Assembly: GCA_031581485.1 (NCBI GenBank)
Contig: JAVLBA010000003.1
Location: 5,673 to 69,672, forward strand
DNA: 64,000 nucleotides
Direction of reading: 5' to 3'
Source of the DNA: Desulfurivibrionaceae bacterium
GTDB taxonomy: Bacteria > Desulfobacterota > Desulfobulbia > Desulfobulbales > SURF-16
The translations under genes were made by a program, and so were the position numbers. Under the pieces are notes generated by a model that worked only from the letters and a program-made list of their open reading frames with translations, ran no database searches and had not been told where the DNA came from. Each line of letters opens with the position of its first letter. Position 1 is the first letter of the stretch. Below are positions 1 through 64,000 of this stretch, piece by piece.

Positions 1-1
1 C

Positions 2-94
2 TTTCTGGTCAACCAGTACAGAGAAGGCCTGGGTCTCACCAATTCCCCCCTGAAGATCCTGCTCCGGGAACGTAAGCGCAAGAGTTACGGCTGA
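2..94 (+). CDS. 3' end of an unidentified CDS entering from the left edge (partial)
   Basis: Open frame from the window edge to TGA at 92-94 (...FLVNQYREGLGLTNSPLKILLRERKRKSYG*). The shared hairpin terminator follows. Too short to assign a family. Confidence 0.25.
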   Translation, partial: FLVNQYREGLGLTNSPLKILLRERKRKSYG

Positions 95-154
95 TATCGG
101 GGGCCAGGGAGCGTGCCAGCGAGACGCCTGGCGGGCGTAGTGCTGCAGCAGCCA

Positions 155-200
155 TAAAAAAAGCGGCATGACCTTGTTCAAAGGTCATGCCGCTTTTTTT
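155..200. terminator. Bidirectional rho-independent terminator between convergent genes
   Basis: Perfect 12-bp stem GCGGCATGACCT (163-174) / AGGTCATGCCGC (182-193), flanked by an A-run (155-162) and a T-run (194-200). Confidence 0.85.
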
Positions 201-223
201 ATGGGGCAGGGAAGGGTCGAAGA

Positions 224-1450
224 CTATCTGAGCTCAGCGCTCAGGCGCTCCATGGCCTTCACCACATTGTCGTAGGAGTTGAAGGCGGAGAGGCGGATAT
301 AGCCCTGGCCGCATTTGCCAAATCCTGCCCCCGGCGTACAGACCACGCCGGCCTTGTTGAGCAGCAGGTCAAAAAACTCCCAGGAGTCACGGCCCTGGCC
401 GTCGATCCAGATGTAGGGAGAGTTGTCGCCCCCCACGGAATCAAAACCAAGCTTGCCGATCTCGGCCTTGATATGGGCGGCGTTGCGCAGATAATAATCG
501 GTGAGCTCCCTGGTCTGGATCTTGCCCTCGGCGCTGTATACGGCCTCAGCGGCCTTCTGGATGGGATAGGAGACCCCGTTGAACTTGGTGCAGTGGCGGC
601 GGTTCCAGAGGGGATGGACGGCCTGCTTGTTGCCCTTGCTGTCAAAGGCCATGCACGCCTTGGGAACCACGGTGTAGGCGCAGCGGGTGCCGGTGAAGCC
701 GGCGTTTTTGGAGAAGCTGCGAAACTCGATGGCCACCTCTTGGGCGCCCTCAATCTCATAGATGGATCTGGGCAGAGATTCGTCGCGGATAAAGGCCTCG
801 TAGGCCGCATCAAAAAGGATCAGGGCCTTGTTCTTACGGGCATAGTCAACCCAGGCCTTGAGCTCTTCTTTGGTGGCGGTGCTGCCGGTGGGGTTGTTGG
901 GGAAGCAGAGGTAGATGAGATCAACCGGCTCCTGGGGCAGATCCGGCACATAGTTGTTGGCCTTTACGGAGTCGAGGTAGGTAATGCCCTGGTAGCGGCC
1001 GTCCTGGAAGGTGCCGGTGCGGCCGGCCATGACATTGGTGTCCAGGTAGACCGGGTAGACCGGGTCGGGCAGGGCTATTTTGGCGCTGGTGGTGAAGAGT
1101 TCCTGGATGTTGCCGGTGTCGCACTTGGCGCCGTCGCTGACGAAAATCTCATCGGCGCTGATGTCGGCACCCCGCGCCTGGAAATCATTCTTGGCAATGG
1201 CCTCACGCAGGAAGGCATAGCCCTGTTCAGGGCCGTAGCCGTGGAAGGTGGTATCGCTTGCCATCTCATCCACAGCAGCGTGCAGGGCCTTGATGCATGC
1301 CTCGGGTAAGGGCCTGGTGACGTCGCCGATCCCCAGGCGGATGATGTCCTTGTCCGGGTTATTTTCTTGGAAGGTGGCAATCCGCTGGGCAATGTCAGAG
1401 AAGAGATACGATGCCTGCAGCTTCAGGTAATTTTCATTGATGGTGATCAT
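224..1450 (-). CDS. dapL: LL-diaminopimelate aminotransferase
   Basis: Product starts [24 protein letters not shown], the typical DapL N-terminus. Class I/II aminotransferase core includes the [18 protein letters not shown]-lysine region. ATG at 1450 is preferred over the upstream non-ATG start of the ORF track (1492). Confidence 0.9.
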
Positions 1451-1497
1451 GGCAACCTCAGTGGGTAGTGATTCGCGGAGAATGTAAAGCAACCAAC

Positions 1498-1526
1498 TCT
1501 ATAAAACACAGGCCTTTTTATGTCAA
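1498..1526 (-). promoter_or_regulatory. Candidate sigma70 promoter for dapL
   Basis: On the minus strand: TTGACA (1526-1521), a 17-nt spacer, then TATAGA (1503-1498), about 45 nt upstream of the dapL ATG. Confidence 0.5.
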
Positions 1527-1836
1527 TCAAGATGGTCTGCCGGCAACCCGTGCCAAAAAGGAGGGAGGACCACTTTTCCTCTGTAACCAGCTGTCTTGAA
1601 AAAGAAACTTCTTGTGGTGCTCCATGTTGTCAGGTAGAGATATACCCCCTGCTCTATTTATCCGGAATTATCTGGTCAGTTCTATAACACCCCCAACGTG
1701 AGAGTGAAAAGTAACTGTTTTAGGAAGATAATACAGATATTTTACCTATGATGGGACAATCTGGAGGTTAGGGGCAGAGTGAAAAATTAGAAAAACAAAA
1801 GTCAAAAGCGGATTTGGCCCCTTCTTAGGGGGTGAT

Positions 1837-2520
1837 ATGACGGACAAAATTCCACTTATTAAACTGTTATGCAATAAAAAAATTATTATGCATGAAAGAG
1901 ACCTATATTTTTGGATTAAATTTGGAAATCGCAAAAACATGGAAAGCCTTATGACTTCAGGCACTCTTTTCATGCAACGTTTATCAAAATTTAGAGAAAT
2001 AGAAGAGGAGGAACGTGGCGATCCAGATGATGGAATTGATCACTCTCTCCAGCCAAACCAAACTCAATTATTAATAAATGGGGGAGCAATTAATGGAGTC
2101 GCAGGCCCCATCAGAATAATTGAAAACGCGTCTGTGAATCCATTAATCTACTGCCTATACGCCTTCACATCTGACCATCTGAAAACTATTGGCAAAAACT
2201 ATATAGACAAAAGGTGTTTAGAATTTGGAGACACAGTCGTCATAATCAAAGGAGCAGATTTTTACGAACGTATAAAAACAAAATGCGACAAAATAAAAGC
2301 AGAAATTGAAGGAAAATTAGTCAATTATGTGGACAGAAGCTATCATGGAAAAATGGGTCCATTTAAAAAATATTCTAATTTCAAACATCAAAGCGAGTAT
2401 CGTTTTGTTCTGAACAGCAATATAAAAGACGAAAACTACAAATTTGATATTGGCCCAATTGAAGACATAGCAGAACTACATCCAGCAGATAAAGTAAATG
2501 ACATTATAAAAATTGCATAA
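1837..2520 (+). CDS. Hypothetical cytoplasmic protein (orphan, AT-rich islet)
   Basis: 227-aa ORF with a strong RBS (AGGGGGTGAT immediately before the ATG). Lys/Ile/Asn-rich, matching the AT-rich islet. Contains an acidic stretch EIEEEERGDPDDGIDH. I could not assign a family. Confidence 0.6.
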   Translation: MTDKIPLIKLLCNKKIIMHERDLYFWIKFGNRKNMESLMTSGTLFMQRLSKFREIEEEERGDPDDGIDHSLQPNQTQLLINGGAINGVAGPIRIIENASVNPLIYCLYAFTSDHLKTIGKNYIDKRCLEFGDTVVIIKGADFYERIKTKCDKIKAEIEGKLVNYVDRSYHGKMGPFKKYSNFKHQSEYRFVLNSNIKDENYKFDIGPIEDIAELHPADKVNDIIKIA

Positions 2521-2621
2521 ATTGACATAACAAGGGTTTGCAGGTTTTTTGTTGTAATATGTTAGTTCATTTTTTTGATTTATAAATTTGTTTGAACGTA
2601 AACATTTTAGGGAGAAGTTTA

Positions 2622-3044
2622 ATGAAGATTGCAATATTGATAATATCACTGTTCTCTATGCTTATTTTTTCAGGTGTAGCTCTGGCTGGGGGGAAAGTTG
2701 TTTCTGGGGAAGAATACCGAAGTACCTGGATATCATTCTATAAAGAGTTTAGAGTTATGCACAGCGATGGTACTACTTATAGCGGATTTGGGGCCAACAA
2801 CCCAAAGGCTCATAGGTGGATTAAAAAGGTTAGGCAATACTCACAAACTACACGTCCAAATCATACTAAGTGGGGATTCTTTAATTTGCCGAATGGTGAT
2901 TTTGTGACCTTCGGAGATTTGGCAACTATTGTTCCCGGAATTCTTAATAGTGACCCTAGAACCGACTTGATTTTAACCAAATATGAGCTTGCTATGATTT
3001 GCGTAGAGAACCCTGATATATGTAAAAAATATGAAATTGAGTAA
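2622..3044 (+). CDS. Hypothetical secreted small protein (signal peptide)
   Basis: ATG at 2622 is preceded by GGAGA (2611-2615). N-terminus MKIAILIISLFSMLIFSGVALAGG looks like a Sec signal peptide. The mature part of about 115 aa has two Cys near the C-terminus. No family recognised. Confidence 0.6.
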   Translation: MKIAILIISLFSMLIFSGVALAGGKVVSGEEYRSTWISFYKEFRVMHSDGTTYSGFGANNPKAHRWIKKVRQYSQTTRPNHTKWGFFNLPNGDFVTFGDLATIVPGILNSDPRTDLILTKYELAMICVENPDICKKYEIE

Positions 3045-3213
3045 AGTCCCTATTCTGGCAGTAGTTTCCGTTTTGAGATAACTCATTGATTTTACGTTAT
3101 GTGATTTTCTGTCTTTCGTAAACTTTTTAGCATTGCACGATGTAACCGGGAGAAGGTGACGTCCATAAGATTATAAGTTTCTTTTCTCCTTGTCGGGTTT
3201 TAATCTCACGCGT

Positions 3214-3270
3214 ATGCTACGCAAAACTCGCATAGATGCTCCGGGTGCCTTGCATCATTTTATCTGTCGT
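3214..3270 (+). pseudogene. N-terminal fragment of an IS200-like / REP-associated Y1 transposase
   Basis: MLRKTRIDAPGALHHFICR matches the conserved N-terminus (..RIDAPGALHH.I.RG) of Y1 transposase-like proteins. Similarity stops exactly where the short dispersed repeat at 3272-3300 begins, so only about 19 codons remain. Confidence 0.5.
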
Positions 3271-3271
3271 G

Positions 3272-3300
3272 TAAATTATGGGGTCAGGTTCAAATTAAAG
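3272..3300. repeat. Dispersed ~30-bp repeat, copy 1 (TAAATTATGGGGTCAGGTTCAAATTAAAG)
   Basis: Related copies at 8111-8140 (TAAATTATGGGGTTCGAGTCAAATTAAAAC), in inverted form at 8165-8184, and at 16011-16035 (AATTGAGGTCAGAGTAAAATTAAAT). Confidence 0.7.
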
Positions 3301-3559
3301 CAGATTCGACATTCAGTCCGACATCCTGGTGCAGGCCGCGCATTTCCTTCCCGGGACATCCTGGGTCGCCTCTGCTGGTGCTCCGTACTCTCCCTTCCAC
3401 TGTTTGGTTTTTGGGGATTTTGCCCGCAAAATCGTTGAAAGGGCTAAGAAATGACGAGGACACGTAGCGATAGTCCCTGGTTATACTCATATAGGGTTAT
3501 TTTTTGTCTGCCTTTGATCTCTTCCAATCTAAGATCGAAAAAAATATCAATTCAACGTT

Positions 3560-4930
3560 CTAGTTAGTACCTGTCGTCCTGTTTACTTCTGAAATATATC
3601 GATCAACATCAAATTTTCGACGGCAGCCGTTTTGGTTCATGTAACGGACCTTGCCAAAGACCAGTCGGCTGGGCCAGGCCCGATCATGGACACCGCCGAT
3701 GCTCCAGGCAATGCCGCTGTAACCGTTTGGGTCGCGTCCATCCAGGGAATATTTGTCGTTTAAATAGATTGAAACGGACATGGCCTCTTCAGGGCAGGAA
3801 GTCCACTCCAGGATTTTCTTGGCCCAGTACATCCGCAAGTAACCGTGCAGCTTGCCTTTATATGCAAGGTCCTGCTGGCAGGCGTTCCACAGCCTGTCAG
3901 CGGTTTCCGCCTGCTCAAACTGATCACGGCTATAGAGGTATTCACGCTTGTCGCGCCGATGGTCAGCATGGCTCTTCCTGGCCCAATCCGGAAAAGCTTC
4001 TACTGTGTCATACCTTTGATTGTAGTAGCAAAAATTATCTGCCAGCTCGCGCCGAACAATCAACTCCTCAAGGAAATCTTGCTTGGCCCCTTGCGGAGCT
4101 TGAGATCGTTCAACCTCCAGAGCCAGGCGCTGGGCTGACAGCTGGCCGAAATGAAGATAGGGTGAAAGGCCGGACTGGCCATTGAGGCAGGGGTCGTTTC
4201 TTCTGTCTGGATACCCTGCCAGACGATTTTGAATAAAATCCGTCATGGCTTGCCATGCCCCAGCTTCTCCTGGCACAAAAAAGGAGGACTCGGCTACTGA
4301 TTGATCCCTGACCCTGTTGAGGATGGTTTTTACTTCAACGTTGCTTATGGGGCCGGCGGAAGGGAAAGGGTGGACAACCAAGGTGGGGAAATCAGTCAAA
4401 AAATCGGCCAGTTTGCTCTTTATTTTCGGCCTGATGGTGTAGGCTGCGTATTCCTGTTTATTCGAGGTCTGCCAGCAGGGGATGATGTTATGGCTGTCCA
4501 CTTCATAAACCGACATGGAGGCCTGATCCAGAAGCTGATTTTTCCACTGATGTTTGATGCGTAAAGGGTCGAAATCGGTAACTACAGAACTGCAGTTCTC
4601 TTTAGTCAAAAATCGCGCCACCTCGTAACCCGGATCTCCAAAGAGCAGATCAAAGCCTATATCCAAAGGTTTCAGAGTATGGGCAACCTCTTTCAGGCCT
4701 CTGGTCAGGAACCCGAAATGACGGAGATTGGCTCCCAAAAAATCAGAGGTCAGGCAGAAAACCACCCGCAGATCCCGCTTTAGCTCCAGGGCAAGATGCT
4801 GGGCATAGAGCAGGGCCCAATTATCAGCAACCCGTTGATCCCTGCTCATCCAGTAATACACGGGGCCGGTTCCCAGAGTGCCGGCTGCCAGGAGCCGCAC
4901 CCTCATGGAATCGACCCCCTGCTCAGTCAT
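3560..4930 (-). CDS. phr: Deoxyribodipyrimidine photolyase, class II
   Basis: GPVYYWMSRDQRVADNWALLYAQ near the N-terminus and WNACQQDLAYKGKLHGYLRMYWAKKILEW / GGVHDRAW near the C-terminus are class II CPD photolyase signatures. The ATG at 4930 overlaps the upstream stop (ATGACTGA). An alternative ATG is at 4906. Confidence 0.88.
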   Translation of the reverse strand: MTEQGVDSMRVRLLAAGTLGTGPVYYWMSRDQRVADNWALLYAQHLALELKRDLRVVFCLTSDFLGANLRHFGFLTRGLKEVAHTLKPLDIGFDLLFGDPGYEVARFLTKENCSSVVTDFDPLRIKHQWKNQLLDQASMSVYEVDSHNIIPCWQTSNKQEYAAYTIRPKIKSKLADFLTDFPTLVVHPFPSAGPISNVEVKTILNRVRDQSVAESSFFVPGEAGAWQAMTDFIQNRLAGYPDRRNDPCLNGQSGLSPYLHFGQLSAQRLALEVERSQAPQGAKQDFLEELIVRRELADNFCYYNQRYDTVEAFPDWARKSHADHRRDKREYLYSRDQFEQAETADRLWNACQQDLAYKGKLHGYLRMYWAKKILEWTSCPEEAMSVSIYLNDKYSLDGRDPNGYSGIAWSIGGVHDRAWPSRLVFGKVRYMNQNGCRRKFDVDRYISEVNRTTGTN

Positions 4931-7127
4931 CGCCTTTTCCACCCAGGGTAACGATGCCAAGATACCCATCCACGGTAATAACCTGACCGCTGGTAATAAG
5001 CGTCATCGCCTCCGGAATACCAGTCACACAGGGAATACCGTATTCACGGGCGATTATCGCACCGTGGATCAGCATGCCACCCCGTCTTTCGACAATGGCT
5101 GCCGCCAACGGCGCAACAAAGGTCATATTAGGGTCAATGGCGTCTACAACAAGGATCTCGCCCTCTTGAAAAGATGCCAGATCACTGGGGTCTTGAATGA
5201 GCCGGCATGGTCCACGGGCGATGCCCCTGGCAGCGGGCTGCCCTGTGAGCTGGCGAGCCTTGATCTGAGTTTTAAGGGTGGTTGCCTCTTTGCTCTTTGC
5301 CGCACCGCTTGACACAGCATCTATTTTTTCACCGCGCAGGGCCTTAATAATACGCTCTGGTTCTGCCTTGCCAAACAGTGCCTGATCATCCAGCCTTTTT
5401 TTTGCTTCACTCACAGCAACAGCAAGCTGTTGTTCAATCTTGCCCAAATAAATATTATCGTCATCACGCAGGCGGTAGCTTGCTCGACCTAAGTCGAGTA
5501 TCTCCTGGCCGGAAAAAGCAAGCTGGGCAAGACGTGCCTTTTCTAAAAAAAGCTTCACCTTTTCCTGAGCTGCCGTTTCCCTGGTGCTCTGCATTGGCTT
5601 CTTGGCAAATTGACCAAGCACGGCAAAGAGCATTTTTTGCGAGTCCTGCTCATCCACCAAGTCCGTCTGACTGCTGAAAAGGTTGCCGAACCCTCTTTTA
5701 AGCTGATTCAGCTTTACTAAAAACTCCTCATGGGTAATTGCCGACAAATACCCCCGGTTCAACTGCCCGGCCAGTTGGGGATCTTCATTGATTAAGGCAG
5801 CAAGCTCTGCCATCAGCTTGTTTCGTGCTGTACTCAGCATGGCATTGCCGGCAAGAAGCGAAACAAACTCAAAAGGTTCATCCGGTTTAATCAGGTCGTT
5901 ATACACCTCACCAAAAAGCCTCATACCATGAGCAAAGGGGATGAACTGCTGCCAATAGATATCAACCCATTTCTGATTGATGGCCATCCGCCGTTCGACT
6001 TCGGCGGCCAACTCCAGATCAGACATTGACTCCAGCTTAATTTCCTCAAGTGCCTTGGCCTCCTCAGCCATGGCCGGTAGCTGGGTGCCCTCAATTTCCT
6101 GTTGCAGTTTGATGAGGTTCCCGAAACTGCGGTGCAGGCTGAAGTACCATGATCGCTCATCCTTTTGATCCCCGACAGCAAGGGACGTAACCGGTCTTGA
6201 CTGCAGGACAATGAGCTTACCGTTGCTGAAAGTCCATTCACAATCCTGAGGGCAGCCAAAATACTTTTCAAGATCAAGGGCAAGATTGCCTACAGCGGCA
6301 AGCTCTTCATTGCTCAGGGACGGTTTTGCTGCCTGACTGCCGACAACCTCCTGCTTGTGGAGGCCATGCCCATCCCGTAAAATTGCTTGCCGGGGCTGAT
6401 TCGCCTCGCTCAAAGAGAGCACTGAGCCATTTTTTCGGTCCACAATCCAGCGATCAGGCTCGATCTCGCCGTCAACAAGGCCCTGATTAAAACCATAGAC
6501 CGATTCGATTACCATTTGGCCGGGCTGGTCAGGATGCTGGCTAAAAACAATGCCTGACGTATCACTGTCGATCATATCCTGGATGACCACCGCCATGCGC
6601 GACTGCCGGGCATCAAGACCAAGTTCCTGACGGTAGAGAAGAGCCCGGTCGTTCCATAAGGATGCCCACACCTTCTTTATATGATCAAAAAGCTGCTCCA
6701 CTCCCCGGATATCAAGATAAGACTCGTGGAGGCCGGCAAAGGATGTATGTCCGGCATCTTCGTCAGGCGCCGAGGAGCGAACCGCCATGGCTTTACCGAC
6801 AAAATGACGTTCAACATATTCTCTGATTTGGCTGGCCAGTTGATCAGGGAACCTGCCATTGAGGAATAAATTACGGATACGCAGCGAGGCATCCCAAATC
6901 TCCTCCCATCGCATTTCTTTAAAATCCTTTCGCGCCAGTTCAAGCTGAATCTTCTCCCTGGCGCCATTGGCAGCAAGAAAATCATCATAGGCAGTGCTAT
7001 GCAGACAGAGAGTAGCAGGTATGGAAAATCCACCGTGGGCCAGACGCGCCAGGGCCGCGCCTTTGCCGCCCAGGAGGCTGACACTGTCAACACTGTTGGC
7101 TTTATTAAGCAAAGATATCATGGTCAT
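4923..7127 (-). CDS. PEP-utilising enzyme family phosphotransferase (PpsA / rifampicin-phosphotransferase-like architecture)
   Basis: N-terminal ATP-grasp PPDK_N-type region (LLGGKGAALARLAHGGFSIPATLCL ... SSAPDEDAGHTSFAGLHESYL). C-terminal swivel phosphohistidine domain (GEILVVDAIDPNMTFVAPLAAAIVERRGGMLIHGAIIAREYGIPCV). No C-terminal PEP/pyruvate TIM-barrel, so the substrate is unknown. Confidence 0.8.
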   Translation of the reverse strand: MTMISLLNKANSVDSVSLLGGKGAALARLAHGGFSIPATLCLHSTAYDDFLAANGAREKIQLELARKDFKEMRWEEIWDASLRIRNLFLNGRFPDQLASQIREYVERHFVGKAMAVRSSAPDEDAGHTSFAGLHESYLDIRGVEQLFDHIKKVWASLWNDRALLYRQELGLDARQSRMAVVIQDMIDSDTSGIVFSQHPDQPGQMVIESVYGFNQGLVDGEIEPDRWIVDRKNGSVLSLSEANQPRQAILRDGHGLHKQEVVGSQAAKPSLSNEELAAVGNLALDLEKYFGCPQDCEWTFSNGKLIVLQSRPVTSLAVGDQKDERSWYFSLHRSFGNLIKLQQEIEGTQLPAMAEEAKALEEIKLESMSDLELAAEVERRMAINQKWVDIYWQQFIPFAHGMRLFGEVYNDLIKPDEPFEFVSLLAGNAMLSTARNKLMAELAALINEDPQLAGQLNRGYLSAITHEEFLVKLNQLKRGFGNLFSSQTDLVDEQDSQKMLFAVLGQFAKKPMQSTRETAAQEKVKLFLEKARLAQLAFSGQEILDLGRASYRLRDDDNIYLGKIEQQLAVAVSEAKKRLDDQALFGKAEPERIIKALRGEKIDAVSSGAAKSKEATTLKTQIKARQLTGQPAARGIARGPCRLIQDPSDLASFQEGEILVVDAIDPNMTFVAPLAAAIVERRGGMLIHGAIIAREYGIPCVTGIPEAMTLITSGQVITVDGYLGIVTLGGKGDD

Positions 7128-7596
7128 CCGTCATATGCAGTTCCATAACGTGCTGAAAGTTATTAACCAGGATGTAACTTCGCACCGTCACCTGTAAAAA
7201 AGCGGTGGAAGGAGAATGAATGAACTCTTCAAGGTATGGGTGCCGAGTTAGATAGAGGGACCGACAGGCTGCAAGATCATCTTCCCCAACTTCACTGACG
7301 ACACCCATAATAGTGACGGCCTCGGCCTGGTGAAAATCAACCTCGGTATTGCTGCGACTGTCCACCAACAGCGAGACACGCGGTTCTGATATGAGGTTGA
7401 TAAATTTTCTGGTAGCCTTCGGAGTTACAAAATAGATATGTCTCAAATCTTTGCTATGAGCAAAAGCAATCAGGCTACTATAGGGTTGGCCATGGCGCTG
7501 TGACGCCAAAACAGCTAAAAGCTGACTTTCCAGAAGGGCAGAAATTTTTTTACGAATTTCTTTTTCCGTTTCCTGAGGTTGAGTCACGATAATCAC
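7105..7596 (-). CDS. Pyridoxamine 5'-phosphate oxidase-like FMN-binding protein
   Basis: 163 aa with LAVLASQRHGQPYSSLIAFAHSKDLRHIYFVTPKATRKFINLISEPRVSLLVD, the split-barrel PNPOx-like pattern. Overlaps the downstream gene by 23 nt, consistent with an operon. Confidence 0.7.
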   Translation of the reverse strand: MIIVTQPQETEKEIRKKISALLESQLLAVLASQRHGQPYSSLIAFAHSKDLRHIYFVTPKATRKFINLISEPRVSLLVDSRSNTEVDFHQAEAVTIMGVVSEVGEDDLAACRSLYLTRHPYLEEFIHSPSTAFLQVTVRSYILVNNFQHVMELHMTDDHDIFA

Positions 7597-7669
7597 CTAA
7601 TATAATTTATATTTTTTACCCGAACATTGTCTGCCCAAATTCCACCACTGGCCCATGCCACATTTTTCT

Positions 7670-7702
7670 TTGACAAATAATAGCAGTTTCCTATCCTATA
7701 AT
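7670..7702 (+). promoter_or_regulatory. Possible promoter elements upstream of the small-ORF array
   Basis: Perfect TTGACA (7670-7675) and perfect TATAAT (7697-7702), but the 21-nt spacer is too long for a canonical sigma70 promoter. An alternative -10, TATCCT, sits at 16-nt spacing. Confidence 0.3.
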
Positions 7703-7742
7703 ATCAACCTTATCTTGTTTATCTTAACAAAAGAAGAGCATT

Positions 7743-7862
7743 ATGCCTGATCTAGAAAAATCCGGTGGCTACGAAAGTATGGTGTGGGTTCGGGACAAGG
7801 ATGGCAAGGAGTATGCCTATAAGGTAATGGAACCTTACAAGATTAACTCAACGAAAAGGTGA
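7743..7862 (+). CDS. Small ORF, divergent and 3'-replaced paralogue of the 60-aa protein
   Basis: MPDLEKSGGYESMVWVRDKDGKEYAYKVMEPYKINSTKR*. The core GGYESMVWVRDKDGKEYA parallels GGFGNLVWVRDKDGKEYA of the next ORF. Its 3' end runs into the leader of the 238-bp repeat unit. Confidence 0.35.
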   Translation: MPDLEKSGGYESMVWVRDKDGKEYAYKVMEPYKINSTKR

Positions 7863-8056
7863 ACGTCATGGCCGATAAAGCACAAGGTGGATTCGGAAAT
7901 TTGGTATGGGTTCGGGATAAAGACGGAAAAGAGTATGCTTGTTCCGTTGAAGCCCTAAAAGGTAATATCAAAACAAAAGAAGAGCTTACTGAGGAGGAAA
8001 GAGAAAATTGTACGGATGTAAGCACCATCATTGGCACTGAGCGTTGGTAAATTTGG
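7819..8056 (+). repeat. 238-bp direct repeat, copy A (leader plus 60-aa ORF)
   Basis: Nearly identical to 9304-9541 (offset 1485 bp). Mismatches occur only in the first ~12 bp and last ~12 bp, plus one synonymous CGT/CGC change in the ORF. Confidence 0.95.
7868..8050 (+). CDS. Conserved-looking 60-aa protein, copy 1 (unknown function)
   Basis: MADKAQGGFGNLVWVRDKDGKEYACSVEALKGNIKTKEELTEEERENCTDVSTIIGTERW. RBS AAGGTGA lies 5 nt upstream and a terminator follows. Purifying selection is suggested by an identical second copy whose only difference is synonymous. Confidence 0.6.
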   Translation: MADKAQGGFGNLVWVRDKDGKEYACSVEALKGNIKTKEELTEEERENCTDVSTIIGTERW

Positions 8057-8074
8057 CCAGCAAACAACAGCCCA

Positions 8075-8109
8075 AACCCGCTTTGTGATTAACAGAGCGG
8101 GGTTTTTTT
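8075..8109 (+). terminator. Rho-independent terminator after small ORF copy 1
   Basis: Stem CCCGCT (8077-8082) / AGCGGG (8096-8101) followed by a T-run (8103-8109). Confidence 0.65.
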
Positions 8110-8110
8110 A

Positions 8111-8184
8111 TAAATTATGGGGTTCGAGTCAAATTAAAACAGGGAATAGAGTAAGCTGATACTCGTTTAATTTTACTCTGGCCC
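8111..8184. mobile_element. MITE-like 74-bp element with ~20-bp terminal inverted repeats
   Basis: The left end GGGGTTCGAGTCAAATTAAAAC and the reverse complement of the right end GGGCCAGAGTAAAATTAAAC are imperfect inverted repeats. The ends belong to the same family as 3272-3300 and 16011-16035. Confidence 0.5.
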
Positions 8185-8357
8185 GGACAACAGCAGTTAA
8201 TGCCTTGATATTTTTCCATATTTTTTATCTGTTCAATGCCCGTTATCTAAAGGCACCCGTCCTTACTGGTCTTTGGCCTTGTTGAAATTGAGAAGGTGAT
8301 TGTACGACGAAATGAAAATAGCGCCTGCGTGAAATGGCTGATCTGTTCAATCTTACC

Positions 8358-9221
8358 TCATTGCAAAGAAAGCAGGTACGTTCGCAAGTTTTTTGTTTGG
8401 TCGTCCAAGCCCAGCTTGCGGCGCAGATTCTTACGATGGAAGCTGATGGTGTTCACCGACACCCCCATAACATCGGCGATCTCCTGGCTGCTCTTGCCCT
8501 GGCGCACTAACGAGGCCACGTCAAGCTCTTGCGGAGTGACAAGCAAATGAAGAGATGACAGTTTATTTAAAAAAGGCGAGGCGATATCGTTAAGATTTTT
8601 TTCTATGATATCCACCAATACTTCATCTCGGCCCTTCATTTGAGCCTCTTTCAACTTCTCCACATAGGGCAGCACCAGGTTCTTGATGTTGGCTGCTATG
8701 CGCTGCTCAAGTTCCGCCAGATCACGGTCTCGATGGTCAAGCAAGACTTTTAAAGCAATATTAGCCTCTTCCAATTTGTCACTTTTTCCACGCAATTCTG
8801 CTTCTTTGACGCGAAGATCCTCTTGCGCCAGGAAAAGGGATGTAATGTTTTCATGGACAACGACAACCCAATTTTTGCCTTCACCAAGATGGTAGGGCAG
8901 TATTCTAAGATTAAACCACCGCTTTTTTGTTGGAGTGTGACAGGGATATTGGGCAACAAACTCCAGCAGATCTCCGTTTAATATCTTTTGAATGCCCAGG
9001 GCAACAAGCGCTCCTTCCTCTTCACCGGAATCTCTTGCCAGCTCACAAATATGCAGATAGTTGACACCTATGCAGTCGATTTTGCCTTCGAAACCATTGT
9101 CAGAAGCAAAATTCTGCCAGGCCCTGTTCGTCTCGACAATAATTCCTTGCTCATCAAGAACAGCAACATGGGCTGAGAGAGAGTTGACGATCCCCTGATA
9201 TAAACTATTGTCCACATGCAC
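8358..9221 (-). CDS. PAS-domain / LuxR-family (HTH) transcriptional regulator
   Basis: N-terminal PAS-like region (IVNSLSAHVAVLDEQGIIVETNRAWQNFA...), a central coiled coil, and a C-terminal LuxR-type HTH (LTPQELDVASLVRQGKSSQEIADVMGVSVNTISFHRKNLRRKLGL). Confidence 0.85.
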   Translation of the reverse strand: MHVDNSLYQGIVNSLSAHVAVLDEQGIIVETNRAWQNFASDNGFEGKIDCIGVNYLHICELARDSGEEEGALVALGIQKILNGDLLEFVAQYPCHTPTKKRWFNLRILPYHLGEGKNWVVVVHENITSLFLAQEDLRVKEAELRGKSDKLEEANIALKVLLDHRDRDLAELEQRIAANIKNLVLPYVEKLKEAQMKGRDEVLVDIIEKNLNDIASPFLNKLSSLHLLVTPQELDVASLVRQGKSSQEIADVMGVSVNTISFHRKNLRRKLGLDDQTKNLRTYLLSLQ

Positions 9222-9303
9222 TCCTTTTTGATAGTTTTTACTATTAATTATCTATCAATTTGCCTGTATTGTTTTTGCACCAATCCCTGCTTAAAGTCAA
9301 TAC

Positions 9304-9541
9304 ATAAGGCAATGAAACCTTACAAGATTAACTCAACGAAAAGGTGAACGTCATGGCCGATAAAGCACAAGGTGGATTCGGAAATTTGGTATGGGTTCGG
9401 GATAAAGACGGAAAAGAGTATGCTTGTTCCGTTGAAGCCCTAAAAGGTAATATCAAAACAAAAGAAGAGCTTACTGAGGAGGAAAGAGAAAATTGTACGG
9501 ATGTAAGCACCATCATTGGCACTGAGCGCTGGTAACTTTGT
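9304..9541 (+). repeat. 238-bp direct repeat, copy B
   Basis: See 7819-8056. This copy lies in the divergent promoter region of the PAS-LuxR gene. Confidence 0.95.
9353..9535 (+). CDS. Conserved-looking 60-aa protein, copy 2 (unknown function)
   Basis: Amino-acid sequence identical to 7868-8050, with the same RBS. Transcribed divergently from the PAS-LuxR regulator. Confidence 0.6.
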   Translation: MADKAQGGFGNLVWVRDKDGKEYACSVEALKGNIKTKEELTEEERENCTDVSTIIGTERW

Positions 9542-9543
9542 AA

Positions 9544-9575
9544 GAGTCGCACTCTTTAAGAGAAGAGTGCGACTC
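9544..9575 (+). terminator. Strong hairpin after small ORF copy 2 (no U-tract)
   Basis: Perfect 12-bp stem GAGTCGCACTCT (9544-9555) / AGAGTGCGACTC (9564-9575) with an 8-nt loop. The downstream sequence is not T-rich, so terminator function is uncertain. Confidence 0.4.
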
Positions 9576-9771
9576 CATATTTAAAGAAGAACGACATGAA
9601 ACATTGCAGCTTGGATAATTTTAAAGAGATCCTCCTTTCATGGATTAAGGACAAATATATCCGCAAGTTAAAAGTGGGTCTGCAAGGACCTTTCTGAACA
9701 ACTGATTTCTGTCCAGTGTAATTCTTGAAATAAAATAATGATAACAATGAGTAATACCTAGGAGAACTCGA

Positions 9772-10167
9772 ATGGAACTGAAAGAATATTTCTCAGATAT
9801 AAAAGGCGTTGGTGTATTGGCAACAAGTGATGGAGTAGGCGTAGTTAATGCAGCAATATACTCTCGACCTCATGTTGAGGATAAAGACATTGTCGCATTT
9901 ATCATGCGAGAGCATTTAACCCATAAAAACTTGCAGGAAAACCGGCACGCTAATTATCTCTTCCTTGAGGATGGCCAAGGCTATCAGGGAGTGCGTCTCT
10001 TTATGACCAAAATAGACGAGACTAACGACTCCGATCTCATCCAGGCCATGACTAGGCGGCACCTTACCCCAGAAGAGGACTGCAAGAAGGGGCCTAAACA
10101 TGTAGTACGGTTTCAGGTGGACAAGGTCCTCAAACTTGTTGGTGGCGAAGAAATTCCTCTGGAGTAA
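9772..10167 (+). CDS. Pyridoxamine 5'-phosphate oxidase-like flavin-binding protein
   Basis: 131 aa. GVGVLATSDGVGVVNAAIYSRPHVEDKDIVAFIMREHLTHKNLQENRHANYLF fits the small split-barrel flavoprotein pattern. RBS AGGAGA lies upstream. Confidence 0.6.
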   Translation: MELKEYFSDIKGVGVLATSDGVGVVNAAIYSRPHVEDKDIVAFIMREHLTHKNLQENRHANYLFLEDGQGYQGVRLFMTKIDETNDSDLIQAMTRRHLTPEEDCKKGPKHVVRFQVDKVLKLVGGEEIPLE

Positions 10168-10306
10168 TTGGCGGAATTTCTATATTCGTCACCACAAAAA
10201 AACATAATTTGAGTGTTGGGGCTTTTTTTTATACATTTAAGGAGTTAGGCAATGCCCATATTGTGCCTTGATGCTCTCTGGGCATAAACAAAGGAAGGCG
10301 TCTGTT

Positions 10307-11089
10307 ATGATTCGACTGCTGGCAATGGAACTGATTTTTATGTTTGCCTTTATGAGCCTCTGGTTCGCCATTGCCCTGTGGCGCAAACGAAACGACATTG
10401 CCGACATTGTTTGGGGTCTTGGTTTTATTGTCGCCACTTTGGTAGCTATCGTTATCAACTGGCCCATTTCAGGAAGGGCGTGGCTGGTAAGCGCTCTCGT
10501 TTTAATCTGGGGCGGGAGGCTGGCAATCCGCATCTTTCTTCGTAGCCGGGGCAAGGGGGAAGACAGGCGTTACAAGGAATGGCGAGAAAAATGGGGTAAA
10601 CATTTCCTCATCGGCTCTTTCCTGCAAGTCTTTATGCTCCAGGGTTTACTCATCCTGATCATTGCCAGCCCTGTTCTTCTGGTTATCCATTCAGGTAATA
10701 CTTCTCTCAACCTTTTGGATTTCATTGGCGTCCTGATCTGGCTCATTGGCTTTAGTTTTGAAATGATGGGCGACTACCAGCTTGACCGCTTCACTCAAAA
10801 CCCTGCCAACAAGGGCAAGGTCATGAAATATGGCCTGTGGCGCTACAGCAGACACCCAAATTATTTCGGTGAGGTTCTGCTTTGGTGGGGTTTTTTCACA
10901 ATGGCTCTGTCCGTGGACATGGGTTGGCTGAGCCTGATCGGGCCACTGACCATTACTTTTTTGATCCTCAAGGTCTCCGGCATCCCCCTGGCTGAAAAAA
11001 GATTAAAAAATAAACCAGAATTTCAAGAGTATATGCAAAAAACCAGCGTCTTTATTCCGCTTCCGCCCAAAAAGGAGAATCCGTCATGA
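10307..11089 (+). CDS. DUF1295 / steroid 5-alpha-reductase-like membrane protein
   Basis: Multi-pass membrane protein with the C-terminal signature GLWRYSRHPNYFGEVLLWWGFF. ATG at 10307 follows AAGGAAGG. The ORF-track start at 10268 is also possible. Confidence 0.75.
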   Translation: MIRLLAMELIFMFAFMSLWFAIALWRKRNDIADIVWGLGFIVATLVAIVINWPISGRAWLVSALVLIWGGRLAIRIFLRSRGKGEDRRYKEWREKWGKHFLIGSFLQVFMLQGLLILIIASPVLLVIHSGNTSLNLLDFIGVLIWLIGFSFEMMGDYQLDRFTQNPANKGKVMKYGLWRYSRHPNYFGEVLLWWGFFTMALSVDMGWLSLIGPLTITFLILKVSGIPLAEKRLKNKPEFQEYMQKTSVFIPLPPKKENPS

Positions 11090-11502
11090 TCCATGACCTG
11101 AAAGTCTACCTCTGTCTGATTCCGATCTTCTTTATCATCGATTATATCTGGCTCGGTAAAATCATGAGCGGCTTCTACCTTAAAGAGTTGGGCTCCATGG
11201 CCAGGGTTTCTAAGAGTAATTTTGATCCGGTAATTTGGGCCGCCATTGTCGTCTACCTCCTCATCCCTTTGGGTATCGTTCTCTTTGTCCTGCCCGGACT
11301 GCCCGATCAAAATTTTATGGTGCCGGCACTGATCAAAGGCATGCTCTATGGCCTGGTTTTATATGGGGTCTACGATATGACTAACCATTCCCTGCTCCAG
11401 AGCTGGTCGATAAAGATGTCCCTGGTGGATATGGCCTGGGGCGCTTTTATTAACAGCGTCGCTACCTTGGCCGGCAAACACTTTGATGTCCTGTTAAGAT
11501 AA
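11086..11502 (+). CDS. DUF2177-like small membrane protein
   Basis: 138 aa with four predicted TM segments. N-terminus MIHDLKVYLCLIPIFFIIDYIWLGKIMSGFY. Its 4-nt overlap (ATGA) with the upstream gene suggests coupling. Confidence 0.65.
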   Translation: MIHDLKVYLCLIPIFFIIDYIWLGKIMSGFYLKELGSMARVSKSNFDPVIWAAIVVYLLIPLGIVLFVLPGLPDQNFMVPALIKGMLYGLVLYGVYDMTNHSLLQSWSIKMSLVDMAWGAFINSVATLAGKHFDVLLR

Positions 11503-11512
11503 AGGAGAAAAA

Positions 11513-12757
11513 ATGAGGATTGCCATTATCGGCAGCGGCATATCGGGCTTAACTGCTGCTCACCTTCTTCAGAGGGATTTTGACATCCAGATATTTGAGG
11601 CCAATGATTATATCGGCGGCCATACCCACACCATTCCTGTGCAGACCGAGTCCGGAAGCTACATGGTGGATACCGGCTTTATTGTCTTTAACGAGACGAC
11701 CTATCCAAACTTTTGCAAAATTATTGACGGGCTGGGGGTTAGATCAAAGCCCACAGAAATGACCTTTAGTGTTAAATGTGCTCAGTCTGGCGTTGAGTAT
11801 AACGCCCACTCATTAAATACCCTCTTTTCCCAACGTAAAAACATTTTCTGTCCGGCCCATTACCGGATGATCTACGACATCTTTCGTTTTAGGAGCGAAT
11901 TTGAAAATCTGTTGGATCACAAATACGATCATGAACCGCTGGTTCCTTATCTTAAAAATCGTGGTTATGGTGAACGTTTCATCAACCTTTTCGTGCTGCC
12001 CATTACAGCCTCGCTCTGGTCTGCCGGTTTGGATAAATCAAAAAATTTTCCTCTGGGCACCTTTGTCCGCTTCTTTAAGAACCACGGCTTTCTCGATATC
12101 AAGAATCAATTTCAGTGGCGGGTGATTCAAGGTGGCTCCCAGGCATATGTTCCCAGACTGATAGAGTCCTTTAAGGATAAAATCGAACTGCACTGCCCTG
12201 TCACATCAATAGAGAGAAAAGACGATCAGGTGATGGTCAAACACCAGCAGGGCAGCGATAGTTTTGATCAGGTCATCCTCGCCGTGCATAGCGACCAGGC
12301 CCTTGCCCTGTTGGCAGATCCGTCTGAAGCCGAAAACGAGATCTTGGGCGCCATCGGCTATCAATCCAATGATGTCATTCTTCACACTGACAGCGCTCTC
12401 CTGCCCCGCAAAGAGTCGATCTGGGCCAGCTGGAATTATGCCATTCCCAAAGAGACTCAGGATACGGCATCTCTGAATTATGACATGAATATCCTCCAGG
12501 GCATTTCGGCTCCGGAAGAGTTTGTGGTGTCGTTAAACCAGCGCCAACATATTGATACTGCTCGAATTATTGGCGAGTATCTTTACCAGCATCCGCTCTA
12601 CACGCCTCAGGTACCGGCGGCCCAAAACCGCCACGCAGAAATTAGCGGCGTCAACCGGACCCATTATTGCGGAGCCTACTGGGGGTATGGCTTCCATGAG
12701 GATGGCGTCAAAAGCGGCCTGAAGGTGGCTCAATTCTTCGGCAAGGAATTGGTATGA
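11513..12757 (+). CDS. FAD-dependent oxidoreductase (amine-oxidase / desaturase-like)
   Basis: N-terminal dinucleotide fold MRIAIIGSGISGLTAAHLL...FEANDYIGGHTHT and C-terminal GAYWGYGFHEDG. This is the typical partner of DUF1365 and CFA-synthase-like genes. Confidence 0.8.
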   Translation: MRIAIIGSGISGLTAAHLLQRDFDIQIFEANDYIGGHTHTIPVQTESGSYMVDTGFIVFNETTYPNFCKIIDGLGVRSKPTEMTFSVKCAQSGVEYNAHSLNTLFSQRKNIFCPAHYRMIYDIFRFRSEFENLLDHKYDHEPLVPYLKNRGYGERFINLFVLPITASLWSAGLDKSKNFPLGTFVRFFKNHGFLDIKNQFQWRVIQGGSQAYVPRLIESFKDKIELHCPVTSIERKDDQVMVKHQQGSDSFDQVILAVHSDQALALLADPSEAENEILGAIGYQSNDVILHTDSALLPRKESIWASWNYAIPKETQDTASLNYDMNILQGISAPEEFVVSLNQRQHIDTARIIGEYLYQHPLYTPQVPAAQNRHAEISGVNRTHYCGAYWGYGFHEDGVKSGLKVAQFFGKELV

Positions 12758-13521
12758 ACAGCTGCATATATCAAGGTGAGGTCAGGCATGCCCGCTACCA
12801 ACCGGTGACTAACGGTTTTCACTTCAGGCTGTTTATGATGTATCTCGATCTCTCAGAATTAGACGAAGTCTTTACCAAGAGGTGGCTTTGGTCCACAAAT
12901 CATTGCAATCTGGCCTATCTGCGCCGCAAGGATCATTTTGGCGATCCCGCCATCACCATTGATCAGGCAGTGCGTGATTTGGTGGCAGAAAAAACAGGCA
13001 CCCCCTGTCAAGGCCCTATCCGCATGCTTTGCCACCTGCGCTACTGGGGCTACTGCTTTAACCCGGCCACCCTTTTTTATTGTTATGATCAAAGCGGTAA
13101 AGAGCTTGAAACCATTATCGTCGAAATTCACAATACCCCCTGGGGCGAAGTGTTTTGCTATGTCCTTGACCGGAAAAATGAGCAACGCCAGGACCAGACC
13201 AGAACCTATCGGTTTGATAAAGATTTCCATGTCTCGCCGTTCATGGACATGGATGTTTCCTACACATGGCAGTTTAAGGAACCAGGCGATGACCTCAAGG
13301 TTCTGATGATGGACTTCCACGATGACAAAAAAATCTTTGAGGCCGAACTGATGTTACATCGCCGGGAGATAAACGGTAAAAATCTGGCAGCAATGCTCAC
13401 CAAACATCCCTTGATGACCTTCAAGGTAACTGCAGGCATTTACTGGCAGGCGCTGCGGCTCTGGAAAAAAGGATCACCTTTTTATACTCACCCCGCTAAA
13501 AGCGATGAGGTGGAGGTTTAG
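12754..13521 (+). CDS. DUF1365 family protein
   Basis: MNSCIYQGEVRHARYQPVTNGFHFRLFMMYLDLSELD is the characteristic DUF1365 N-terminus. Overlaps the upstream gene by 4 nt. Confidence 0.75.
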   Translation: MNSCIYQGEVRHARYQPVTNGFHFRLFMMYLDLSELDEVFTKRWLWSTNHCNLAYLRRKDHFGDPAITIDQAVRDLVAEKTGTPCQGPIRMLCHLRYWGYCFNPATLFYCYDQSGKELETIIVEIHNTPWGEVFCYVLDRKNEQRQDQTRTYRFDKDFHVSPFMDMDVSYTWQFKEPGDDLKVLMMDFHDDKKIFEAELMLHRREINGKNLAAMLTKHPLMTFKVTAGIYWQALRLWKKGSPFYTHPAKSDEVEV

Positions 13522-13528
13522 TACAAAC

Positions 13529-14815
13529 ATGAACAAAAAACTGATCTCTAAAGAAACAGCCCTGGTCTTGCCCGCCTCTTCCATCGGCCACAGGCTTTTC
13601 ACCCTTAATCTCTGCCGTCATATTGTTTTACGACGGCTGGCGGCTCTTCAGGACGGTGTTATTGAGATTGAAGATGGTGATGATGTCTTTTTGGTCGGCA
13701 GAAAAGAAAAAAACAATTTGCAGGCCAAGATAGAGGTCAAAAATCCGATGTTTTACAGAGCCATGGTGTTTGGCGGCAGTATCGGTGCCGGAGAATCGTA
13801 CATGCGTGATGAGTGGAGTTGCAGCAATCTCACCGATCTCATTCGGCTCATCGTCTTGAACCAGGATGTCCTGGATACCATTGATGCCGGGCTTGCGAAG
13901 ATTACGGCGCCCATCTACAAGCTTTTCCATGTCCGCCGCAAAAACACCAAGAACGGCAGTAAAAAAAATATCAGCGCCCATTACGATTTGGGCAATAATT
14001 TTTATCGCCTCTTTCTCGACGAATCCCTGGCCTACTCCTGCGGCATTTTCAAAGACGAGCAGGCCTCCCTGCATGAGGCCTCCCTGGAAAAATTTGAACG
14101 GATCTGTAAAAAGCTTGCTCTTTCAGAAGATGACCACCTTCTGGAAATTGGCACGGGCTGGGGAGGTTTTGCCATCTATGCTGCCCAAAATTACGGCTGC
14201 CGGGTAACCACCACCACAATTTCAAAAGAGCAGCACGATCATGCCGAAAAACGCATCAAAGAAGCCGGCTTGTCAGGTCGAATCGACCTCCTCTTTCAAG
14301 ACTATCGTGAGCTTGGCGGAAAATTCGACAAGATAGTCGCCATTGAGATGATCGAGGCGGTGGGGCACCATTTTTACCAGACCTTTTTTAAATGCTGTTG
14401 TGACCTGTTAAAACCGTACGGCACCATGCTTGTTCAGGCTATTACCATTCAGGACCAGGCCTATGAGCAACATAAGAACACAGCTGACTTCATCAGCTGC
14501 TACATCTTTCCAGGCTGCTGTATTCCTTCTATTACTGCCATGATTCAGGCCTCTACCAAGGCATCTGAAATGAAACTCTTTCACCTTGAAGATATCACCC
14601 CCCATTACGCCGCTACCTTGCGAATCTGGCGGCAAAATTTCTTAGACAGGATCGATGAGGTTCGCGATCTGGGATTCAGTGAAAGCTTTATAAAGATGTG
14701 GGAGTTTTATTTATGCTATTGCGAGGCCGGTTTTGCCGAGCGCTACCTCGGCAATGTCCAGATGATCTTCAGCAAGCCGGGATGCCGCCAATCGCCAATT
14801 TTGCCGAATTTGTAA
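13529..14815 (+). CDS. Cyclopropane-fatty-acyl-phospholipid-synthase-family SAM methyltransferase
   Basis: NISAHYDLGNNFYRLFLDESLAYSCGIF, the SAM motif LLEIGTGWGGFAIYAA, and C-terminal MWEFYLCYCEAGF are CFA synthase family hallmarks. The start is ambiguous (ATG at 13505 or 13529). Confidence 0.85.
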   Translation: MNKKLISKETALVLPASSIGHRLFTLNLCRHIVLRRLAALQDGVIEIEDGDDVFLVGRKEKNNLQAKIEVKNPMFYRAMVFGGSIGAGESYMRDEWSCSNLTDLIRLIVLNQDVLDTIDAGLAKITAPIYKLFHVRRKNTKNGSKKNISAHYDLGNNFYRLFLDESLAYSCGIFKDEQASLHEASLEKFERICKKLALSEDDHLLEIGTGWGGFAIYAAQNYGCRVTTTTISKEQHDHAEKRIKEAGLSGRIDLLFQDYRELGGKFDKIVAIEMIEAVGHHFYQTFFKCCCDLLKPYGTMLVQAITIQDQAYEQHKNTADFISCYIFPGCCIPSITAMIQASTKASEMKLFHLEDITPHYAATLRIWRQNFLDRIDEVRDLGFSESFIKMWEFYLCYCEAGFAERYLGNVQMIFSKPGCRQSPILPNL

Positions 14816-14818
14816 CAC

Positions 14819-15349
14819 ATGCTGATTGCCTTTAATTTAATAAGCTTCCAGATCGGCTGGTTTGCCTCTGTCCTCGGCGCAGCCAATGACATGTCCTGGC
14901 TTGGGCCGATGGTGGTGGTCTTATTCTTTGCTGCGCACCTCAAAATAAATGGCCACATGGTGCGGGAAATCAGCCTGGGACTGAAGATCATAATTATCGG
15001 TTTTGTCACCGATACCCTGCTCACCATCTATGGAGTCTACACCCCAAAACCCTTCTTTTTCCCAGCACCGTACAGTCCTCCCTGGCTGATTTTTTTGTGG
15101 CTCAACTTTGCCACCCTGCTTAATGTTTCATTAAAATGGCTCAGCCACCGCTATCTGCTCGCTGTTTTTTTAGGTGGCACAGGAGGTGCTCTGGCTTACT
15201 ACGGAGGTAGTGTATTTGGGGTCATGACTTTCAATCCGCCCCTTGTTGTTAATTTGCTGATTACCGGCCTGGTCTGGGCCGCTCTCACCCCGCTTTTTTT
15301 TATCCTTTCACGCTTTATTGACCAAAAGCTGGCACAACAAACAACCTAA
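14819..15349 (+). CDS. DUF2878-like membrane protein
   Basis: 176-aa polytopic membrane protein starting 4 nt after the CFA-like gene. This is the position DUF2878 usually occupies in such clusters. Confidence 0.6.
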   Translation: MLIAFNLISFQIGWFASVLGAANDMSWLGPMVVVLFFAAHLKINGHMVREISLGLKIIIIGFVTDTLLTIYGVYTPKPFFFPAPYSPPWLIFLWLNFATLLNVSLKWLSHRYLLAVFLGGTGGALAYYGGSVFGVMTFNPPLVVNLLITGLVWAALTPLFFILSRFIDQKLAQQTT

Positions 15350-15375
15350 ACTTTATAAGCTCAGAAAAGGACACC

Positions 15376-15957
15376 ATGAAAAAACAAAGCGTTATCCTCT
15401 ACGGCTTAACCACCTGCGTTTACTGCAAGGCCGCCAAGAAAATGCTAGAGGATCTGAACATTGAATACCGGGCCATAGAGGCAGATCTTCTTGCCGATAA
15501 TGAACGTCAGGAGGTGATTGACGAGCTTAAAAAACTCAATCCGGCTTGCACCTTTCCCACAGTGGTGGTTGGCGATAAGGTCATCACAGGCTACAAGGCC
15601 CAAGAGATCAAAGAAGCTTTGGGGATTAGAACGGAGGTGGATGATCTTTATGAGCGCTTAAAAAAAATCAACGAACCAAAGGGCTATCTTTTCAATGGTG
15701 AAAAGGAAAAGACCTTTGAGCTTTTGCGAAGCCTGCTGATCAACAAGGATAGATACGGCTATATGGCCTGCCCTTGCCGGCTGGCCTGCGGAGATAGGGA
15801 GAAAGATAGGGATATTATCTGCCCCTGTAATTATCGAGAGCCCGACGTCAAAGAGTTTGGCAGCTGCTACTGCGGACTCTATGTTTCAAAGGAATGGTAT
15901 ACAGGCAAGATAGAACGGGTCGTCATCCCGGAAAGAAGATCTGCTGACCTTTATTGA
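15376..15957 (+). CDS. Glutaredoxin-like domain fused to a ferredoxin:thioredoxin reductase catalytic-subunit-like domain
   Basis: N-terminal VILYGLTTCVYCKAAKKMLE (CxxC glutaredoxin fold). C-terminal ACPCRLACGDREKDRDIICPCNYREPDVKEFGSCYCGLY gives a CPC...CPC...CYC array like the FTR [4Fe-4S]/disulfide site. Confidence 0.75.
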   Translation: MKKQSVILYGLTTCVYCKAAKKMLEDLNIEYRAIEADLLADNERQEVIDELKKLNPACTFPTVVVGDKVITGYKAQEIKEALGIRTEVDDLYERLKKINEPKGYLFNGEKEKTFELLRSLLINKDRYGYMACPCRLACGDREKDRDIICPCNYREPDVKEFGSCYCGLYVSKEWYTGKIERVVIPERRSADLY

Positions 15958-16053
15958 CAATAGTTATATCATGCCAATAGGAGATTTTTCCGAAGATGCC
16001 ATGTGCGAGTAATTGAGGTCAGAGTAAAATTAAATTTGTTCATTAACTAAGCG

Positions 16054-16157
16054 GTAGAGGTCATAGAAGGAGGGCAAGCAAGCTTTTGACTTTTGTTGGT
16101 TAATTACGGGAAGGACCTTTTGGGCGGAATGCTGTCCGTTTCCCCAGCAGAATGGGG
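16054..16157. repeat. ~100-bp dispersed repeat, copy 1
   Basis: Aligns by eye at roughly three quarters identity with 27125-27223. Shared core: TTTTGACTTTTRTTGGTTAA...AGGACCTT.TG...GGAATGCTG..CGTTTCC.CAGC..ATGGG. Confidence 0.7.
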
Positions 16158-16193
16158 AGTTATAGTCAAATCTGGTGTTTGAGAAAATTGTTA

Positions 16194-16367
16194 TCAAATG
16201 CCCCCCTGTTCATTTCTGAATGTAGCATAATGGCTGAGGAGTTCCTGGAGTTCAACTTCAACAGCATCTGAAATTAATTGGCGGGCTCCGGTCCACAGCA
16301 ACTCTGTCAGTGGATCTCCACAAATCTTTCCTGGCTTTTTAAGAGCAATGATTTTATTCTCAGTCAT
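16194..16367 (-). pseudogene. IS256-family (Mutator-type) transposase, N-terminal 57-codon fragment
   Basis: MTENKIIALKKPGKICGDPLTELLWTGARQLISDAVEVELQELLSHYATFRNEQGGI* matches the conserved IS256 transposase N-terminus (DPLTELLR.GA..L...A.EAE..EFL) and then stops. Confidence 0.65.
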
Positions 16368-16482
16368 GACGTATCCTGTTGGAATCAAGTTTTGGTGAAC
16401 TATTCCAACAGGATACGTCATTTTTTATCTTGCGGCTCCCTCAAACACCACTTTGGAGCATACCTCGTAGCCGGGTCATACC

Positions 16483-17373
16483 ATGTTTAGTGATAACAGC
16501 AGACTTTATGAACTGACAGATACCACCTCTCCAGCTGAAACCCTCGCTGAGATTAAAAAAATCCTGCTCATGCTCACCCCTTCCCCGGACCCGTCGCCAA
16601 TCGAAAAGGTATACGGGCAGATCACCCGTCTCTTCAACGGCGAAATTCCCGGATACAAGGCCAATAATACAAAATATCATAACCTGGAGCATACCTGTTC
16701 CAGTACCCTTGCTTCTGCAAGACTTATTCATGGTTTGCATGTCCAGGGACAAATTTTCTCCCCCAGGCTTGTGCAGCTTTGCCTGATCGGAACACTTTTT
16801 CATGATACGGGGCTTATCCAGCCCGAGGAAGAAGCGGAGGGTACAGGAGCCCAGCATACCATTGGCCACGAGGGCCGTTCAATATCCCTCATGGAAAAGT
16901 ATCTCGCTAAAAACGGCTTTTCGCAGGAGGACAGCCGCGATTGCGGCCATATGATCAAATGTACCGAGCTTTTCTTTCCCCTGGAAGAGATACCCTTCAG
17001 CTCTGAAGAGGTCAGAACCCTGGGAAAGGTTCTTGGCACCGCCGACCTGGTCGCCCAGATGGCAGACAGGGATTATCAGGAAAAACTCCCTTTGCTATTC
17101 CTGGAGTTTCAGGAAGCCGGGCTGGAAGGGTTTGAGACCCCCCTGGAGCTTTTCAGTAAAACAGAGGAGTTTTATCGCAAGGTGGTGCGTAAAAGGATGA
17201 CCGGTGTGCTGGGAGGAATTTCTTCTGCAGCTCTCTACCATTTCAGGGAGAGGTGGAACATAGACAAGAATCTTTATGAGGAAGCAATCAAATATAATAT
17301 AAGGCGCATGAAGGAAACAGTGACGGAGTCTCTTCTGCAGCTCTCCATTGTTTCAGGGGGAGGTGGCACATAG
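16483..17373 (+). CDS. HD-domain metal-dependent phosphohydrolase
   Basis: YHNLEHTCSSTLASARLIHGL ... LIGTLFHDTGLI provides the H...HD motif of the HD superfamily. The 3' end carries an internal ~50-bp duplication (see findings). Confidence 0.7.
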   Translation: MFSDNSRLYELTDTTSPAETLAEIKKILLMLTPSPDPSPIEKVYGQITRLFNGEIPGYKANNTKYHNLEHTCSSTLASARLIHGLHVQGQIFSPRLVQLCLIGTLFHDTGLIQPEEEAEGTGAQHTIGHEGRSISLMEKYLAKNGFSQEDSRDCGHMIKCTELFFPLEEIPFSSEEVRTLGKVLGTADLVAQMADRDYQEKLPLLFLEFQEAGLEGFETPLELFSKTEEFYRKVVRKRMTGVLGGISSAALYHFRERWNIDKNLYEEAIKYNIRRMKETVTESLLQLSIVSGGGGT

Positions 17374-17386
17374 ATAGCGCAGGCAA

Positions 17387-18847
17387 TCAATTCGTGGAAA
17401 AGATATACTGGACAGGTTGGATTCCGAAATGGGCAGGATGATGGGTCTCGGTGATTTCCCTGACATAGTTGCCTGTCTTGGAATCGCGCTCCTCCAGGTT
17501 GATTATTCCTGCTTTTTTATAACCCCCTCCACTCTCTTTTTCCAGAATGCAGACCAAGGGTCTTTTGGAAAAATCCCTGCTTGGCGAACTGACCACCAGG
17601 GCCAGCTCGCCAGTGTCAAGCCTCAGCAGAGTTCCGATCGGGTATAATCCAAGGATATTGATGAAAACCTTTATGAGGATGGGATCATAGTCTTTACCGG
17701 CCCGATCGAACATGTAGCCCAGGGCCCGGTCCGGACTCAGCAGAGATTTCCGGTAAGCCCGCGACGATGTTAAGATATCATATTTATCGGCAATGGAAAT
17801 AATCTTCCCGAAAAGGGTTAAGGGCTTTTTCCAGTCGGCATGGGGATAGCCGGACAGGTCATATTTAAGATGGTGTTCAAAAAGCGGCACCAGGATTCTG
17901 GCCTTGCTGTCGGGGGAGGCCTTGAGTTGCAATAACAGTCGGGCACTGTTCAGTGAATGCTCCTCAATCATTTTCAGCTCACTGTCATCCAGCTGAGCCT
18001 TTTTATGCAGAACTTGGTTGGGAATCTCAATTTTTCCAAGGTCATGAAAAAGGGCACATATGCCCAAACTCACCAAGGTACGGCGCGAGAGGTTTATACG
18101 CCTGCCGATGCACATGGATAACGTCGCCACATTCGCCGAATGTGTGAAAATGTAGTCGTCAAAAATCCGAAGCGTGCTGATGGCAGCATAAACTTCGTCA
18201 TCCTTGATAATATTCGTCGCCATCTCCTGGACTACCCGGACGGTTTTCCGTATGCCAACCTCACTCTTGTTGTCCTTGATCTTCTGGGCAACTTCTTCTA
18301 TAGAGGTCTTGACATAAGAGTAGTCTCTTTTGGCCCTTTCCCGCCGTTCTGCTTTGTCGTCCCTGTAAGAGGATTTCTGGTCATCCTGTGGTGTTTCCGA
18401 TGTTTTGACCAGTTCAACCCAGTCTATATTTTCTTCAGCAAGAGCGTCTGTGAGCCAGGTGAGAGGTTCCGGCTTTTGACCGGAATTTTCCAGCAACCGT
18501 ATGAAAGTCAGGATTTCATTTACAGAGGCATGCTTGACAGCTTCGAGTAAGCGCACGCCTTCCAGGCCGCGGCTATCAAAAAAACGTATAATATTGTCAA
18601 AAAGATTTTTTGTGTTCCTGTTGTAGATAAGTTTTTCTTCATCAACAAACAGCTGGTCATTAGCGATTTTGACCGTCAATGATTCGTTCTCCATGCATCT
18701 GTTTATTGATTCGCTGAATTTATTAATTCCCTCAATAACCAGGGTATGGGAATCACTGTGGATCCGCGCAGTTTGACATAGGCTGTAAAAGTTGTGCAGG
18801 AATTCTTCAAACTGGGAAAAGGATCTGTATTTTGCCGTATCAGTCAT
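17387..18847 (-). CDS. HD-GYP domain protein (putative c-di-GMP phosphodiesterase) with an N-terminal sensory module
   Basis: HSANVATLSMCIGRRINL...ICALFHDLGKIEIP...EHSLNSARLL...FEHHLKYDLSGYPH (HD...HHE...GYP). The ATG at 18847 overlaps the upstream stop as ATGACTGA. Confidence 0.85.
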   Translation of the reverse strand: MTDTAKYRSFSQFEEFLHNFYSLCQTARIHSDSHTLVIEGINKFSESINRCMENESLTVKIANDQLFVDEEKLIYNRNTKNLFDNIIRFFDSRGLEGVRLLEAVKHASVNEILTFIRLLENSGQKPEPLTWLTDALAEENIDWVELVKTSETPQDDQKSSYRDDKAERRERAKRDYSYVKTSIEEVAQKIKDNKSEVGIRKTVRVVQEMATNIIKDDEVYAAISTLRIFDDYIFTHSANVATLSMCIGRRINLSRRTLVSLGICALFHDLGKIEIPNQVLHKKAQLDDSELKMIEEHSLNSARLLLQLKASPDSKARILVPLFEHHLKYDLSGYPHADWKKPLTLFGKIISIADKYDILTSSRAYRKSLLSPDRALGYMFDRAGKDYDPILIKVFINILGLYPIGTLLRLDTGELALVVSSPSRDFSKRPLVCILEKESGGGYKKAGIINLEERDSKTGNYVREITETHHPAHFGIQPVQYIFSTN

Positions 18848-20600
18848 TGGTGTTTTCTCCAGTGACAGGAATGGTACTTGTCCTGTCAAAAGCTTGCCTG
18901 ATCACACTGAATCTGCTCTGTGAAGCTTTCTGGAGGGCATCCTTTGCTTGCGGAGTGTCGATCAATGCCAGGGCAACTGCTGCACCCTCACGGAATATCA
19001 ATTTTCCTGAACCCATAAAACTGTTCCACCCCCGACTCAGGAGTATTCTCCTCAGGTACGGGACAGCCATGTCGGAACCGCAGCGGCCCAGGGCCTCATA
19101 ACAGGCAAAGATGTGATCTGGTTCCTTTTGGGCTGCATTTTCTTGCAGATATTTCAACAGCATTTTTGCCTTGGTACTGGATTTATCTTTTGCAAAAGCT
19201 GCCAGGATAGAGGAGCGTATGATTTTATCAGGGTCATCAATGAACGAAAACAGCCTTTGGACGTATTGGGGATCCCTGTTAATCAACTCTTTGATCGCTT
19301 TCCGGCGTACCTTGTCAGAGGGGTGGTCGCACATCTTGAAAAGCATTTTGTTGACCCTGTCTCCCTGCAGGGAGTTCAGAATAACCAAAAGCTTGTCCCC
19401 CATCTCTGTGCCATGTTGTTCGATTATTTTTTCAAGAGGCCCGATATCGCGTTGACTGTGCTGCACTATCACTTCCGAGACCATCTGTTGTATCTCGGGA
19501 GAACTTCTTTGCATGATGACCGGCACCAGAAAAGGGATAACCTCCTGGGAACAATAATGAAGTATCTGGCCCAGAGCCCTTAACTTCTCAAGTTCACTCG
19601 TGTGCACCTGCAAGAGCTTTTCGCTGATGAGTTGAAGAATTTCAGGTTTGGATAGATCTTGGAAAAAACGTTTAATAAGGGGGCTCTGCCAATTTTGGTT
19701 AGGTGATGTTTCCGGGGAGAGGAGCGTGCGCAGTGATTGAAATAATTTGACCGCCAGATCGAATTTGTCATGCTGAATGGTTGCAACAGTCAGTTCCGAG
19801 ATGGATTTCAGAACATCGGCGAATTTCTCCTGCTCGGACTGGCTTTTAAGAATAATCAGCAACAATTCAATAAGGTCTTCTGTAAAATTCCAGCTTTCTT
19901 CCTTCTGGACCATGTGCTGAAGTATTTCGTAATCACCGGTGGAAAGCTTCAGTTGGCCATGCCCGATCGATGGATCGGCAATACTTCTGGCCTGCATGCC
20001 CTTGCGCTCAGGTCCTGCCGGTTGCGGGGAGTGGTCTTTGCCATTCTGATCAGCGCCATCTTCTGGTTGAGGAGCGGGAGGGGGGAGCTGGGAAAAATCT
20101 ATAAGCAGCATTTCCTGCCAGAAAATATCAACCGCCTTGAAATCTATATATTCAAGTTCTTCATCCGTCAGCGCGGTGACGATGTCTCCCTCGATCTCCT
20201 CTGCGAACAACCTGTATTTATGAGCTATTCTGAAAAAAGAAGCGATCTCCTCAAGGGGAAGGCCTTCTTGAAACTCAATCCATTTGATACCGTCACGATA
20301 GAGCAGGGTGATGATGTCTTCCGAGGGGGCTTGCTGTGAAACTTCATAGATGGATTCAGACTTGTAAAGGAGACGGTCTTTTTCCACCTGCACCCGCAGG
20401 TCGCCATGAGTCCTGAAAAAATTGCCGAATGGGGCAACAAGGTTTTCAAAGGATTTTATAGTTGACACATGATCTTCCGGATAGAGGCCGTAATTCCTCC
20501 ACGACTGGATAAAAATGTTGATTACCCGCCTGGCATCCTGCAATTCCTGGTCAGAAGGGGATGTTGGGGCTGGAATTTCCTGCTGTTCTTTTGTGCTCAC
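18840..20600 (-). CDS. HEAT/armadillo-repeat protein sharing its N-terminal module with the downstream HD-GYP protein
   Basis: 586 aa. The C-terminal third has HEAT-like repeats (DHPSDKVRRKAIKELINRDPQ...FIDDPDKIIRSSILAAFAKD...). The N-terminal ~170 aa align by eye with the HD-GYP N-terminus. Confidence 0.65.
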   Translation of the reverse strand: MSTKEQQEIPAPTSPSDQELQDARRVINIFIQSWRNYGLYPEDHVSTIKSFENLVAPFGNFFRTHGDLRVQVEKDRLLYKSESIYEVSQQAPSEDIITLLYRDGIKWIEFQEGLPLEEIASFFRIAHKYRLFAEEIEGDIVTALTDEELEYIDFKAVDIFWQEMLLIDFSQLPPPAPQPEDGADQNGKDHSPQPAGPERKGMQARSIADPSIGHGQLKLSTGDYEILQHMVQKEESWNFTEDLIELLLIILKSQSEQEKFADVLKSISELTVATIQHDKFDLAVKLFQSLRTLLSPETSPNQNWQSPLIKRFFQDLSKPEILQLISEKLLQVHTSELEKLRALGQILHYCSQEVIPFLVPVIMQRSSPEIQQMVSEVIVQHSQRDIGPLEKIIEQHGTEMGDKLLVILNSLQGDRVNKMLFKMCDHPSDKVRRKAIKELINRDPQYVQRLFSFIDDPDKIIRSSILAAFAKDKSSTKAKMLLKYLQENAAQKEPDHIFACYEALGRCGSDMAVPYLRRILLSRGWNSFMGSGKLIFREGAAVALALIDTPQAKDALQKASQSRFSVIRQAFDRTSTIPVTGENTND

Positions 20601-20949
20601 TTTGTCCTTTAAGTCCTGAGAACTCTTATACGCTTGCGTTTTGCATTTCTTGCTAAATTGTTAATAAGGTCTGCAGCCTGTTTCTGCAAGAATTGCACGA
20701 ACAGGCTATCTTAATGAAATCAATCATAATTTTGGAATTACGATAGGAAAAATGGGTCAGGTCACTGTGTAATGTTGCAGTGGAACCAAGCTAACATATT
20801 GTACTTAAAAAGAGGTAATCCAAAAAAAAAATAGCGAGAGAGAATGAACATGTCCTGCCCGCTGGATGAAATTTACCATTTTATGGACGTCCCATCATCC
20901 CATCATCCCATCATCCCGCGATGCGGCAGAGCCGGGAAGCACTCTCATG

Positions 20950-22290
20950 TTATGGGAGCGCTTTCCCTTCGCCGGTTTTCCCGGCTGGCTGCCGGTGGTC
21001 ATCGGCTACGGGCAGCATCAGAAAAAAACCGCTGATGAAAAAGAACACTATAACGCTCATCCCGAGGCGCTGGCTGCCTGATAGATAAGTGAGCCATCCG
21101 ACCAGCACCGGCCCCATAAAGGCGGTGGCTTTCCCAGACAGGGCTAACAGCCCGAACATTTCGCTGCGCAGATGGGCAGGCGCCATTCTGGCCAGGTAGG
21201 AACGGCTTGAGGCCTGGCAGGGACCGACAAAGATGCCCAGAATCAGGCTGAACACCCAGAAGAGCAGGGTCTGGCTAACTGTCAGGATCAACAGGCTGGT
21301 CAGCACCAGTCCGCCCAGGGAGATAAGAATGGTCTTCCGAGCCCCCACCCTGTCGTCGATAAAGGCAAAAAGCGCCGCGCCCATCCCGGCGGAGACATTG
21401 AGGCCGATCCCGAAGAGCAGTACATCCTTTTCATCCATCCCGAATACTGTGGCCGCGTAAATCCCTCCGAAGGCAAAGACCGTGGCCAGACCGTCCACGA
21501 AAATCATCCTGGCAATGAGAAACCTGAAGATATTTCCGTAGCGCCGGACCTCTCTTATTGTCTGGTAGAGCTGCCGCAAACCCTTTTTCAGCGCGGTCCG
21601 TCGGGACATGGCGATCTGTTTTCTGTCCGGAGTGATCAGGAACAGGGGGAGTGAAAAAAACAGATACCATCCCGCCACCAGTAAAAAAGTTGCCCGCACA
21701 TCGGCACTGGTCTCCCGGTTCAGGTCGATCCAGGTATTTTCGCCATCCATGAACAGCACCAGGGCCGCCACCAGACAGAGGAGTCCTCCCGCGTAGCCCA
21801 GGCCCCAGCCCCAGCCGGACCAGCGACCGAGGTGATCCTCCGGACTCAGATCCGGCAGCATGGCATTGTAGAAGATGGAAGCAAATTCGAAACAGATAAT
21901 CGCGGCACCGACCAGAAGCAGCGCCGGCACCGTGAATGAGCTGTCCGGTTTCATGAACCAGAGCAGGGCGGTGCAGAGGATACAGAGAGTGGTGAAAAAC
22001 AACAGCCACGGCTTGCGGCGCCCGCTCTGATCGGCAATGGCGCCGAGGACCGGCCCGCCGAAGGCCACCAGCAGGCCGGCGACGCCGATGGCGTTGCCCC
22101 AGAGATTGCTGCCGGTGGTTTCGTCCACCGCGATCCGTTGGGTAAAGTAGGCGGCGAAGATGAAGGTCTGGATCACGGTGATAAAGGCGCTGTTGGCCCA
22201 GTCATACATGGCCCAGGAGATCAGGCCCGGCCTGCCGGCATATTCGGCGGGCCCTCCAGCCGGCCGTCCATCTCCGTTAGCGGCCGGCAT
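20950..22290 (-). CDS. MFS transporter, UMF1 / Atg22-like family
   Basis: ISWAMYDWANSAFITVIQTFIFAAYF is the typical UMF1 N-terminus, with about 12 TM segments. Overlaps the upstream fusion gene by 14 nt. Confidence 0.8.
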   Translation of the reverse strand: MPAANGDGRPAGGPAEYAGRPGLISWAMYDWANSAFITVIQTFIFAAYFTQRIAVDETTGSNLWGNAIGVAGLLVAFGGPVLGAIADQSGRRKPWLLFFTTLCILCTALLWFMKPDSSFTVPALLLVGAAIICFEFASIFYNAMLPDLSPEDHLGRWSGWGWGLGYAGGLLCLVAALVLFMDGENTWIDLNRETSADVRATFLLVAGWYLFFSLPLFLITPDRKQIAMSRRTALKKGLRQLYQTIREVRRYGNIFRFLIARMIFVDGLATVFAFGGIYAATVFGMDEKDVLLFGIGLNVSAGMGAALFAFIDDRVGARKTILISLGGLVLTSLLILTVSQTLLFWVFSLILGIFVGPCQASSRSYLARMAPAHLRSEMFGLLALSGKATAFMGPVLVGWLTYLSGSQRLGMSVIVFFFISGFFLMLPVADDHRQPAGKTGEGKALP

Positions 22291-25003
22291 CCTCTTTCCC
22301 TGTTTTTTGGGCCAGCCGGGCCACTTCGTGGCGGAGGCCGTTTCTGATTCTGTCCCGGTCGCTTTCCTCCATGCCTCCCTCCCTGAGTTTGTCCCGGGAG
22401 AGCGGTCTGCCGAAAACCAGGGTTATCTTGCGGAACCTGGGGAATCGGGCTCCCGTGGGCAGGGCTTCATAGGTGCCGTCGATATAAACGGGCACCACTG
22501 CAACATCGTGGTGCTCCAGGAGCAGACCGACGCCGGATTTGAATTCCTGGAGAGTGCCGTCGGGCGACCGGCCTCCCTCGGGGAACCAGATGAGGTTCTT
22601 CTGCCGGCTCAGCACGGCGGAGCCGAAGGCGAGACTGGACGATACCGCATGCTGGTTGTCAATCGGCACCGCCTGGGCGAGACGGCTGACAAACCGGAAA
22701 AAGGGATTTTTGAAGGCGATCTCGGTCCAGCCCGCGAAAAAGGTGCGGCTGAGGATGGGATAGGGGATGGCGGCGGTGATGATCAACGGATCCAGTAAAC
22801 TCAGGTGATTGGGAGCGATCAGATAGTGGCCGCTCCCGGGCAGGTTCTCCCTGCCGACAATTTCCAGTCTGAACAGGATTTTCATGAGCAGCCGATTGAG
22901 GTGGTACATGCCGCGCCGCATCAGTGACATCAGCGGGCCGAGGGGTTGGAGCCAGCGCTTCTGCTCGTCGTTAAGCACCGCTTCCGGTTCCCGGAGCGGC
23001 TGTTTCGGATTCACCCCCTGGCCGGATTGCGCCTGCCGCCCCACCTCCTCCAGAAGGTCGCGGACCGTTTCGATGTTGCCGATGGCTTCCTCGCCAAGCT
23101 CGACTCCGGTGCGCTGCTGCACTTCCAGGGAAACATCCAGCCATTCCAGGGAGTCGATGCCCAGATCGAATCTCGGACTGCTGTCCGGAGTAAGTTTCCG
23201 GTCGGTGTATTTCCGGCTGAGCCACTTCCAGATCTCCTTGGCATTTCTATCCTCCAGGAGTGCCTGATCCTGGTCCGACATTTCCGCGAGGGGGAGCGCC
23301 CCCCGGCCGCCGCCCTCCTCCTCTTTTTCTTTTTTGGCCTGCCGGTAGCGCTCCTCCAGAAGATGCCGCCGGATCTTGCCGAGCCTGGTTCGCGGCAGAG
23401 ATTGCCTGGTAATCACATATTCGTCCAGAATCTTGTAACTCGGCAGGCCGCTGGATTTTTCGGCAACGGCCCGACGGACGATCTCTTGGATGCCGCTCTC
23501 GCCCGGCTCTGTTTTTTTGAGGTCGGGCACGATTATGCCGGTCAGTCTCTTTTTGTTCAGAAAGACGCCGATCTCACGGATGGCGGGGTGCGCCCCATAC
23601 ATTTCCTCGATTTCATCGGGCTGCAGATTTTCGCCGCTCTCGGTGACCATCAAGGTTTTGGTGCGGCCGCGCAGATACAAAAAACCTTCCTGGTCGAGAC
23701 GACCGAGATCGCCGGTGCGGTACCAGCCCTCTTCCGTAAAGGCCTCCCTGGTTTTTTCCGGCAGGTGCAGGTAACCGCCGAAGACATTAGGCCCCCTGAC
23801 CAGAACTTCTCCCGTTTGAGCGACACTCCCGGAACCCGCCGGAGATGGCGGGGAGTCCGTCGCTTCGGCAATCGAGATCTCCACCCCCTTGATCGCTTTT
23901 CCAACACTTCCCAGTCTGCCGCTGCCCGGCAGGTTGACGGTCAAGATCGGCGAGGTTTCGGTGAGACCGTAACCCACGGCGATCTGCCAGCCCAAGCCTT
24001 CCAGGTTACGGGCCAGCTGCTCGTCAAGGGCGGAGCCGCCGGAAGCCAGAATCCGCAGGGAAGAGCCGAACTGCCGGTGGATAAACGCAAAGAGACGGCG
24101 TCCGGCCAGGAGCCCGAATCGGCGGCGCAGCAGCTTGGATAACCCCAGGAGTCCCTCGAATGCCAAAGCGGCGATCCGGCCCCGCTCGGTGATCCTTGAA
24201 CGGATCCCGTCATAAAGGGTTCGGTACAGGCGCGGCACGCCGATGATAATCGTCGCCCCGCCTGCCGCCACGGCTCTGATGATCGCCTGGCCGGTCAGCG
24301 AGTCGGGAAAAATCAGAGGCAGCCCCATGGCCAGGGGGGTCAGCATACCCACCACAAAAGGATAGACATGGTGCAGGGGCAGGGGCAGCAGAACCCGGTC
24401 ACCGGCGATAATAAGAGCCGTTTGCGCAATCGCCTCGGGCTGGCTGACCAGATTGGCATGACTGAGGGGCACCCCCTTGGGCGCCCCCGTGGTCCCGGAT
24501 GTATAAAAGAGTACGGCCGTCTGCTCCGGGGTGACTCCGGGGGGATCTTCCGGTTCGGCGACCGCGGGCGCAAACCAGCTCTCTTCGCCCTCGCTGATAT
24601 CGAGCCGGTGGAGCCGGGGCTTTTCCGGCAGATCCAGAGTGCTGATCTTCTCGGCTGTCTCCCGGTCGGCAAAGACTACTCCGGCTCCGCTGTCCCGGAA
24701 AATATGTTCAAGAGTCTCCCTGTCCGCCTGCTGATCAATAGGGAGCAGGACGTTGCCCGAATAGATCACGGCCAGGGCAGCAATGACCCAGGCCGGACTG
24801 TTGCCGCCGCAGAGAGCGACGGTTTCCCCTTCCTGCTTGCTGGTTTTTGCCAGTCCCGAGCCGAGCCTGGCGACGGCTCCGAAAAGATCCCCGTAGGACT
24901 TGATCTCGGTATCCTCTTTCTGAAAGGCGACAATCGCCTGCTTTTCACCATATTCAGGCAAGGTCCAAATCAGATCCTGAACTGTCTGGGCATCTTCGAT
25001 CAT
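22277..25003 (-). CDS. Tri-domain fusion: acyl-AMP ligase (long-chain fatty acid) - acyl carrier domain - PlsC-type lysophospholipid acyltransferase
   Basis: AMP-binding motifs LFYTSGTTGAPKGVPLSH, GYGLTETS, GWYRTGDLG. Carrier motif FDLGIDSLEWLDV. Acyltransferase HX4D LIAPNHLSLLDP and IWFPEGGRSPDG. 908 aa. Confidence 0.85.
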   Translation of the reverse strand: MIEDAQTVQDLIWTLPEYGEKQAIVAFQKEDTEIKSYGDLFGAVARLGSGLAKTSKQEGETVALCGGNSPAWVIAALAVIYSGNVLLPIDQQADRETLEHIFRDSGAGVVFADRETAEKISTLDLPEKPRLHRLDISEGEESWFAPAVAEPEDPPGVTPEQTAVLFYTSGTTGAPKGVPLSHANLVSQPEAIAQTALIIAGDRVLLPLPLHHVYPFVVGMLTPLAMGLPLIFPDSLTGQAIIRAVAAGGATIIIGVPRLYRTLYDGIRSRITERGRIAALAFEGLLGLSKLLRRRFGLLAGRRLFAFIHRQFGSSLRILASGGSALDEQLARNLEGLGWQIAVGYGLTETSPILTVNLPGSGRLGSVGKAIKGVEISIAEATDSPPSPAGSGSVAQTGEVLVRGPNVFGGYLHLPEKTREAFTEEGWYRTGDLGRLDQEGFLYLRGRTKTLMVTESGENLQPDEIEEMYGAHPAIREIGVFLNKKRLTGIIVPDLKKTEPGESGIQEIVRRAVAEKSSGLPSYKILDEYVITRQSLPRTRLGKIRRHLLEERYRQAKKEKEEEGGGRGALPLAEMSDQDQALLEDRNAKEIWKWLSRKYTDRKLTPDSSPRFDLGIDSLEWLDVSLEVQQRTGVELGEEAIGNIETVRDLLEEVGRQAQSGQGVNPKQPLREPEAVLNDEQKRWLQPLGPLMSLMRRGMYHLNRLLMKILFRLEIVGRENLPGSGHYLIAPNHLSLLDPLIITAAIPYPILSRTFFAGWTEIAFKNPFFRFVSRLAQAVPIDNQHAVSSSLAFGSAVLSRQKNLIWFPEGGRSPDGTLQEFKSGVGLLLEHHDVAVVPVYIDGTYEALPTGARFPRFRKITLVFGRPLSRDKLREGGMEESDRDRIRNGLRHEVARLAQKTGKEDAGR

Positions 25004-25358
25004 GGGGTTCCCCTCGTTGTCTTAGCTGGCGAACTCGCAAAAAGTCTCGGGACTGACAAGCAAAGGCTTCGACGCTGTTAAACAGTCTATCACGACAAAA
25101 ACACTCCAGCCAAGAGCGGAGGCTTAATATAGTGCCTCCCATCCCCGTGCCGGGGCGGGAAAGGCGGCTATGCCTCTTTTGGGAGGGGGAGGCCATTACT
25201 ATTATCAGCATCGTTGCTGCCTTGGATCTGCACCGTTCTGGAACGGCCACGGATTCAGGGCGATTCCTGGGACAGGATGCCGGGGGACAGCATAATTTCA
25301 GATAATTAGCGCAGACCAACCCCGTTTCAGGTTCTCAGAGCCCTGAGGTGGGATGTTT

Positions 25359-26975
25359 TCAGGTTTTTAACTGGCAGATACCGGGCAGAGTGCCGTTTTT
25401 CTGGGCTGTCTGGTAAACATGCTCGGCAAAGCCGGCGCCGGCCTCGCCGAAGATGTTGTAGGCGGCCTGAGCCCCGGCTTCCAGCAGTTCCTGGCGCTGG
25501 TCGTCGTACATGGCAATGGCGGCGATGCCGCCCCGGAAGTCCGCCTTCTTAAGCTGTTCCAGGGCGAACATGTTGGCCCTGTGCTTGGGCATGGCCAGCA
25601 GGATCAGCTCCAGTTCCTTGAAACCGCCGCGCACTTTCAGCATCTCCCAGAAATCCGGGTCAGCGGCATCACTGAGCACTACATCGCGGCCCCTTGCCTG
25701 GTGGGCTGCCACGGATTCCTCGTTGAAATCGACCCCCACCACCTGGGTGCCGCAGCGCTGGCGCATCAGATCGTAGGCGCCGGTGCCGATGCGGCCCATG
25801 CCAAGAATGGCGACGTTGGCGTGCAGGGGGTGGAGCAGGTCATCCTGATGACTGCCGCTTTTCTCAAAGCCGGTAAGAAAATTCTGGAAGCGCTGATAGA
25901 TGGCGGTGCCTTTGCTGTTCAAGGGCGAGGCCAGGATAAAGGTCATGGAGAGGGACAGGGCAAAGACGGTGAGCCATTCCTTGTCGAGCCAGCCGTTGGC
26001 CACTGCCACGGCGCCGACGATGAGTCCGAATTCGCTGTAATTGGCCAGGCTGAAGGAGGCCAGCAGGGAGGAGCGGGCCCGCAGGCGAAATTTGCAGAGC
26101 AGCAGGAAAAAGAGCATCACCTTAAGGGGGATCAACAGGGTGAGAAAACCGGCCATCAGCAGGGTTTGCCAGGTGGGCAGACCGATCAGGCCGATACTGA
26201 GAAAGAAGCCCACCAGAAAAATTTCTTTGAAGCCCAGCAGGCTCTTGGCCAGTTCCTTGGATTTGGGGTGTCCGGACACCAGGATGCCGATGAGCAGCGC
26301 GCCCAGGTCGGATTTCATGGCCACGGCGTCGAAACTGGCCGCCCCCACCACCAGAGCCAGGAAAAAGCCGTAGAGGATAGTGAGCTCGCCATGCTCACAG
26401 CGGTCCATGATATGGAAGAGGACGGGCTTGATGAGAAAAAGGGCGGCCACAACCGCCAGGGCCCAGGGCGAGGGGATTTTACCGGTGGAGGCAGTGAGGA
26501 AGACAACTGCCAGTACGTCCTGCATGATGAGGATGCCCACTGCCACCCGGCCATGGATGGAAGACATCTCGCCGCGGCTCTCCAGAATCTTGACGGCAAA
26601 GACGGTGCTGGAAAAACTCAGAGCAAAGGAGATCAGCAGGATGCCGGCCAGGTCCAGGTCGGTGAACAGGGTGATCCCGCTGTAGAGGGCGGCAAAGAGC
26701 AGGCCGCCGAAAAAAACAATGGTGGCCAGCATATGCAGGGTGGCGCCTGCCCAGACCTCGGGCTTGAGCAGGGTGTCGAGCTTGAGTTTGAGGCCGATGG
26801 TAAACAGCAGCAGGGTTACGCCCAGATCAGCCACAAGTTGCAGGGTGGTGCCGCCGCTGATCCCCAGGGCGTTGAGGATAAAGCCGGCGGCCAGAAAGCC
26901 CACCAGAGGGGGGAGGCCGATCTGCCGAATGATAAATCCGCAAAAAAATGCGATGGTTATCCAGAGTGGATCCAT
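25359..26975 (-). CDS. Kef-type (CPA2) monovalent cation:proton antiporter with a C-terminal RCK/TrkA-N domain
   Basis: N-terminal ~380-aa polytopic Na_H exchanger-like domain, followed by a Rossmann segment NVAILGMGRIGTGAYDLM. Confidence 0.85.
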   Translation of the reverse strand: MDPLWITIAFFCGFIIRQIGLPPLVGFLAAGFILNALGISGGTTLQLVADLGVTLLLFTIGLKLKLDTLLKPEVWAGATLHMLATIVFFGGLLFAALYSGITLFTDLDLAGILLISFALSFSSTVFAVKILESRGEMSSIHGRVAVGILIMQDVLAVVFLTASTGKIPSPWALAVVAALFLIKPVLFHIMDRCEHGELTILYGFFLALVVGAASFDAVAMKSDLGALLIGILVSGHPKSKELAKSLLGFKEIFLVGFFLSIGLIGLPTWQTLLMAGFLTLLIPLKVMLFFLLLCKFRLRARSSLLASFSLANYSEFGLIVGAVAVANGWLDKEWLTVFALSLSMTFILASPLNSKGTAIYQRFQNFLTGFEKSGSHQDDLLHPLHANVAILGMGRIGTGAYDLMRQRCGTQVVGVDFNEESVAAHQARGRDVVLSDAADPDFWEMLKVRGGFKELELILLAMPKHRANMFALEQLKKADFRGGIAAIAMYDDQRQELLEAGAQAAYNIFGEAGAGFAEHVYQTAQKNGTLPGICQLKT

Positions 26976-27124
26976 GGACGACTGTTCCTGTGGAATATGT
27001 TGATATTTAAGAGGTTTCTTGCGTTTTCAATACCGTTTAGCGCCATTGCGGTCAAGGGGATTTGCCAACCGCATCATGGAACTGGGGAAGAACTTTCCTT
27101 TGATAGGACTCTTCTTTATGGTCA

Positions 27125-27223
27125 GTAGAGTCAGAAGGGGTCAATTCGCTTTTTGACTTTTATTGGTTAAGCACCGGCAGGACCTTCTGAATGGAATGCT
27201 GGACGTTTCCTCAGCGGCATGGG
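27125..27223. repeat. ~100-bp dispersed repeat, copy 2 (solo)
   Basis: Paralogue of 16054-16157. Lies in the intergenic region between the Kef gene start and the end of the ICMT-like gene. Confidence 0.7.
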
Positions 27224-27258
27224 TGTCCGGAATCTCATCTGTCAGGAGAAATGCGGGC

Positions 27259-28473
27259 CTAGAAAGTCGGCATCGGCATGGAGCCCCATTTATGGCGGCC
27301 CGAGGTCTTGATTACCGAAAGAACCTGGTGGTCATAGGAGTCGAGATCGACGACCATGACCGCGCTTCTTTGCTTGCCCAGATCGAATATATCCTGGGGT
27401 GGGGTCAAGTTTCCGGAGTAATCGGTTACCCTGACAAAGACAATCCGCTCGACATCGTAGTTGGTTTCAACCGTACCTAATTTCTTGAAAAAATTATAAA
27501 ATATCCTGAAAAATTTGCCAATTCCGCCCCTGAACTTGTGCTGATGCCATTCGAGCACCTCGGGGAAACGCTCGATGATGTCCTCCGAAAAACGGCGATC
27601 CTCATCGGTGACTATGGCGGTAAGGAAAAAGTCACCTGGGAAAATATAGGCCAGGTTAGGCTGTAATTCTCTGAGATCGTCGGAAATGGCGGGGGAGGAT
27701 TTCAGTGTGCGGTAAAGCTCGGAGACTTCCGCAGCCGGGCGCGGAAAAACCGAAAGCAATGTGGTTGCATCCTCCTTGACAATGGGCAATTGATTTACGG
27801 TATAGGCCCGGATCCCCAAGGCAATCGCCATGCTTACGATAATTGCCAGCAGATACGCGGTCAGGAGCCCGAGCCATTTCGGTTTGATCCAGCCAAGCAG
27901 CAACCGGTATATTCTGCCGCCGGGTTCGCCGGGCAGAAACATCGGGGTGTTCTCCATATATTTTTCGTAAATATCCGGCGCTTCCTGCCGCATCCGCCAC
28001 TCTTCGTTCCGGGCCAAGATATAGTAAACAAAGAGCATGGTGACATACATGATCAGGATGATGAAGCGGGGCCAGTAGAGGAGCAGACCGAAACCGGAAA
28101 TGGCCAGGAACAGATATTGGGGGTGCCTGACTTTGGAATAGAAGCTGATCCGGACCACCCCTTTTTTTCTGAACCGCCCGTAATAGAGGGGAATAGCCGC
28201 CGAGAAAAACAGCACCAGGCCGATCACCAGCAGGATTTGCAGGTAGGAGATCCAGAGAATCAGCGGATCGTCCAGAAAGACCATGTGGGGCAGAAAGAAT
28301 TCGGTGGCCCAGCTCAGACGCGGCGAAGAGGAAAAGAATTTGAGAATGGGACCGTAGACCGAATAAAAATAGAGGGCGAACGGCGAAATCATGATGATGA
28401 TTTCAATGCCGATCAGCAGGTAGGCGACGGTTGCCCCGACGATCATCACTTTTTGTTTTTTATTTTCAGCCAT
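27259..28473 (-). CDS. ICMT/PEMT-like membrane methyltransferase with a ~215-aa C-terminal domain of unknown function
   Basis: YSKVRHPQYLFLAISGFGLLLYWPRFIILIMYVTMLFVYYILARNEEWRMRQ is the isoprenylcysteine carboxyl / phospholipid methyltransferase family signature. Start chosen at MAENKKQK (28473). The ORF-track N-terminal extension lacks coding character. Confidence 0.7.
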   Translation of the reverse strand: MAENKKQKVMIVGATVAYLLIGIEIIIMISPFALYFYSVYGPILKFFSSSPRLSWATEFFLPHMVFLDDPLILWISYLQILLVIGLVLFFSAAIPLYYGRFRKKGVVRISFYSKVRHPQYLFLAISGFGLLLYWPRFIILIMYVTMLFVYYILARNEEWRMRQEAPDIYEKYMENTPMFLPGEPGGRIYRLLLGWIKPKWLGLLTAYLLAIIVSMAIALGIRAYTVNQLPIVKEDATTLLSVFPRPAAEVSELYRTLKSSPAISDDLRELQPNLAYIFPGDFFLTAIVTDEDRRFSEDIIERFPEVLEWHQHKFRGGIGKFFRIFYNFFKKLGTVETNYDVERIVFVRVTDYSGNLTPPQDIFDLGKQRSAVMVVDLDSYDHQVLSVIKTSGRHKWGSMPMPTF

Positions 28474-28691
28474 TTCATGCCGTTTCTGATTGTAGTTTAT
28501 TAAGCGGGGCGCACCCCTTGGGCTTATTATACCGATTGTCAAGATGACAAAGCAATGTCGGTGGAGAGGGGTTTTACTTTTTTGCGGATCGAACGGGGCG
28601 GGGGAGAGAAGGAATGCCGGAACACTGTTTTGAAACTGCATCGCCTGCCTGACAAGATCGCATCATCGCTCACCTTGATATCAATGAGCAG

Positions 28692-28889
28692 CTATTTGAG
28701 CTTGCTGGAGCTTGATCCGAACAGATAAACAAAGCCAAAAGTGATAACCGCAGCTTCCATCATTCCGGCAAGTATGCCAAATGGCGATAGTGAGAAAAAC
28801 ATGTGCCATTGACTTATTATCGAGACCGCGTCGGAGTAAATAGCCAGATTACCCAATAAACCAAGTATCAACATCCCGGCGTATTCCAT
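28692..28889 (-). CDS. Small (65-aa) two-TM membrane protein, hypothetical
   Basis: MEYAGMLILGLLGNLAIYSDAVSIISQWHMFFSLSPFGILAGMMEAAVITFGFVYLFGSSSSKLK. Only this hydrophobic C-terminal part of the 200-aa ORF looks coding. Confidence 0.4.
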   Translation of the reverse strand: MEYAGMLILGLLGNLAIYSDAVSIISQWHMFFSLSPFGILAGMMEAAVITFGFVYLFGSSSSKLK

Positions 28890-29259
28890 CCAAGAAATCC
28901 TGATAGGTAAATTGGTTAAATCGGTCCGACCCAGGTGCCCGTAATTGCTCCGGGACTTTTGACGGGATTGATTGGCTTTGCATCCGGATGGTGAACAATT
29001 ATATCGTAATAATGAGTCTTGTTTTATGGCCTGGCCGCAGGAGTAAGGCGGCTGACGATTTTGGAGAGGAAATGCAGCACCGCGCCCGAGACTTATCCAA
29101 ACTGTTGGGCTCGAACCTGCGAATGGCCGAGGGCGGGTCAGACGGCCCCATGAGCTTTTCGCCGGCCGCTTACGAACGCCGGTTTTATCAAACGCAAAAC
29201 GTTGCGTAGGGTTTTCGTGTCCACTATTGACGACTAACCTCAAACCGGGAAAGAGCTCA

Positions 29260-30024
29260 ATGACGGACATGAAGGACCTGAACATAACAGTCATCTATGA
29301 CAATAATCCGTACAGGCAAGGGCTGGCAACCGGCTGGGGTTTTTCCTGCCTCATAAGGGGCATTGGAAAAACGATCCTTTTTGATACCGGTGGTGACGGT
29401 GAAGTATTACTGGCCAATATGGAAAAGCTGGATATTCATCCAAACGAGATAGATATAGTAGTGCTCTCTCATGTTCATGACGACCATATCGGGGGGTTGG
29501 AGAGATTGCTGGCAGTGAATCCAGCGATTACCGTTTATCTCCCCCGGTCTTTCCCCGCTCAGGTAAAAGATAACCTGCAGAGCGCCGGCATCAAAACAAG
29601 AGAGGTTCACGATTTTACCATGATTTGTGAGAATGTTTATTCAACCGGTGAACTTGGCTCCGGAATAAAAGAACAATCTTTACTGGTGCAGACCGGACAC
29701 GGGGTTATCGTGATAACGGGATGCGCGCACCCGGGAATCGTGGAGATCCTGATTGCGGGAAAGAAGCTGCTTCATGCTGACAAAATACTCCTGACCATGG
29801 GAGGGTTTCATTTACCGGCTAACAGCCCGGCAGAACTGCAAGAAATCGCTGCTGCCTTCAAACGACTGGGAATAATATATGTCGGCCCGTGTCATTGTTC
29901 GGGAGATTTGGCAAGGCAGATATTTGCAGAAGCATACCGTGAATATTTCATACAAGTTGGCGTCGGGAAAGAAATAAGTTGTGGGGAATTGGCACGTCCA
30001 GATGAGAGGAAACCTGGATTGTGA
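29260..30024 (+). CDS. MBL-fold metallo-hydrolase (COG1237-like)
   Basis: LNITVIYDNNPY...GFSCLI N-terminus and the metal motif VLSHVHDDHIGG. ATG at 29260 follows GGGAAAGAG. Confidence 0.75.
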   Translation: MTDMKDLNITVIYDNNPYRQGLATGWGFSCLIRGIGKTILFDTGGDGEVLLANMEKLDIHPNEIDIVVLSHVHDDHIGGLERLLAVNPAITVYLPRSFPAQVKDNLQSAGIKTREVHDFTMICENVYSTGELGSGIKEQSLLVQTGHGVIVITGCAHPGIVEILIAGKKLLHADKILLTMGGFHLPANSPAELQEIAAAFKRLGIIYVGPCHCSGDLARQIFAEAYREYFIQVGVGKEISCGELARPDERKPGL

Positions 30025-30094
30025 CTCATTCAGCAAAGTCCAGGCTCAGATGAAATTGAGTCTCCTGAGCACGATAACTGGAGAGAGGCGCCAT

Positions 30095-31096
30095 ATGAGA
30101 TCGATACATGAAAAAGGTGGAGGAACCTTCGAGGGTATTAAGCTGCTGCTGTGCGAAAATCCCTTGCCGCCCATTGACGAGGCGATTGCCGCCGCCCAGG
30201 CCGAGGTGCCGCGCAGCAATTACTACACTGAACCTTTCTCGGAACCGTTGCGCCGTTTCATCGCCGACAGCATCGGTGTCCCGCAGCGATTGGTGCACAT
30301 CAACGCGGGCTCGGAATTGATCCTGCGCCAGGTCTTCGCGCGCCTGGGACAGCAAGTGCATCTGCTCACACCGACCTACCCGCTGTTTACGGAGATCGCG
30401 CAACGTTACACCGACACCCCGCTGGACCCGGATAACGACTTTGACTTTGATCTGGCAGATCTGCAAATTCCGCAAGGCACCACGCTGGTTGTGATCGTCA
30501 ATCCCAACAACCCTAGTGGCGGTATCTATGACATGTCGCCATTGCCCGAGCTTCTGCAGCAACATCCCGACACCAGATTTCTGGTGGACGAGGCCTTCAT
30601 CGGACTCGCGGGGCAATCCGTCGCCCATCTGGTTTCCCGGTATCCTAACCTGCTTGTCATCCGCACCCTGTCCAAGGCCCACAGCCTGGCTGGTTTTCGC
30701 GTCGGCTACGCGATTCTTCCCGAGGATCTGGCCGATGAACTCAACACCAGCAATGATGCCTATCCATTGGCCCGCTCAAGTCAAGCGGCGGCCCTCGCTA
30801 CCCTGCAGCACGAGGACAAGATCCTGGCGCGGGTCGAGCAGCTGCGCAGCTGGACGGAAGACCTGGCTGCGGAACTGCGCACGCTCGGAGTGCGCACTTA
30901 TCCCACCCGGACCTATTTTTTTCTGGCTGATTTTGCCCCGCATGACGCGGGCGAGTTGGCCGGCCACCTCAGGGAGCGTGGTATCTTGGTGAAACCTCTC
31001 GGCGACCCGCGGCTCGGCCCCGGATTCATGCGCGTGACCACGGCACTACCCGCTGATAACTCCCGCGTGGTGCAGGCCCTGCGGGAGCTGCTCTAG
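30095..31096 (+). CDS. Class I/II PLP-dependent aminotransferase (HisC / CobD-like)
   Basis: LVVIVNPNNPSGG and IRTLSKAHSLAGFRVGYAI (PLP lysine). Start chosen at MRSIHEKGGG. Visibly more GC-rich than its neighbours. Confidence 0.8.
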   Translation: MRSIHEKGGGTFEGIKLLLCENPLPPIDEAIAAAQAEVPRSNYYTEPFSEPLRRFIADSIGVPQRLVHINAGSELILRQVFARLGQQVHLLTPTYPLFTEIAQRYTDTPLDPDNDFDFDLADLQIPQGTTLVVIVNPNNPSGGIYDMSPLPELLQQHPDTRFLVDEAFIGLAGQSVAHLVSRYPNLLVIRTLSKAHSLAGFRVGYAILPEDLADELNTSNDAYPLARSSQAAALATLQHEDKILARVEQLRSWTEDLAAELRTLGVRTYPTRTYFFLADFAPHDAGELAGHLRERGILVKPLGDPRLGPGFMRVTTALPADNSRVVQALRELL

Positions 31097-31098
31097 CT

Positions 31099-31604
31099 AT
31101 GCCCAATGCAGCGTCGTTCAAGACCTATCATCACCGCTATGATGACTGGTTTGTGTGCCACGCAGCTGCCTACCATTCTGAGTTGCTGGCTGTCCGCGCC
31201 CAGATGCCCTGGCAGGCGTTGGCACAGGCCGCTTCGACTCTGCGCTGTGTGTGACCACGATCTGTTTTGTGGATGACGTTGACACCATGCTGCGGGAGGC
31301 ATTCCGTGTTTTGAAGCCAGGCGGGGCGCTGGTGATCGCTTTTATCGACCGCACCAGCAAACTTGGGCAACACTATCTGGCCCATCAAAGCGAGAATGTA
31401 TTTTATCGTGACGCGACTTTCTTCGCGGCAGCCGAAGTGGAACAGCTGCTGCTCGCGGCGGGCTTCACCGAACCGGTATGGGTGCAGACCCTGTCGAAGA
31501 CGCTGGAAGGAACTCGCGAGATCGAACCCCTGCGTGCGGGATATGGTCAGGGGGCTTTTGTTGTGGTCAAGGCAAAGCGGGCAGGACCTCGCGCTGGGGG
31601 TTGA
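31099..31604 (+). pseudogene. Class I SAM-dependent methyltransferase with an internal deletion of the SAM-binding core
   Basis: The 5' part encodes MPNAASFKTYHHRYDDWFVCHAAAYHSELLAVRAQMP... and runs into a stop. A different frame resumes with ..TTICFVDDVDTMLREAFRVLKPGGALVIAFIDR...(to 31604). The expected LE.G.GTG motif block between them is missing. Confidence 0.65.
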
Positions 31605-31873
31605 TTGCTGTTGCAAATGCAATCCGCCGTATCGAAAGCTAAAGAAGTACGGCGTATCAAGTCATTGTGGCCTGGACTCGGCATGATCACTCCGGCTTCG
31701 ACCCTGAACGCTTACAGTCCAGGGTAATGTCCTTTCCTCGTTGCCAATCTTTCTCTTGCTCCCGCATGCACATTATCTCTCGCCTCTGGTATATTCACTC
31801 TTCTCCTGCTATAATGTCCGCTTTGTTGTTTTTGGGTTTTATTTTTATGGTGAATTTTAACAGGTGAACCTTG

Positions 31874-33463
31874 ATGATCACGCTTCTTGACTATGGCGCC
31901 GGTAATGTGCGCAGTGTCCGTAATGCCATCCGCAAACTCGGCTTTGAGATCCGGGATGTTACCAGCCCCGCTGATATTGTTGAGGCCGAAAAACTGGTCT
32001 TCCCCGGGGTGGGCAGTTTCGGTCATGCCATGGAACGCCTCCGTGTTCTGGGGTATATTGAACCTCTGCTGGCCCATATCAGGGCCAATAAGCCCTTTCT
32101 GGGCATCTGCCTGGGTCTGCAGACCCTGTTTGAGGGGAGCGAGGAGTCCCCGGGCGTTGCCGGGCTGGGGGTGATCCCTGGCCAGATCAAACGCTTTGAA
32201 GAGGGAGAGCTCTCTGTGCCGCAGATCGGCTGGAACGGCATCCGCATCCACAAAGAGGGCTCACCCCTTTTGAGCGGTTTTCAGGATGAAAAGCTCTACT
32301 TTGTCCACTCCTATCACGCCCCTGTGCAGAAGGCCAACAGGGAATGGCTGCTTGCCACGACCGATTATGGGAACGAGTTTATCTCTGCTGTTCAGAGGGG
32401 CAATATAGCCGCCTTCCAGTTTCATCCGGAAAAAAGCGGCGAGGCCGGTCTGGCCCTGTTCAGGAATTTTCTGGCAAAGGACAATCTGCAGGCGGCTGGT
32501 CCGATTGATGCCAGCCGGCTGCCAAAAACCAGGATCGCCCGCCGCATTATCGCCTGTCTGGATGTGCGCTCCAATGATGCCGGGGATCTGGTGGTTACCA
32601 AGGGTGATCAGTACGATGTCCGGGAGGAGGGCGAGGTCCGTAATCTCGGCCGGCCGGTGGAACTGGCCAAGCGCTATTATGAGGAGGGGGCCGATGAGAT
32701 CACTTTTTTGAATATCACCGGTTTTCGTGATTTTCCCATGAAGGACCAGCCCATGATCGAGGTTCTGCAGCGCACCTCGGAAAACGTCTTTGTCCCCCTG
32801 ACCATTGGCGGCGGCATCCGGGAATTCACCGATTCAGAGGGCAGGCATTACTCGGCCCTGGATGTGGCGGCCGAATATTTCCGTTCCGGGGCGGATAAGA
32901 TCTCCATCGGCTCTGACGCCGTCTACACGGTGGAGGAGTTTCTGGAAAGCGGCAAGAAGAGCGGCAAAAGTTCCATTGAGCAGATCTCCCATGTCTATGG
33001 GGCCCAGGCCGTGGTGATCTCCGTGGATCCGCGCCGTGTCTATGTGCAAGAGCCGGGGGCCACCAGCCACCATGTCATCAAAACCAGTGTGCCCGGCCCG
33101 CACGGCGAGGAGTATTGCTGGTACCAGTGCACGGTGAAGGGCGGCCGGGAGGGGCGTGATCTTGATGCGGTGCAGCTGGCCGCGACCTGCCAGGAACTGG
33201 GGGCCGGCGAGCTGCTGTTGAACTGTATTGACAAGGATGGCACCAACTCCGGCTTTGACCTGGAGCTGATCAATATGGTCAAGGAGGCGGTCTCCATCCC
33301 GGTGATTGCCTCCAGCGGTGCCGGTTGCCCCGAGCATTTTGCCGAGGTTTTCAGCAAGACCAGGGCCGAGGCTGCCCTGGCAGCCGGTATTTTTCACCGC
33401 CGCGAGGTGGCCATCAGCGAGGTCAAGGAGCATCTGCGTAAGGCGCATATTGAATCGCGTTGA
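31874..33463 (+). CDS. hisHF: Imidazole glycerol phosphate synthase, fused glutaminase-cyclase (HisH-HisF, eukaryote HIS7-type)
   Basis: N-terminal HisH (ITLLDYGAGNVRSVRNAI...FLGICLGLQ...FQFHPEKSG). C-terminal HisF with HIS7-type insertions (RIIACLDVRSNDAGDLVVTKGDQYDVRE...CWYQCTVKGGREGR...LLNCIDKDGTNSGFD). Confidence 0.9.
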   Translation: MITLLDYGAGNVRSVRNAIRKLGFEIRDVTSPADIVEAEKLVFPGVGSFGHAMERLRVLGYIEPLLAHIRANKPFLGICLGLQTLFEGSEESPGVAGLGVIPGQIKRFEEGELSVPQIGWNGIRIHKEGSPLLSGFQDEKLYFVHSYHAPVQKANREWLLATTDYGNEFISAVQRGNIAAFQFHPEKSGEAGLALFRNFLAKDNLQAAGPIDASRLPKTRIARRIIACLDVRSNDAGDLVVTKGDQYDVREEGEVRNLGRPVELAKRYYEEGADEITFLNITGFRDFPMKDQPMIEVLQRTSENVFVPLTIGGGIREFTDSEGRHYSALDVAAEYFRSGADKISIGSDAVYTVEEFLESGKKSGKSSIEQISHVYGAQAVVISVDPRRVYVQEPGATSHHVIKTSVPGPHGEEYCWYQCTVKGGREGRDLDAVQLAATCQELGAGELLLNCIDKDGTNSGFDLELINMVKEAVSIPVIASSGAGCPEHFAEVFSKTRAEAALAAGIFHRREVAISEVKEHLRKAHIESR

Positions 33464-33491
33464 TTTCTTCGGGGCGCACAAGGTTGATCTT

Positions 33492-36113
33492 ATGAGCAAA
33501 TTGTATGGCTGCTTGTTCCTGGCCTTTTTTCTGCTGGTGAGTGCTCCTCTGCCGGGTCGGGCTGCGGGCCAGGATGATCTGGCCCGGCAGTGTCCCCAGG
33601 CGGATAAGTATCGCCTGCAGCGCACTTTTTATCTGGCCACCCTCAAGGAAGTGGTGAGGGCCCCGCAGACCCCCCAGGAGGTCAAGGCCCGCTTTGCCGA
33701 CCTTGGCGCCCCTGAAAAAGGGCGGCGCCAGGCAGCCATCATTGCCTTGGCGCTGGCCGGCAACAGGGACCTCTTTTACCAGTTACTGGCGGCCGGGGAG
33801 GGCGCAGAGCTTATCACCTATGCCGAGCATTACCTGCGGCCGGATGGCAGCCTCTGCCTTGATCCCCAGATAGAAAAGGCCATTATCCGCCATTTTCATG
33901 ACCCTGGTTTGTCTCCGGCCTTCCTTTCCTTTTTCGAGACAAATCTCTACTCCAGTCAGGCCTTTTTCAAGACCCTGACCCCCCTCTCCTTTGAGGCGGA
34001 TAATCCGGACCGCTATGGCCGTTTGGTCAAGGCCCTCTGCGCCACCCGCCTGCCCGGCCTGGAACAAGAGCTGCTGGCCCTGGGCAGGGCGGCCCTGCCC
34101 CATGACACCCCCGCCCAGAAACGGCTGATGCCAGGGGTGCACCAGGCCCTTATCGCCTATTTTGCCGCTCAGCAGAGCCCTGTTTTTTCCTACTTCAGGG
34201 CGGTGCTGGCGGCTGAGCCGCGCAGCGAGGAGGTCGCCTATCTGCAAAAGAGCTACGGCCAAACCAGGCTCGCCATTTATCTGGCCCTGAGCCGCTATGA
34301 GGGGGAGGAATCCTTTACCCTCTTCCTGGAGCAGCTTGCTGAGCTTGGCAGGCAGCCGTGGGGCCCCTTTTACAACAAGGATCTCAGTCAGCTTCTCAGC
34401 TATCTCAAAGAGCACCCTTTTTTTGGCGAGAAAAAAGAGCAGGTGGTCCCTCTTTTGGCCCAGATCCTGGCCACTCCTTCTTTGCCCGACCAGCCCGGCT
34501 TTAAAACACCCCTGGAAAAGGCCGGCGAGCCGGAAATATATGACCGGCAGATCCGCACCCAGGTCTATGACCTGTTGGCCGCCATGGACTCTCAGGCGGC
34601 AGGCCGCCTGTTGCTTGATGAGTTGGCGGCCCAGGCTAGGGGGGCCACCGGCGACCATGGCCAGAGCTTGGTGGATGTCCTGTTGCAGGCCCTGGCCTCT
34701 GTGCCTGCTTCTGCTGTTCTGGATGTGGGGCGGCTCCTGGAGCTTGCCCCCCATTTAGGGGGGCAAGGGCAACAGCTGCGCCTGGCTGAAGCGGTGAGCC
34801 GCCATCCCACTCCCAGGGGCCTGGCCTTTGTCCTTGACAAGTTTGCGCTCGCTCTGGGTGATGAAGAAGAGGGGGAGGCTTCTCCGGGCCATCTCCAGGC
34901 GCAGGCCTTTCTTTTTGAGCAACTGCTGCACTTTGCCGCGCCCAGGTATCTGCTGCAGATCCGGACAGAGCTGGACGCCTGGTTTGTGGCCGGCCGGCTG
35001 CCTGAGAAGCGGTATCAGCAGATGAGCAGCATCCTCAGTGCACGTCTGGGGCAAGGCCTTCCCACCTCTCTTGCCCGGATCGGGGCCAAAAAAGAGGAGA
35101 GGCAGAGGCAGGAGCTGGCCGCATCCCATATCAGGTGGCGGCAGGAGATGGCGCAAGAGCTGCAAAACCAGGGATCCCCGGAGGGTATTGCCGCAAATAT
35201 CCAGACCCTGGCCAGCTTCGGGCCGGACGCCAAAAAGGCGGGCTACTGGCTCATGCGGGTGGGAGAGCCTGTTTTGCCCCAGGTCCATGCCGCCCTGGCC
35301 GATCCGGCGGCACCTGCCGCCTTGAAGATGCAGCTCATGGTGGTCCTGGCTGAGATCGGCAATCCCTCCTCCATCCCTTTCCTCCTGAAAGCAGCGGCTT
35401 CAGAGCCGGATAATCAAGAGCTTCTCGTCGATCTCTTCCTGGCTCTGGCCAAGTTGCCGCCCACGCCCGAGGCCATCACCTTTGTGGGCAACTCTCTGGA
35501 GAAAGAGAGCTCTCAGAAGATCAAGATGAGTGCCCTCGCCTATTTTGCCAGCCACCGACATGAAGATGGTCTTGAGTGGGCCCGCAGATTTGCAACTCCG
35601 GAAAATCCTTCGGGCCTGCGCTGCGTGGCCCTCTATCTTGCGGCCATGCTCGGTGAGGAAGAGGTGAAGGAGCAGCTGGTGACCATGCTGGCGGAACAGA
35701 AAAACAGCGGTGAAGAACATATCCTGCTGCGAGGACTGGCCGAGATTACCCGGCCGGCGGAGTTTCAGGGGCTTCTGGCTGATCTGGGGGTCTCTGCCGG
35801 TGAGGAGGTTGAGCAGATCACCAACTACGTCATGTTCCGGGCCGGCTCTGGCCAGCAAAAGAGGGATCTGGCGGAAAAACTCCTCACCGCCAAAAAACCT
35901 TTGTACTCCGAGCAGGCAGTGGAATTTCTTCTTGCCGGCCGGGAGTTTGCAGTGCTGGACAAATATCTGAGGATCCAGGGTGATCATGAGATGTCCCTTG
36001 AGATGGTCCTCTATATCTCGGCGGTTGCCCAGAGGATTTTCATAGAGAGCAGACGTCTGGGCTTTTCCCTGGCGGAGAGGGATGGTAAGATCCTTTTTCT
36101 CAAAGAAGATTGA
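33492..36113 (+). CDS. Large secreted alpha-helical (HEAT-like) repeat protein, unknown function
   Basis: Start at MSKLYGCLFLAFFLLVSAPLPGRAAGQDD (signal peptide); the ORF-track extension into hisHF is rejected. 873 aa, Leu/Ala/Glu/Gln-rich, with repeated ...ALA.L(G/P)...A...L motifs. Confidence 0.65.
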   Translation: MSKLYGCLFLAFFLLVSAPLPGRAAGQDDLARQCPQADKYRLQRTFYLATLKEVVRAPQTPQEVKARFADLGAPEKGRRQAAIIALALAGNRDLFYQLLAAGEGAELITYAEHYLRPDGSLCLDPQIEKAIIRHFHDPGLSPAFLSFFETNLYSSQAFFKTLTPLSFEADNPDRYGRLVKALCATRLPGLEQELLALGRAALPHDTPAQKRLMPGVHQALIAYFAAQQSPVFSYFRAVLAAEPRSEEVAYLQKSYGQTRLAIYLALSRYEGEESFTLFLEQLAELGRQPWGPFYNKDLSQLLSYLKEHPFFGEKKEQVVPLLAQILATPSLPDQPGFKTPLEKAGEPEIYDRQIRTQVYDLLAAMDSQAAGRLLLDELAAQARGATGDHGQSLVDVLLQALASVPASAVLDVGRLLELAPHLGGQGQQLRLAEAVSRHPTPRGLAFVLDKFALALGDEEEGEASPGHLQAQAFLFEQLLHFAAPRYLLQIRTELDAWFVAGRLPEKRYQQMSSILSARLGQGLPTSLARIGAKKEERQRQELAASHIRWRQEMAQELQNQGSPEGIAANIQTLASFGPDAKKAGYWLMRVGEPVLPQVHAALADPAAPAALKMQLMVVLAEIGNPSSIPFLLKAAASEPDNQELLVDLFLALAKLPPTPEAITFVGNSLEKESSQKIKMSALAYFASHRHEDGLEWARRFATPENPSGLRCVALYLAAMLGEEEVKEQLVTMLAEQKNSGEEHILLRGLAEITRPAEFQGLLADLGVSAGEEVEQITNYVMFRAGSGQQKRDLAEKLLTAKKPLYSEQAVEFLLAGREFAVLDKYLRIQGDHEMSLEMVLYISAVAQRIFIESRRLGFSLAERDGKILFLKED

Positions 36114-36147
36114 TAAATATGCCTGAACAGACAAAAAAAGGAGCATT

Positions 36148-36564
36148 GTGAAAAGCTATCATAAGGAATTGTGGTTTGAGATACCAGGCCGGCGGGGGAT
36201 GGTCAATATCACCCCGGAAGTGGAGGCCTGCCTGGCTGAAAGCGGCATTAGAGAGGGGCTCTTGCTCTGCAACGCCATGCATATTACCGCCTCTGTCTTT
36301 ATTAACGACGATGAGTCAGGTTTGCATCACGATTATGAGGTGTGGCTGGAAAAGCTGGCCCCCCATGCCCCGGTCAGTCACTATCGCCATAACAGCGGTG
36401 AAGATAATGCCGATGCCCACCTGAAGAGACAGATTATGGGGCGTGAGGTGGTGGTGGCTGTCACCGATGGGAAGCTCCACTTCGGGACGTGGGAACAGAT
36501 CTTCTACGGCGAATTTGACGGCCGCCGTCCCAAGAGGGTGCTGGTGAAGATTATCGGGGCTTAA
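36148..36564 (+). CDS. yjbQ: YjbQ/UPF0047 family protein (secondary thiamine-phosphate synthase-like)
   Basis: [12 protein letters not shown]...[34 protein letters not shown]...[39 protein letters not shown]. Confidence 0.8.
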
Positions 36565-36630
36565 GGAGAGGGGCCAGGAGCACATACAGCGCCTGACCAG
36601 AAGCTGCTCCTGTTGGTCAATTTCTGGCTC

Positions 36631-38325
36631 TCATCTGCCTGGGGGTGCCAGGGACAGATTCTTTTCATCAACCACCAGGATTTCGCTGTGCTTTAAGGCA
36701 CCCTTCTGGGTCTCCGCCAGGAAACAGATAAGGCGGGGGGTGCTGCCCTGATAGGGAAAGAGGGTCTGGAGGGCAGCTGGACCAAAGAGGGCAAATTCAA
36801 CCCGTTTGAAAAAGTGGTTCCGATTGGTGTGGCTGAAATAGGGCGGCAGATTTTGCGGCAGCTGCTGGTAGAGGTGCTGCTTGTTCTTTTTCAGGTCCTG
36901 GCCGGGAAGGTGGGCAGGCAGTTTCCGGCGCCCTGAGTAAAGCCAGCTCAGCTGGAGCAGCTCCTCAAAGGTTTTTTGGTCAGGACGGCTCTGCGCTGTT
37001 TCAGCCAGTAGGCGGCCCATGAACTCGTGGGTGGCGGCCTGATTGAAGAAATTGTGGCTGTGACAGACCGCAAGGAGCTGGGTGAAAAAATGGAAGCCGT
37101 TTTCGCCCTGGTGTCGCAGATAGCTGAAGAGCGGTTTGAAGAAACGGCAGTTGTAGAATTTCTCCACGCACTCCCCCAGCCAGTAATAATGTTTGAGCCG
37201 TTCGTGGGATAGCCACCTGTTTTGCAGGAGTTCGTAAGGCGGTTGCCGGCTGGCAACCATGGAAAACTCCTCCTGCTGCCGGGCCAGGGGGGTGTCGGGC
37301 AGGATTTTGAGGAGCCCCATCTGGATATAGTGGGGGGAGAGATCAAAGAGATCATTGAAGGTCTGCTGGTACGATTCTTCTGTCTCCAGAGGGAGGCCCA
37401 GGATCAGGTCGACATGGAGATGAATGGCGTCAAGTCCGGCCAGCCTCTTGATGTTTTCCAGGGCCCTGCTCACCTGGCTTTTCCGGTTGACGGCGGCCAG
37501 GGTCGGCGGGTGGGTGGATTGCAGGCCGATCTCAAACTGAAACATGCCCGCCGGGACAGTGGCCAGAAGGTCGAACATCTCCTCGTTGAAGAGATCCGGT
37601 GAAATCTCAAAATGAAAAGAAGTGTCGGTCTCCAGGGAGAGGATATGGCGCCACAGATCCAAGGTGCGCTGGGGCTGGGCGTTGAAGGTTCGGTCAATAA
37701 AGCGGATGATCTGTGGCCGGTGCTGGAGAATCAGATCCAGTTCCTGGCGCACCTGTTCAAGTTCCAGATGCCGCACCCCGGTCTCGTGGGCGGAAAGACA
37801 GTAGGAGCATGAGTATGGACAGCCCCGGGAGGATTCATAGTAGATATGGCGGTTGGCCAGAGGGCCGCAGAAATCCGCATCTCTGTAGGGCGAGGAAAAG
37901 GAAGGGTTTTTTTGACATTGATACCCCTTTTTAAGCTGCTGTCGGCGGAGATCGGTGAAGAAAATATCCGGCAGACCTTCTGCCTCCCCCGTGATCAGCA
38001 CCAGGTTGTCAAGAACAAGGCCTTTTGCCACCTCCTCGGCCTCCGGGCCGCCGATGATAAGGGGAAGGTGGGGCTGCAGGAGGCTGAGGTCCTTAATGAG
38101 GCGGCGGATAAAATCACTGTTCCAGATATAGACAGAGAAACAGTAGCAGTCAGCTGCCGGGTCGGTTATCCGGGCCAGGGTTTCAAAATAGGAATCGTTG
38201 ATGGTGAACTGCTGGAGGGTGATCCGGGCATCGGCGATTTTTTTTTCAAAAATCTGGCGCACATAAAAGAGGCTCAGGGTGGAATGGGTATAACGGCCGT
38301 TACAGCCGATCAGTTTGATATGCAT
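36631..38325 (-). CDS. B12-binding-domain radical SAM protein (DUF4080-type C-terminus)
   Basis: N-terminal cobalamin-binding-like domain, radical SAM motif ESSRGCPYSCSYC, and a long helical C-terminal extension. Confidence 0.8.
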   Translation of the reverse strand: MHIKLIGCNGRYTHSTLSLFYVRQIFEKKIADARITLQQFTINDSYFETLARITDPAADCYCFSVYIWNSDFIRRLIKDLSLLQPHLPLIIGGPEAEEVAKGLVLDNLVLITGEAEGLPDIFFTDLRRQQLKKGYQCQKNPSFSSPYRDADFCGPLANRHIYYESSRGCPYSCSYCLSAHETGVRHLELEQVRQELDLILQHRPQIIRFIDRTFNAQPQRTLDLWRHILSLETDTSFHFEISPDLFNEEMFDLLATVPAGMFQFEIGLQSTHPPTLAAVNRKSQVSRALENIKRLAGLDAIHLHVDLILGLPLETEESYQQTFNDLFDLSPHYIQMGLLKILPDTPLARQQEEFSMVASRQPPYELLQNRWLSHERLKHYYWLGECVEKFYNCRFFKPLFSYLRHQGENGFHFFTQLLAVCHSHNFFNQAATHEFMGRLLAETAQSRPDQKTFEELLQLSWLYSGRRKLPAHLPGQDLKKNKQHLYQQLPQNLPPYFSHTNRNHFFKRVEFALFGPAALQTLFPYQGSTPRLICFLAETQKGALKHSEILVVDEKNLSLAPPGR

Positions 38326-38473
38326 TGCGGGTTGTCGGAAAAAGTATCCTCAAAAAAGGGCAGGGCACCAGGATGGCCGGGAGAGTAGATATCTTTTCTC
38401 TTTCTACCATATATGCCCCGTATCAGCCCCATCTTTCCCTCTGTCTGGTCAGAGGTATTCATGGCCTAAAAAC

Positions 38474-38503
38474 TTGACATTTTTCCTGCTGAATGAGTAG
38501 GAT
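38474..38503 (+). promoter_or_regulatory. Candidate sigma70 promoter for the mla operon
   Basis: TTGACA (38474-38479), an 18-nt spacer, then TAGGAT (38498-38503), about 130 nt upstream of mlaE. Confidence 0.35.
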
Positions 38504-38634
38504 GACTGCCTGTGTTCTTATTGAAAAGAGTATGGTAATACCTTGTAAACAGCTTTTTTAAGAGTTTAACTTATTGCTGAAAGGAGTATTCTGGGGCATC
38601 TTTTTTTGGTCTGGAATATCTTGAGTCATATTTT

Positions 38635-39426
38635 ATGATTGTGCGCGCAATAGAGCAGTTGGGTGCAGGTGCCCTTTACCACGTCAGAGACCTCGGCCGC
38701 ATGGCACGATTTCTCGGCTATAGCGTTGCCGGCTTTTTTAAGCGACCATTTCGCTTTGCTGAGGTCATTCGCCAGCTTCGGCTCATCGGGGTTAACTCCA
38801 CGCCCCTCATTTTGTTCATCGGCCTCTTTACCGGCATGGTACTTGGCCTCCAGGGCTATCACACCCTGAGCAAAGTAGGGATGGAGGGGACCCTGGGCAT
38901 GCTCGTTTCCCTCAGCCTCATCAGGGAACTGGGGCCGGTATTGACTGCCCTCATGGTTACCGGGCGGGCCGGTTCGGCCATGTGTGCCGAACTCGGCATC
39001 ATGCGCAATACCGAGCAGTTTGACGCCCTGGAGTGTATGGCCATTGATCCTTTTCGCTATCTGATCAGTCCCAAATACCTGGCCATCCTCATTGCCATGC
39101 CCATTTTGACCATCCTCTTTGATCTCATCGGCATCTTCGGGGGATATCTCACCGGCGTTGTTTTGCTCGGCATCAATCCCGGCGCCTATATGAGTGGTAT
39201 TGAGGTGAAGGTGCTTAACGAGGATATCAGCCTGGGCCTCTACAAGTCGGTCTCCTTTGGCCTGCTCGTTGTCTGGATATGCACGGGTCGGGGTTATTTT
39301 GTCCAGCAGATAAAGGGGGCGGGTTTTGGTGCCGAAGCGGTGAGCCGGGTCACCACCCAGGCCGTGGTCTATACCTCCATTGCTGTCCTGCTCTGGAATT
39401 ATCTGATCACGGCGGTATTCATATGA
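38635..39426 (+). CDS. mlaE: Phospholipid ABC transporter permease MlaE
   Basis: 263 aa, with the pattern typical of MlaE/Ttg2B (GVNSTPLILFIGLFTGMVLGLQGYHTL...REL.PVLTALMV.GRAGSAM.AELG.M). Confidence 0.88.
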   Translation: MIVRAIEQLGAGALYHVRDLGRMARFLGYSVAGFFKRPFRFAEVIRQLRLIGVNSTPLILFIGLFTGMVLGLQGYHTLSKVGMEGTLGMLVSLSLIRELGPVLTALMVTGRAGSAMCAELGIMRNTEQFDALECMAIDPFRYLISPKYLAILIAMPILTILFDLIGIFGGYLTGVVLLGINPGAYMSGIEVKVLNEDISLGLYKSVSFGLLVVWICTGRGYFVQQIKGAGFGAEAVSRVTTQAVVYTSIAVLLWNYLITAVFI

Positions 39427-40190
39427 AACCGGCAATTCGTTTCGTGGATGTGGTAAAGAAATTCGGCGATCAGGTGGTCCTTGATCATGTCAATGTTGAA
39501 TTTCAGAAGGGTAAGACCACGGTCATTGCCGGCGGCAGCGGCCAGGGGAAAAGTGTGGCCCTCAAGCTTATCCTGCGCCTCATAGAGCCGGACAGTGGCC
39601 AGATTTTTGTGGATGGCATTGATATTGGCAGCTTAAACAGAAAAGAACTTGATGAGGTGCGTTCTAAATTCGGCGTCCTTTTTCAAGGTTCGGCCCTGCT
39701 CGATTCAATGACTGTCTGGGAAAATATCGCCCTTCCTCTCCGGGAACGGACGAAAATAAGCAGGGATGCATTGATCAGTCGGGTGGATGGCGCCTTGGCC
39801 CAGTTTGATTTAAGTGGCCATGGTGATAAATTTCCAGCCCAACTTTCCGGGGGTATGAGGAAGAGGGTAGGGCTTGCCCGCGCCACCATGCTCGATCCGG
39901 AAATTGTTCTTTTTGACGAGCCGACCACGGGCCTTGATCCACAGATCACCATGGATATCTACCGCCTTTTTTTCAGGACTCAGCAGCAATACGGCTTTAC
40001 GTCCATCATTGTCAGTCATGATATCCCTAAGGTGTTTAATCTTGCTGACCAGGTAGTGATTTTGGATGAGGGCAAGATGACCCTCTTTGAAAAGCCGGAG
40101 TTTATCCAGTATTCCACAGATCCTATGATTATGAAATTTGTCGAGCAGACCATGGGCGAGGTCTATACAAGTTCTGAAGAACTTAAATGA
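39423..40190 (+). CDS. mlaF: Phospholipid ABC transporter ATP-binding protein MlaF
   Basis: Walker A GGSGQGKS, signature LSGGMRKRVGLARA, Walker B IVLFDEPTTGLDP. ATG at 39423 overlaps the mlaE stop (ATGA). The longer ORF-track start is rejected. Confidence 0.9.
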   Translation: MKPAIRFVDVVKKFGDQVVLDHVNVEFQKGKTTVIAGGSGQGKSVALKLILRLIEPDSGQIFVDGIDIGSLNRKELDEVRSKFGVLFQGSALLDSMTVWENIALPLRERTKISRDALISRVDGALAQFDLSGHGDKFPAQLSGGMRKRVGLARATMLDPEIVLFDEPTTGLDPQITMDIYRLFFRTQQQYGFTSIIVSHDIPKVFNLADQVVILDEGKMTLFEKPEFIQYSTDPMIMKFVEQTMGEVYTSSEELK

Positions 40191-40279
40191 CCTCCCCGGT
40201 TTTCTCCTCTGAAATATCCCAAGAAAAAATGTATCCCTGGGTCAGGATTGCGACCCTTGTCAGGTGCGGGTGTTAGTCC

Positions 40280-40726
40280 ATGAAAAAAACACATTTTGAT
40301 TTCATTGTCGGCCTCTTTTTGTTGGTCGGATTTGGGGCATTCGGCTATATGACCACCCAATATGGGGAATTCTCTCTCTTTGAGTCGGGGAAACATTACG
40401 AGCTTTCTGCTGAATTCCACAATGTGACCGGGCTGAAAGTCGGCGCCAATGTCTCCATGGCCGGCGTGGAGATCGGCAAGGTTTCCGGGATAAGACTCAC
40501 TGAGGATTATATGGCCCATGTTACCCTCTACCTGGAAAAAAAGGTGAAGATTGCTGAAGATGCCATTGCCTCCATAAAGACCCAGGGGATTATTGGCGAT
40601 AAGTTTATCAAGATCAGTCAGGGCGGCTCAGAAGATTTTCTCAAGGATGGTGATTTTCTCTTTGAGACGGAATCCACGATTGATCTGGAAGATCTGATCA
40701 GTCAGTTTGTCTTTGGTAAGGTGTAA
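40280..40726 (+). CDS. mlaD: MCE-domain protein MlaD
   Basis: N-terminal TM anchor (FIVGLFLLVGFGAFGYM) followed by an MCE domain (F.NVTGLKVGANVSMAGVEIGKVSGI). Confidence 0.85.
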   Translation: MKKTHFDFIVGLFLLVGFGAFGYMTTQYGEFSLFESGKHYELSAEFHNVTGLKVGANVSMAGVEIGKVSGIRLTEDYMAHVTLYLEKKVKIAEDAIASIKTQGIIGDKFIKISQGGSEDFLKDGDFLFETESTIDLEDLISQFVFGKV

Positions 40727-40727
40727 G

Positions 40728-41741
40728 GTGGGGATCTCTTTTACTCCGCCGTTAAGGAAAGGGTTGTGGCTCCTCTTGGTCGCCCTGACGTCTCTGCTTG
40801 CCCCTCCCTCTGTTGCTGCCGTGGATCTGGAGGCCCTGCTTGATGACGATTTCGGCGAGAATGAGGAGCGGCTGGTTTTTGATCCCCTGGAGCCGGTGAA
40901 CAGGGTTTTTTTTAGATTCAATGACCGCCTCTATTTCTGGGTTTTGAAGCCCGTGGGCAAGGTCTACACTGCTGTTCTGGCTGATGAGGATGTGCGGGGC
41001 GCTATCAGCGCTGCTTTTCATAATATTCTGGCCCCGGTTCGGGTGGTGAACAACCTGCTGCAGGGCAAGATCAGGCAATCCGGGACTGAGATGGCCCGTT
41101 TCGCCATTAATACCGTTTTGGGTGCCGGTGGCCTTGGGGATCCGGCTGCCGTGGAATTCGGCCTGGCCAAGGCTGACGAGGATCTCGGGCAGACCCTGGG
41201 GTTGTACGGGATGGGCGAAGGTATTTATCTCTGCTGGCCCTTCCTTGGTCCTTCCACGGCCCGGGACACGCTGGGTATGGCGGGTGATTATTTTCTTAAC
41301 CCTGTCAATCATATCTTGGTCAATGAACCGAAAATCCAGGCTGGCCTCACTGCTTTGAAAGTGGAAAATGCGGCCACCTTAAAAGGAAAAGAGTATGAGA
41401 GCCTGGTCCGTGAGGCTTTTGATCCCTATATTTCGATACGGGACATCTATTATCAGCATCGGCGGAGTCTTATCACCGCCACCGTATCTGCAGAGCAGCA
41501 GGGCCCGGGGAGCAAAGGAGATGGGGGACGTCCCCAGGAGCCGTGTCCGGAATTTTCTGGGAATGGCTTGTTCCATAATTTGCTAAAGGCAAGACAATAT
41601 CAACAATGTCTCAATAATATGGGGGCAAAGGCATCGATTCATCGCACGCAAAATATGGGGCGTGCCCTGTACAGGGTTAGAGGGGATGCCCGGTCTGCCT
41701 CAGGACAGCAGTTGGTAATGGTGATGGATGTCGCGGAGTAA
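40728..41741 (+). CDS. mlaA: MlaA/VacJ family lipid-binding outer-membrane protein with a C-terminal extension
   Basis: FDPLEPVNRVFFRFNDRLYFWVLKPVGKVYTAVL and PFLGPSTARD are VacJ signatures. GTG 40728 (RBS AAGGTG) gives a signal peptide. About 90 extra C-terminal residues follow. Confidence 0.8.
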   Translation: MGISFTPPLRKGLWLLLVALTSLLAPPSVAAVDLEALLDDDFGENEERLVFDPLEPVNRVFFRFNDRLYFWVLKPVGKVYTAVLADEDVRGAISAAFHNILAPVRVVNNLLQGKIRQSGTEMARFAINTVLGAGGLGDPAAVEFGLAKADEDLGQTLGLYGMGEGIYLCWPFLGPSTARDTLGMAGDYFLNPVNHILVNEPKIQAGLTALKVENAATLKGKEYESLVREAFDPYISIRDIYYQHRRSLITATVSAEQQGPGSKGDGGRPQEPCPEFSGNGLFHNLLKARQYQQCLNNMGAKASIHRTQNMGRALYRVRGDARSASGQQLVMVMDVAE

Positions 41742-41743
41742 TA

Positions 41744-42391
41744 ATGATGAGATGCAATACAAAGATACGGGGACTGCAGCTCCTCTTTGCCCTTCTTCTG
41801 CTTTGGCAGGGGACAGCGGCCTGGGCCACTGATCCCCAGGCCGCCATGCAGGAAACCGTTGAAAATGTTCTGGAGATCCTCACTGATCCTGCTTTGGCGG
41901 ATGAGGCCCATTGGCAGGAGCGCCGCGAGCGGATCACCCAGGAGGTTGCCAGGCGTTTTAATTTTACCAAAATGGCACAAAGTGCTTTGGCCAGGGCCTG
42001 GCACGACAGGAGCGCGGCTGAAAAGGAGGAGTTTGTCGCTCTTTTTAAGGAGCTCCTGAAGGATGCCTATGTGGACAGGCTGAAGACATACTCTGATGGC
42101 AATTATGAGGTGGTTTTTGACAAGGTCCTGGTCCGGGGCACAAGGGCGGTGGTCAGCTCCATTGTCATCCAGAAGGAGCAGGAAATTTCTGCTGCCTATA
42201 AGATGTACCAGGAGGGCGACGACTGGTTTGTCTATGATGTGGTGGTGGAAGGGGTCAGTCTGGTGAGTAATTACCGCAGTCAGTTTGGCAGCATTATCCA
42301 AAAAGATGGTTATGCGGAATTGGTGCGGCGGCTGGAAAAAAAAATAGCAGAACCGCGAAATGCTGAAAACCTCAATGGGGAGTTGAGTTGA
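41744..42391 (+). CDS. mlaC: Periplasmic phospholipid-binding protein MlaC (Ttg2D-like)
   Basis: Signal peptide, then ...NFTKMAQSALARAWHDRSAAEKEEFVALFKELL..YVD... of the toluene-tolerance Ttg2 family. Confidence 0.8.
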   Translation: MMRCNTKIRGLQLLFALLLLWQGTAAWATDPQAAMQETVENVLEILTDPALADEAHWQERRERITQEVARRFNFTKMAQSALARAWHDRSAAEKEEFVALFKELLKDAYVDRLKTYSDGNYEVVFDKVLVRGTRAVVSSIVIQKEQEISAAYKMYQEGDDWFVYDVVVEGVSLVSNYRSQFGSIIQKDGYAELVRRLEKKIAEPRNAENLNGELS

Positions 42392-42392
42392 T

Positions 42393-42848
42393 ATGGGCTG
42401 TAATCTGGTCAGCGACGAGGCCCTTGCCAGGAGTTTTCCCTATCTCCTGCCCCAGGAGTGCACTGTTTTATGTGGTTTCCTGGAATATAAAAAATGCGCC
42501 AAGGGCGAGATCTTTGTCAATCAGGGTGATCCCGGCGATTCCATGGGTTTTTTGCTGACAGGGAGGCTGGCCATAAAGAAAGAAACCACCTTTCCTGGAA
42601 AGTTCGTCCTGGTGGCTATCCTGGAGGGCGGTTCTCTGGTGGGTGAGATCTCGATGGTGGAGTCAACCCCCCGCACCGCTACGGTGGTGGCCATGGAAGA
42701 GAGCGAGATTCTCATCCTTCCCCACTTGAAGGCCCAAAAACTGCTGGAGGAAAATCCCCAGCTGGGCATGAAGCTGCTGAAGAATATTGTCAGCGTCTTG
42801 GGCACCAGGCTGCAGCGATCTACCGCCAGGCTGGCCAAGTTGCTTTAA
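42393..42848 (+). CDS. Stand-alone cyclic-nucleotide-binding (cNMP) domain protein
   Basis: FVNQGDPGDSMGFLLTGRLAIKKE....GSLVGEISMVESTPRTATVVA fits the cNMP-binding beta-roll with its phosphate-binding cassette. Starts 2 nt after mlaC. Confidence 0.75.
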   Translation: MGCNLVSDEALARSFPYLLPQECTVLCGFLEYKKCAKGEIFVNQGDPGDSMGFLLTGRLAIKKETTFPGKFVLVAILEGGSLVGEISMVESTPRTATVVAMEESEILILPHLKAQKLLEENPQLGMKLLKNIVSVLGTRLQRSTARLAKLL

Positions 42849-42891
42849 GGGCCCCCTTGTCCGAAGGCGCCCCTTGCCTGCCATAAAAAGC

Positions 42892-42920
42892 TTGACATAT
42901 TTGGCGCTTTTTCTTAATTA
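42892..42920 (+). promoter_or_regulatory. Candidate sigma70 promoter for rpmF
   Basis: TTGACA (42892-42897), a 17-nt spacer, then TAATTA (42915-42920), about 130 nt upstream of rpmF. Confidence 0.4.
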
Positions 42921-43051
42921 GGTACCCTTCTCAGGGTTTTTTTGATTCGTTGTCCTGGAGGCGTCGGCACCATCCCGGCTTGAAAAAAGAAATGCAATGG
43001 GCTTAGCGCCTGTTACGTATGTATAGAATATATTGTTACGGAGAAGAGATA

Positions 43052-43240
43052 ATGGCCTTACCTAAAAGAAGAAAATCCTATTCAAAGACCCATATGGGTC
43101 GGTCCCATCACGCCCTTGTTGCTCCCAATGTCGGTGTCTGCACGCATTGTGGGGAGCCTAAAATGCCTCACCGTCTCTGCGGCAGCTGCGGCACCTACAA
43201 GGGGCGGGAAGTTATCTCCCTTGGCGAAGATCTTGCATAG
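43052..43240 (+). CDS. rpmF: 50S ribosomal protein L32
   Basis: MALPKRRKSYSKTHMGRSHHAL....C..CGEPKMPHRLCGSCGTYKGREV. RBS GGAGAAGAG lies upstream. Confidence 0.92.
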   Translation: MALPKRRKSYSKTHMGRSHHALVAPNVGVCTHCGEPKMPHRLCGSCGTYKGREVISLGEDLA

Positions 43241-43268
43241 GTTGTTTGCTCCCCCGCTCTCTTTTTAT

Positions 43269-43305
43269 CCCTGAAGATTGCTTTCGGTCTTCAGGGATTT
43301 TTTTT
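43269..43305 (+). terminator. Rho-independent terminator/attenuator after rpmF
   Basis: Stem CCCTGAAGA (43269-43277) / TCTTCAGGG (43289-43297) followed by a T-run (43299-43305). Confidence 0.8.
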
Positions 43306-43585
43306 CTTGTTTCTGTGCCTTTTTCAGCCAGAAAAAGAGTCTAACCACCTGTTTTGACTTGTGCGGCTCTCTCTTTGGGGGTATTTTCTTCCCTGCATGA
43401 GAACCGGCCCAGGCTTGTCTTTTTCCTAAGGTTCTCTTTGACTTCTTTGTTTCCCTTTGCCCTGGTGATGTGAAACATATAGGCCGTTTGGTCGGTGGAG
43501 TCAGCAGGGTGTGGTTCCTGTGATGATACAGGGCGCCCCTCGATTTGCTTAACCTCTAAAAGTTTTCTCATTTTGGTGAGTTCAC

Positions 43586-44611
43586 GTGCATATTGCTCTT
43601 GATGTCATGGGTAGTGACCGGGGCGCGGAGGAGTTGGTTTCCGGCGCACTTCAGGCAGTACACGAAAGTTCTATCAAAATCACCCTGGTGGGTGATGGGG
43701 AAGCAATCTCTTCTGCTCTTGCCGGACGGCAACCTAATGCCGCTCTTTCTATTTTCCCCACTACCCAGGTGGTGGATATGGGGGACAGCCCCATCGACGC
43801 CATCCGGAAAAAGAAAGATTCCTCAATGGTCCGCGCCTTTGAACTCCTGAAAGACCATAAGGTCGATGCCGTGGTCAGCGCCGGTAATTCCGGGGCAGTC
43901 ATGGCCTCGGCCATCAAATTTCTGGGCCGTCTCCAGCATATCAGCAGACCGGCTATCGCATCTGTGTTCCCTACCTTGAAAGGCCCCGTGGTCATGGCGG
44001 ATGTCGGCGCCAATGTCGACTGTCGTCCCGGGCATCTCTACCAGTTCGGGGTTATGGCCTCTGCCTTCGCCAAGATCATGTTTGGTATCTCGGCACCCAG
44101 GGTCGGCCTGCTCAGCATAGGAGAGGAGGGCGGTAAGGGCAATGCCCTGATCAAGAAAACCCACGAACTGCTCTCAGCAAGTAATCTTAATTATATCGGT
44201 AACGTGGAAGGTGGCGACATCTTTCACGGCGATGTTGATGTCATTGTCTGCGATGGCTTTGTGGGAAATGTCTGCCTCAAGCTCAGTGAAGGGTTGTCCG
44301 AGGCGGTTCTTACCATGCTCCGCGACGAGATCTCCAAGACGTTCAAGGCCAAAATGGGATATCTTCTGGCCAAAGATGCCTTTGGTGCCTTCAGAAAACG
44401 GGTGGATTATGCCGAGTATGGCGGCGCCCCCCTGCTAGGGCTTAACGGCGCCGCCATTATCTGTCACGGCCGCTCCAGTGCCAAGGCCATCAAGAATGCC
44501 CTTCTGGTGGCGGATGAATTGACCGCCAATCGCGTCAATGATCATATCCTTGCTGCCCTGGCCTTGGATGAGGCCGGCCTGGACTCCCTTGATGGGGAGG
44601 AGGGGTCGTGA
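43586..44611 (+). CDS. plsX: Phosphate acyltransferase PlsX
   Basis: MHIALDVMGSDRGAEELVSGA...VVSAGNSGA...VCDGFVGNV. GTG start. Confidence 0.92.
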   Translation: MHIALDVMGSDRGAEELVSGALQAVHESSIKITLVGDGEAISSALAGRQPNAALSIFPTTQVVDMGDSPIDAIRKKKDSSMVRAFELLKDHKVDAVVSAGNSGAVMASAIKFLGRLQHISRPAIASVFPTLKGPVVMADVGANVDCRPGHLYQFGVMASAFAKIMFGISAPRVGLLSIGEEGGKGNALIKKTHELLSASNLNYIGNVEGGDIFHGDVDVIVCDGFVGNVCLKLSEGLSEAVLTMLRDEISKTFKAKMGYLLAKDAFGAFRKRVDYAEYGGAPLLGLNGAAIICHGRSSAKAIKNALLVADELTANRVNDHILAALALDEAGLDSLDGEEGS

Positions 44612-45591
44612 GCTGGCGGGCCTCCATACTGGCCACCGGCTCCCATGTGCCGGCCCGGATCCTCTCCAATGAGGATCTCGAGAAGATGGTGGATACTTCG
44701 GATGAGTGGATTGTCAGCCGGACCGGGATCAAAACCCGCCATATTTCCGGCCCTGGCGAGTATACCTCTGTCCTGGCCAGCCGGGCGGCAACCAATACCC
44801 TGGCGGCTGCCGGGCTGGCGGCCGCTGAGGTGGATATCCTCATTGTTGCCACGGTAAGTGCTGAAATGACAATGCCCTCCTGTGCCTGTCTGGTGCAGAA
44901 GGAACTAGGCGCGATCAATGCCTTTGCCTTTGATATTAATGCCGCTTGTTCCGGTTTTATCTACGGTCTCAGTGTGGCGGAAAAATATATCCTCGCCGAT
45001 CCCCGGCTCAAGGTCATGGTCATCGGCGCGGAGACCTTGTCCACCCGGGTCAACTGGCAGGACCGCAATACCTGTGTCCTTTTCGGCGATGCCGCCGGGG
45101 CCGTGCTCCTGGGCAGCAGTGACCAGGGTGACGGCATTGTTGCTGAGAAACTCTTTTCCGACGGCACTCTCTATAATCTGCTCTATATGGACGGGGCCCA
45201 GAGCCTGAATCCCGACCTGCGCAACGAGGAGTTTGAAGGTTCCTTGATCAAGATGGTGGGCCGGGATGTCTTTAAGTACGCGGTCAATGCCATGGAAAAT
45301 GCCGTACGGCTGGTTTTGGCCCAGGCCGGGGTGGCCATTGAGGAGGTGCGTCTGGTGGTGCCGCATCAGGCCAATATCCGCATCATCAATAAGTTGACCC
45401 AAAAGCTGGGTGTTGATCCTGAAAAAGTCTACATTAATGTCACCAAGTATGGTAATACTTCCGCGGCTACCATCCCCCTGGCCTTGGATGAGGCCAATCG
45501 AGAGGGTCGTCTGCAGTCAGGTGACTATGTAATTCTGTGTGCCTTTGGTGGCGGTTTCACCTGGGGGGCAACATTGATAAAATGGCAGTGA
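44608..45591 (+). CDS. fabH: 3-oxoacyl-ACP synthase III
   Basis: SNEDLEKMVDTSDEWIVSRTGIKTRH, active-site region AFDINAACSGFIYGL, HQANIRII, and GNTSAATIPLAL. Overlaps plsX by 4 nt. Confidence 0.92.
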   Translation: MSWRASILATGSHVPARILSNEDLEKMVDTSDEWIVSRTGIKTRHISGPGEYTSVLASRAATNTLAAAGLAAAEVDILIVATVSAEMTMPSCACLVQKELGAINAFAFDINAACSGFIYGLSVAEKYILADPRLKVMVIGAETLSTRVNWQDRNTCVLFGDAAGAVLLGSSDQGDGIVAEKLFSDGTLYNLLYMDGAQSLNPDLRNEEFEGSLIKMVGRDVFKYAVNAMENAVRLVLAQAGVAIEEVRLVVPHQANIRIINKLTQKLGVDPEKVYINVTKYGNTSAATIPLALDEANREGRLQSGDYVILCAFGGGFTWGATLIKWQ

Positions 45592-45619
45592 GCCTTTTTT
45601 GCATAAGAGGCTTTTTTTA
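45591..45619 (+). terminator. Weak rho-independent terminator after fabH
   Basis: 8-bp stem including one G-U pair (AGCCTTTT / AAGAGGCT), a 6-nt loop, then 7 T. Separates fabH from the acd-etf-fabG block. Confidence 0.45.
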
Positions 45620-45637
45620 TAAATTAAAGAGGACGGG

Positions 45638-46795
45638 GTGGATAGAGTGGATCATTTCCTGACCGAAGATCAGCAGATGATTGTCGATCTGGCAAGACAG
45701 ATCACCGACGAGATGGTGATCCCCAATCGGGCGCGCTATGACGAGACAGAGGAGTATCCCCTGGATATCGTCGAGGCCTTGGCCAAATCCGATTTTTTTG
45801 CTCTTTTTGTCCCAGAGGAGTATGGCGGCTTGGGCGGCAGTTGTTATGATCTGGTCCTGGCTCTGGAGCAGATCGGCCGCGGCTGTGTGGGTATAGCCAC
45901 GGCCTATGCGGCAAGCGCCCTGGGTGCCTATCCTATTATTGTCGGCGGCAGTCATGAGCTGAAATCAAAATATCTGCCCGATATTGCCAGCGGCAAAAAA
46001 AGGGCGGCCTTTGCCCTTACCGAATCAAATGCCGGCAGTGATGCCGGTGGTATTCAGACCACCGCTGTTCTGGATGGCGACGAATGGGTCATCAACGGTA
46101 CCAAGCAATGGATCACCAATGGCGGCCACGCCCATCTCTATACCGTGATTGCCATTACCGACCCCAGCAAGGGTGCCCGCGGCGCCTCCATGTTTGTGGT
46201 GGAGGCGGATGATCCCGGGTTTTCCTGCGGTCCCAAGGAAAAGAAGATGGGTATCCGCTGTTCTGCCACCACGGAACTTATCTTTCGGGATTGTCGTATC
46301 CCCAAGGACCGGATCATCGGTCGTCAAGGCACAGGTTTTATCACCGTGATGAAGACCTTGGACAGGTCACGGCCCGGCATTGCCAGCCTGGGGGTCGGTC
46401 TGGCCCAAGCCGCCCTTGATGAGTCGGTGACCTACGCCAAGAGCCGTTATCAGTTTGGGAAGCCCATTATCTCTTTTCAGGCGGTCCAGCATATGTTGGC
46501 GGACATGGCCATTGAGACAGAGGCTGCCCGGGCCCTGGTCTATGTCAGTGCCCGTCATATTGACGCCCATCCCAAGGATATGTCCAAGGCCTCGGCCATG
46601 TGCAAGGTCAAGGCCACGGATGTGGCCATGAAGGTAGCTGTAGATGCGGTTCAGGTCTTTGCCGGCTATGGCTTCATGCGTGAGTATCCGGTGGAGAAGA
46701 TGATGCGGGACGCCAAGATTCTGCAGATCTATGAAGGCACAAATCAGATCCAGCGTAATGTTGTGGGTCAGGAACTCAATAAAGAGTATACCTGA
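45638..46795 (+). CDS. Acyl-CoA dehydrogenase (butyryl-CoA dehydrogenase / CarC-like)
   Basis: LTEDQQMIVDLARQ..., FALTESNAGSDAGG, and C-terminal GYGFMREYPVEKMMRDAKILQIYEGTNQIQR carrying the catalytic Glu. Confidence 0.88.
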   Translation: MDRVDHFLTEDQQMIVDLARQITDEMVIPNRARYDETEEYPLDIVEALAKSDFFALFVPEEYGGLGGSCYDLVLALEQIGRGCVGIATAYAASALGAYPIIVGGSHELKSKYLPDIASGKKRAAFALTESNAGSDAGGIQTTAVLDGDEWVINGTKQWITNGGHAHLYTVIAITDPSKGARGASMFVVEADDPGFSCGPKEKKMGIRCSATTELIFRDCRIPKDRIIGRQGTGFITVMKTLDRSRPGIASLGVGLAQAALDESVTYAKSRYQFGKPIISFQAVQHMLADMAIETEAARALVYVSARHIDAHPKDMSKASAMCKVKATDVAMKVAVDAVQVFAGYGFMREYPVEKMMRDAKILQIYEGTNQIQRNVVGQELNKEYT

Positions 46796-46872
46796 GACAT
46801 GATCCCCAGGATGCCGTGGCGCTGCTCTTTGTCTGCCCCCTTCATCCCTCAATCAATTTCCTGCGATGAGTT

Positions 46873-47661
46873 ATGAGAATTGTTGTCTGCATAAAACAAG
46901 TTCCCGATGCCAAGGATGTCCGTCTTGACCCCGTGACCAACACCCTGTCCCGTGAAGGCGTCAAGTCGGTGATCAATCCCTATGACCGGCATGCCATGGA
47001 AGAGGGTGTGCGTCTCAAGGAGCAGTATGGGGGTACGGTCACCGTGATTTCCATGGGACCTCCCCAGGCCAAGGCCATTTTAAGCGAGGCCATTTCCTGC
47101 GGTGTTGATGACGCCTTTTTGGTTTCTGACCGCGCCTTTGCCGGTTCCGACACCCTGGCCACCACCTACACCCTGGCCCAGGCCATCAAGAAGAGCGGGG
47201 CCGTGGATCTGGTCCTCTGCGGCAAACAGGCCACAGATGGCGATACCGCCCAGGTGGGTCCCGGTCTGGCGGCCCGGCTTGACATGCCCTACGTCACCTG
47301 TGTCAAGAAGATCAGCGCTGTCGAAGATCAGCTGATGCGCGTCGAACGGATGATGGATGACGGCTATGACGAGGTCGAGATTGATCTGCCGGCCCTGCTC
47401 ACTGTGGTTAAAGAGATCAATGTCCCTCGTTTTCCTTCCCTGCGAGGTCTGCGCAAGGCCAAGGCCTTTGATATCCCCAGCTATAGTGCTGCTGATATTG
47501 ATGCCGACCCTGACCAGCTGGGCCTGGGCGGTTCGCCCACCTGGGTGGTGAAGGTCTTTCCCCCCGAATGTAAAGGGGAGCGGAGCATGATTGAGGGAAG
47601 CCTGGAAGAGATTGCCGATAAACTGGCAGGGATTTTATCTGACAGCGCCTACGGCGCTTAA
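46873..47661 (+). CDS. etfB: Electron transfer flavoprotein beta subunit (bifurcating-type motif)
   Basis: MRIVVCIKQVPDAKDVRLDP...NPYDRHAMEEGVRLKE and CGKQATDGDTAQVGPGLAARL. DGDTAQVGP is, to my recollection, typical of FAD-binding bifurcating EtfB rather than AMP-binding ones. Confidence 0.88.
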   Translation: MRIVVCIKQVPDAKDVRLDPVTNTLSREGVKSVINPYDRHAMEEGVRLKEQYGGTVTVISMGPPQAKAILSEAISCGVDDAFLVSDRAFAGSDTLATTYTLAQAIKKSGAVDLVLCGKQATDGDTAQVGPGLAARLDMPYVTCVKKISAVEDQLMRVERMMDDGYDEVEIDLPALLTVVKEINVPRFPSLRGLRKAKAFDIPSYSAADIDADPDQLGLGGSPTWVVKVFPPECKGERSMIEGSLEEIADKLAGILSDSAYGA

Positions 47662-47679
47662 TCTAACGGTTTTTGTAAT

Positions 47680-48864
47680 ATGCTACTTATTGATACCGAA
47701 GCCTGTATTGGCTGTGGCCTCTGTGAGGACAATTGTCCTTTTGATGCGATCCATGTTGTGGATGGCAAGGCAGTGGTTAATGATTCCTGCACCCTGTGCG
47801 GGACCTGTGTTGACCATTGTGAGGTGGCGGCCCTTGCCATTGAGCGCGATGAGAGCGAAGCCATAGATCTGGCGGCCTGGTCCGGCATCTGGGTCTTTGC
47901 CGAGTATCGGGGCGGTAAGGTCGCCCAGGTCACCAACGAACTCCTGGGGGTCGGCACCGAACTGGCGGCCCAGCGTGGTGTCAAGCTGGCTGCTGTTCTC
48001 TTGTGCGATCAGAGTGGCGATGTTCCCCAGCAGCTCATTGCCGCGGGTGCTGATATCGTCTACACCGTGGAAGATCCTGCCCTGGCCGATTTTTCCGATG
48101 ATGCCTATGGCAATGCCTTGGAGGATCTGGCCAGAAAATATAAGCCTGAGGTTATCCTGGCCGGTGCCACCGCCATTGGCCGCTCCTTTATCCCCCGAGT
48201 GGCCACCTCACTTGTTACCGGCTTGACGGCAGACTGCACCAATCTTGCCATTGGCGATGACGGCCATCTCCACCAGACCCGGCCTGCCTTTGGCGGTAAT
48301 ATCATGGCAACCATCATGTGCCCCAAGCACCGCCCGCAGATGGCAACGGTGCGGCCCATGGTGATGAAGGCCAATACTCCTGACCCCGGCCGCCAGGGCG
48401 AGATTATTGTCGAAACCATTGCCCCGGTCCGGCTGCAGTCGCGGGCCCGGGTGGTGCGCACGGTTTTCAGCGAAGGTGAGCAGCTCAACCTCAGTGAGGC
48501 GGATGTGGTTGTGGCCGGAGGCCGTGGTCTTGATACCCGTGAGGGTTTCAAGTTGGTTGAAGAGCTGGCAACGCTTCTTGACGGCGCCGTGGGTGCCAGC
48601 CGGGCGGCGGTGGACAGCGGCTGGGTCGGCTATCCTCATCAGGTGGGCCAGACCGGCAAGACCGTGGCTTCCAAACTCTATGTGGCTTGTGGTATTTCCG
48701 GCGCCATTCAGCATGTGATCGGTATGAAATCTTCGGAGATCATTGTTGCCATCAACCGTGATCCCAAGGCCACCATCTTTGATGTGGCCGATTACGGAGT
48801 GGTTGGTGATCTCTTTGAGATCCTGCCCCGGGTCATAGAAAAAATCAAAGAGCGCCGCTCTTAA
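47680..48864 (+). CDS. etfA: Electron transfer flavoprotein alpha subunit with an N-terminal 2x[4Fe-4S] ferredoxin domain (CarE/LctC-like)
   Basis: N-terminal CIGCGLCEDNCP and CTLCGTCVDHC cluster motifs. C-terminal LYVACGISGAIQHVIGMKSSEIIVAINRDPKATIF is the EtfA FAD site. Confidence 0.88.
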   Translation: MLLIDTEACIGCGLCEDNCPFDAIHVVDGKAVVNDSCTLCGTCVDHCEVAALAIERDESEAIDLAAWSGIWVFAEYRGGKVAQVTNELLGVGTELAAQRGVKLAAVLLCDQSGDVPQQLIAAGADIVYTVEDPALADFSDDAYGNALEDLARKYKPEVILAGATAIGRSFIPRVATSLVTGLTADCTNLAIGDDGHLHQTRPAFGGNIMATIMCPKHRPQMATVRPMVMKANTPDPGRQGEIIVETIAPVRLQSRARVVRTVFSEGEQLNLSEADVVVAGGRGLDTREGFKLVEELATLLDGAVGASRAAVDSGWVGYPHQVGQTGKTVASKLYVACGISGAIQHVIGMKSSEIIVAINRDPKATIFDVADYGVVGDLFEILPRVIEKIKERRS

Positions 48865-48878
48865 CCCTGGTGACGATT

Positions 48879-49625
48879 ATGGATTTAACAGGAAAGGTTG
48901 CCGTTGTTACCGGCGGCAGTCGTGGAATCGGCAAGGCGGTATGCCTGCGCCTGGGCGCCCTGGGTGCCACCGTGGTTATCAATTATGTGAGCCGCCCCGA
49001 TGCTGCCCAGGAAACAGCGGCTGAGGTGGAGAAGGCAGGGGGCAAGGCTGCCCTGGCCCAGTTCAATGTGGCTGACAGTGCGGCCGTTGATGCGGCCTTC
49101 AAGCAGATCCTGGAGACCCATGGCCGGATTGATGTGCTGGTCAATAATGCCGGCATTACCCGTGACGGTCTCTTCATGAAGATGAAGGAGGCGGATTGGG
49201 ATCTGGTCCTTGATACCAATCTCAAGGGGGCCTTCAACTGTATCAAGGCCGTGAACAGGCCCATGATGAAACAGCGCTCCGGCGCGATCATTTCCATCAC
49301 CTCGGTGATCGGTTTTGCCGGTAATGCCGGCCAGGCCAATTACTCGGCAGCCAAGGCCGGGCTCATCGGTCTTACCCGTTCCCTGGCCAAGGAGCTCGCC
49401 TCCCGCAATATCAGGGTGAACGGGGTGGCCCCCGGCTATATCGATACCGATATGACCAAGGACCTGCCCGAGTCGGTGAAGGAGATCATTTTAAGTGAAA
49501 TCCCCCTGCGGTCCATGGGGGCGGCTGATGATGTGGCTGCTGCAGTGGCCTTTCTGGCCTCTGAGGATGCCCGTTATATCACCGGCCAGTTTATCCATGT
49601 CAACGGCGGCATGTACATGGCGTAG
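48879..49625 (+). CDS. fabG: 3-oxoacyl-ACP reductase
   Basis: LTGKVAVVTGGSRGIGKA, NNAGITRD, and the YSAAKAG catalytic triad region. Starts 14 nt after etfA with no terminator between them. Confidence 0.92.
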   Translation: MDLTGKVAVVTGGSRGIGKAVCLRLGALGATVVINYVSRPDAAQETAAEVEKAGGKAALAQFNVADSAAVDAAFKQILETHGRIDVLVNNAGITRDGLFMKMKEADWDLVLDTNLKGAFNCIKAVNRPMMKQRSGAIISITSVIGFAGNAGQANYSAAKAGLIGLTRSLAKELASRNIRVNGVAPGYIDTDMTKDLPESVKEIILSEIPLRSMGAADDVAAAVAFLASEDARYITGQFIHVNGGMYMA

Positions 49626-49725
49626 TCTGAAAAATAATTCTGGTTATTGTCTGATCTGAAAAATTAAAGTAACATCGGCTCTTTTCTGGTCGATCCAAAA
49701 GACATCTATTTAAGGAGAACTTATT

Positions 49726-49953
49726 ATGTCTGTTGAAGAGAAACTTATTGATATTATTGCAGAACAATTGAGTGTTGATAAGGCGAAAGTTGTTCCTTCC
49801 GCCTCGTTTGTCGATGATCTCGGCGCCGATTCCCTGGACCTGGTTGAATTGATTATGGCCATGGAAGAGGCCTTTGATACCGAGATTCCTGATGAGGTTG
49901 CCGAAAAGATCACCACGGTTAAAGCTGCTATTGAGCATATCGAGAAGTTATAA
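49726..49953 (+). CDS. acpP: Acyl carrier protein
   Basis: 75 aa with the [18 protein letters not shown] phosphopantetheine-attachment Ser motif. RBS AAGGAGA. Confidence 0.95.
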
Positions 49954-50117
49954 GAGACCCGCGGCAACGCCCCTGGTTGGGCCGTATGTCGGTGGATTCC
50001 TTGTTACGCCTTATCCGTGCCATTACGATGGCATGGTAAGGCGTTTTCTGCCGTTTTAGCCGGGAAGATTGTTTCTGAACCAGTTGTGCACGTTTTTGTG
50101 ATTTGAAGAGGGATATT

Positions 50118-51359
50118 ATGGCTCGAAGAGTTGTGGTCACTGGTGTTGGTCTGGTTACGCCCCTAGGCACGGGAGTTGCCAAAACCTGGGAAGGACTTTG
50201 CGCTGGCAAGTCGGGTGTGGGGCCGATTACCCGTTTTGACGCCACTGATTTTGCCGTGCAGATTGCGGCAGAGGTCAAGGACTTTCAGGTGGAAGAGTTC
50301 ATGGATGCCAAAGAGGCCAAGCATCTCGACTACTTTGTGCAATATGCTCTCGGCGCCGCCCATATGGCCCTGGCTGATTCTGGTTTTGTGGTCACGGAAG
50401 AGAATGCCACCCGGGTCGGCTCCATTGTGGGCTGCGGTCTGGGCGGCCTGCCCACCATTGAAAAATATCACCAGGTCTACCTGGACAAGGGGCCCAGAAG
50501 GATTACCCCCTTTTTTATTCCCATGGTTATTCCCAACATGGGTGCCGGGCAGATTTCCATCTTTCACAAGGTCAAGGGCCCGAACATCTCCCCCACCACG
50601 GCCTGTGCCGCAGGCACCCACGCTGTGGGCGAGGCCTACCGGCTGATTGCCGACGGTTATTGCGATGCGGCCTTCACCGGCGGCAGCGAGTCGGTGATCT
50701 GCCCTCTGGCTGTGGGCGGTTTCAACGCCATGAAGGCCCTGTCCAAGCGCAATGATGATCCGCAGGCGGCCTCCCGTCCCTTTGACAAGGAGCGCAACGG
50801 TTTTGTGATTGCCGAGGGCGGCGGTATCCTTATTCTTGAGGAGCTGGAGCATGCCCGGGCCAGGGGCGCCAGGATCTATGCGGAGATGGTGGGGTACGGT
50901 CTTTCCGGTGACGGCTACCATATTGCTGCTCCCCCTGAAGACGGCAACGGCGCCATGCGCTGCATGCAGATGGCCCTGGATGACGCCAAGATGAATCCGG
51001 AAGATATTGATTATATCAATGCCCATGGTACCTCAACCCCTCTGAATGATGTGGTGGAGACCAGGGCCATCAAGGGTGTTTTCGGCGATCATGCCCGCAA
51101 GCTTGCCATCAGCTCCACAAAATCGATGACAGGCCACATGCTGGGCGGCGCCGGGGGTATTGAGGCGGTGTTTACCGCCCTTTCCCTCCATCATCAGATT
51201 GCGCCACCCACTGCTAATCTGGAAAATCCTGATCCCGAATGTGATCTTGATTATATCCCGGGCAGTGCCAGGAACATGAAGATGCAGGCGGCCATGTCCA
51301 ACTCCTTTGGTTTTGGCGGCACCAATGCGGTGATTATCATGAAACGTTTTGAGGGCTGA
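50118..51359 (+). CDS. fabF: 3-oxoacyl-ACP synthase II
   Basis: MARRVVVTGVGLVTPLG, active-site PTTACAAGTH, NAHGTSTP, and SNSFGFGGTNA. Confidence 0.93.
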   Translation: MARRVVVTGVGLVTPLGTGVAKTWEGLCAGKSGVGPITRFDATDFAVQIAAEVKDFQVEEFMDAKEAKHLDYFVQYALGAAHMALADSGFVVTEENATRVGSIVGCGLGGLPTIEKYHQVYLDKGPRRITPFFIPMVIPNMGAGQISIFHKVKGPNISPTTACAAGTHAVGEAYRLIADGYCDAAFTGGSESVICPLAVGGFNAMKALSKRNDDPQAASRPFDKERNGFVIAEGGGILILEELEHARARGARIYAEMVGYGLSGDGYHIAAPPEDGNGAMRCMQMALDDAKMNPEDIDYINAHGTSTPLNDVVETRAIKGVFGDHARKLAISSTKSMTGHMLGGAGGIEAVFTALSLHHQIAPPTANLENPDPECDLDYIPGSARNMKMQAAMSNSFGFGGTNAVIIMKRFEG

Positions 51360-51363
51360 GCAG

Positions 51364-51789
51364 ATGAAAATTGCATTAGGGTGTGACCATGGCGGCCTGG
51401 GGCTCAAAAAGGAAATCGCTATACTGCTGCAGGAGATGGGCCAGGAAGTGGTGGATGTGGGCACGGATTCTCCCGATTCCGTCCCGTACCCCCGTTTTGC
51501 CGAGGCGGTCTGTGCGGAAATAATTGCCGGCCGCTGTGCGCAGGGCATCCTGATCTGCGGCACCGGGATCGGCATGTCCATGGCAGCCAACAGGCACCAG
51601 CAGATTCGCGCCGCCCTCTGCCATGAGCTTTTTACGGCCCGGCTGAGCCGCGAGCATAATGATGCCAATGTCCTGTGCCTGGGCGCCCGGGTTATCGGCT
51701 CGGGGCTGGCCCTGGAGATGGTCAAGACCTGGCTTGCAACCGAGTTTGACGGCGGCCGTCATTCCGATAGAATCGCCATGTTTTCTTGA
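51364..51789 (+). CDS. rpiB: Ribose-5-phosphate isomerase B
   Basis: MKIALGCDHGGLGLKKEI...GILICGTGIGMSMAANR...ARLSREHNDANVLCLGARV. Confidence 0.9.
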   Translation: MKIALGCDHGGLGLKKEIAILLQEMGQEVVDVGTDSPDSVPYPRFAEAVCAEIIAGRCAQGILICGTGIGMSMAANRHQQIRAALCHELFTARLSREHNDANVLCLGARVIGSGLALEMVKTWLATEFDGGRHSDRIAMFS

Positions 51790-51928
51790 GGGCGGAACCG
51801 GTCAGTAAAGCGGCCAAGCCGCTGCTCACCGCCATTTTAAAAAGAGAGAAACAAGAGAGAAGAATCGTGCCGATATTCTGGTTATTCTCCTCTATTGTCA
51901 TCTCATTACCCATAATTTAGATACTCCC

Positions 51929-53188
51929 ATGTCATCATTAAAAAAGAGTGATCCTGAAATCTTCCGGGCCGTTCGTCTCGAACTTGAGCGGCAGACCAAC
52001 CAGCTGGAGCTCATTGCCTCGGAAAATATCGTCTCCACTGCCGTTTTGGAGGCCCAGGGCTCCATTTTTACCAATAAATATGCTGAGGGTTATCCCAACA
52101 AACGCTACTACGGCGGCTGCGAATACGCGGATGAGGTGGAGTCCCTGGCCATTGCCCGGGCCCGGCAGCTCTTTGAGGCCCCCTACGCCAATGTCCAGCC
52201 CCACTCCGGCAGTCAGGCCAATATGGCGGTCTATTTTGCCTGTTTGAAGCCGGGCGACAAGGTGCTGGGCATGGATCTGGCCCATGGTGGTCATCTCACC
52301 CATGGCGCCTCGGTGAGTTTTTCCGGGGAACTCTATGATTTTGCTTCCTACGGCCTCAATAAAGAGACGGAAGAGATTGATATGGCCGAGGTGGAACGGC
52401 TGGCGGAAACGGAAAGGCCGAAACTTATCGTGGCCGGGGCCTCGGCCTATCCCCGGGTCATTGATTTCGCCGGATTCCGGGCCATTGCCGATAAGGTGGG
52501 TGCCCTGTTCATGGTGGATATGGCCCATATTGCCGGTCTTGTTGCCGCCGGTGTCCATCCCTCGCCCGTGGGCCATGCCCAGTTCGTCACCACCACCACC
52601 CATAAGACCATGCGCGGCCCCCGGGGCGGTTTGATCCTGGCTGATGAGGAGTATGGCAAGAAGCTCAATTCAAAAATCTTCCCGGGCATCCAGGGCGGGC
52701 CGCTGGTCCATGTCATTGCCGCCAAGGCCGTGGCCTTTAAGGAGGCCATGACGGATGAGTTCAAGGTCTACCAGAGACAGGTGGTGGCCAATACCAGGGT
52801 GCTGGCCCTCAAGCTGCAGTCCTATGGTTTCCGTCTGGTATCCGGCGGTTCTGACAACCATCTCGTTCTGGTGGATATGAATAATAAGAATATCACCGGC
52901 AAGGATGCGGAAGAGGCCCTGGAGGCCGCCGGCCTCACGGTGAACAAAAACGCCATCCCCTTTGACACCCAGAGCCGTTTTGTCACCGGCGGTCTCCGTA
53001 TCGGCACCCCGGCAGTGACCACCCGTGGCCTGAAAGAGGCGGAGATGGAAAAAATAGGCGCCTGGATCAACCGGGCCATTGAAAACAGGCTGAATAAAGA
53101 GGAACTCGGTCGTATCCGGCTGGAGGTACGCATGCTCTGTGAGGAATTTCCCCTCTATCCCGATCTTGCCCGGGAATATGACGAGTAA
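51929..53188 (+). CDS. glyA: Serine hydroxymethyltransferase
   Basis: [25 protein letters not shown], and [15 protein letters not shown] (PLP lysine). Confidence 0.95.
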
Positions 53189-53189
53189 A

Positions 53190-53651
53190 ATGGCAGAACA
53201 GCAGCGGCCCTCGTGGCACGAATATTTTCTCTCCATCACCCAACATGTGGCCACGCGTTCCACCTGTACCCGCCGCAAGGTGGGGGCAATTATTGTCCGG
53301 GACAAGAGAATTATTGCCACCGGCTATAACGGGGTGCCGGCCGGTATCCGCCACTGTGATGTGGTGGGCTGTCTGCGGGATGAATTACAGGTGCCATCTG
53401 GTGAGCGGCATGAACTCTGCCGCGGCCTCCATGCCGAGCAGAATGCCATTATCCAGGCCTCCAGCCACGGTGTCTCCATTGCCGGCTCAACCCTCTACTG
53501 CACCAATATGCCCTGTTCCATCTGCAGTAAGATGTTGATTAACGCCAAGATCAAAACTATCTGCTATGCAGAAGGCTACCCCGATGCCTTGGCGGATTCG
53601 ATGCTGGCTGAGGCCGGGATTGACGTGGTTAAATTAGATTCTGCCAAGTGA
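53190..53651 (+). CDS. dCMP deaminase family (ComEB-like) zinc deaminase
   Basis: [38 protein letters not shown], and [17 protein letters not shown] at 53190 lies 1 nt after the glyA stop. Confidence 0.85.
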
Positions 53652-53670
53652 GAGCGATGAGGAGAGAGAA

Positions 53671-54144
53671 ATGAAATGCCCATACTGCGGTCACCTGGAA
53701 AACAAGGTGGTGGATTCCCGTCTTAACAAGGAGTACACCATTACCCGCCGCCGCCGTAAGTGTGAGGAGTGCCAGCGGCGCTTTACCACCTATGAGCGGC
53801 TGGAGGTCACCATGCCCATGCTCATCAAAAAGGATGGGCGCCGGGAGACATGGGACCGTGTCAAGGTGGCGGATGGCCTCAAAAAGGCGTGCGAGAAAAG
53901 ACCGGTTTCCATGACCCAGATCGAGGAGTTTGTCGATGCCCTGGAGCGAGATCTCCAGGATATGGGTGAGCGGGAAATTCCCGTCAAATTGGTGGGGGCC
54001 CGGATCATGGATGGTCTGCGCAATATCGACGAGGTTGCCTATGTGCGTTTTGCCTCGGTATACCGACAGTTCAAGGATCTCAACGAGTTTATGGACGAGC
54101 TGAAAGGCTTGCTCGGGGCCAAGGAAGATGCGGCCTGCGACTGA
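53671..54144 (+). CDS. nrdR: Transcriptional repressor NrdR
   Basis: MKCPYCGH...VVDSR.....[17 protein letters not shown] zinc ribbon plus an ATP-cone. Confidence 0.93.
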
Positions 54145-55237
54145 CGCTGACCTCCCCTTCATGAAGCTGGCCCTCAAGCTTGCTCAGAAGGGCAGGGGCC
54201 GGACCTCCCCCAATCCGGTGGTGGGGGCGGTGGTGGTCAAAGAGGGCAAGGTGGTGGGCCAGGGCTATCACCAAGAGGCGGGCACCCCCCATGCCGAGGT
54301 GCATGCCCTGGCCGCTGCCGGAAAGAGGGCGCGAGGCGCCACCATGTATGTTACCCTGGAGCCCTGTAACCATACGGGCAAGACACCACCCTGTACCCAG
54401 GCCATCCTTGCCCAAGGCATCGCCCGGGTGGTGGTGGGCATGGTGGATCCCAATCCCCTGGTGGCCGGCAGTGGCTGCCGCTTTCTGGAGAGTCAAGGGG
54501 TGGAGGTGGCAGGTGAGTTGCTGGCTACGGAGTGTCGGGCCATAAATCGGCCCTTTATCAAGCATATCGGCACGGGCTGGCCCTGGGTCATCATGAAGGC
54601 CGGCTGCAGCCTTGATGGCCGTATTGCCGTGGCGGACGGCCGCTGTGCCTGGATAACCGGCGAGGAGTCCCGCCGCGAGGTGCATCGTCTGCGGGACCGG
54701 GTTGATGCCATCCTGGTGGGGGCGGATACGGCCATTAATGATGATCCCTCCCTCACCACCCGCCTGCCGGGCCGCAAGGGGCGGGATCCCCTGCGGGTGG
54801 TTTTGGACAGTGGTCTGCGCCTGCCGCCCCGGGCGCGCATGCTGAGCCAGGAGTCCCCGGCCGAGACCTGGATTTTCTGCAGCATTCCCGCGGATCAGAA
54901 AAAACGGCAGGCCCTGGAAAGGGCCGGGGCCCGGGTCATTCCTGTCTCCCCACAAGAGGGCAGGGTCAAGCTGGCGGAGGTGTTGGCAACTCTGGGTAAA
55001 GCGGGGCTCACCACGCTTCTGGTGGAGGGGGGCAGCTCGGTCCACACCTCCTTTTTAAAAGAGGATCTGGTGGATCAGGTCACCCTTTTTATGGCACCGC
55101 TCTTCCTGGGCAATGGGTCGATTCCGGTGGTGGGCGATCTGGCCATAGCAGACGTGGGCCAGGGGCGGCGATTTGAGACCAGTCGGGTGAAACGTTTCGG
55201 CAACGATGTCCTGATCGAGGGCTTTTTCAGCCGGTAG
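54128..55237 (+). CDS. ribD: Bifunctional riboflavin biosynthesis deaminase/reductase RibD
   Basis: [34 protein letters not shown], and [13 protein letters not shown], followed by the reductase domain. Confidence 0.92.
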
Positions 55238-55275
55238 AGAATTTTTATAAAGGGAAACCGGGCCCATGCCCGGAC

Positions 55276-55944
55276 ATGAAGAAAATGTTTACAGGAATCA
55301 TTCAAGGCCAGGGGCGTCTCCTGGAAAAAAGACCAAGCGGCGGCGGCATGCTCTTTGTGATTGAGGCGGATTTTGATCTGCCCGATCCGCAGGAGGGGGA
55401 GTCCATCGCCTGCAACGGTGTCTGCCTTACCGCCAAAGAAATCAAGGGCCGTCGTTTTGCGGTGGATGTCTCGCCTGAGAGCCTGACCCGTACCAATTTA
55501 GGGGACAAGGCCACCGGCTCTTTCCTTAATCTGGAACGGGCCTTACGGTTAAGCGATCGTCTGGGCGGTCACCTGGTCAGCGGCCATGTGGACGGGGTGG
55601 CGCGGGTTCTGGCGCGCACGCCTGAGGGAGATTTTGTGCGGTTTCTCTTTTCAATCCCCCCTGGCTGCGGCCGGTATCTCATTGAAAAGGGCTCCATCAC
55701 CATTGACGGCATCAGCCTGACGGTGAATGGCTGCGATGCTTCTACCTTCAGTGTCGCCATCATCCCTCACACCCTGGAGATCACCAGTCTGGGGTCACTC
55801 AGCCAGGGGGCAGAGGTCAATATTGAGGTGGATCTCATTGGTAAGTATGTGGAAAAATTACTCTCTGTCCAAAAGGATGAGGGAGGAGGTGCCGGTTCCG
55901 GTATTAACCCTGCCTTTCTGGCGGAAAATGGTTTTTTGAAGTAA
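55276..55944 (+). CDS. ribE: Riboflavin synthase alpha chain
   Basis: MFTGIIQGQG...CNGVCLT...SGHVDG...GSITIDGISLTV. The canonical N-terminus MFTGII would start at 55285. Confidence 0.9.
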   Translation: MKKMFTGIIQGQGRLLEKRPSGGGMLFVIEADFDLPDPQEGESIACNGVCLTAKEIKGRRFAVDVSPESLTRTNLGDKATGSFLNLERALRLSDRLGGHLVSGHVDGVARVLARTPEGDFVRFLFSIPPGCGRYLIEKGSITIDGISLTVNGCDASTFSVAIIPHTLEITSLGSLSQGAEVNIEVDLIGKYVEKLLSVQKDEGGGAGSGINPAFLAENGFLK

Positions 55945-56125
55945 TGATGCTCCCGTAAAAAGTCCCTGGCGCCAAGACCATGTGACATTAAATCAGTAAG
56001 AGAAACTCTGTTCCGGTGGCCGTACATTACTTTTCGAAGGTCTCGTAAACTCGCTATCTGCGGGGCCATTAATAATAATATGAACATCGCCATGGCGGTG
56101 GACGCAAAATAGATAGGTTATTTGT

Positions 56126-57334
56126 ATGGCGGTAAGCTCTATAGAAGAAGCAATTGAAGATATCAGGGCCGGCAAAATGGTCATTCTGGTGGATGATGAA
56201 GACCGGGAAAATGAAGGTGACCTCTTTATGGCCGCCCAGATGGCCACTCCGGAGGCCATCAACTTCATGGCCACCCACGGCCGCGGCCTCATCTGTCTCA
56301 CCCTGACTGCGGAACAACTGGAGCAGTTGCAGATTCCCATGATGGTCCGCGACAATACCTGTCCCTATGAGACGGCCTTTACCGTCTCTATTGAGGCCAG
56401 GGCCGGGGTCACCACCGGTATTTCCGCAGCTGATCGGGCCCGCACCATCCAGGTGGCGGCAAGTCCGGATGCCAGGCCGTCTGATCTGGTCAGCCCCGGT
56501 CATGTCTTTCCTCTCAGGGCCCGGCGGGGCGGGGTACTGGTGCGTACCGGTCAGACCGAGGGTTCCGTTGATCTCTGTCGTCTCTCAGGACTGACCCCGG
56601 CCGGGGTCATCTGCGAGATCATGAAAGATGACGGCACCATGGCCCGCATGCCTGATCTCGAGGTCTTTGCCCAGGAGCATGATCTGAAGATCGTCACCAT
56701 CGCTGATCTCATCGCCTACAGAATGCAGAAGGACACCTTGGTGCACCGGGCTGCTGAGACCAAGATGCCCACCCGTTTCGGCGGTGAATTCAGGGCCGTG
56801 GTCTATACCAATGACGTGGACAGCTTTGAGCATATCGCCCTGGTCAAGGGGGATATTTCGGCGGATGAGCCGGTTCTGGTTCGCGTCCATTCCGAGTGTC
56901 TTACCGGTGATGTCTTTGGCTCCATGCGCTGCGACTGCGGCAGCCAGCTCCATGCCGCCATGCAGATGGTGGGCAAGGAAGGCAAGGGCATTATCCTCTA
57001 TATGCACCAGGAGGGCCGCGGCATCGGCCTGGTCAACAAGATCAAGGCCTATGCCCTTCAGGATCAGGGGATGGACACCGTGGAGGCCAATCTGGAGCTT
57101 GGTTTCAAGGCTGATCTGCGCGACTATGGCATCGGTGCCCAGATCCTGCGTGATCTCGGGGTGCGCAAGATGAAATTGATGACCAATAACCCCAAAAAAA
57201 TCGTCGGCCTTGAGGGCTACGGCATCGAGGTTGTTGACCGGGTCTCCATTGAGTCTGCACCTGTACCTGAAAATTTGGGCTATCTGCAGTGTAAACGTGA
57301 TAAAATGGGACATTTGCTGGAGTTCAAGGATTAA
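56126..57334 (+). CDS. ribBA: Bifunctional 3,4-dihydroxy-2-butanone-4-phosphate synthase / GTP cyclohydrolase II
   Basis: [20 protein letters not shown] (RibB) and [23 protein letters not shown] (RibA zinc site). Confidence 0.93.
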
Positions 57335-57405
57335 CAGGCCGCCATGAAAAGCGTCTGCTGAGACGTCCCGGAATGAATAGATTAATCCCTCCCAGGAGAG
57401 AAATA

Positions 57406-57870
57406 ATGGCAAAATTTATTGAAGGAAACTTAAGCGCCGGGGGTAAGAAATTCGGCATCATTGTGGCGCGTTTTAACAGCTTTATCGGCGAGCGCCTCCT
57501 GGAAGGGGCCATGGACACCTTGATCCGTTCCGGGGCCAGTGGTGATGACATCGAGGTGCTGCGGGTCCCCGGGGCCTTTGAGATCCCCCTGGTGGCCCAG
57601 AAGATGGCACGCTCCGGTCGCTATGATGCCGTGATCTGTCTGGGTGCCGTGATCCGCGGGGCCACCCCCCATTTTGACTTTGTTGCCAATGAGGCGGTCA
57701 AGGGGATTGCCCAGGCCAGCATGGATGCGGATCTGCCCATCATCTTCGGCATCCTCACCACAGATACCATTGAGCAGGCCATTGAGCGGGCAGGGACCAA
57801 GGCCGGCAATAAGGGCGCCGACTGTGCCATGACCGCCATTGAGATGGTTAATCTCCTGGCCCAGTTTTAA
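57406..57870 (+). CDS. ribH: 6,7-dimethyl-8-ribityllumazine synthase
   Basis: [20 protein letters not shown]...[10 protein letters not shown]...[26 protein letters not shown]. Confidence 0.93.
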
Positions 57871-57892
57871 CATCTAATGCCATGAAACAGCG

Positions 57893-57940
57893 GAAGGGAC
57901 GCCTCTGATCACGCAGATCGAGATGTCCCTTCTGTTTTTT
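57893..57940 (+). terminator. Hairpin terminator/attenuator between ribH and nusB
   Basis: Stem GAAGGGAC (57893-57900) / GTCCCTTC (57925-57932) followed by a T-run (57934-57940). The loop is long (24 nt). Confidence 0.5.
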
Positions 57941-57957
57941 GTGACCAGTGAAATAAA

Positions 57958-58371
57958 ATGAAAGGATTACGCAGTAAGGCCCGGGAACTTGCCCTGCAAT
58001 GTCTCTATCAGATTGATCAGAGCAGCAACCCGGATGCGGATATTGAGCTTATCGGTCAGAATTTTCAGGCCACCAAGAAGGCGGTGGTGTATGGCAGCGC
58101 CTTGGTGAACGGCGTCAAGGAGCATCTTGACGAAATAGACAACCTGATTACGATTCATGCCGAGAACTGGAAGGTGAGCCGGATGGCGGTTATTGACCGT
58201 AACATCCTGCGCATCGCCCTCTACGAGATGCTTTATGTCTCTGACGTGCCTGATGCGGTGGCCGTCAACGAGGCCGTTGATATCGCCAAACGTTTCAGTA
58301 GCGATGAGGCGCCGGCCTTTATTAACGGCATCTTGGACGCCTTTTGCAAGACCAGAGAGGCTGAAAGGTGA
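57958..58371 (+). CDS. nusB: Transcription antitermination factor NusB
   Basis: RSKARELALQCLYQID......W...RMAVIDRNILRIALYEM.....P..V.VNEAV.IAK.F. Confidence 0.9.
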   Translation: MKGLRSKARELALQCLYQIDQSSNPDADIELIGQNFQATKKAVVYGSALVNGVKEHLDEIDNLITIHAENWKVSRMAVIDRNILRIALYEMLYVSDVPDAVAVNEAVDIAKRFSSDEAPAFINGILDAFCKTREAER

Positions 58372-58442
58372 AAGAGGCAGCTTTTTTCTGAGGGACGTTT
58401 TTTCGCGCCACACCAAAAATAACAGGAAGGGGAGCAAAGGCA

Positions 58443-60590
58443 ATGCGCGACGCAACAGAAAACCTGGCGAGTGAATTTCGGCCCCATTTCGGCCTGGAGA
58501 TCATTGCGGTTGTGGGGCTGGTACTTTCTCTGTTCTTTCTTCTCTCCCTGGTCAGTTTTTCTGTGCCGGGCAGTGCCCAGGAAATCGCCAATTGGGGAGG
58601 TGCGGTGGGCCAGCTTTTTGCCACCGCTCTCATGAGCTTTGTTGGCTTTTCCTCCTTCTGGATTCCCTTTCTCCTCATTCTCCTCTCTATCTCCCTTTTT
58701 GTGCCGGATGCCCTTGTCAAAAGGCTGCCCTATATCTGTCTGGGGTGTACCGGCCTCATGGTAGCAAGCTCCACCATGCTGGCCGCCATCGGTCTGCAGG
58801 AGATCTACCTGCTCAGCCGGACCTATCCCCTGGGAGGCTATCTGGGTAATAAGGTCTATGGCCTCAGCGCCGCCTATTTTGGTGGGCCCGGTGCCGTCCT
58901 CTTCTCCTGTGCCCTCTTTTTTCTCTCCTTCATGCTCCTGCTGCGCTTTTCCCCCTATCTGGTGGGCCGGTGGATTGTGTCCAGCATCAGGAGAATATGG
59001 GTTGACTGGCAGGCCAGCCGTATTGCCCAAGACGATGAAAAGATCAGGCCAGCGGCAACGGCCAAGGGCAGGAAAAAGAAGGCGGAACCCCTAGCGGACG
59101 GGCCGCCTATTTTTCCTGCCGTCAAAGAGCCGGTTCGCCTGACCATGGCAGAGGATGATACGGAATTTGCCCCGGTGGCTGTTGAGCCTGGGGAGTACCG
59201 GTTGCCCACCCTCCATCTGCTGGATAAGGCGGTGAGCGACGAGGTGGCTGTTGATAAGGAGCATTATCTCGGGGTCAGTCAGCTTCTGGAGTCCAAACTC
59301 GATGAGTTCGGGGTGCGGGGCAAAGTCACCGGCATATCGCCTGGGCCGGTGGTCACTACCTATGAATTCGAGCCGGCTGCCGGGGTCAAGATCAACAGGG
59401 TGGTTTCCCTGGCCGACGATCTGGCCCTGGTCTTAAAGGCGGAAAGTGTCCGGGTTGCCGGTTCCATCCCCGGCAAGGCCGCCCTGGGTATTGAGATTCC
59501 CAATCCGAGGCGGCAGATCGTCTACATCCGCGACATCATGGCCACCCCTAAGTTCCAGCAGGCCCGTTCCATGCTGACCCTGGGGCTGGGGATGGATGTG
59601 GTGGGCAACACAGTGATGGCGGACCTGGCCAGGATGCCGCATCTTCTCATTGCCGGCGCCACCGGGGCGGGTAAGAGTGTGGCCATCAATACCATTATCT
59701 GTTCCATCCTCATGCGGGCCACCCCGGATGAGGTGCGGTTGTTGATGATTGATCCCAAGCGCATTGAGCTCTCCACCTACGAGGGCATCCCTCATCTTCT
59801 CCACCCCGTGGTGGTGGACCCCAAGATGGCCAGCCGGGCCCTGCAGTGGGCGGTGAAGGAGATGGAGCGCCGCTATTCGCTCATGGAGGAGGAGCGGGTC
59901 AAGAGTTTTGCCTCCTATAACGAGAGTGCCGCGGAGAAGCTGCCCCTCATTGTTATTATCATTGATGAGCTGGCTGACCTGATGATGGTCTGCTCCAAGG
60001 ATGTGGAGGGGTCGGTGGCCCGCCTGGCCCAGATGGCCCGGGCCGCCGGCATGCATCTCATCCTGGCGACCCAGCGGCCCTCCGTGGATGTGCTCACCGG
60101 CCTCATCAAGGCCAATTTCCCCACCCGGATGTCCTTCAAGGTTGCCTCCAAAATAGATTCCCGCACCATTTTGGACGCCTCCGGCGCTGAACATCTGTTG
60201 GGCGCCGGCGACATGCTCTTTCTTCCTCCTGGCACGGCCCGCCTGCAGCGGATCCACGGGGCCTATATTTCTGAAAAAGAGACGGAACGGATCGTTGCTT
60301 TCCTGAAGAGTCAGGGGGCTGCCACCTATGATGAGGAGATGCTCAAATCGGTGGAGGAAGAAGCAGGTCTCAGCGGCGCTGCGGATGAGGAGTATGACGA
60401 GAAGTATGATGAGGCCGTGACTGTGGTCTGTGAGTCCGGCCAAGCCTCCATCTCCGGGGTGCAGCGCCGGCTGCGGGTGGGCTATAACCGGGCGGCCCGG
60501 ATCATTGAAACCATGGAAAGAGAAGGGCTGGTGGGTCCGGCAGACGGTGCCAAACCCCGGGAAGTTCTGGCCAGGCGCGATTATTCCTGA
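58443..60590 (+). CDS. ftsK: DNA translocase FtsK
   Basis: N-terminal TM domain, motor domain with Walker A AGATGAGKSV and IIIDELADLMM, and a C-terminal gamma winged helix (ISGVQRRLRVGYNRAARIIETME). Confidence 0.93.
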   Translation: MRDATENLASEFRPHFGLEIIAVVGLVLSLFFLLSLVSFSVPGSAQEIANWGGAVGQLFATALMSFVGFSSFWIPFLLILLSISLFVPDALVKRLPYICLGCTGLMVASSTMLAAIGLQEIYLLSRTYPLGGYLGNKVYGLSAAYFGGPGAVLFSCALFFLSFMLLLRFSPYLVGRWIVSSIRRIWVDWQASRIAQDDEKIRPAATAKGRKKKAEPLADGPPIFPAVKEPVRLTMAEDDTEFAPVAVEPGEYRLPTLHLLDKAVSDEVAVDKEHYLGVSQLLESKLDEFGVRGKVTGISPGPVVTTYEFEPAAGVKINRVVSLADDLALVLKAESVRVAGSIPGKAALGIEIPNPRRQIVYIRDIMATPKFQQARSMLTLGLGMDVVGNTVMADLARMPHLLIAGATGAGKSVAINTIICSILMRATPDEVRLLMIDPKRIELSTYEGIPHLLHPVVVDPKMASRALQWAVKEMERRYSLMEEERVKSFASYNESAAEKLPLIVIIIDELADLMMVCSKDVEGSVARLAQMARAAGMHLILATQRPSVDVLTGLIKANFPTRMSFKVASKIDSRTILDASGAEHLLGAGDMLFLPPGTARLQRIHGAYISEKETERIVAFLKSQGAATYDEEMLKSVEEEAGLSGAADEEYDEKYDEAVTVVCESGQASISGVQRRLRVGYNRAARIIETMEREGLVGPADGAKPREVLARRDYS

Positions 60591-60669
60591 TGGGTTCGCT
60601 GATTTTTCTCCTTGCCCAACAGGGTAAAAAGCAATAGAATAATACATTCTTAAAAAAGGTGCTACGGCG

Positions 60670-61080
60670 ATGCTGAAACGATTTTCCATTTCCCTGGAAG
60701 AGGATCTCCTTGAAGATTTTGATGAGTTTATCAAGCAGCGCCGCTATGAGAACCGTTCCGAGGCCATCCGTGACCTGATCCGCAGCTCCTTTATCAAGGA
60801 TGAGTGGCAGGCGGATAAGGATGTCATGGGGGTGATCACCGTGGTTTATGACCATCATCAGCCCAACCTCCAGGAAAAGGTCACTGAGCTGCAGCATGAT
60901 TATCACCAGCAGATCGTCTCCACCACCCATGTCCACATGGACCATCATAATTGTCTTGAGGTCATTATTGTCCGGGGCAAGGCAGCTGAGGTGAAGGAGC
61001 TGGCCAACAGGCTCACTTCCTTGCGCGGCGTCCGCGACGGCAAGCTGGCCATGAGCTCCACCGGCAAACATCTCCATTAA
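60670..61080 (+). CDS. nikR: Nickel-responsive regulator NikR
   Basis: N-terminal ribbon-helix-helix RFSISLEEDLLEDFDEFI...YENRSEAIRDLIR. C-terminal ACT-like Ni site with His-rich motifs (VYDHH..., HVHMDHHNCLEV). Confidence 0.88.
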   Translation: MLKRFSISLEEDLLEDFDEFIKQRRYENRSEAIRDLIRSSFIKDEWQADKDVMGVITVVYDHHQPNLQEKVTELQHDYHQQIVSTTHVHMDHHNCLEVIIVRGKAAEVKELANRLTSLRGVRDGKLAMSSTGKHLH

Positions 61081-61189
61081 TGCCCCTCTCTGAGGCCTTT
61101 TTTTTCAACAGCGGCGCCAAGGGGAAAAAAGGGGCCCTGTGTTCGGGAGCTGCCTGGCATTGCCTCGTGGGGTTTTTTTTACGCATCCG

Positions 61190-61217
61190 GTAACACATAA
61201 AAAGAATATGTGTTGTC
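61190..61217 (+). promoter_or_regulatory. Candidate NikR operator upstream of the nickel transporter
   Basis: Inverted repeat AACACATA (61192-61199) - 7 nt - TATGTGTT (61207-61214), within GTAACACATA...TATGTGTTGTC. Lies about 20 nt upstream of the nikM/cbiM ATG. GTAACAC-type half sites resemble reported NikR boxes. Confidence 0.5.
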
Positions 61218-61235
61218 AGTCACTTGGGAGTCACT

Positions 61236-61868
61236 ATGCATCTTGCCGAGGGAATCCTCTCCGGGCCGATACTTCTTGGCGGCGCGGTGCTGGCCGTGGC
61301 GGGCACCGCCATTGGCCTGAAAAAAATCGATCAGGAAAGGATCATGACCACGGCCCTTCTCGGCGCGGCCTTTTTTGTGGCCTCCCTGGTGCATGTCCCT
61401 GTCGGCCCCGGGAGTGCCCATCTCCTGTTAAACGGGCTCATGGCCCTGATTCTCGGCTGGGGCTGTTTCCCGGCCATTCTGGTGGCCCTGGTGCTTCAGG
61501 CCCTCTTTTTTCAGTTCGGCGGCTTCACCGTCCTTGGCGTCAATGTGGTTATTATTGCCGGTTCAGGTCTGCTTGGCTCCTTCTTTTTTCGGCCATGGCT
61601 GGTGTCTCCAGCCAAAAGGGCCCTGGCCGCTTTTCTGGCCGGTTTTTTGTCCGTGGCCTGCGCCGCCTTGTTCATGGCCCTTATTCTGGTCAGCACGGAT
61701 CAACATTTTCTGGCCACGGCCAAGGTGGTCTTTGTTGCCCACCTGCCCGTGATGGTGGTGGAGGGGTTGATCACCATGTTTGTTGTGCAGTTTCTGGCCA
61801 GGGTGCAGCCGGAGATCCTCAATATCGCTCCTGATGGCAAGGGACGTGGAGAAAAGAATGGTTTTTAA
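61236..61868 (+). CDS. cbiM: ECF-type Ni/Co transporter substrate-capture component (CbiM/NikM)
   Basis: MHLAEGILSGPILLGGAVLA is the hallmark CbiM/NikM N-terminus (metal-binding Met-His). About 6 TM segments. Confidence 0.88.
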   Translation: MHLAEGILSGPILLGGAVLAVAGTAIGLKKIDQERIMTTALLGAAFFVASLVHVPVGPGSAHLLLNGLMALILGWGCFPAILVALVLQALFFQFGGFTVLGVNVVIIAGSGLLGSFFFRPWLVSPAKRALAAFLAGFLSVACAALFMALILVSTDQHFLATAKVVFVAHLPVMVVEGLITMFVVQFLARVQPEILNIAPDGKGRGEKNGF

Positions 61869-62475
61869 TTTTGCAAGCTGCAGCCCCCTGAAGGGGCGTC
61901 ACCTCTGGGGGCCGACAGCTCTTTTTGTCCTGCTTTTGCTGTTGGCTTCTCCTGCCTATGGCCATAGGGTTACTATCTTCGCCTATGCGGAGGGCGATTT
62001 CATAAAAACAGAGAGCCGCTTCAGCGGGGGCCGGGCGGCCCGCAACTGCACCGTTAGGGTGCACTCTCTCCCTGACCAGGCGCTGGTGGCCAGCGGCCAG
62101 AGTGATGAGCAGGGTTTTTTTGCCTTTCCCCTGCCCGGTGAGGCAGCAGACCTGGATATCAGCATCACCTGCGGCGACGGCCACCGTGGCACCTGGCGCC
62201 TGGAGGCCCAGGAGTATCTTCCTGCTGAGGCCCAGCCCGCCCCCCACCTCCATGAATCCCCCGAGCAGGTGGTGCCCCTGGCCAGTGGGGCTCAAGAGGC
62301 GCTTCTGCGCCAAATCATAGCAGAAGAAGTGGAGAAAAAGGTGGCGCCGCTGCGCCGTGATCTGGCCCGCCTCGCCGCTCAGAAGACCAGTGTGGCCGAT
62401 ATCCTGGGCGGTATCGGCTATATCCTGGGGCTGGCTGGTCTTGCCAGTTATATGAAATATAAGAAAAGGAAATAA
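61858..62475 (+). CDS. Transporter accessory component in the CbiN/NikL position (signal peptide, periplasmic domain, C-terminal TM anchor)
   Basis: Overlaps cbiM by 11 nt. A signal-like segment ALFVLLLLLASPAYG is followed by HRVTIFAYAEGD.... The C-terminal TM is ILGGIGYILGLAGLASYMKYKKRK. Larger than a typical CbiN. Confidence 0.6.
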   Translation: MVFNFASCSPLKGRHLWGPTALFVLLLLLASPAYGHRVTIFAYAEGDFIKTESRFSGGRAARNCTVRVHSLPDQALVASGQSDEQGFFAFPLPGEAADLDISITCGDGHRGTWRLEAQEYLPAEAQPAPHLHESPEQVVPLASGAQEALLRQIIAEEVEKKVAPLRRDLARLAAQKTSVADILGGIGYILGLAGLASYMKYKKRK

Positions 62476-62510
62476 CGGCGCTTCTGCGCCTGTGCCCGCA
62501 ATGACGACCT

Positions 62511-63281
62511 ATGAACCTTGAATGTTTTAGTTCTGGTAGCTCCCCCCTGCACCGGGCGGATGTGCGCCTGAAGATGATCGGCGCCTTTTTATTGAGCGTC
62601 ACCGTGGCCCTCTGTTACAGCCTGCCGGCGCCCCTGCTGGCCCTGGGCGTGGCCCTCCTCCTGCTGGGGTCGGCCCGTCTGCCCTTGCTCAAGGTGGGCC
62701 GGCGTCTCCTGGTGGTAAATCTCTTTACCCTCCTTTTCTGGCTCACCCTGCCTTTTACCGTGCCCGGCCCGACCGTGATGGAGATGGGGCCCCTTGTGGT
62801 CAGTGGCGCCGGGATCGCCCTGGCTGCCTTGATAACCGTTAAAACCAATGCCATTGTCCTCATTTTTATGGCCCTGGTCGCCACCTCGGGGGTGACGGCT
62901 ATCGGCCATGGCCTGGCTGGTCTCAAGGTCCCTCCTCGTTTCTGCATGCTGCTCCTCTTCACCTATCGCTACATCTTCGTCCTGCAGCAGGAATATCAGC
63001 GTCTGCGCCGGGCCGCCCTGCTGCGGGGCTTCCGGCCGGCCACCACCATGCACACCTATCGCACCTATGGCAACCTGCTGGGCATGACCTTGGTGAAAAG
63101 CTGGCAGCGGGGGAGGCGGGTCCAGCAGGCCATGGAGCTGCGTGGTTTTCAGGGCCATTTTTATGTGCTGGAGGGCCGCCCCCTGGCCGCTGCGGACTGG
63201 GGACTCCTGGCCCTGCTTTTGGGAGCCGCCCTGGGGGTCGCCTGCATGGAGCTGCTGGGCGCGCCGGGGGGCTGGTCATGA
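62511..63281 (+). CDS. cbiQ: ECF transporter T component (CbiQ/NikQ)
   Basis: 256-aa membrane protein with the CbiQ-like ..RYIF.L..E.....A...RG motif (YRYIFVLQQEYQRLRRAALLRG). Confidence 0.85.
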   Translation: MNLECFSSGSSPLHRADVRLKMIGAFLLSVTVALCYSLPAPLLALGVALLLLGSARLPLLKVGRRLLVVNLFTLLFWLTLPFTVPGPTVMEMGPLVVSGAGIALAALITVKTNAIVLIFMALVATSGVTAIGHGLAGLKVPPRFCMLLLFTYRYIFVLQQEYQRLRRAALLRGFRPATTMHTYRTYGNLLGMTLVKSWQRGRRVQQAMELRGFQGHFYVLEGRPLAAADWGLLALLLGAALGVACMELLGAPGGWS

Positions 63282-63997
63282 CCGCGCTTTTATTGGAGGA
63301 TATCTCCTTTTGTCATCCCGGCGGCGGCTGCCTGTTTCGCCATCTCAAGCTGGCCATCGGCGCAGAGCGGGTCGGTTTTATCGGTCCAAACGGCAGCGGC
63401 AAAACCACCCTCTTTCATATCATCATGGGCCTGCTCAAGCCGGACAGCGGCCGGATTCTTCTGGATGGCAGGGAGGTGAGCGATGCCAGGGCCTGGCGCC
63501 AGCTGCGGCGGCAGGTGGGCTTTCTTTTTCAGGATGCCGATGATCAGCTCTTCTCCCCCACCGTGCTTGAGGATGTCACCTTCGGATCCTTGAATATGGG
63601 CGATGATGGTCCAACTGCCAAGGCCAAGGCCATGGCCACCTTAGAGAGTCTGGATCTGGCCGGTTTTGCCGGCAGGATCACCCACCAGCTTTCCGGCGGT
63701 GAGAAAAAACTGGTGGCCTTGGCCACCATTCTGGTCATGGCCCCGGAGATCCTGCTCCTTGATGAGCCTACCAATAACCTTGATATAGCCACCCGAGAGC
63801 GGCTGGTGGCCATACTGGCCCACCTGGACCTGCCCATGGTCATTATCTCCCATGATTTTGATTTCCTGGCCAAGAGCACGGATATCATCTACAGCCTGGA
63901 TCACGGCCACCTGCACCGGTCGGAGTCCATCCATCTCCACTCCCATCCCCATGCCCATATTTATGGCGATCATCCCCATGATCATGGCGGCTATTAA
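63278..63997 (+). CDS. cbiO: ECF transporter ATPase (CbiO/NikO) with a His-rich C-terminal tail
   Basis: Walker A GPNGSGKTT, signature LSGGEKKLVALA, Walker B ILLLDEPTNNLD. Tail HLHRSESIHLHSHPHAHIYGDHPHDHGGY. Confidence 0.9.
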   Translation: MTALLLEDISFCHPGGGCLFRHLKLAIGAERVGFIGPNGSGKTTLFHIIMGLLKPDSGRILLDGREVSDARAWRQLRRQVGFLFQDADDQLFSPTVLEDVTFGSLNMGDDGPTAKAKAMATLESLDLAGFAGRITHQLSGGEKKLVALATILVMAPEILLLDEPTNNLDIATRERLVAILAHLDLPMVIISHDFDFLAKSTDIIYSLDHGHLHRSESIHLHSHPHAHIYGDHPHDHGGY

Positions 63998-64000
63998 ATG

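Follow-up and report, generated by a model that had tools for sequence, protein, structure and literature searches.

What is a ferredoxin-dependent disulfide reductase doing at the end of a lipid-modification operon in an anaerobe? The contig belongs to a Desulfurivibrionaceae (Desulfobulbales) MAG, from a lineage that is anaerobic, and the window, the whole 64,000-nucleotide stretch of DNA that we analysed, contains such an operon. We consider it probable, with considerable reserve as to the whole mechanism, that these genes form the part of a photo-oxidative/oxygen-stress island that acts on membrane lipids.

Gene content and packing of the operon

Seven plus-strand genes lie at 10307-15957, and an ORF check found all of them where an earlier note on this DNA had placed them. 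In order they encode a DUF1295 protein, a DUF2177 protein, an amine-oxidase-type FAD enzyme, a DUF1365 protein, a CFA-synthase-like methyltransferase (CMAS), a DUF2878 protein and a glutaredoxin-FTR fusion (Grx-FTR); Pfam profile matches in all seven genes proved every domain assignment of that note right. The genes are tightly packed, with intergenic spacings of -4, +10, -4, -17, +3 and +26 nt, and terminator-like sites in the plus-strand gaps between them are no more frequent than chance gives. The order of the six lipid genes is also found in the unrelated contigs L094 and L086. Seven same-strand genes with such spacings, together with a six-gene order that recurs elsewhere, are far beyond chance.

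Three of the genes encode membrane proteins. The first (10307..11089, +) encodes a DUF1295 protein with a steroid-5-alpha-reductase/ICMT-like fold (PF06966 at 6e-73, residues 19-246 of 260), with weaker Pfam matches to Steroid_dh, PEMT and ICMT, and it occupies the same operon position in L086, L087, L090 and L094. Its start is most likely the ATG at 10307, since the length of 260 aa matches relatives and a ribosome-binding site (AAGGAAGG) lies upstream; a longer ORF from TTG 10268 is less likely. A small DUF2177 membrane protein (11086..11502, +; PF09945 at 5e-34) is encoded by the second gene, which overlaps the first by 4 nt. The DUF2878 membrane protein (14819..15349, +; PF11086 at 4e-37) follows CMAS, as it does in L001, L017, L090 and L094.

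The third gene (11513..12757, +) encodes an FAD-dependent enzyme of the amine-oxidase family (Amino_oxidase 3e-24, NAD_binding_8 3e-14; N-terminus MRIAIIGSGISGL), a UfaD-like candidate acyl-chain desaturase. It aligns over its full length with an FAD oxidoreductase of Azospirillum thermophilum that lies in a ChrR/ECF-sigma-linked (sigma-E-type) cluster (40% identity, 403 aa, E 3e-108), and its closest solved relative is LkcE (1e-37). The DUF1365 protein (12754..13521, +; PF07103 at 4e-82 over full length) is a UfaO-like candidate O2-dependent furan-forming enzyme. It shares 31-39% identity with proteobacterial DUF1365 proteins, including 33% with that of the ChrR-linked alphaproteobacterial (Azospirillum) cluster. 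AF2 predicts a beta-rich barrel (pLDDT 88.6) whose structural matches, of calycin/FABP-like type, are weak, and a search of the protein for a recognisable cofactor site found none.

The CMAS gene (13505..14815, +; Pfam CMAS at 1e-84) more likely starts at ATG 13529, which gives a protein of 428 aa, the same length as in L001 and L086, and a 7-nt gap after the DUF1365 gene in place of the 17-nt overlap. Like E. coli CFAS (6bqc), with which it aligns over residues 35-373, N-domain included, it is a two-domain protein with a SAM-binding motif and keeps the equivalents of Cys139, Glu239 and Tyr317. It differs from CFAS in falling below the NCBIfam CFA-synthase equivalog cut-offs (280 vs 400) and in carrying Gln in place of His266, the bicarbonate ligand, as does every cluster-embedded CMAS homologue examined. 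The subfamily signature is shared with the CMAS of the sigma-E-type Azospirillum cluster. If the enzyme is UfaM-like, its product would be expected to be a methyl-branched alkene and not a cyclopropane.

In R. palustris the contiguous genes RPA2571-2570-2569 (UfaD/UfaO/UfaM) are sufficient for the furan fatty-acid pathway; UfaD is an FAD protein, UfaO is a DUF1365 protein with which O2 is incorporated, and both characterised steps require O2 in vivo (PMC7380195). The FAD/DUF1365/CMAS trio, in which the earlier note had recognised a UfaD/UfaO/UfaM-like core, matches UfaD/UfaO/UfaM of the proteobacterial singlet-oxygen regulon at the level of family and gene order, and both agree with RPA2571-2570-2569 and with RSP1091-1089 of R. 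sphaeroides (PMC7380195). Family, gene order and the proxy Azospirillum cluster make the three genes putative orthologues. The fifth gene, CMAS, may not be the UfaM-type methylase, because the in-operon CFA-like gene of R. sphaeroides, RSP1089, is dispensable for furan fatty acids (PMC7380195).

The Grx-FTR protein and its linkage to the lipid cluster

The last gene (15376..15957, +) encodes a single 193-aa protein with both a Glutaredoxin (6e-13) and a FeThRed_B (1e-18) Pfam domain. All eight catalytic cysteines, two in the Grx CxxC (C14/C17) and six of FTR type (C132-P-C134, C149-P-C151, C164-Y-C166), are invariant among 31 homologues. The protein matches PDB 7pwe over its full length (residues 4-191, E 1e-83) and the FTR-like domain of 4tpu at 6e-31, and its N-domain is matched by the Methanosarcina glutaredoxins 3nzn and 5cax. 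From these matches we assign it as an FDR-type enzyme with a solved homologue in 7pwe, that is, a [4Fe-4S] ferredoxin:disulfide reductase with a built-in Grx acceptor domain. FDRs carry out ferredoxin-driven reduction of thioredoxin-like proteins (PMC6262447; PMC7278568).

Among the 16 closest genomes, 7 have Grx-FTR no more than 10 kb from genes of the lipid cluster, vs none of 64 more distant ones. The linked arrangements vary, and Grx and FTR are sometimes split genes. Gene orders differ between genomes, which suggests that selection has kept the genes close and speaks against a single accident passed on by descent.

One explanation, which we think rather unlikely, is that Grx-FTR serves the lipid chemistry specifically, feeding low-potential ferredoxin electrons to the UfaO-like oxygenase or holding the Cys-containing methyltransferase or desaturase in its reduced state. 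The cell could then form furan or modified fatty acids at trace O2, without an aerobic reductant supply. The reductant of UfaO is unknown according to Lemke et al., and the gene is translationally close to DUF2878, 26 nt away in the window and 5 nt in L002, where it is again the last gene. Its place as first gene just upstream of the cluster in L017, and the split, divergent Grx and FTR genes adjoining the cluster in L090, point the same way. In L092 a Flavin_Reduct and Pyr_redox_2 pair stands downstream of DUF2878, where the window has Grx-FTR, which would make sense if each lineage required an electron donor module of its own.

However, of 11 window-type loci, 7 have a complete lipid cluster but no Grx-FTR, among them L094 with its identical six-gene order, and three genes alone suffice for the proteobacterial pathway. 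In L001, an 82%-identical relative, an opposite-strand YbgA-like gene intervenes between cluster and Grx-FTR, and in Desulfosediminicola the two are unlinked. Unlinked Grx-FTR genes in L003 and L012 lie beside GSH peroxidase and 2Fe-2S ferredoxin, company typical of general thiol/peroxide defence, and the family is huge (> 7,500 matches), mostly away from lipid genes. The operon-level "cap" of the earlier note is particular to this lineage, as L001 and Desulfosediminicola indicate. Since 7 of the 16 closest species, all within Desulfobulbales, again have Grx-FTR near the cluster, it is nevertheless syntenic with it among relatives; what survives of the proposed coupling is a loose island or regulon link, from which a reductant-driven variant of the chemistry does not follow. 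In our reading the two belong to a single stress regulon, with direct electron supply to the lipid enzymes a possibility.

The surrounding island and a proposed mechanism

The operon lies within a low-GC island (GC3 0.29-0.64 vs 0.63-0.79 in the flanks) that also carries a DNA photolyase, two PNPOx-like genes, a LuxR-PAS regulator and a duplicated 60-aa gene; no ferredoxin gene was found in it. Its other arm (3560..7596) consists of minus-strand genes for photolyase (3560-4969), a PPDK_N/PEP-utilizer protein (4923-7127) and PNPOx (7105-7596), all identified by Pfam, and this trio is also near Grx-FTR in L008, L009 and L013. Just upstream of the operon, a PNPOx-like small flavoprotein-fold gene (9772..10167, +; weak PNPOx_N, 3.6e-4) is a recurrent island member, with homologues of 45-65% identity adjoining the cluster or Grx-FTR in L007, L013, L086, L088, L090 and L092.

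The LuxR(GerE)-PAS transcription regulator (8358..9221, -; GerE 1.8e-12, weak PAS_4) has homologues (49-57% identity) in L002, L044, L081, L086, L087, L095 and L096 that likewise adjoin the lipid cluster or Grx-FTR, and its adjacency makes it a candidate regulator of the island. Between it and copy 2 of the 60-aa gene is a palindrome, TGATAGTTTTTACTATTA (9229..9246), which occurs in exact form nowhere else in the window; similar sites are present upstream of three copies of the small gene in L086. Relaxed matches to it are not above chance, so as an operator it is a lead only. The 60-aa gene (copy 2, 9353..9535, +; copy 1, 7868-8050; truncated copy, 7743-7861) is duplicated as a 237-nt direct repeat, 98% identical. 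It encodes a conserved two-Cys protein, a 60-aa hypothetical protein at NCBI, in which C25 and C48 are invariant, and synonymous changes outnumber non-synonymous ones.

The earlier reading as an oxygen/ROS-defence lipid system fits these surroundings, with photolyase and PNPOx-like genes here and photolyase, UvdE, YbgA-like, SOUL, lipocalin, DUF3833, chalcone-isomerase-like and GSH peroxidase genes in the islands of relatives. An O2-linked lipid pathway had seemed unexpected in an anaerobe. Close homologues (55-63% identity) are common among Desulfobacterota and Nitrospirota MAGs, and given the stress-island setting we explain the presence of an O2-dependent lipid pathway here as a stress response and see no paradox in it.

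The mechanism that we propose builds on what was observed: which genes are present, the families to which they belong, their tight packing as an operon and the recurrence of their neighbourhood. Exposure to O2 (and light or UV) would switch the island on, probably through the neighbouring LuxR-PAS regulator in place of the sigma-E/ChrR pair of Proteobacteria. By analogy with R. sphaeroides and R. palustris, the CFA-like methyltransferase would add a methyl to a monounsaturated phospholipid acyl chain, the UfaD-like FAD enzyme would desaturate the methylated chain to a conjugated methyl-diene, and the UfaO-like DUF1365 protein would insert an O atom from O2 to yield a furan fatty acid, a type of lipid that scavenges singlet oxygen and radicals in membranes. 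DUF1295, DUF2177 and DUF2878 would be membrane accessory proteins of this module. In Grx-FTR, electrons would pass from ferredoxin to the [4Fe-4S]/disulfide centre, to its own Grx CxxC and on to oxidised protein thiols or peroxidases, and the gene would be co-expressed as the thiol-repair arm of the lipid operon's stress response. It may have become the last gene of the operon once the YbgA-like gene that relatives have between the two was lost.

The operon could instead make O2-independent products (mid-chain methyl-branched, methylene or cyclopropane-like chains) for general membrane adaptation, with an FAD enzyme that uses another electron acceptor or works as a reductase and a DUF1365 protein that is no oxygenase. 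We give this little credence. It would suit an anaerobic host lineage, a DUF1365 protein that has no recognisable cofactor site and resembles lipid-binding barrels in fold, a methyltransferase whose N-domain is still of the phospholipid type and in which most active-site residues of CFAS are kept, and the extra CMAS and B12-radical-SAM genes that accompany the L091 and L094 clusters. However, the neighbours are specifically genes of light, UV and oxygen damage (photolyase, UvdE, GSH peroxidase, SOUL), the O2 requirement of both characterised steps speaks against it, and the algal counterpart gene set is induced by singlet oxygen. That the adjacency is functionally meaningless, a horizontally acquired, rearrangement-prone low-GC island having brought a widespread redox gene together with the lipid cluster, would agree with the GC3 contrast, the IS element that interrupts the homologous region in L086 and the highly variable gene order, but is very improbable, as 7 linked cases among 16 related species greatly exceed the ~0.5% per genome that we infer by chance for 20 kb out of 4 Mb, and the linkage holds for both of two divergent types of cluster (31-48% identity) and for both fused and split Grx/FTR.

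Comparison with known systems

Grx-FTR is a single-subunit protein, as FDR is, and has the six-Cys CPC...CPC...CxC motif of FTR/FDR proteins for a [4Fe-4S] cluster and redox-active disulfide, with an N-terminal Grx domain exactly as in 7pwe. The classical plant and cyanobacterial FTR carries CHC (His) and works with a variable subunit, whereas the window protein has CYC and a fused Grx, and the M. acetivorans FDR (4tpu) has a rubredoxin domain where the window protein has Grx. A further difference is that its gene is part of a lipid-modification operon.

As in R. sphaeroides (RSP1091-1087 plus ufaM) and R. palustris (RPA2571-2568), the FAD gene, DUF1365 and the CFA-like methyltransferase are consecutive, a small membrane protein lies downstream and a photolyase is associated in the genome. 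In contrast to those systems, the host is an anaerobic Desulfobulbales bacterium and the operon is led by DUF1295 and DUF2177. No sigma-E/ChrR pair was found with it; instead, the island has a LuxR-PAS regulator along with the multi-copy 60-aa gene. The R. sphaeroides operon has an SDR (RSP1087-type), whereas the window operon has none and has Grx-FTR appended. Independent evidence of co-regulation comes from Chlamydomonas, where singlet oxygen induces CFA1/2, DUF1365, DUF2177, DUF1295 and GPX5 together (PMC4067076). This SAK1-dependent response shares with the window and its relatives the CFA1/CFA2, DUF1365, DUF2177, DUF1295, glutathione peroxidase and SOUL families, but its genes are eukaryotic, dispersed and without an FTR-like member. 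The operon with its island is an interesting variant of a known singlet-oxygen lipid-modification system and not a new kind.

The lipid-modification operon and its UfaD/UfaO-like core

All seven plus-strand ORFs that the earlier note had described at 10307-15957 were found at those positions, and its domain assignments were borne out by Pfam matches that are strong and essentially full length for each product. In order, the genes encode DUF1295 (gene 1, 10307-11089), DUF2177 (gene 2, 11086-11502), FAD/amine-oxidase family (gene 3, 11513-12757), DUF1365 (gene 4, 12754-13521), CMAS family (gene 5, 13505-14815), DUF2878 (gene 6, 14819-15349) and glutaredoxin plus FeThRed_B (gene 7, 15376-15957) proteins. 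The successive spacings are -4, +10, -4, -17, +3 and +26 nt. Searching the operon proteins against NCBIfam added only sub-threshold CFA-synthase and FtrB/glutaredoxin matches. We prefer the ATG at 10307 as the start of gene 1 over a longer ORF beginning with a TTG at 10268, since a ribosome binding site, AAGGAAGG, lies upstream of this ATG and the 260 aa product is the same length as in relatives. The true start of the CMAS gene is probably the ATG at 13529, which would give 428 aa as in two of the relatives' loci compared with the window, L001 (the 82%-identical relative) and L086. Scans for internal promoters and terminators gave counts near chance and no convincing signal within the operon, thus neither can be claimed. 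Scans of the window for tRNAs and Rfam families returned no feature.

In R. sphaeroides the FAD protein RSP1091 (UfaD) desaturates 11Me-12t-18:1, the product being seen only with O2, and the DUF1365 protein RSP1090 (UfaO) inserts an oxygen atom from O2 to give the furan ring (Lemke et al. 2020, PMC7380195). Catalytic residues of UfaO have not been defined in the literature, and RSP1089 (CFA-like), RSP1088 and RSP1087 are dispensable (PMC7380195). The contiguous R. palustris genes RPA2571-2570-2569 encode UfaD-UfaO-UfaM and are enough for the pathway; the CFA-like gene within the cluster is UfaM in R. palustris but not in R. sphaeroides (PMC7380195). We found that genes 3, 4 and 5 match RPA2571-2570-2569 in both family and order. 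For identity comparisons the RSP and RPA proteins were represented by a proxy, the ChrR-linked plasmid cluster of Azospirillum thermophilum, in which ChrR and an ECF sigma factor adjoin an FAD-oxidoreductase, DUF1365, a CFA-like remnant, DUF3833 and an SDR. Gene 3 is 40% identical over 403 aa (E 3e-108) to WP_109333787.1, which is encoded next to this ChrR/ECF-sigma pair, and identity to the cluster counterparts is 33% for the DUF1365 protein and 39% for the C-terminus of the CMAS protein.

The gene 3 product matches PF01593 (2.7e-24) and PF13450 (2.7e-14) and carries an N-terminal GxGxxG motif in MRIAIIGSGISGL. Among proteins of solved structure the amine oxidase LkcE is closest to it, and the gene lies directly upstream of the DUF1365 gene with a 4-nt overlap. 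The gene 4 product matches PF07103 (E 4.3e-82), with residues 5-248 on profile positions 1-234 of 235, and is 31-39% identical to proteobacterial DUF1365 proteins. A sequence search for DUF1365 in the PDB gave no match. Its AF2 model (pLDDT 88.6) is a beta-rich barrel for which Foldseek returned weak calycin/FABP/nitrobindin-like matches (best E 4e-3, TM 0.37/0.55). The predicted barrel would be compatible with acyl-chain binding and is too weak a guide to point to a catalytic mechanism.

The gene 5 product matches PF02353 (1.1e-84) and aligns to residues 35-373 of E. coli CFAS (6bqc), and so includes the lipid-binding N-domain. The equivalents of Cys139, Glu239 and Tyr317 are kept and Gln replaces His266; the same replacement is seen in every cluster-embedded CMAS homologue examined, that of Azospirillum included. 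We take the CFAS bicarbonate ligands to include the His266 position. Nor does the protein reach the cut-offs of the NCBIfam equivalog models for CFA synthase (280.4 vs 400 for NF008686 and 278 vs 600 for NF053839). These scores together with the Gln speak against an E. coli Cfa equivalog and place gene 5 in a distinct, cluster-type CMAS subfamily rather than with ordinary Cfa. Synthesis of 10-methyl fatty acids of the BfaA/BfaB type was considered and set aside; BfaA belongs to an FAD family other than that of gene 3, and DUF1365 is not known to belong to the BfaA/BfaB system. In some of the relatives' loci (L091 770-1804, L094 13130-15892) the cluster is joined by another, shorter CMAS gene of 344-348 aa and by a gene for a B12-binding radical-SAM protein; these may add further, FufM-like methylation steps. 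Genes 3-5 are a putative lipid module of the known UfaD/UfaO-type singlet-oxygen kind, their functions being assigned, as for every gene discussed here, from sequence and context.

A probable photo-oxidative stress island

By exact sequence match the window belongs to a 71-kb contig of a MAG labelled Desulfurivibrionaceae bacterium, in the order Desulfobulbales. The operon lies in an island extending from about 1.8 to 20.6 kb of the window, in which GC3 is 0.29-0.64, against 0.63-0.79 outside. This low-GC3 segment (about 1800-20600) may have been acquired horizontally. On its minus strand we found a DNA photolyase gene (3560-4969, Pfam), which forms a trio at 3560-7596 with genes for a 734-aa PPDK_N/PEP-utilizer (swivel-domain) protein and a PNPOx protein. 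The trio is conserved and also lies near Grx-FTR, the glutaredoxin-ferredoxin:thioredoxin reductase fusion of gene 7, in L008, L009 and L013. Besides the lipid operon and Grx-FTR, the island has another PNPOx-like gene (9772-10167) and encodes an HD-GYP-like and a HEAT-repeat protein. Thus the gene content of the sigma-E/ChrR regulon, namely a photolyase together with a CFA-like and FAD/DUF1365 operon, is present in one island, at 3560-4969 and 10307-15349.

Core chromosomal genes fill the right half of the window (rpmF-plsX-fabH...fabG-acpP-fabF, SHMT, ribD, ribBA and ftsK). Its fatty acid synthesis operon (43586-51359) reads rpmF-plsX-fabH-(acyl-CoA dehydrogenase)-etfB-etfA-fabG-acpP-fabF; the acyl-CoA dehydrogenase/EtfAB trio occupies the usual place of fabD, and etfA has an N-terminal 4Fe-4S domain. 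Elsewhere in the window are more lipid-related genes, for an Aas-like AMP-binding/PP-binding/acyltransferase fusion (22277-25003, minus strand) and for phospholipid transport of the MlaE-MlaF-MlaA-MlaC type (38635-42391, plus strand).

A short minus-strand ORF downstream of Grx-FTR (16194-16421), which resembles the N-terminus of an IS256-type transposase, was rejected as a transposase remnant when it found no Pfam support. A DDE_Tnp_1 transposase interrupts the homologous region in L086 (12244-14076). The locus seems to rearrange readily.

The DUF1365 protein has its closest homologues (55-88% identity) in MAGs of Desulfobulbales, Desulfobacterales and Nitrospirota and in Desulfosediminicola ganghwensis. 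Their neighbourhoods share photolyase, UvdE, YbgA-like (DUF523/DUF1722), PNPOx, SRPBCC and NmrA/SDR genes, as well as DUF3833, chalcone-isomerase-like, lipocalin, SOUL and DUF2878 genes. In Chlamydomonas, singlet oxygen co-induces CFA1/2, DUF1365, DUF2177, DUF1295 and SOUL proteins and GPX5 (PMC4067076). The shared damage-gene neighbours and this co-induction suggest that a conserved gene set for photo-oxidative stress has its lipid arm in these seven genes. An O2-linked lipid pathway had been called unexpected in an apparent anaerobe, but with genes for light, UV and oxidant damage as its neighbours the paradox disappears; O2 dependence would be expected because O2 is the stress. A literature search for sulfate reducers with furan fatty acids returned nothing specific.

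The Grx-FTR protein and its linkage to the lipid cluster

The gene 7 product matches PF02943 (1e-18) and, over its full length, PDB 7pwe (E 1e-83). Its FTR-like part matches 4tpu (6e-31), and its glutaredoxin part matches Methanosarcina glutaredoxins. The family search gave more than 7,500 matches, with both domains present in all of the best 120. A literature search for 7pwe or Grx-FTR fusions found no paper. Invariant among homologues are the CxxC of the glutaredoxin part and six FTR-type cysteines arranged CPC...CPC...CxC (C132, C134, C149, C151, C164 and C166). Where plant FTR has the histidine of its CHC motif, gene 7 reads CYC and its homologues have Y, F or L. No gene for an FTR variable subunit was found among the ORFs scanned. 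This result and the CYC motif point to the ferredoxin:disulfide reductase (FDR) branch rather than to a plant-type heterodimer. According to reviews, both archaea and bacteria have [4Fe-4S] ferredoxin:disulfide reductases of this FDR type, which act as reductants of thioredoxin-like proteins (PMC6262447, PMC7278568). A sub-threshold match to the NCBIfam double-selenoprotein FtrB model was also observed.

The two parts are fused in the window and in 7pwe, whereas many Desulfobacterota encode Grx and FTR as separate overlapping genes (L086 16673-17292, L090 6085-6689 and many genome-scan loci such as those in L040-L085). In some loci tblastn returned the split form as two segments whose frames differ, and in others the two parts were called as ORFs of 86-96 and 110-115 aa.

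A scan starting from Grx-FTR, at one genome per species, gave 80 loci with flanks of up to 10 kb against which the window proteins were run by tblastn. Lipid-cluster genes were within reach in seven loci (L006, L008, L009, L011, L014, L017 and L044), all of them among the 16 closest, Desulfobulbales-labelled loci. The other 64 (Desulfobacterales, Syntrophales, methanogens and others) had none even at E 1e-3. The arrangement varies. DUF2878 is followed by Grx-FTR after a 5-nt gap in L002/L006; Grx-FTR comes first in L017, ahead of DUF2177-DUF1295-FAD-DUF1365-CMAS-DUF2878, and is upstream of the cluster in L014; L044 reads FAD-DUF1365-CMAS, then a LuxR-PAS gene, then Grx-FTR; and in L008, L009 and L011 a distance of 2-6 kb separates Grx-FTR from the cluster, which is encoded on the other strand. 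Proximity in 7 of the 16 species is far above the chance expectation of about 0.5% per genome, our own estimate, which treats genomes as if independent of ancestry. These cases include both fused and split Grx/FTR, and the clusters concerned are of two divergent types (31-48% identity).

Starting from DUF1365, we found Grx/FTR genes in 4 of 11 loci: the window, L001, L086, where split genes follow a YbgA-like gene, and L090, where split genes are divergent from the operon. They are absent within reach of the other seven (L087, L088, L091, L092, L094, L095 and L096), and L094 has the six-gene order of the window without gene 7. In L001 an opposite-strand YbgA-like gene stands between DUF2878 and Grx-FTR, and a short motif that lies ahead of the L001 Grx-FTR gene, ATAAGCTC, is retained in the 26-nt junction of the window. 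This suggests that the tight junction in the window arose by loss of the YbgA-like gene. Away from the cluster, in L003 and L012, Grx-FTR adjoins glutathione peroxidase and a 2Fe-2S ferredoxin. The physical coupling proposed in the earlier note therefore holds as a recurrent proximity in 7 of the 16 closest loci and gives way as a fixed feature, the link being loose, lineage-restricted and absent from 7 of the 11 loci found from DUF1365.

Grx-FTR may be a direct electron donor to the UfaO/UfaD-like enzymes. Lemke et al. noted the UfaO reductant as a gap (PMC7380195), and in L092 the equivalent position holds another redox pair, Flavin_Reduct plus Pyr_redox_2. The link is loose, confined to one lineage and dispensable for the cluster, a pattern that fits co-membership in one stress regulon. 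Such a regulon would combine lipid protection, thiol/peroxide repair and DNA photorepair, and if co-regulation is all that the link reflects, the region would be an ordinary but nicely coherent stress island.

Regulation of the island and comparison with known systems

Of the island ORFs scanned, none encodes an ECF sigma factor (sigma-70 r2/r4) or ChrR. In contrast to sigma-E/ChrR control, the sole regulator found is a LuxR(GerE)-PAS protein (8358-9221, minus strand, Pfam), whose PAS domain is without the LOV signature. LuxR-PAS genes recur beside the lipid cluster or Grx-FTR in L002, L044, L081, L086, L087, L095 and L096, and in L087, L095 and L096 they are divergent from UvdE-DUF1295-...-CMAS. 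The LuxR-PAS protein may take the place of sigma-E/ChrR at the island, as judged from gene content.

The LuxR-PAS gene is flanked by the two copies of a 237-nt direct repeat (98% identical; 7819-8055 and 9304-9540), and each copy contains a plus-strand ORF of 60 aa (7868-8050 and 9353-9535). A truncated third copy of the gene is present at 7743-7861, and L086 has four copies, each in front of a stress-island operon. The 60-aa protein has 65 matches, exclusively to Desulfobulbales-type sequences and all annotated as hypothetical; its Cys25 and Cys48 are invariant. The gene is under purifying selection (21-25 synonymous vs 7-10 non-synonymous codon changes). Pfam and NCBIfam searches assigned the protein to no family, and its AF2 model is poor (pLDDT 59.8).

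Between the LuxR-PAS gene and the second copy of the 60-aa gene, in the divergent promoter region, is a perfect-looking palindrome, TGATAGTTTTTACTATTA (9229-9246). It occurs exactly once in the window, and similar sites precede copies of the 60-aa gene in L086. Matches with three mismatches were not above chance (5 observed vs 3.2 expected), so the candidate operator stays a lead. The stretch just upstream of gene 1 showed no site of this type.

Furan fatty acids act as antioxidants in membranes, and to our knowledge two Alphaproteobacteria, aerobic or phototrophic, are the only bacteria in which their synthesis has been resolved. The presence of the well-conserved module in anaerobic, sulfur-cycling Desulfobulbales and Nitrospirota would mean that anaerobes are equipped for light and O2 at oxic-anoxic interfaces, and would offer candidate lipid biomarkers for the O2 exposure of sulfate reducers. 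It would also provide the furan pathway with a concrete candidate donor, a ferredoxin:disulfide reductase, and points to LuxR-PAS and the small protein as a pair that may stand in for sigma-E/ChrR. Were Grx-FTR the donor, the cell could draw on low-potential electrons and trace O2 to build oxygen-scavenging lipids. The joint proposal goes further: that Desulfobulbales rewired the furan pathway, with fused or split Grx-FTR as the missing donor or activator of the UfaO/UfaD-like enzymes, and with LuxR-PAS and the multi-copy two-Cys 60-aa protein as a redox- or light-responsive circuit in place of sigma-E/ChrR. We regard this full combination as improbable.

Overall, what endures of the earlier interpretation is the lipid module of the known UfaD/UfaO singlet-oxygen kind; its pathway is no longer unexpected, and its tie to Grx-FTR is a loose one. 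By gene content and order, the system would differ from that known kind in the recurrent, Desulfobulbales-specific association with Grx-FTR, in the apparent use of LuxR-PAS for sigma-E/ChrR, and in the small two-Cys protein.

What the first reader, a model, noticed from the sequence alone, without database searches (positions are those of the whole stretch)
45591..49625. CarCDE-like acyl-CoA dehydrogenase plus bifurcating-type EtfBA inserted into the FAS II operon in the fabD slot
Seen in sequence:
- The order is rpmF-plsX-fabH, a weak hairpin terminator (45591-45619), then acd (45638-46795), etfB (46873-47661) and etfA (47680-48864).
- fabG follows etfA after only 14 nt with no terminator, and acpP and fabF come next.
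- EtfA carries an extra N-terminal ferredoxin domain (CIGCGLCEDNCP and CTLCGTCVDHC).
- EtfB carries DGDTAQVGP.

Established knowledge:
- The canonical bacterial order is plsX-fabH-fabD-fabG-acpP-fabF.
- An ACAD-EtfB-EtfA gene order with a ferredoxin domain on EtfA is the layout of caffeyl-CoA reductase CarCDE.
- Bcd-EtfAB complexes are flavin-based electron-bifurcating enoyl-CoA reductases.

Inference:
- An enoyl-thioester reductase complex wired to NADH and ferredoxin appears co-transcribed with the FAS II core.
- No fabD and no fabI/K/L/V is present in this window.
- It could be the missing enoyl reductase of fatty-acid synthesis, acting on ACP or CoA thioesters, or a link between beta-oxidation-type chemistry and FAS.
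- Either role would be an undescribed arrangement.
Basis: partly seen in the sequence, partly recalled or inferred. Interest (0 to 1): 0.68.

Follow-up and report, generated by a model that had tools for sequence, protein, structure and literature searches.

The report
Bifurcating-type acyl-CoA dehydrogenase/Etf inside fatty-acid-synthesis operon
A flavoprotein trio that normally reduces enoyl-CoA while also making reduced ferredoxin sits inside the core fatty-acid-synthesis operon of this sulfate-reducer relative and of anaerobes from at least six phyla, so it may be an undescribed, energy-conserving enoyl reductase of lipid synthesis, though this is unproven.

Summary
The window encodes rpmF | plsX-fabH-acd-etfB-etfA-fabG-acpP-fabF-rpiB on one strand with short gaps, and every FAS protein passes its curated family cutoff. 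EtfB carries the bifurcating-ETF signature DGDTAQ. EtfA has an N-terminal 2x[4Fe-4S] ferredoxin domain that aligns with CarE over its full length.

The arrangement is not a one-off. In one-genome-per-species contigs, 34 of 67 loci whose ACAD is at least 54% identical lie in FAS II clusters (17 of 27 with full flanks). None of 15 more distant ACADs do. At least five different architectures occur, across Desulfobulbales, other Desulfobacterota, Nitrospirota, Margulisiibacteriota, Elusimicrobiota, Omnitrophota and Dehalococcoidia. No beta-oxidation or butyrate-pathway neighbours recur. The ACAD is as conserved as AcpP.

"In the fabD slot" is incidental, because outside Desulfobulbales fabD follows etfA directly.

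The best reading is an NADH- and ferredoxin-coupled enoyl-thioester reductase, probably an enoyl-ACP reductase, serving FAS II. "The missing reductase" is not shown. A paper reports a FabI homolog elsewhere in the genome of Desulfotalea psychrophila (Desulfobulbales), one locus also has a FabK/FabX-like gene, and no whole-genome census could be run. I found no description of this arrangement in the searchable literature.

The parts
43055..43240 (+). rpmF (ribosomal protein L32), the usual upstream neighbour of the housekeeping FAS II cluster
   Evidence: ORF. tblastn orthologs sit upstream of plsX in relatives. Pfam Ribosomal_L32p in relatives.
43267..43298 (+). Strong intrinsic-terminator-like hairpin after rpmF. 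It separates rpmF from plsX in this genus.
   Evidence: 14-bp stem plus T-run. Free energy -20.3 kcal/mol, z = -6.17, 0 of 200 shuffles fold as well.
43586..44611 (+). plsX (phosphate acyltransferase)
   Evidence: TIGR00182 at 355.8 bits against a cutoff of 243.4. Pfam FA_synthesis.
44608..45591 (+). [quoted passage not shown]
   Evidence: NF006829 at 426 bits against a cutoff of 249. Pfam ACP_syn_III and ACP_syn_III_C.
45590..45620 (+). Weak hairpin plus U-run overlapping the fabH stop codon; possible partial terminator or attenuator
   Evidence: -10.5 kcal/mol, z = -2.35. Conserved with compensatory changes in L087, absent in other genera.
45638..46795 (+). acd: acyl-CoA-dehydrogenase-family flavoprotein with the catalytic Glu in IYEGT. 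It belongs to a distinct FAS-associated ACAD clade. The start may be 45647.
   Evidence: Three ACAD Pfam domains. No NCBIfam equivalog reaches its cutoff; the best is AcrC at 413.5 bits against 640. PDB matches: 3PFD 388, C. difficile Bcd 372, CarC 304 bits. Small residues at MCAD Q95/E99 and no Bcd-type insertion. 74% mean identity across Desulfobulbales, equal to AcpP.
46873..47661 (+). etfB: bifurcating-type Etf small subunit with the DGDTAQ signature (site of the bifurcating FAD and NADH oxidation)
   Evidence: Pfam ETF. Best PDB matches CarD 242, LctB 232 and Afe EtfB 224 bits, against 85-105 bits for canonical ETFs. DGDTAQ is the Bf-ETF signature according to PMC8958531.
47680..48864 (+). 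etfA: Etf large subunit with an N-terminal 2x[4Fe-4S] ferredoxin domain (residues 2-51, nt 47683-47832), CarE type
   Evidence: Pfam Fer4, ETF and ETF_alpha. Full-length alignment to CarE 6FAH_A at 395 bits, with all 8 Cys aligned. Bf-site A184 and R201 align with Afe EtfA A129 and R146 (PMC8958531).
48870..49625 (+). fabG (3-oxoacyl-ACP reductase), 5-14 nt after etfA with no terminator between them
   Evidence: TIGR01830 at 342.6 bits against a cutoff of 297.75. Fold of 48840-48900 gives z = -0.31. etfA and fabG overlap by 4 nt in L081 and L083.
49726..49953 (+). acpP (acyl carrier protein)
   Evidence: NF002149 at 108.7 bits against a cutoff of 106; TIGR00517 at 104.7 against 70.45.
50103..51359 (+). 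[quoted passage not shown]
   Evidence: TIGR03150 at 651.4 bits against a cutoff of 493.75.
51349..51789 (+). rpiB, conserved downstream neighbour; overlaps fabF by 11 nt
   Evidence: Pfam LacAB_rpiB. Conserved position in relatives.

Best explanation
The three genes encode a Bcd/CarCDE-type complex made of an ACAD (delta-FAD) and a bifurcating EtfBA with a fused two-cluster ferredoxin domain. The complex is an integral, co-transcribed part of the housekeeping FAS II operon.

Proposed mechanism. NADH reduces the bifurcating FAD in EtfB. One electron goes through the EtfA alpha-FAD to the ACAD FAD and on to a trans-2-enoyl thioester. The other electron goes through the two [4Fe-4S] clusters of the EtfA N-terminal domain to ferredoxin or flavodoxin. 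Two rounds give: 2 NADH + Fd(ox) + enoyl-X -> 2 NAD+ + Fd(red) + acyl-X.

The most likely substrate is trans-2-enoyl-ACP. On that reading the complex is an ACAD-based enoyl-ACP reductase, possibly an isozyme working beside FabI, that recovers the large free-energy drop of each elongation cycle as reduced ferredoxin.

Shown: gene content, operon-like packing, bifurcating-type sequence signatures, and cross-phylum association with FAS genes.
Inferred: the direction of the reaction, bifurcation itself, and ACP rather than CoA as the carrier.
For: 1. The cluster is the canonical housekeeping FAS II cluster: rpmF lies upstream and all FAS proteins exceed their curated cutoffs.
2. The genes are tightly packed and no terminator separates etfA from fabG. 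In Desulfosediminicola and Desulfofustis the fabH-acd gap is 13 nt and etfA overlaps fabG by 4 nt.
3. 34 of 67 loci whose ACAD is at least 54% identical are FAS-linked (17 of 27 with 5-kb flanks on both sides), against 0 of 15 below 54%.
4. At least five architectures occur: between fabH and fabG; between fabH and fabD; directly after plsX or rpmF; after fabF(-rnc); and in a plsC...fabD-fabG-acpP cluster. They span at least six phyla, which points to repeated recruitment and not to inherited synteny alone.
5. Unbiased clustering of neighbouring ORFs finds only Etf and FAS families recurring. No crotonase, Hbd or thiolase family recurs. Unlinked copies sit among housekeeping or unrelated genes.
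6. The only chemical steps of the elongation cycle missing from the cluster are the dehydratase and the enoyl reductase, and ACAD chemistry is exactly alpha,beta-(de)hydrogenation of thioesters.
7. All 30 adjacent EtfBs carry DGDT[A/G]Q, and 28 of 29 EtfAs carry two CxxCxxCxxxC motifs. The best PDB matches are all bifurcating ETFs.
8. The ACAD is as conserved as AcpP (74.4%) and more conserved than FabF, FabG, FabH or PlsX.
9. The pocket-floor positions equivalent to MCAD Q95 and E99 are A/G/S and A, and the Bcd-type insertion is absent. This fits longer acyl chains. The link to chain length rests on my memory of the VLCAD Gly/Gly precedent.
10. ACAD-superfamily enzymes that act on carrier-protein thioesters exist, for example prolyl-ACP/PCP dehydrogenases 4IRN and 6AF6 and MbtN.
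Against: - PMC2649909 reports a FabI homolog in an unrelated cluster of Desulfotalea psychrophila, a member of Desulfobulbales. A classical reductase may therefore coexist with the module.
- The Margulisiibacteriota locus L027 carries an NMO-family FabK/FabX-like gene in the same cluster.
- FAS-linked copies are not monophyletic and are interspersed with unlinked ones.
- The protein remains about as close to genuine CoA-dependent ACADs (372-388 bits) as those are to each other. No sequence feature tested here distinguishes ACP from CoA specificity.
- Four FAS-linked loci have acd without an adjacent etfBA.
- There are no expression or biochemical data.
Confidence: 0.5

Rival explanations
1. 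CoA-level enzyme feeding FAS. The complex is a Bcd-like enoyl-CoA reductase that makes saturated short-chain acyl-CoA (butyryl-, propionyl- or similar), which FabH uses as a primer. It never touches ACP.
For: acd lies directly downstream of fabH in many loci. The best NCBIfam matches of all three subunits are the acryloyl-CoA reductase AcrCBA models, and the ACAD resembles CoA-dependent Bcd/FadE enzymes.
Against: All AcrCBA scores fall far below cutoff (413 against 640, 230 against 475, 342 against 600). No crotonase, Hbd, thiolase or CoA-transferase genes recur nearby. In several phyla acd sits after fabF or after plsX or rpmF, not next to fabH. The family lacks the Bcd-type insertion and has small pocket-floor residues.
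Confidence: 0.15
2. Backtracking dehydrogenase/isomerase for anaerobic unsaturated-fatty-acid synthesis, analogous to FabX. The ACAD would oxidise a medium-chain acyl-ACP to trans-2-enoyl-ACP and isomerise it to cis-3, with Etf removing the electrons.
For: It would explain coexistence with FabI and with a FabK-like gene in L027. FabX sets a precedent for running the enoyl-reductase step backwards on ACP substrates (PMC8626469). From general knowledge, ACADs can shift double bonds through their catalytic Glu.
Against: The partner Etf is of the bifurcating type with NADH and ferredoxin modules. Running it in reverse is strongly endergonic, based on the established thermodynamics of the Bcd-Etf reaction. 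FabX uses O2 as its acceptor, and these organisms are strict anaerobes. No isomerase feature was identified.
Confidence: 0.12
3. An ordinary catabolic or fermentative Bcd/ACAD-Etf for energy metabolism, whose position in the FAS operon has no functional meaning.
For: Public annotation calls the relatives 'butyryl-CoA dehydrogenase' or 'acyl-CoA dehydrogenase'. A Margulisbacteria study read the same genes as a putative Bcd/EtfAB (PMC6349859). About half of the family members are not FAS-linked.
Against: FAS linkage arose in at least five architectures across at least six phyla. By my estimate, chance would place under 1% of genes that close to the FAS cluster. There is never a beta-oxidation or butyrate context. 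Conservation equals that of AcpP. etfA and fabG overlap translationally.
Confidence: 0.08

Closest known systems
Caffeyl-CoA reductase CarCDE of Acetobacterium woodii (PDB 6FAH)
   Same: The gene order is ACAD-EtfB-EtfA. EtfA has an N-terminal 2x[4Fe-4S] ferredoxin domain with all 8 Cys aligned over the full length (395 bits). EtfB's best PDB match is CarD (242 bits), and it carries DGDTAQ.
   Different: The ACAD is not a CarC ortholog: CarC scores 304 bits and ranks 17th, behind Bcd/FadE-type ACADs. There is no carA/carB context. The neighbours are FAS II genes.
Electron-bifurcating butyryl-CoA dehydrogenase/EtfAB (Clostridioides difficile 5OL2, Acidaminococcus fermentans 4L1F/4KPU)
   Same: An ACAD with its catalytic Glu in YEGT paired with a bifurcating EtfAB. 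Sequence similarity is high (372 and 340 bits for the ACAD, 275-318 bits for EtfA).
   Different: Bcd's EtfA has no ferredoxin domain. This ACAD family lacks the one-residue insertion of true Bcds in the pocket-floor helix and has Ala/Gly/Ser and Ala at MCAD positions 95 and 99. It is never next to crt, hbd or thl. It is embedded in FAS II.
Known enoyl-ACP reductases FabI/FabL (SDR), FabK (NMO/FMN) and FabV
   Same: The proposed reaction is the same: reduction of trans-2-enoyl thioester in the FAS II cycle. Its position between fabH and fabD matches the slot FabK occupies in streptococcal and clostridial fab clusters (from my own knowledge).
   Different: The fold is unrelated (ACAD plus Etf). 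It would be a three-subunit, multi-flavin, Fe-S system that couples to ferredoxin, not a single NAD(P)H-dependent protein. Activity on ACP is untested.
Helicobacter pylori FabX (NMO-family acyl-ACP dehydrogenase/isomerase with a [4Fe-4S] cluster)
   Same: A flavin plus Fe-S enzyme acting at the enoyl/acyl-ACP redox step within FAS II (PMC8626469).
   Different: Different fold, O2-dependent, and it works in the oxidative direction. The present module has NADH- and ferredoxin-coupled bifurcating hardware.
Clostridium propionicum acryloyl-CoA reductase AcrABC (NCBIfam NF042970-NF042972)
   Same: It gives the best NCBIfam hit for all three subunits. It is an ACAD plus Etf complex that works in the reductive direction.
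   Different: All three scores fall far below the equivalog cutoffs (413.5 against 640, 230.2 against 475, 342 against 600), and the genomic context differs.

Membership tests
Bifurcating electron-transferring flavoprotein (Bf-ETF, group 2) | EtfB 'zipper' signature DGDTAQ (canonical ETFs have DDD(S)NQ) | tested here: met
   The window's EtfB has DGDTAQ. The signature and its frequencies come from PMC8958531. All 30 EtfBs next to this ACAD family have DGDT[A/G]Q.
Bifurcating electron-transferring flavoprotein (Bf-ETF, group 2) | Closer in sequence to experimentally bifurcating ETFs than to canonical ETFs | tested here: met
   EtfA scores 275-395 bits against CarE, Afe EtfA, 7KOE, LctC and C. 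difficile EtfA, and 119-172 bits against canonical ETFs. EtfB scores 215-242 bits against 85-105 bits.
Bifurcating electron-transferring flavoprotein (Bf-ETF, group 2) | EtfA Arg and Ala contacting the bifurcating FAD (Afe R146, A129) | tested here: met
   In the alignment to 4KPU_A, window R201 and A184 align with R146 and A129. The residues are named in PMC8958531. This Arg is also conserved in canonical ETFs, so the feature is necessary but not discriminating.
Bifurcating electron-transferring flavoprotein (Bf-ETF, group 2) | NADH-dependent ferredoxin reduction coupled to reduction of the high-potential acceptor | not testable with these tools
   Requires enzymology.
Caffeyl-CoA reductase CarCDE | EtfA (CarE) with an N-terminal two-[4Fe-4S] ferredoxin domain | tested here: met
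   Pfam Fer4 at residues 2-51. All 8 Cys align with CarE.
Caffeyl-CoA reductase CarCDE | ACAD subunit orthologous to CarC | tested here: not met
   CarC 6FAH_C scores 304 bits and ranks 17th. 3PFD scores 388 and C. difficile Bcd 372.
Caffeyl-CoA reductase CarCDE | car operon context (CoA transferase or ligase for phenylacrylates) | tested here: not met
   The neighbours are plsX, fabH, fabG, acpP and fabF. No such genes recur in the 80 loci.
Butyryl-CoA dehydrogenase (Bcd)-EtfAB | ACAD fold with the catalytic Glu in the YEG(T/S) motif | tested here: met
   Three ACAD domains. IYEGT aligns with the catalytic Glu of Bcd and with MCAD E376.
Butyryl-CoA dehydrogenase (Bcd)-EtfAB | Bcd-type pocket-floor helix (SAHTSLG, with a one-residue insertion relative to MCAD) | tested here: not met
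   The window and the whole family have ...AA-S/NALG... without the insertion. C. difficile Bcd, A. fermentans Bcd, L072 and L077 have it. That this insertion defines Bcd is my inference from these few sequences.
Butyryl-CoA dehydrogenase (Bcd)-EtfAB | Genomic association with crotonase, 3-hydroxybutyryl-CoA dehydrogenase and thiolase | tested here: not met
   No such family recurs in the 80 loci. Pfam scans of the neighbours of unlinked copies found none.
Enoyl-ACP reductases (FabI/FabL, FabK, FabV) | Homology to the SDR (FabI/L), NMO (FabK) or FabV families | tested here: not met
   The protein belongs to the ACAD family.
Enoyl-ACP reductases (FabI/FabL, FabK, FabV) | Reduces trans-2-enoyl-ACP in FAS II | not testable with these tools
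   Only genomic context speaks for it.
Acyl-carrier-protein-dependent ACADs (MbtN, RedW/PigA, AnaB) | Score above the curated family cutoffs | tested here: not met
   MbtN 74.2 bits against 700, RedW 248 against 650, PigA 228 against 500. PDB 4IRN scores 183 bits.
Acryloyl-CoA reductase AcrABC | Scores above the NCBIfam equivalog cutoffs for all three subunits | tested here: not met
   413.5 against 640, 230.2 against 475 and 342 against 600.

The most novel reading that the evidence does not exclude
This ACAD/EtfBA module would be a new, flavin-based electron-bifurcating class of enoyl-ACP reductase. It would be unrelated to FabI/L, FabK and FabV and widespread in strict anaerobes of at least six phyla. 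Every FAS II elongation cycle would then oxidise two NADH and return one reduced ferredoxin, making membrane-lipid synthesis an energy-conserving, ferredoxin-generating process.
Probability: 0.35. Interest if true: 0.9.

Novelty: new variant of a known kind. Interest (0 to 1): 0.72.

Why it matters
Enoyl-ACP reductase is the pace-setting step of bacterial fatty-acid synthesis and a major antibiotic target. Only a handful of enzyme families are known to carry it out, all of them single NAD(P)H-dependent proteins.

A ferredoxin-coupled ACAD/Etf reductase would add an unrelated class. It would also extend flavin-based electron bifurcation from catabolism into core anabolism. And it would change how redox and energy budgets, and lipid hydrogen-isotope signatures, are modelled for sulfate reducers, Nitrospirota, Elusimicrobia, Dehalococcoidia and candidate phyla.

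If the substrate turns out to be a CoA ester, or the role is in unsaturated-fatty-acid synthesis, the finding still identifies a conserved and unrecognised component of FAS II operons in anaerobes. Current annotation mislabels it as 'butyryl-CoA dehydrogenase'.

Tried and rejected
- Exact-sequence look-up of the window's ACAD found no record.
None found a paper linking an ACAD/Etf to FAS II. Garcia Costas 2017 and the cable-bacteria genome paper are not held. The Rattray 2009 paper has no supplements held.
- A whole-genome census for FabI/K/L/V in acd-carrying genomes could not be done.
- I rejected 'the module replaces fabD', because fabD sits directly after etfA in ten non-Desulfobulbales loci.
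- I rejected 'FAS-linked copies form one clade'. The NJ tree shows linked and unlinked copies interspersed.
- I rejected 'the unlinked Clostridia/Bacillota copies are ordinary butyrate operons'. Their neighbours are sporulation, tRNA-synthetase, G6PD and glycosidase genes.
- I looked for ACP-versus-CoA determinants. Family-specific conserved basic residues were found, but the tools return no coordinates, so I could not place them in three dimensions. They remain a lead.
- Rfam and tRNA scans of the window found nothing.
- I did not run structure prediction or fold search, because an ACAD or ETF fold would not separate the hypotheses.

Full report
**Observation.** On the + strand, window positions 43.0-51.8 kb carry this gene string:
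- rpmF (43055-43240)
- a strong terminator (43267-43298)
- plsX (43586-44611)
- fabH (44608-45591)
- a weak hairpin with a U-run (45590-45620)
- an acyl-CoA-dehydrogenase-family gene, acd (45638-46795)
- etfB (46873-47661)
- etfA (47680-48864)
- fabG (48870-49625)
- acpP (49726-49953)
- fabF (50103-51359)
- rpiB

. Pfam and NCBIfam confirm every assignment. PlsX, FabH, FabG, AcpP and FabF all pass their curated cutoffs, so this is the housekeeping FAS II cluster and not a secondary-metabolite look-alike.

The etfA-fabG gap is 5 or 14 nt depending on the fabG start, and nothing terminator-like folds there. The fabH-acd hairpin is weak (-10.5 kcal/mol, z = -2.35). It is kept, with compensatory base changes, in the nearest relative. 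It is missing in other genera, where fabH and acd are only 13 nt apart.

tblastn probes found no fabD and no FabI-, FabK- or FabV-like gene in the 64 kb window. The FabK probe proved usable because it found a verified NMO gene in L027. The FabV probe stays unvalidated.

**What the three proteins are.**
- EtfA aligns over its whole length, ferredoxin domain and all eight cysteines included, with CarE of the caffeyl-CoA reductase complex (6FAH_A, 395 bits). The other top matches are also experimentally bifurcating ETFs, while canonical ETFs score 119-172 bits.
- EtfB likewise matches CarD, LctB and the Acidaminococcus and Clostridioides EtfB (215-242 bits) far better than canonical ETFs (85-105 bits). 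It carries DGDTAQ, which PMC8958531 describes as a conserved signature of bifurcating ETFs; canonical ETFs have DDD(S)NQ there.
- The EtfA Ala and Arg that contact the bifurcating FAD (Afe A129 and R146) are conserved as A184 and R201.
- The ACAD keeps the catalytic Glu (IYEGT) but is not a CarC ortholog. It scores 388 bits against a mycobacterial ACAD (3PFD), 372 against C. difficile Bcd, 340 against A. fermentans Bcd and 304 against CarC. No NCBIfam equivalog reaches its cutoff. The best hits for all three subunits are the acryloyl-CoA reductase models, far below threshold.
- In an alignment anchored on human MCAD, the whole family has small residues at the pocket-floor positions Q95 and E99 (A/G/S and A). 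It also lacks the one-residue insertion found in true Bcds.

**Is the arrangement conserved?** I used the single scan of one-genome-per-species contigs with the ACAD as query. It returned 80 loci, which I mapped with tblastn using every protein of the window's string.
- All Desulfobulbales loci have the same string: 13 from the scan, plus the cultured Desulfosediminicola flagellatus and Desulfofustis glycolicus and a 93%-identical MAG. In the two cultured species etfA overlaps fabG by 4 nt.
- The association reaches far beyond that order:
  - Nitrospirota and a Margulisiibacteriota MAG have rpmF-plsX-fabH-acd-etfB-etfA-fabD-fabG-acpP-fabF.
  - Other Desulfobacterota have acd directly after plsX or rpmF, with or without etfBA.
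  - An Endomicrobium MAG and several unclassified MAGs have plsX-fabH-fabD-fabG-acpP-fabF(-rnc)-acd-etfB-etfA.
  - An Omnitrophota MAG has acpP-fabF-acd.
  - A Dehalococcoidia chromosome has plsC-x-acd-x-yceD-fabD-fabG-...-acpP.
- Of 67 loci whose ACAD is at least 54% identical, 34 have two or more FAS genes on the same strand within 6 kb (17 of the 27 with at least 5 kb on both sides). None of the 15 more distant ACADs do.
- By my estimate a random gene would lie that close to the FAS cluster in under 1% of genomes.
- Unbiased clustering of all ORFs in the loci shows that the only families recurring next to this ACAD are EtfB (30 loci), EtfA (29), FabG (27), FabF (27), YceD (24), FabH (23) and PlsX (20). 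No crotonase, 3-hydroxyacyl-CoA dehydrogenase or thiolase family recurs.
- Members that are not FAS-linked sit among housekeeping or unrelated genes, never in a beta-oxidation or butyrate operon. By sequence inspection these neighbours look like HPRT, QueD, TldD, RluD, ProC, RNase III and NusB. Pfam confirmed sporulation, tRNA-synthetase, G6PD and glycosidase genes.
- All 30 adjacent EtfBs carry DGDT[A/G]Q, and 28 of 29 EtfAs carry the two-cluster ferredoxin domain.
- Within Desulfobulbales the ACAD is as conserved as AcpP (74.4% mean identity). It is more conserved than FabF (69%), FabG (63%), EtfB (64%), EtfA (59%), PlsX (58%) and FabH (58%).

'In the fabD slot' describes only Desulfobulbales. 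An authentic E. coli FabD probe finds fabD directly after etfA, or elsewhere in the cluster, in ten loci from other lineages. It finds none in the window or in any Desulfobulbales locus. The module was therefore added beside fabD, and fabD later moved elsewhere in Desulfobulbales. The module is 'CarCDE-like' in its Etf half only.

**Mechanism (inferred).** I draw on the structurally characterised Bcd-EtfAB and CarCDE complexes, whose mechanism is established knowledge.
1. NADH reduces the bifurcating FAD bound at the EtfB/EtfA interface.
2. One electron passes through the EtfA alpha-FAD to the ACAD FAD and then to a trans-2-enoyl thioester.
3. The other, low-potential electron leaves through the two [4Fe-4S] clusters of the EtfA N-terminal domain to ferredoxin or flavodoxin.
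4. Two turnovers reduce one double bond and one ferredoxin at the cost of two NADH.

The gene sits inside the FAS II operon. The only cycle activities not encoded in that operon are the dehydratase and the enoyl reductase. The most economical substrate is therefore trans-2-enoyl-ACP. ACAD-superfamily enzymes that accept carrier-protein thioesters are known (4IRN and 6AF6; MbtN), so the idea is chemically reasonable. The small pocket-floor residues fit long acyl chains, but this rests on my memory of the VLCAD precedent and is only suggestive. Several basic residues are conserved in the family and absent from CoA-dependent references (window R181, K239, R306, K313, K317, K382). They could form an ACP-docking patch, but I could not place them in space.

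**Evidence against, and rivals.**
- Rattray et al. [quoted passage not shown] Their homology criterion was loose. I also could not confirm that this species has the acd cluster, although every Desulfobulbales locus examined does.
- The Margulisiibacteriota locus L027 carries an NMO-family gene between acpP and fabF. It scores about equally against H. pylori FabX (143 bits) and FabK structures (127-137 bits), and falls below the FabK cutoff (179.7 against 453).
- The module may therefore be a second reductase isozyme, as in the FabI+FabK, FabI+FabL and FabI+FabV pairs known from other bacteria (general knowledge). Or it may serve another FAS-linked role.
- Rivals: (a) a CoA-level reductase that supplies FabH primers; (b) a FabX-like backtracking acyl-ACP dehydrogenase/isomerase for anaerobic unsaturated-fatty-acid synthesis; (c) an unrelated catabolic Bcd.
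- Rival (c) fits the context data poorly.
- Rival (b) conflicts with the bifurcating hardware and the thermodynamics.
- Rival (a) lacks any supporting neighbour genes, and does not explain loci where acd sits after fabF.
- FAS-linked copies are not monophyletic in a simple NJ tree. This fits a single family function with variable gene placement but does not prove it.

**Novelty.** Ten full-text searches found nothing that links an ACAD/Etf to FAS II or to enoyl-ACP reduction. The only mention of these genes I found is in a Margulisbacteria study, which read them as a putative Bcd/EtfAB and judged bifurcation unlikely (PMC6349859). The Margulisiibacteriota locus in my set (L027) carries both DGDTAQ and the ferredoxin domain. 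Public annotations call the protein 'butyryl-CoA dehydrogenase' or 'acyl-CoA dehydrogenase family protein'. The components are known kinds, but their conserved integration into FAS II is apparently undescribed, so I class this as a new variant of a known kind. If enoyl-ACP reduction with bifurcation were shown, it would be a new class of enoyl-ACP reductase.

**Verdict.**
The functional link to FAS II is strong (about 0.8). The specific role as an enoyl-ACP or enoyl-thioester reductase of FAS is the best single explanation (about 0.5). 'The missing reductase' is unproven and, for at least one relative, doubtful.
- Interest is 0.72.

Noticed in passing
window 42848-43586: yceD (DUF177), which precedes rpmF in 28 related loci, is absent from the whole window. 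rpmF stands alone between a promoter-like region and a strong terminator (43267-43298, -20.3 kcal/mol, z = -6.2). About 290 nt of spacer precede plsX. The closest relative L087 has the same layout, while other Desulfobulbales have yceD-rpmF-plsX contiguous.
   Followed up: partly
window 45590-45620; L087 about 9950-9985: The weak fabH-acd hairpin with its U-run is conserved with compensatory stem changes (GCC/GGC to ATC/GAT) in the 93%-identical relative. It is absent in other genera. It may be a genus-specific partial terminator or attenuator that sets the plsX-fabH to acd...fabF expression ratio.
   Followed up: partly
L027 15197-16171: The Margulisiibacteriota FAS cluster carries, besides acd-etfBA, an NMO-family gene between acpP and fabF. 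It is about as similar to H. pylori FabX (7E1Q, 143 bits) as to FabK structures (127-137 bits), and it falls below the FabK family cutoff (179.7 against 453).
   Followed up: partly
window 2000-20000: A low-GC block (41-49%, against 55-61% elsewhere) that may be an island. It holds a photolyase-like gene (3560-4969), a PPDK_N/PEP-utiliser protein (4923-7127), an amine-oxidase-like flavoprotein plus DUF1365 plus cyclopropane-fatty-acyl-phospholipid synthase (11513-14815), and an HD-domain protein (17387-18889).
   Followed up: partly
window 20950-25003 (- strand): An MFS/Atg22-like transporter is followed by a 908-aa fusion of an AMP-binding domain, a weak ACP-like stretch (about 23042-23197) and a PlsC-type acyltransferase. 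The pair resembles the LplT/Aas lysophospholipid-recycling system.
   Followed up: no
window 38600-42850; L081, L083, L087: An MlaE/F/D/A/C-like lipid-transport operon and a cNMP-binding protein lie directly upstream of the rpmF/FAS string. This is conserved in all Desulfobulbales loci that had Pfam-annotated neighbours.
   Followed up: no
L014 11165-14126: In one Nitrospirota MAG, about 3 kb carrying four unannotated ORFs is inserted between acd and etfB inside the FAS cluster.
   Followed up: no
L020, L029, L042, L044: Four Thermodesulfobacteriota-type MAGs have acd inside the FAS cluster (fabH or plsX, then acd, then (fabD-)fabG-acpP-fabF) with no adjacent etfBA. The Etf partner must be encoded elsewhere, or is not needed there.
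   Followed up: no
window ACAD residues R181, K239, R306, K313, K317, K382: These basic residues are conserved in 90-100% of the family and absent from MCAD, two Bcds and 3PFD. They fall at MCAD positions 192, 250, 317, about 323, 327 and 392. They may form a docking patch for ACP or Etf, but their three-dimensional position was not checked.
   Followed up: partly
window 18840-20600 (- strand) and 33306-36113 (+ strand): Two large ORFs (586 and 935 aa) give only weak HEAT-repeat matches. ORFs at 27259-28641 and 25419-27128 have no Pfam match at all.
   Followed up: no
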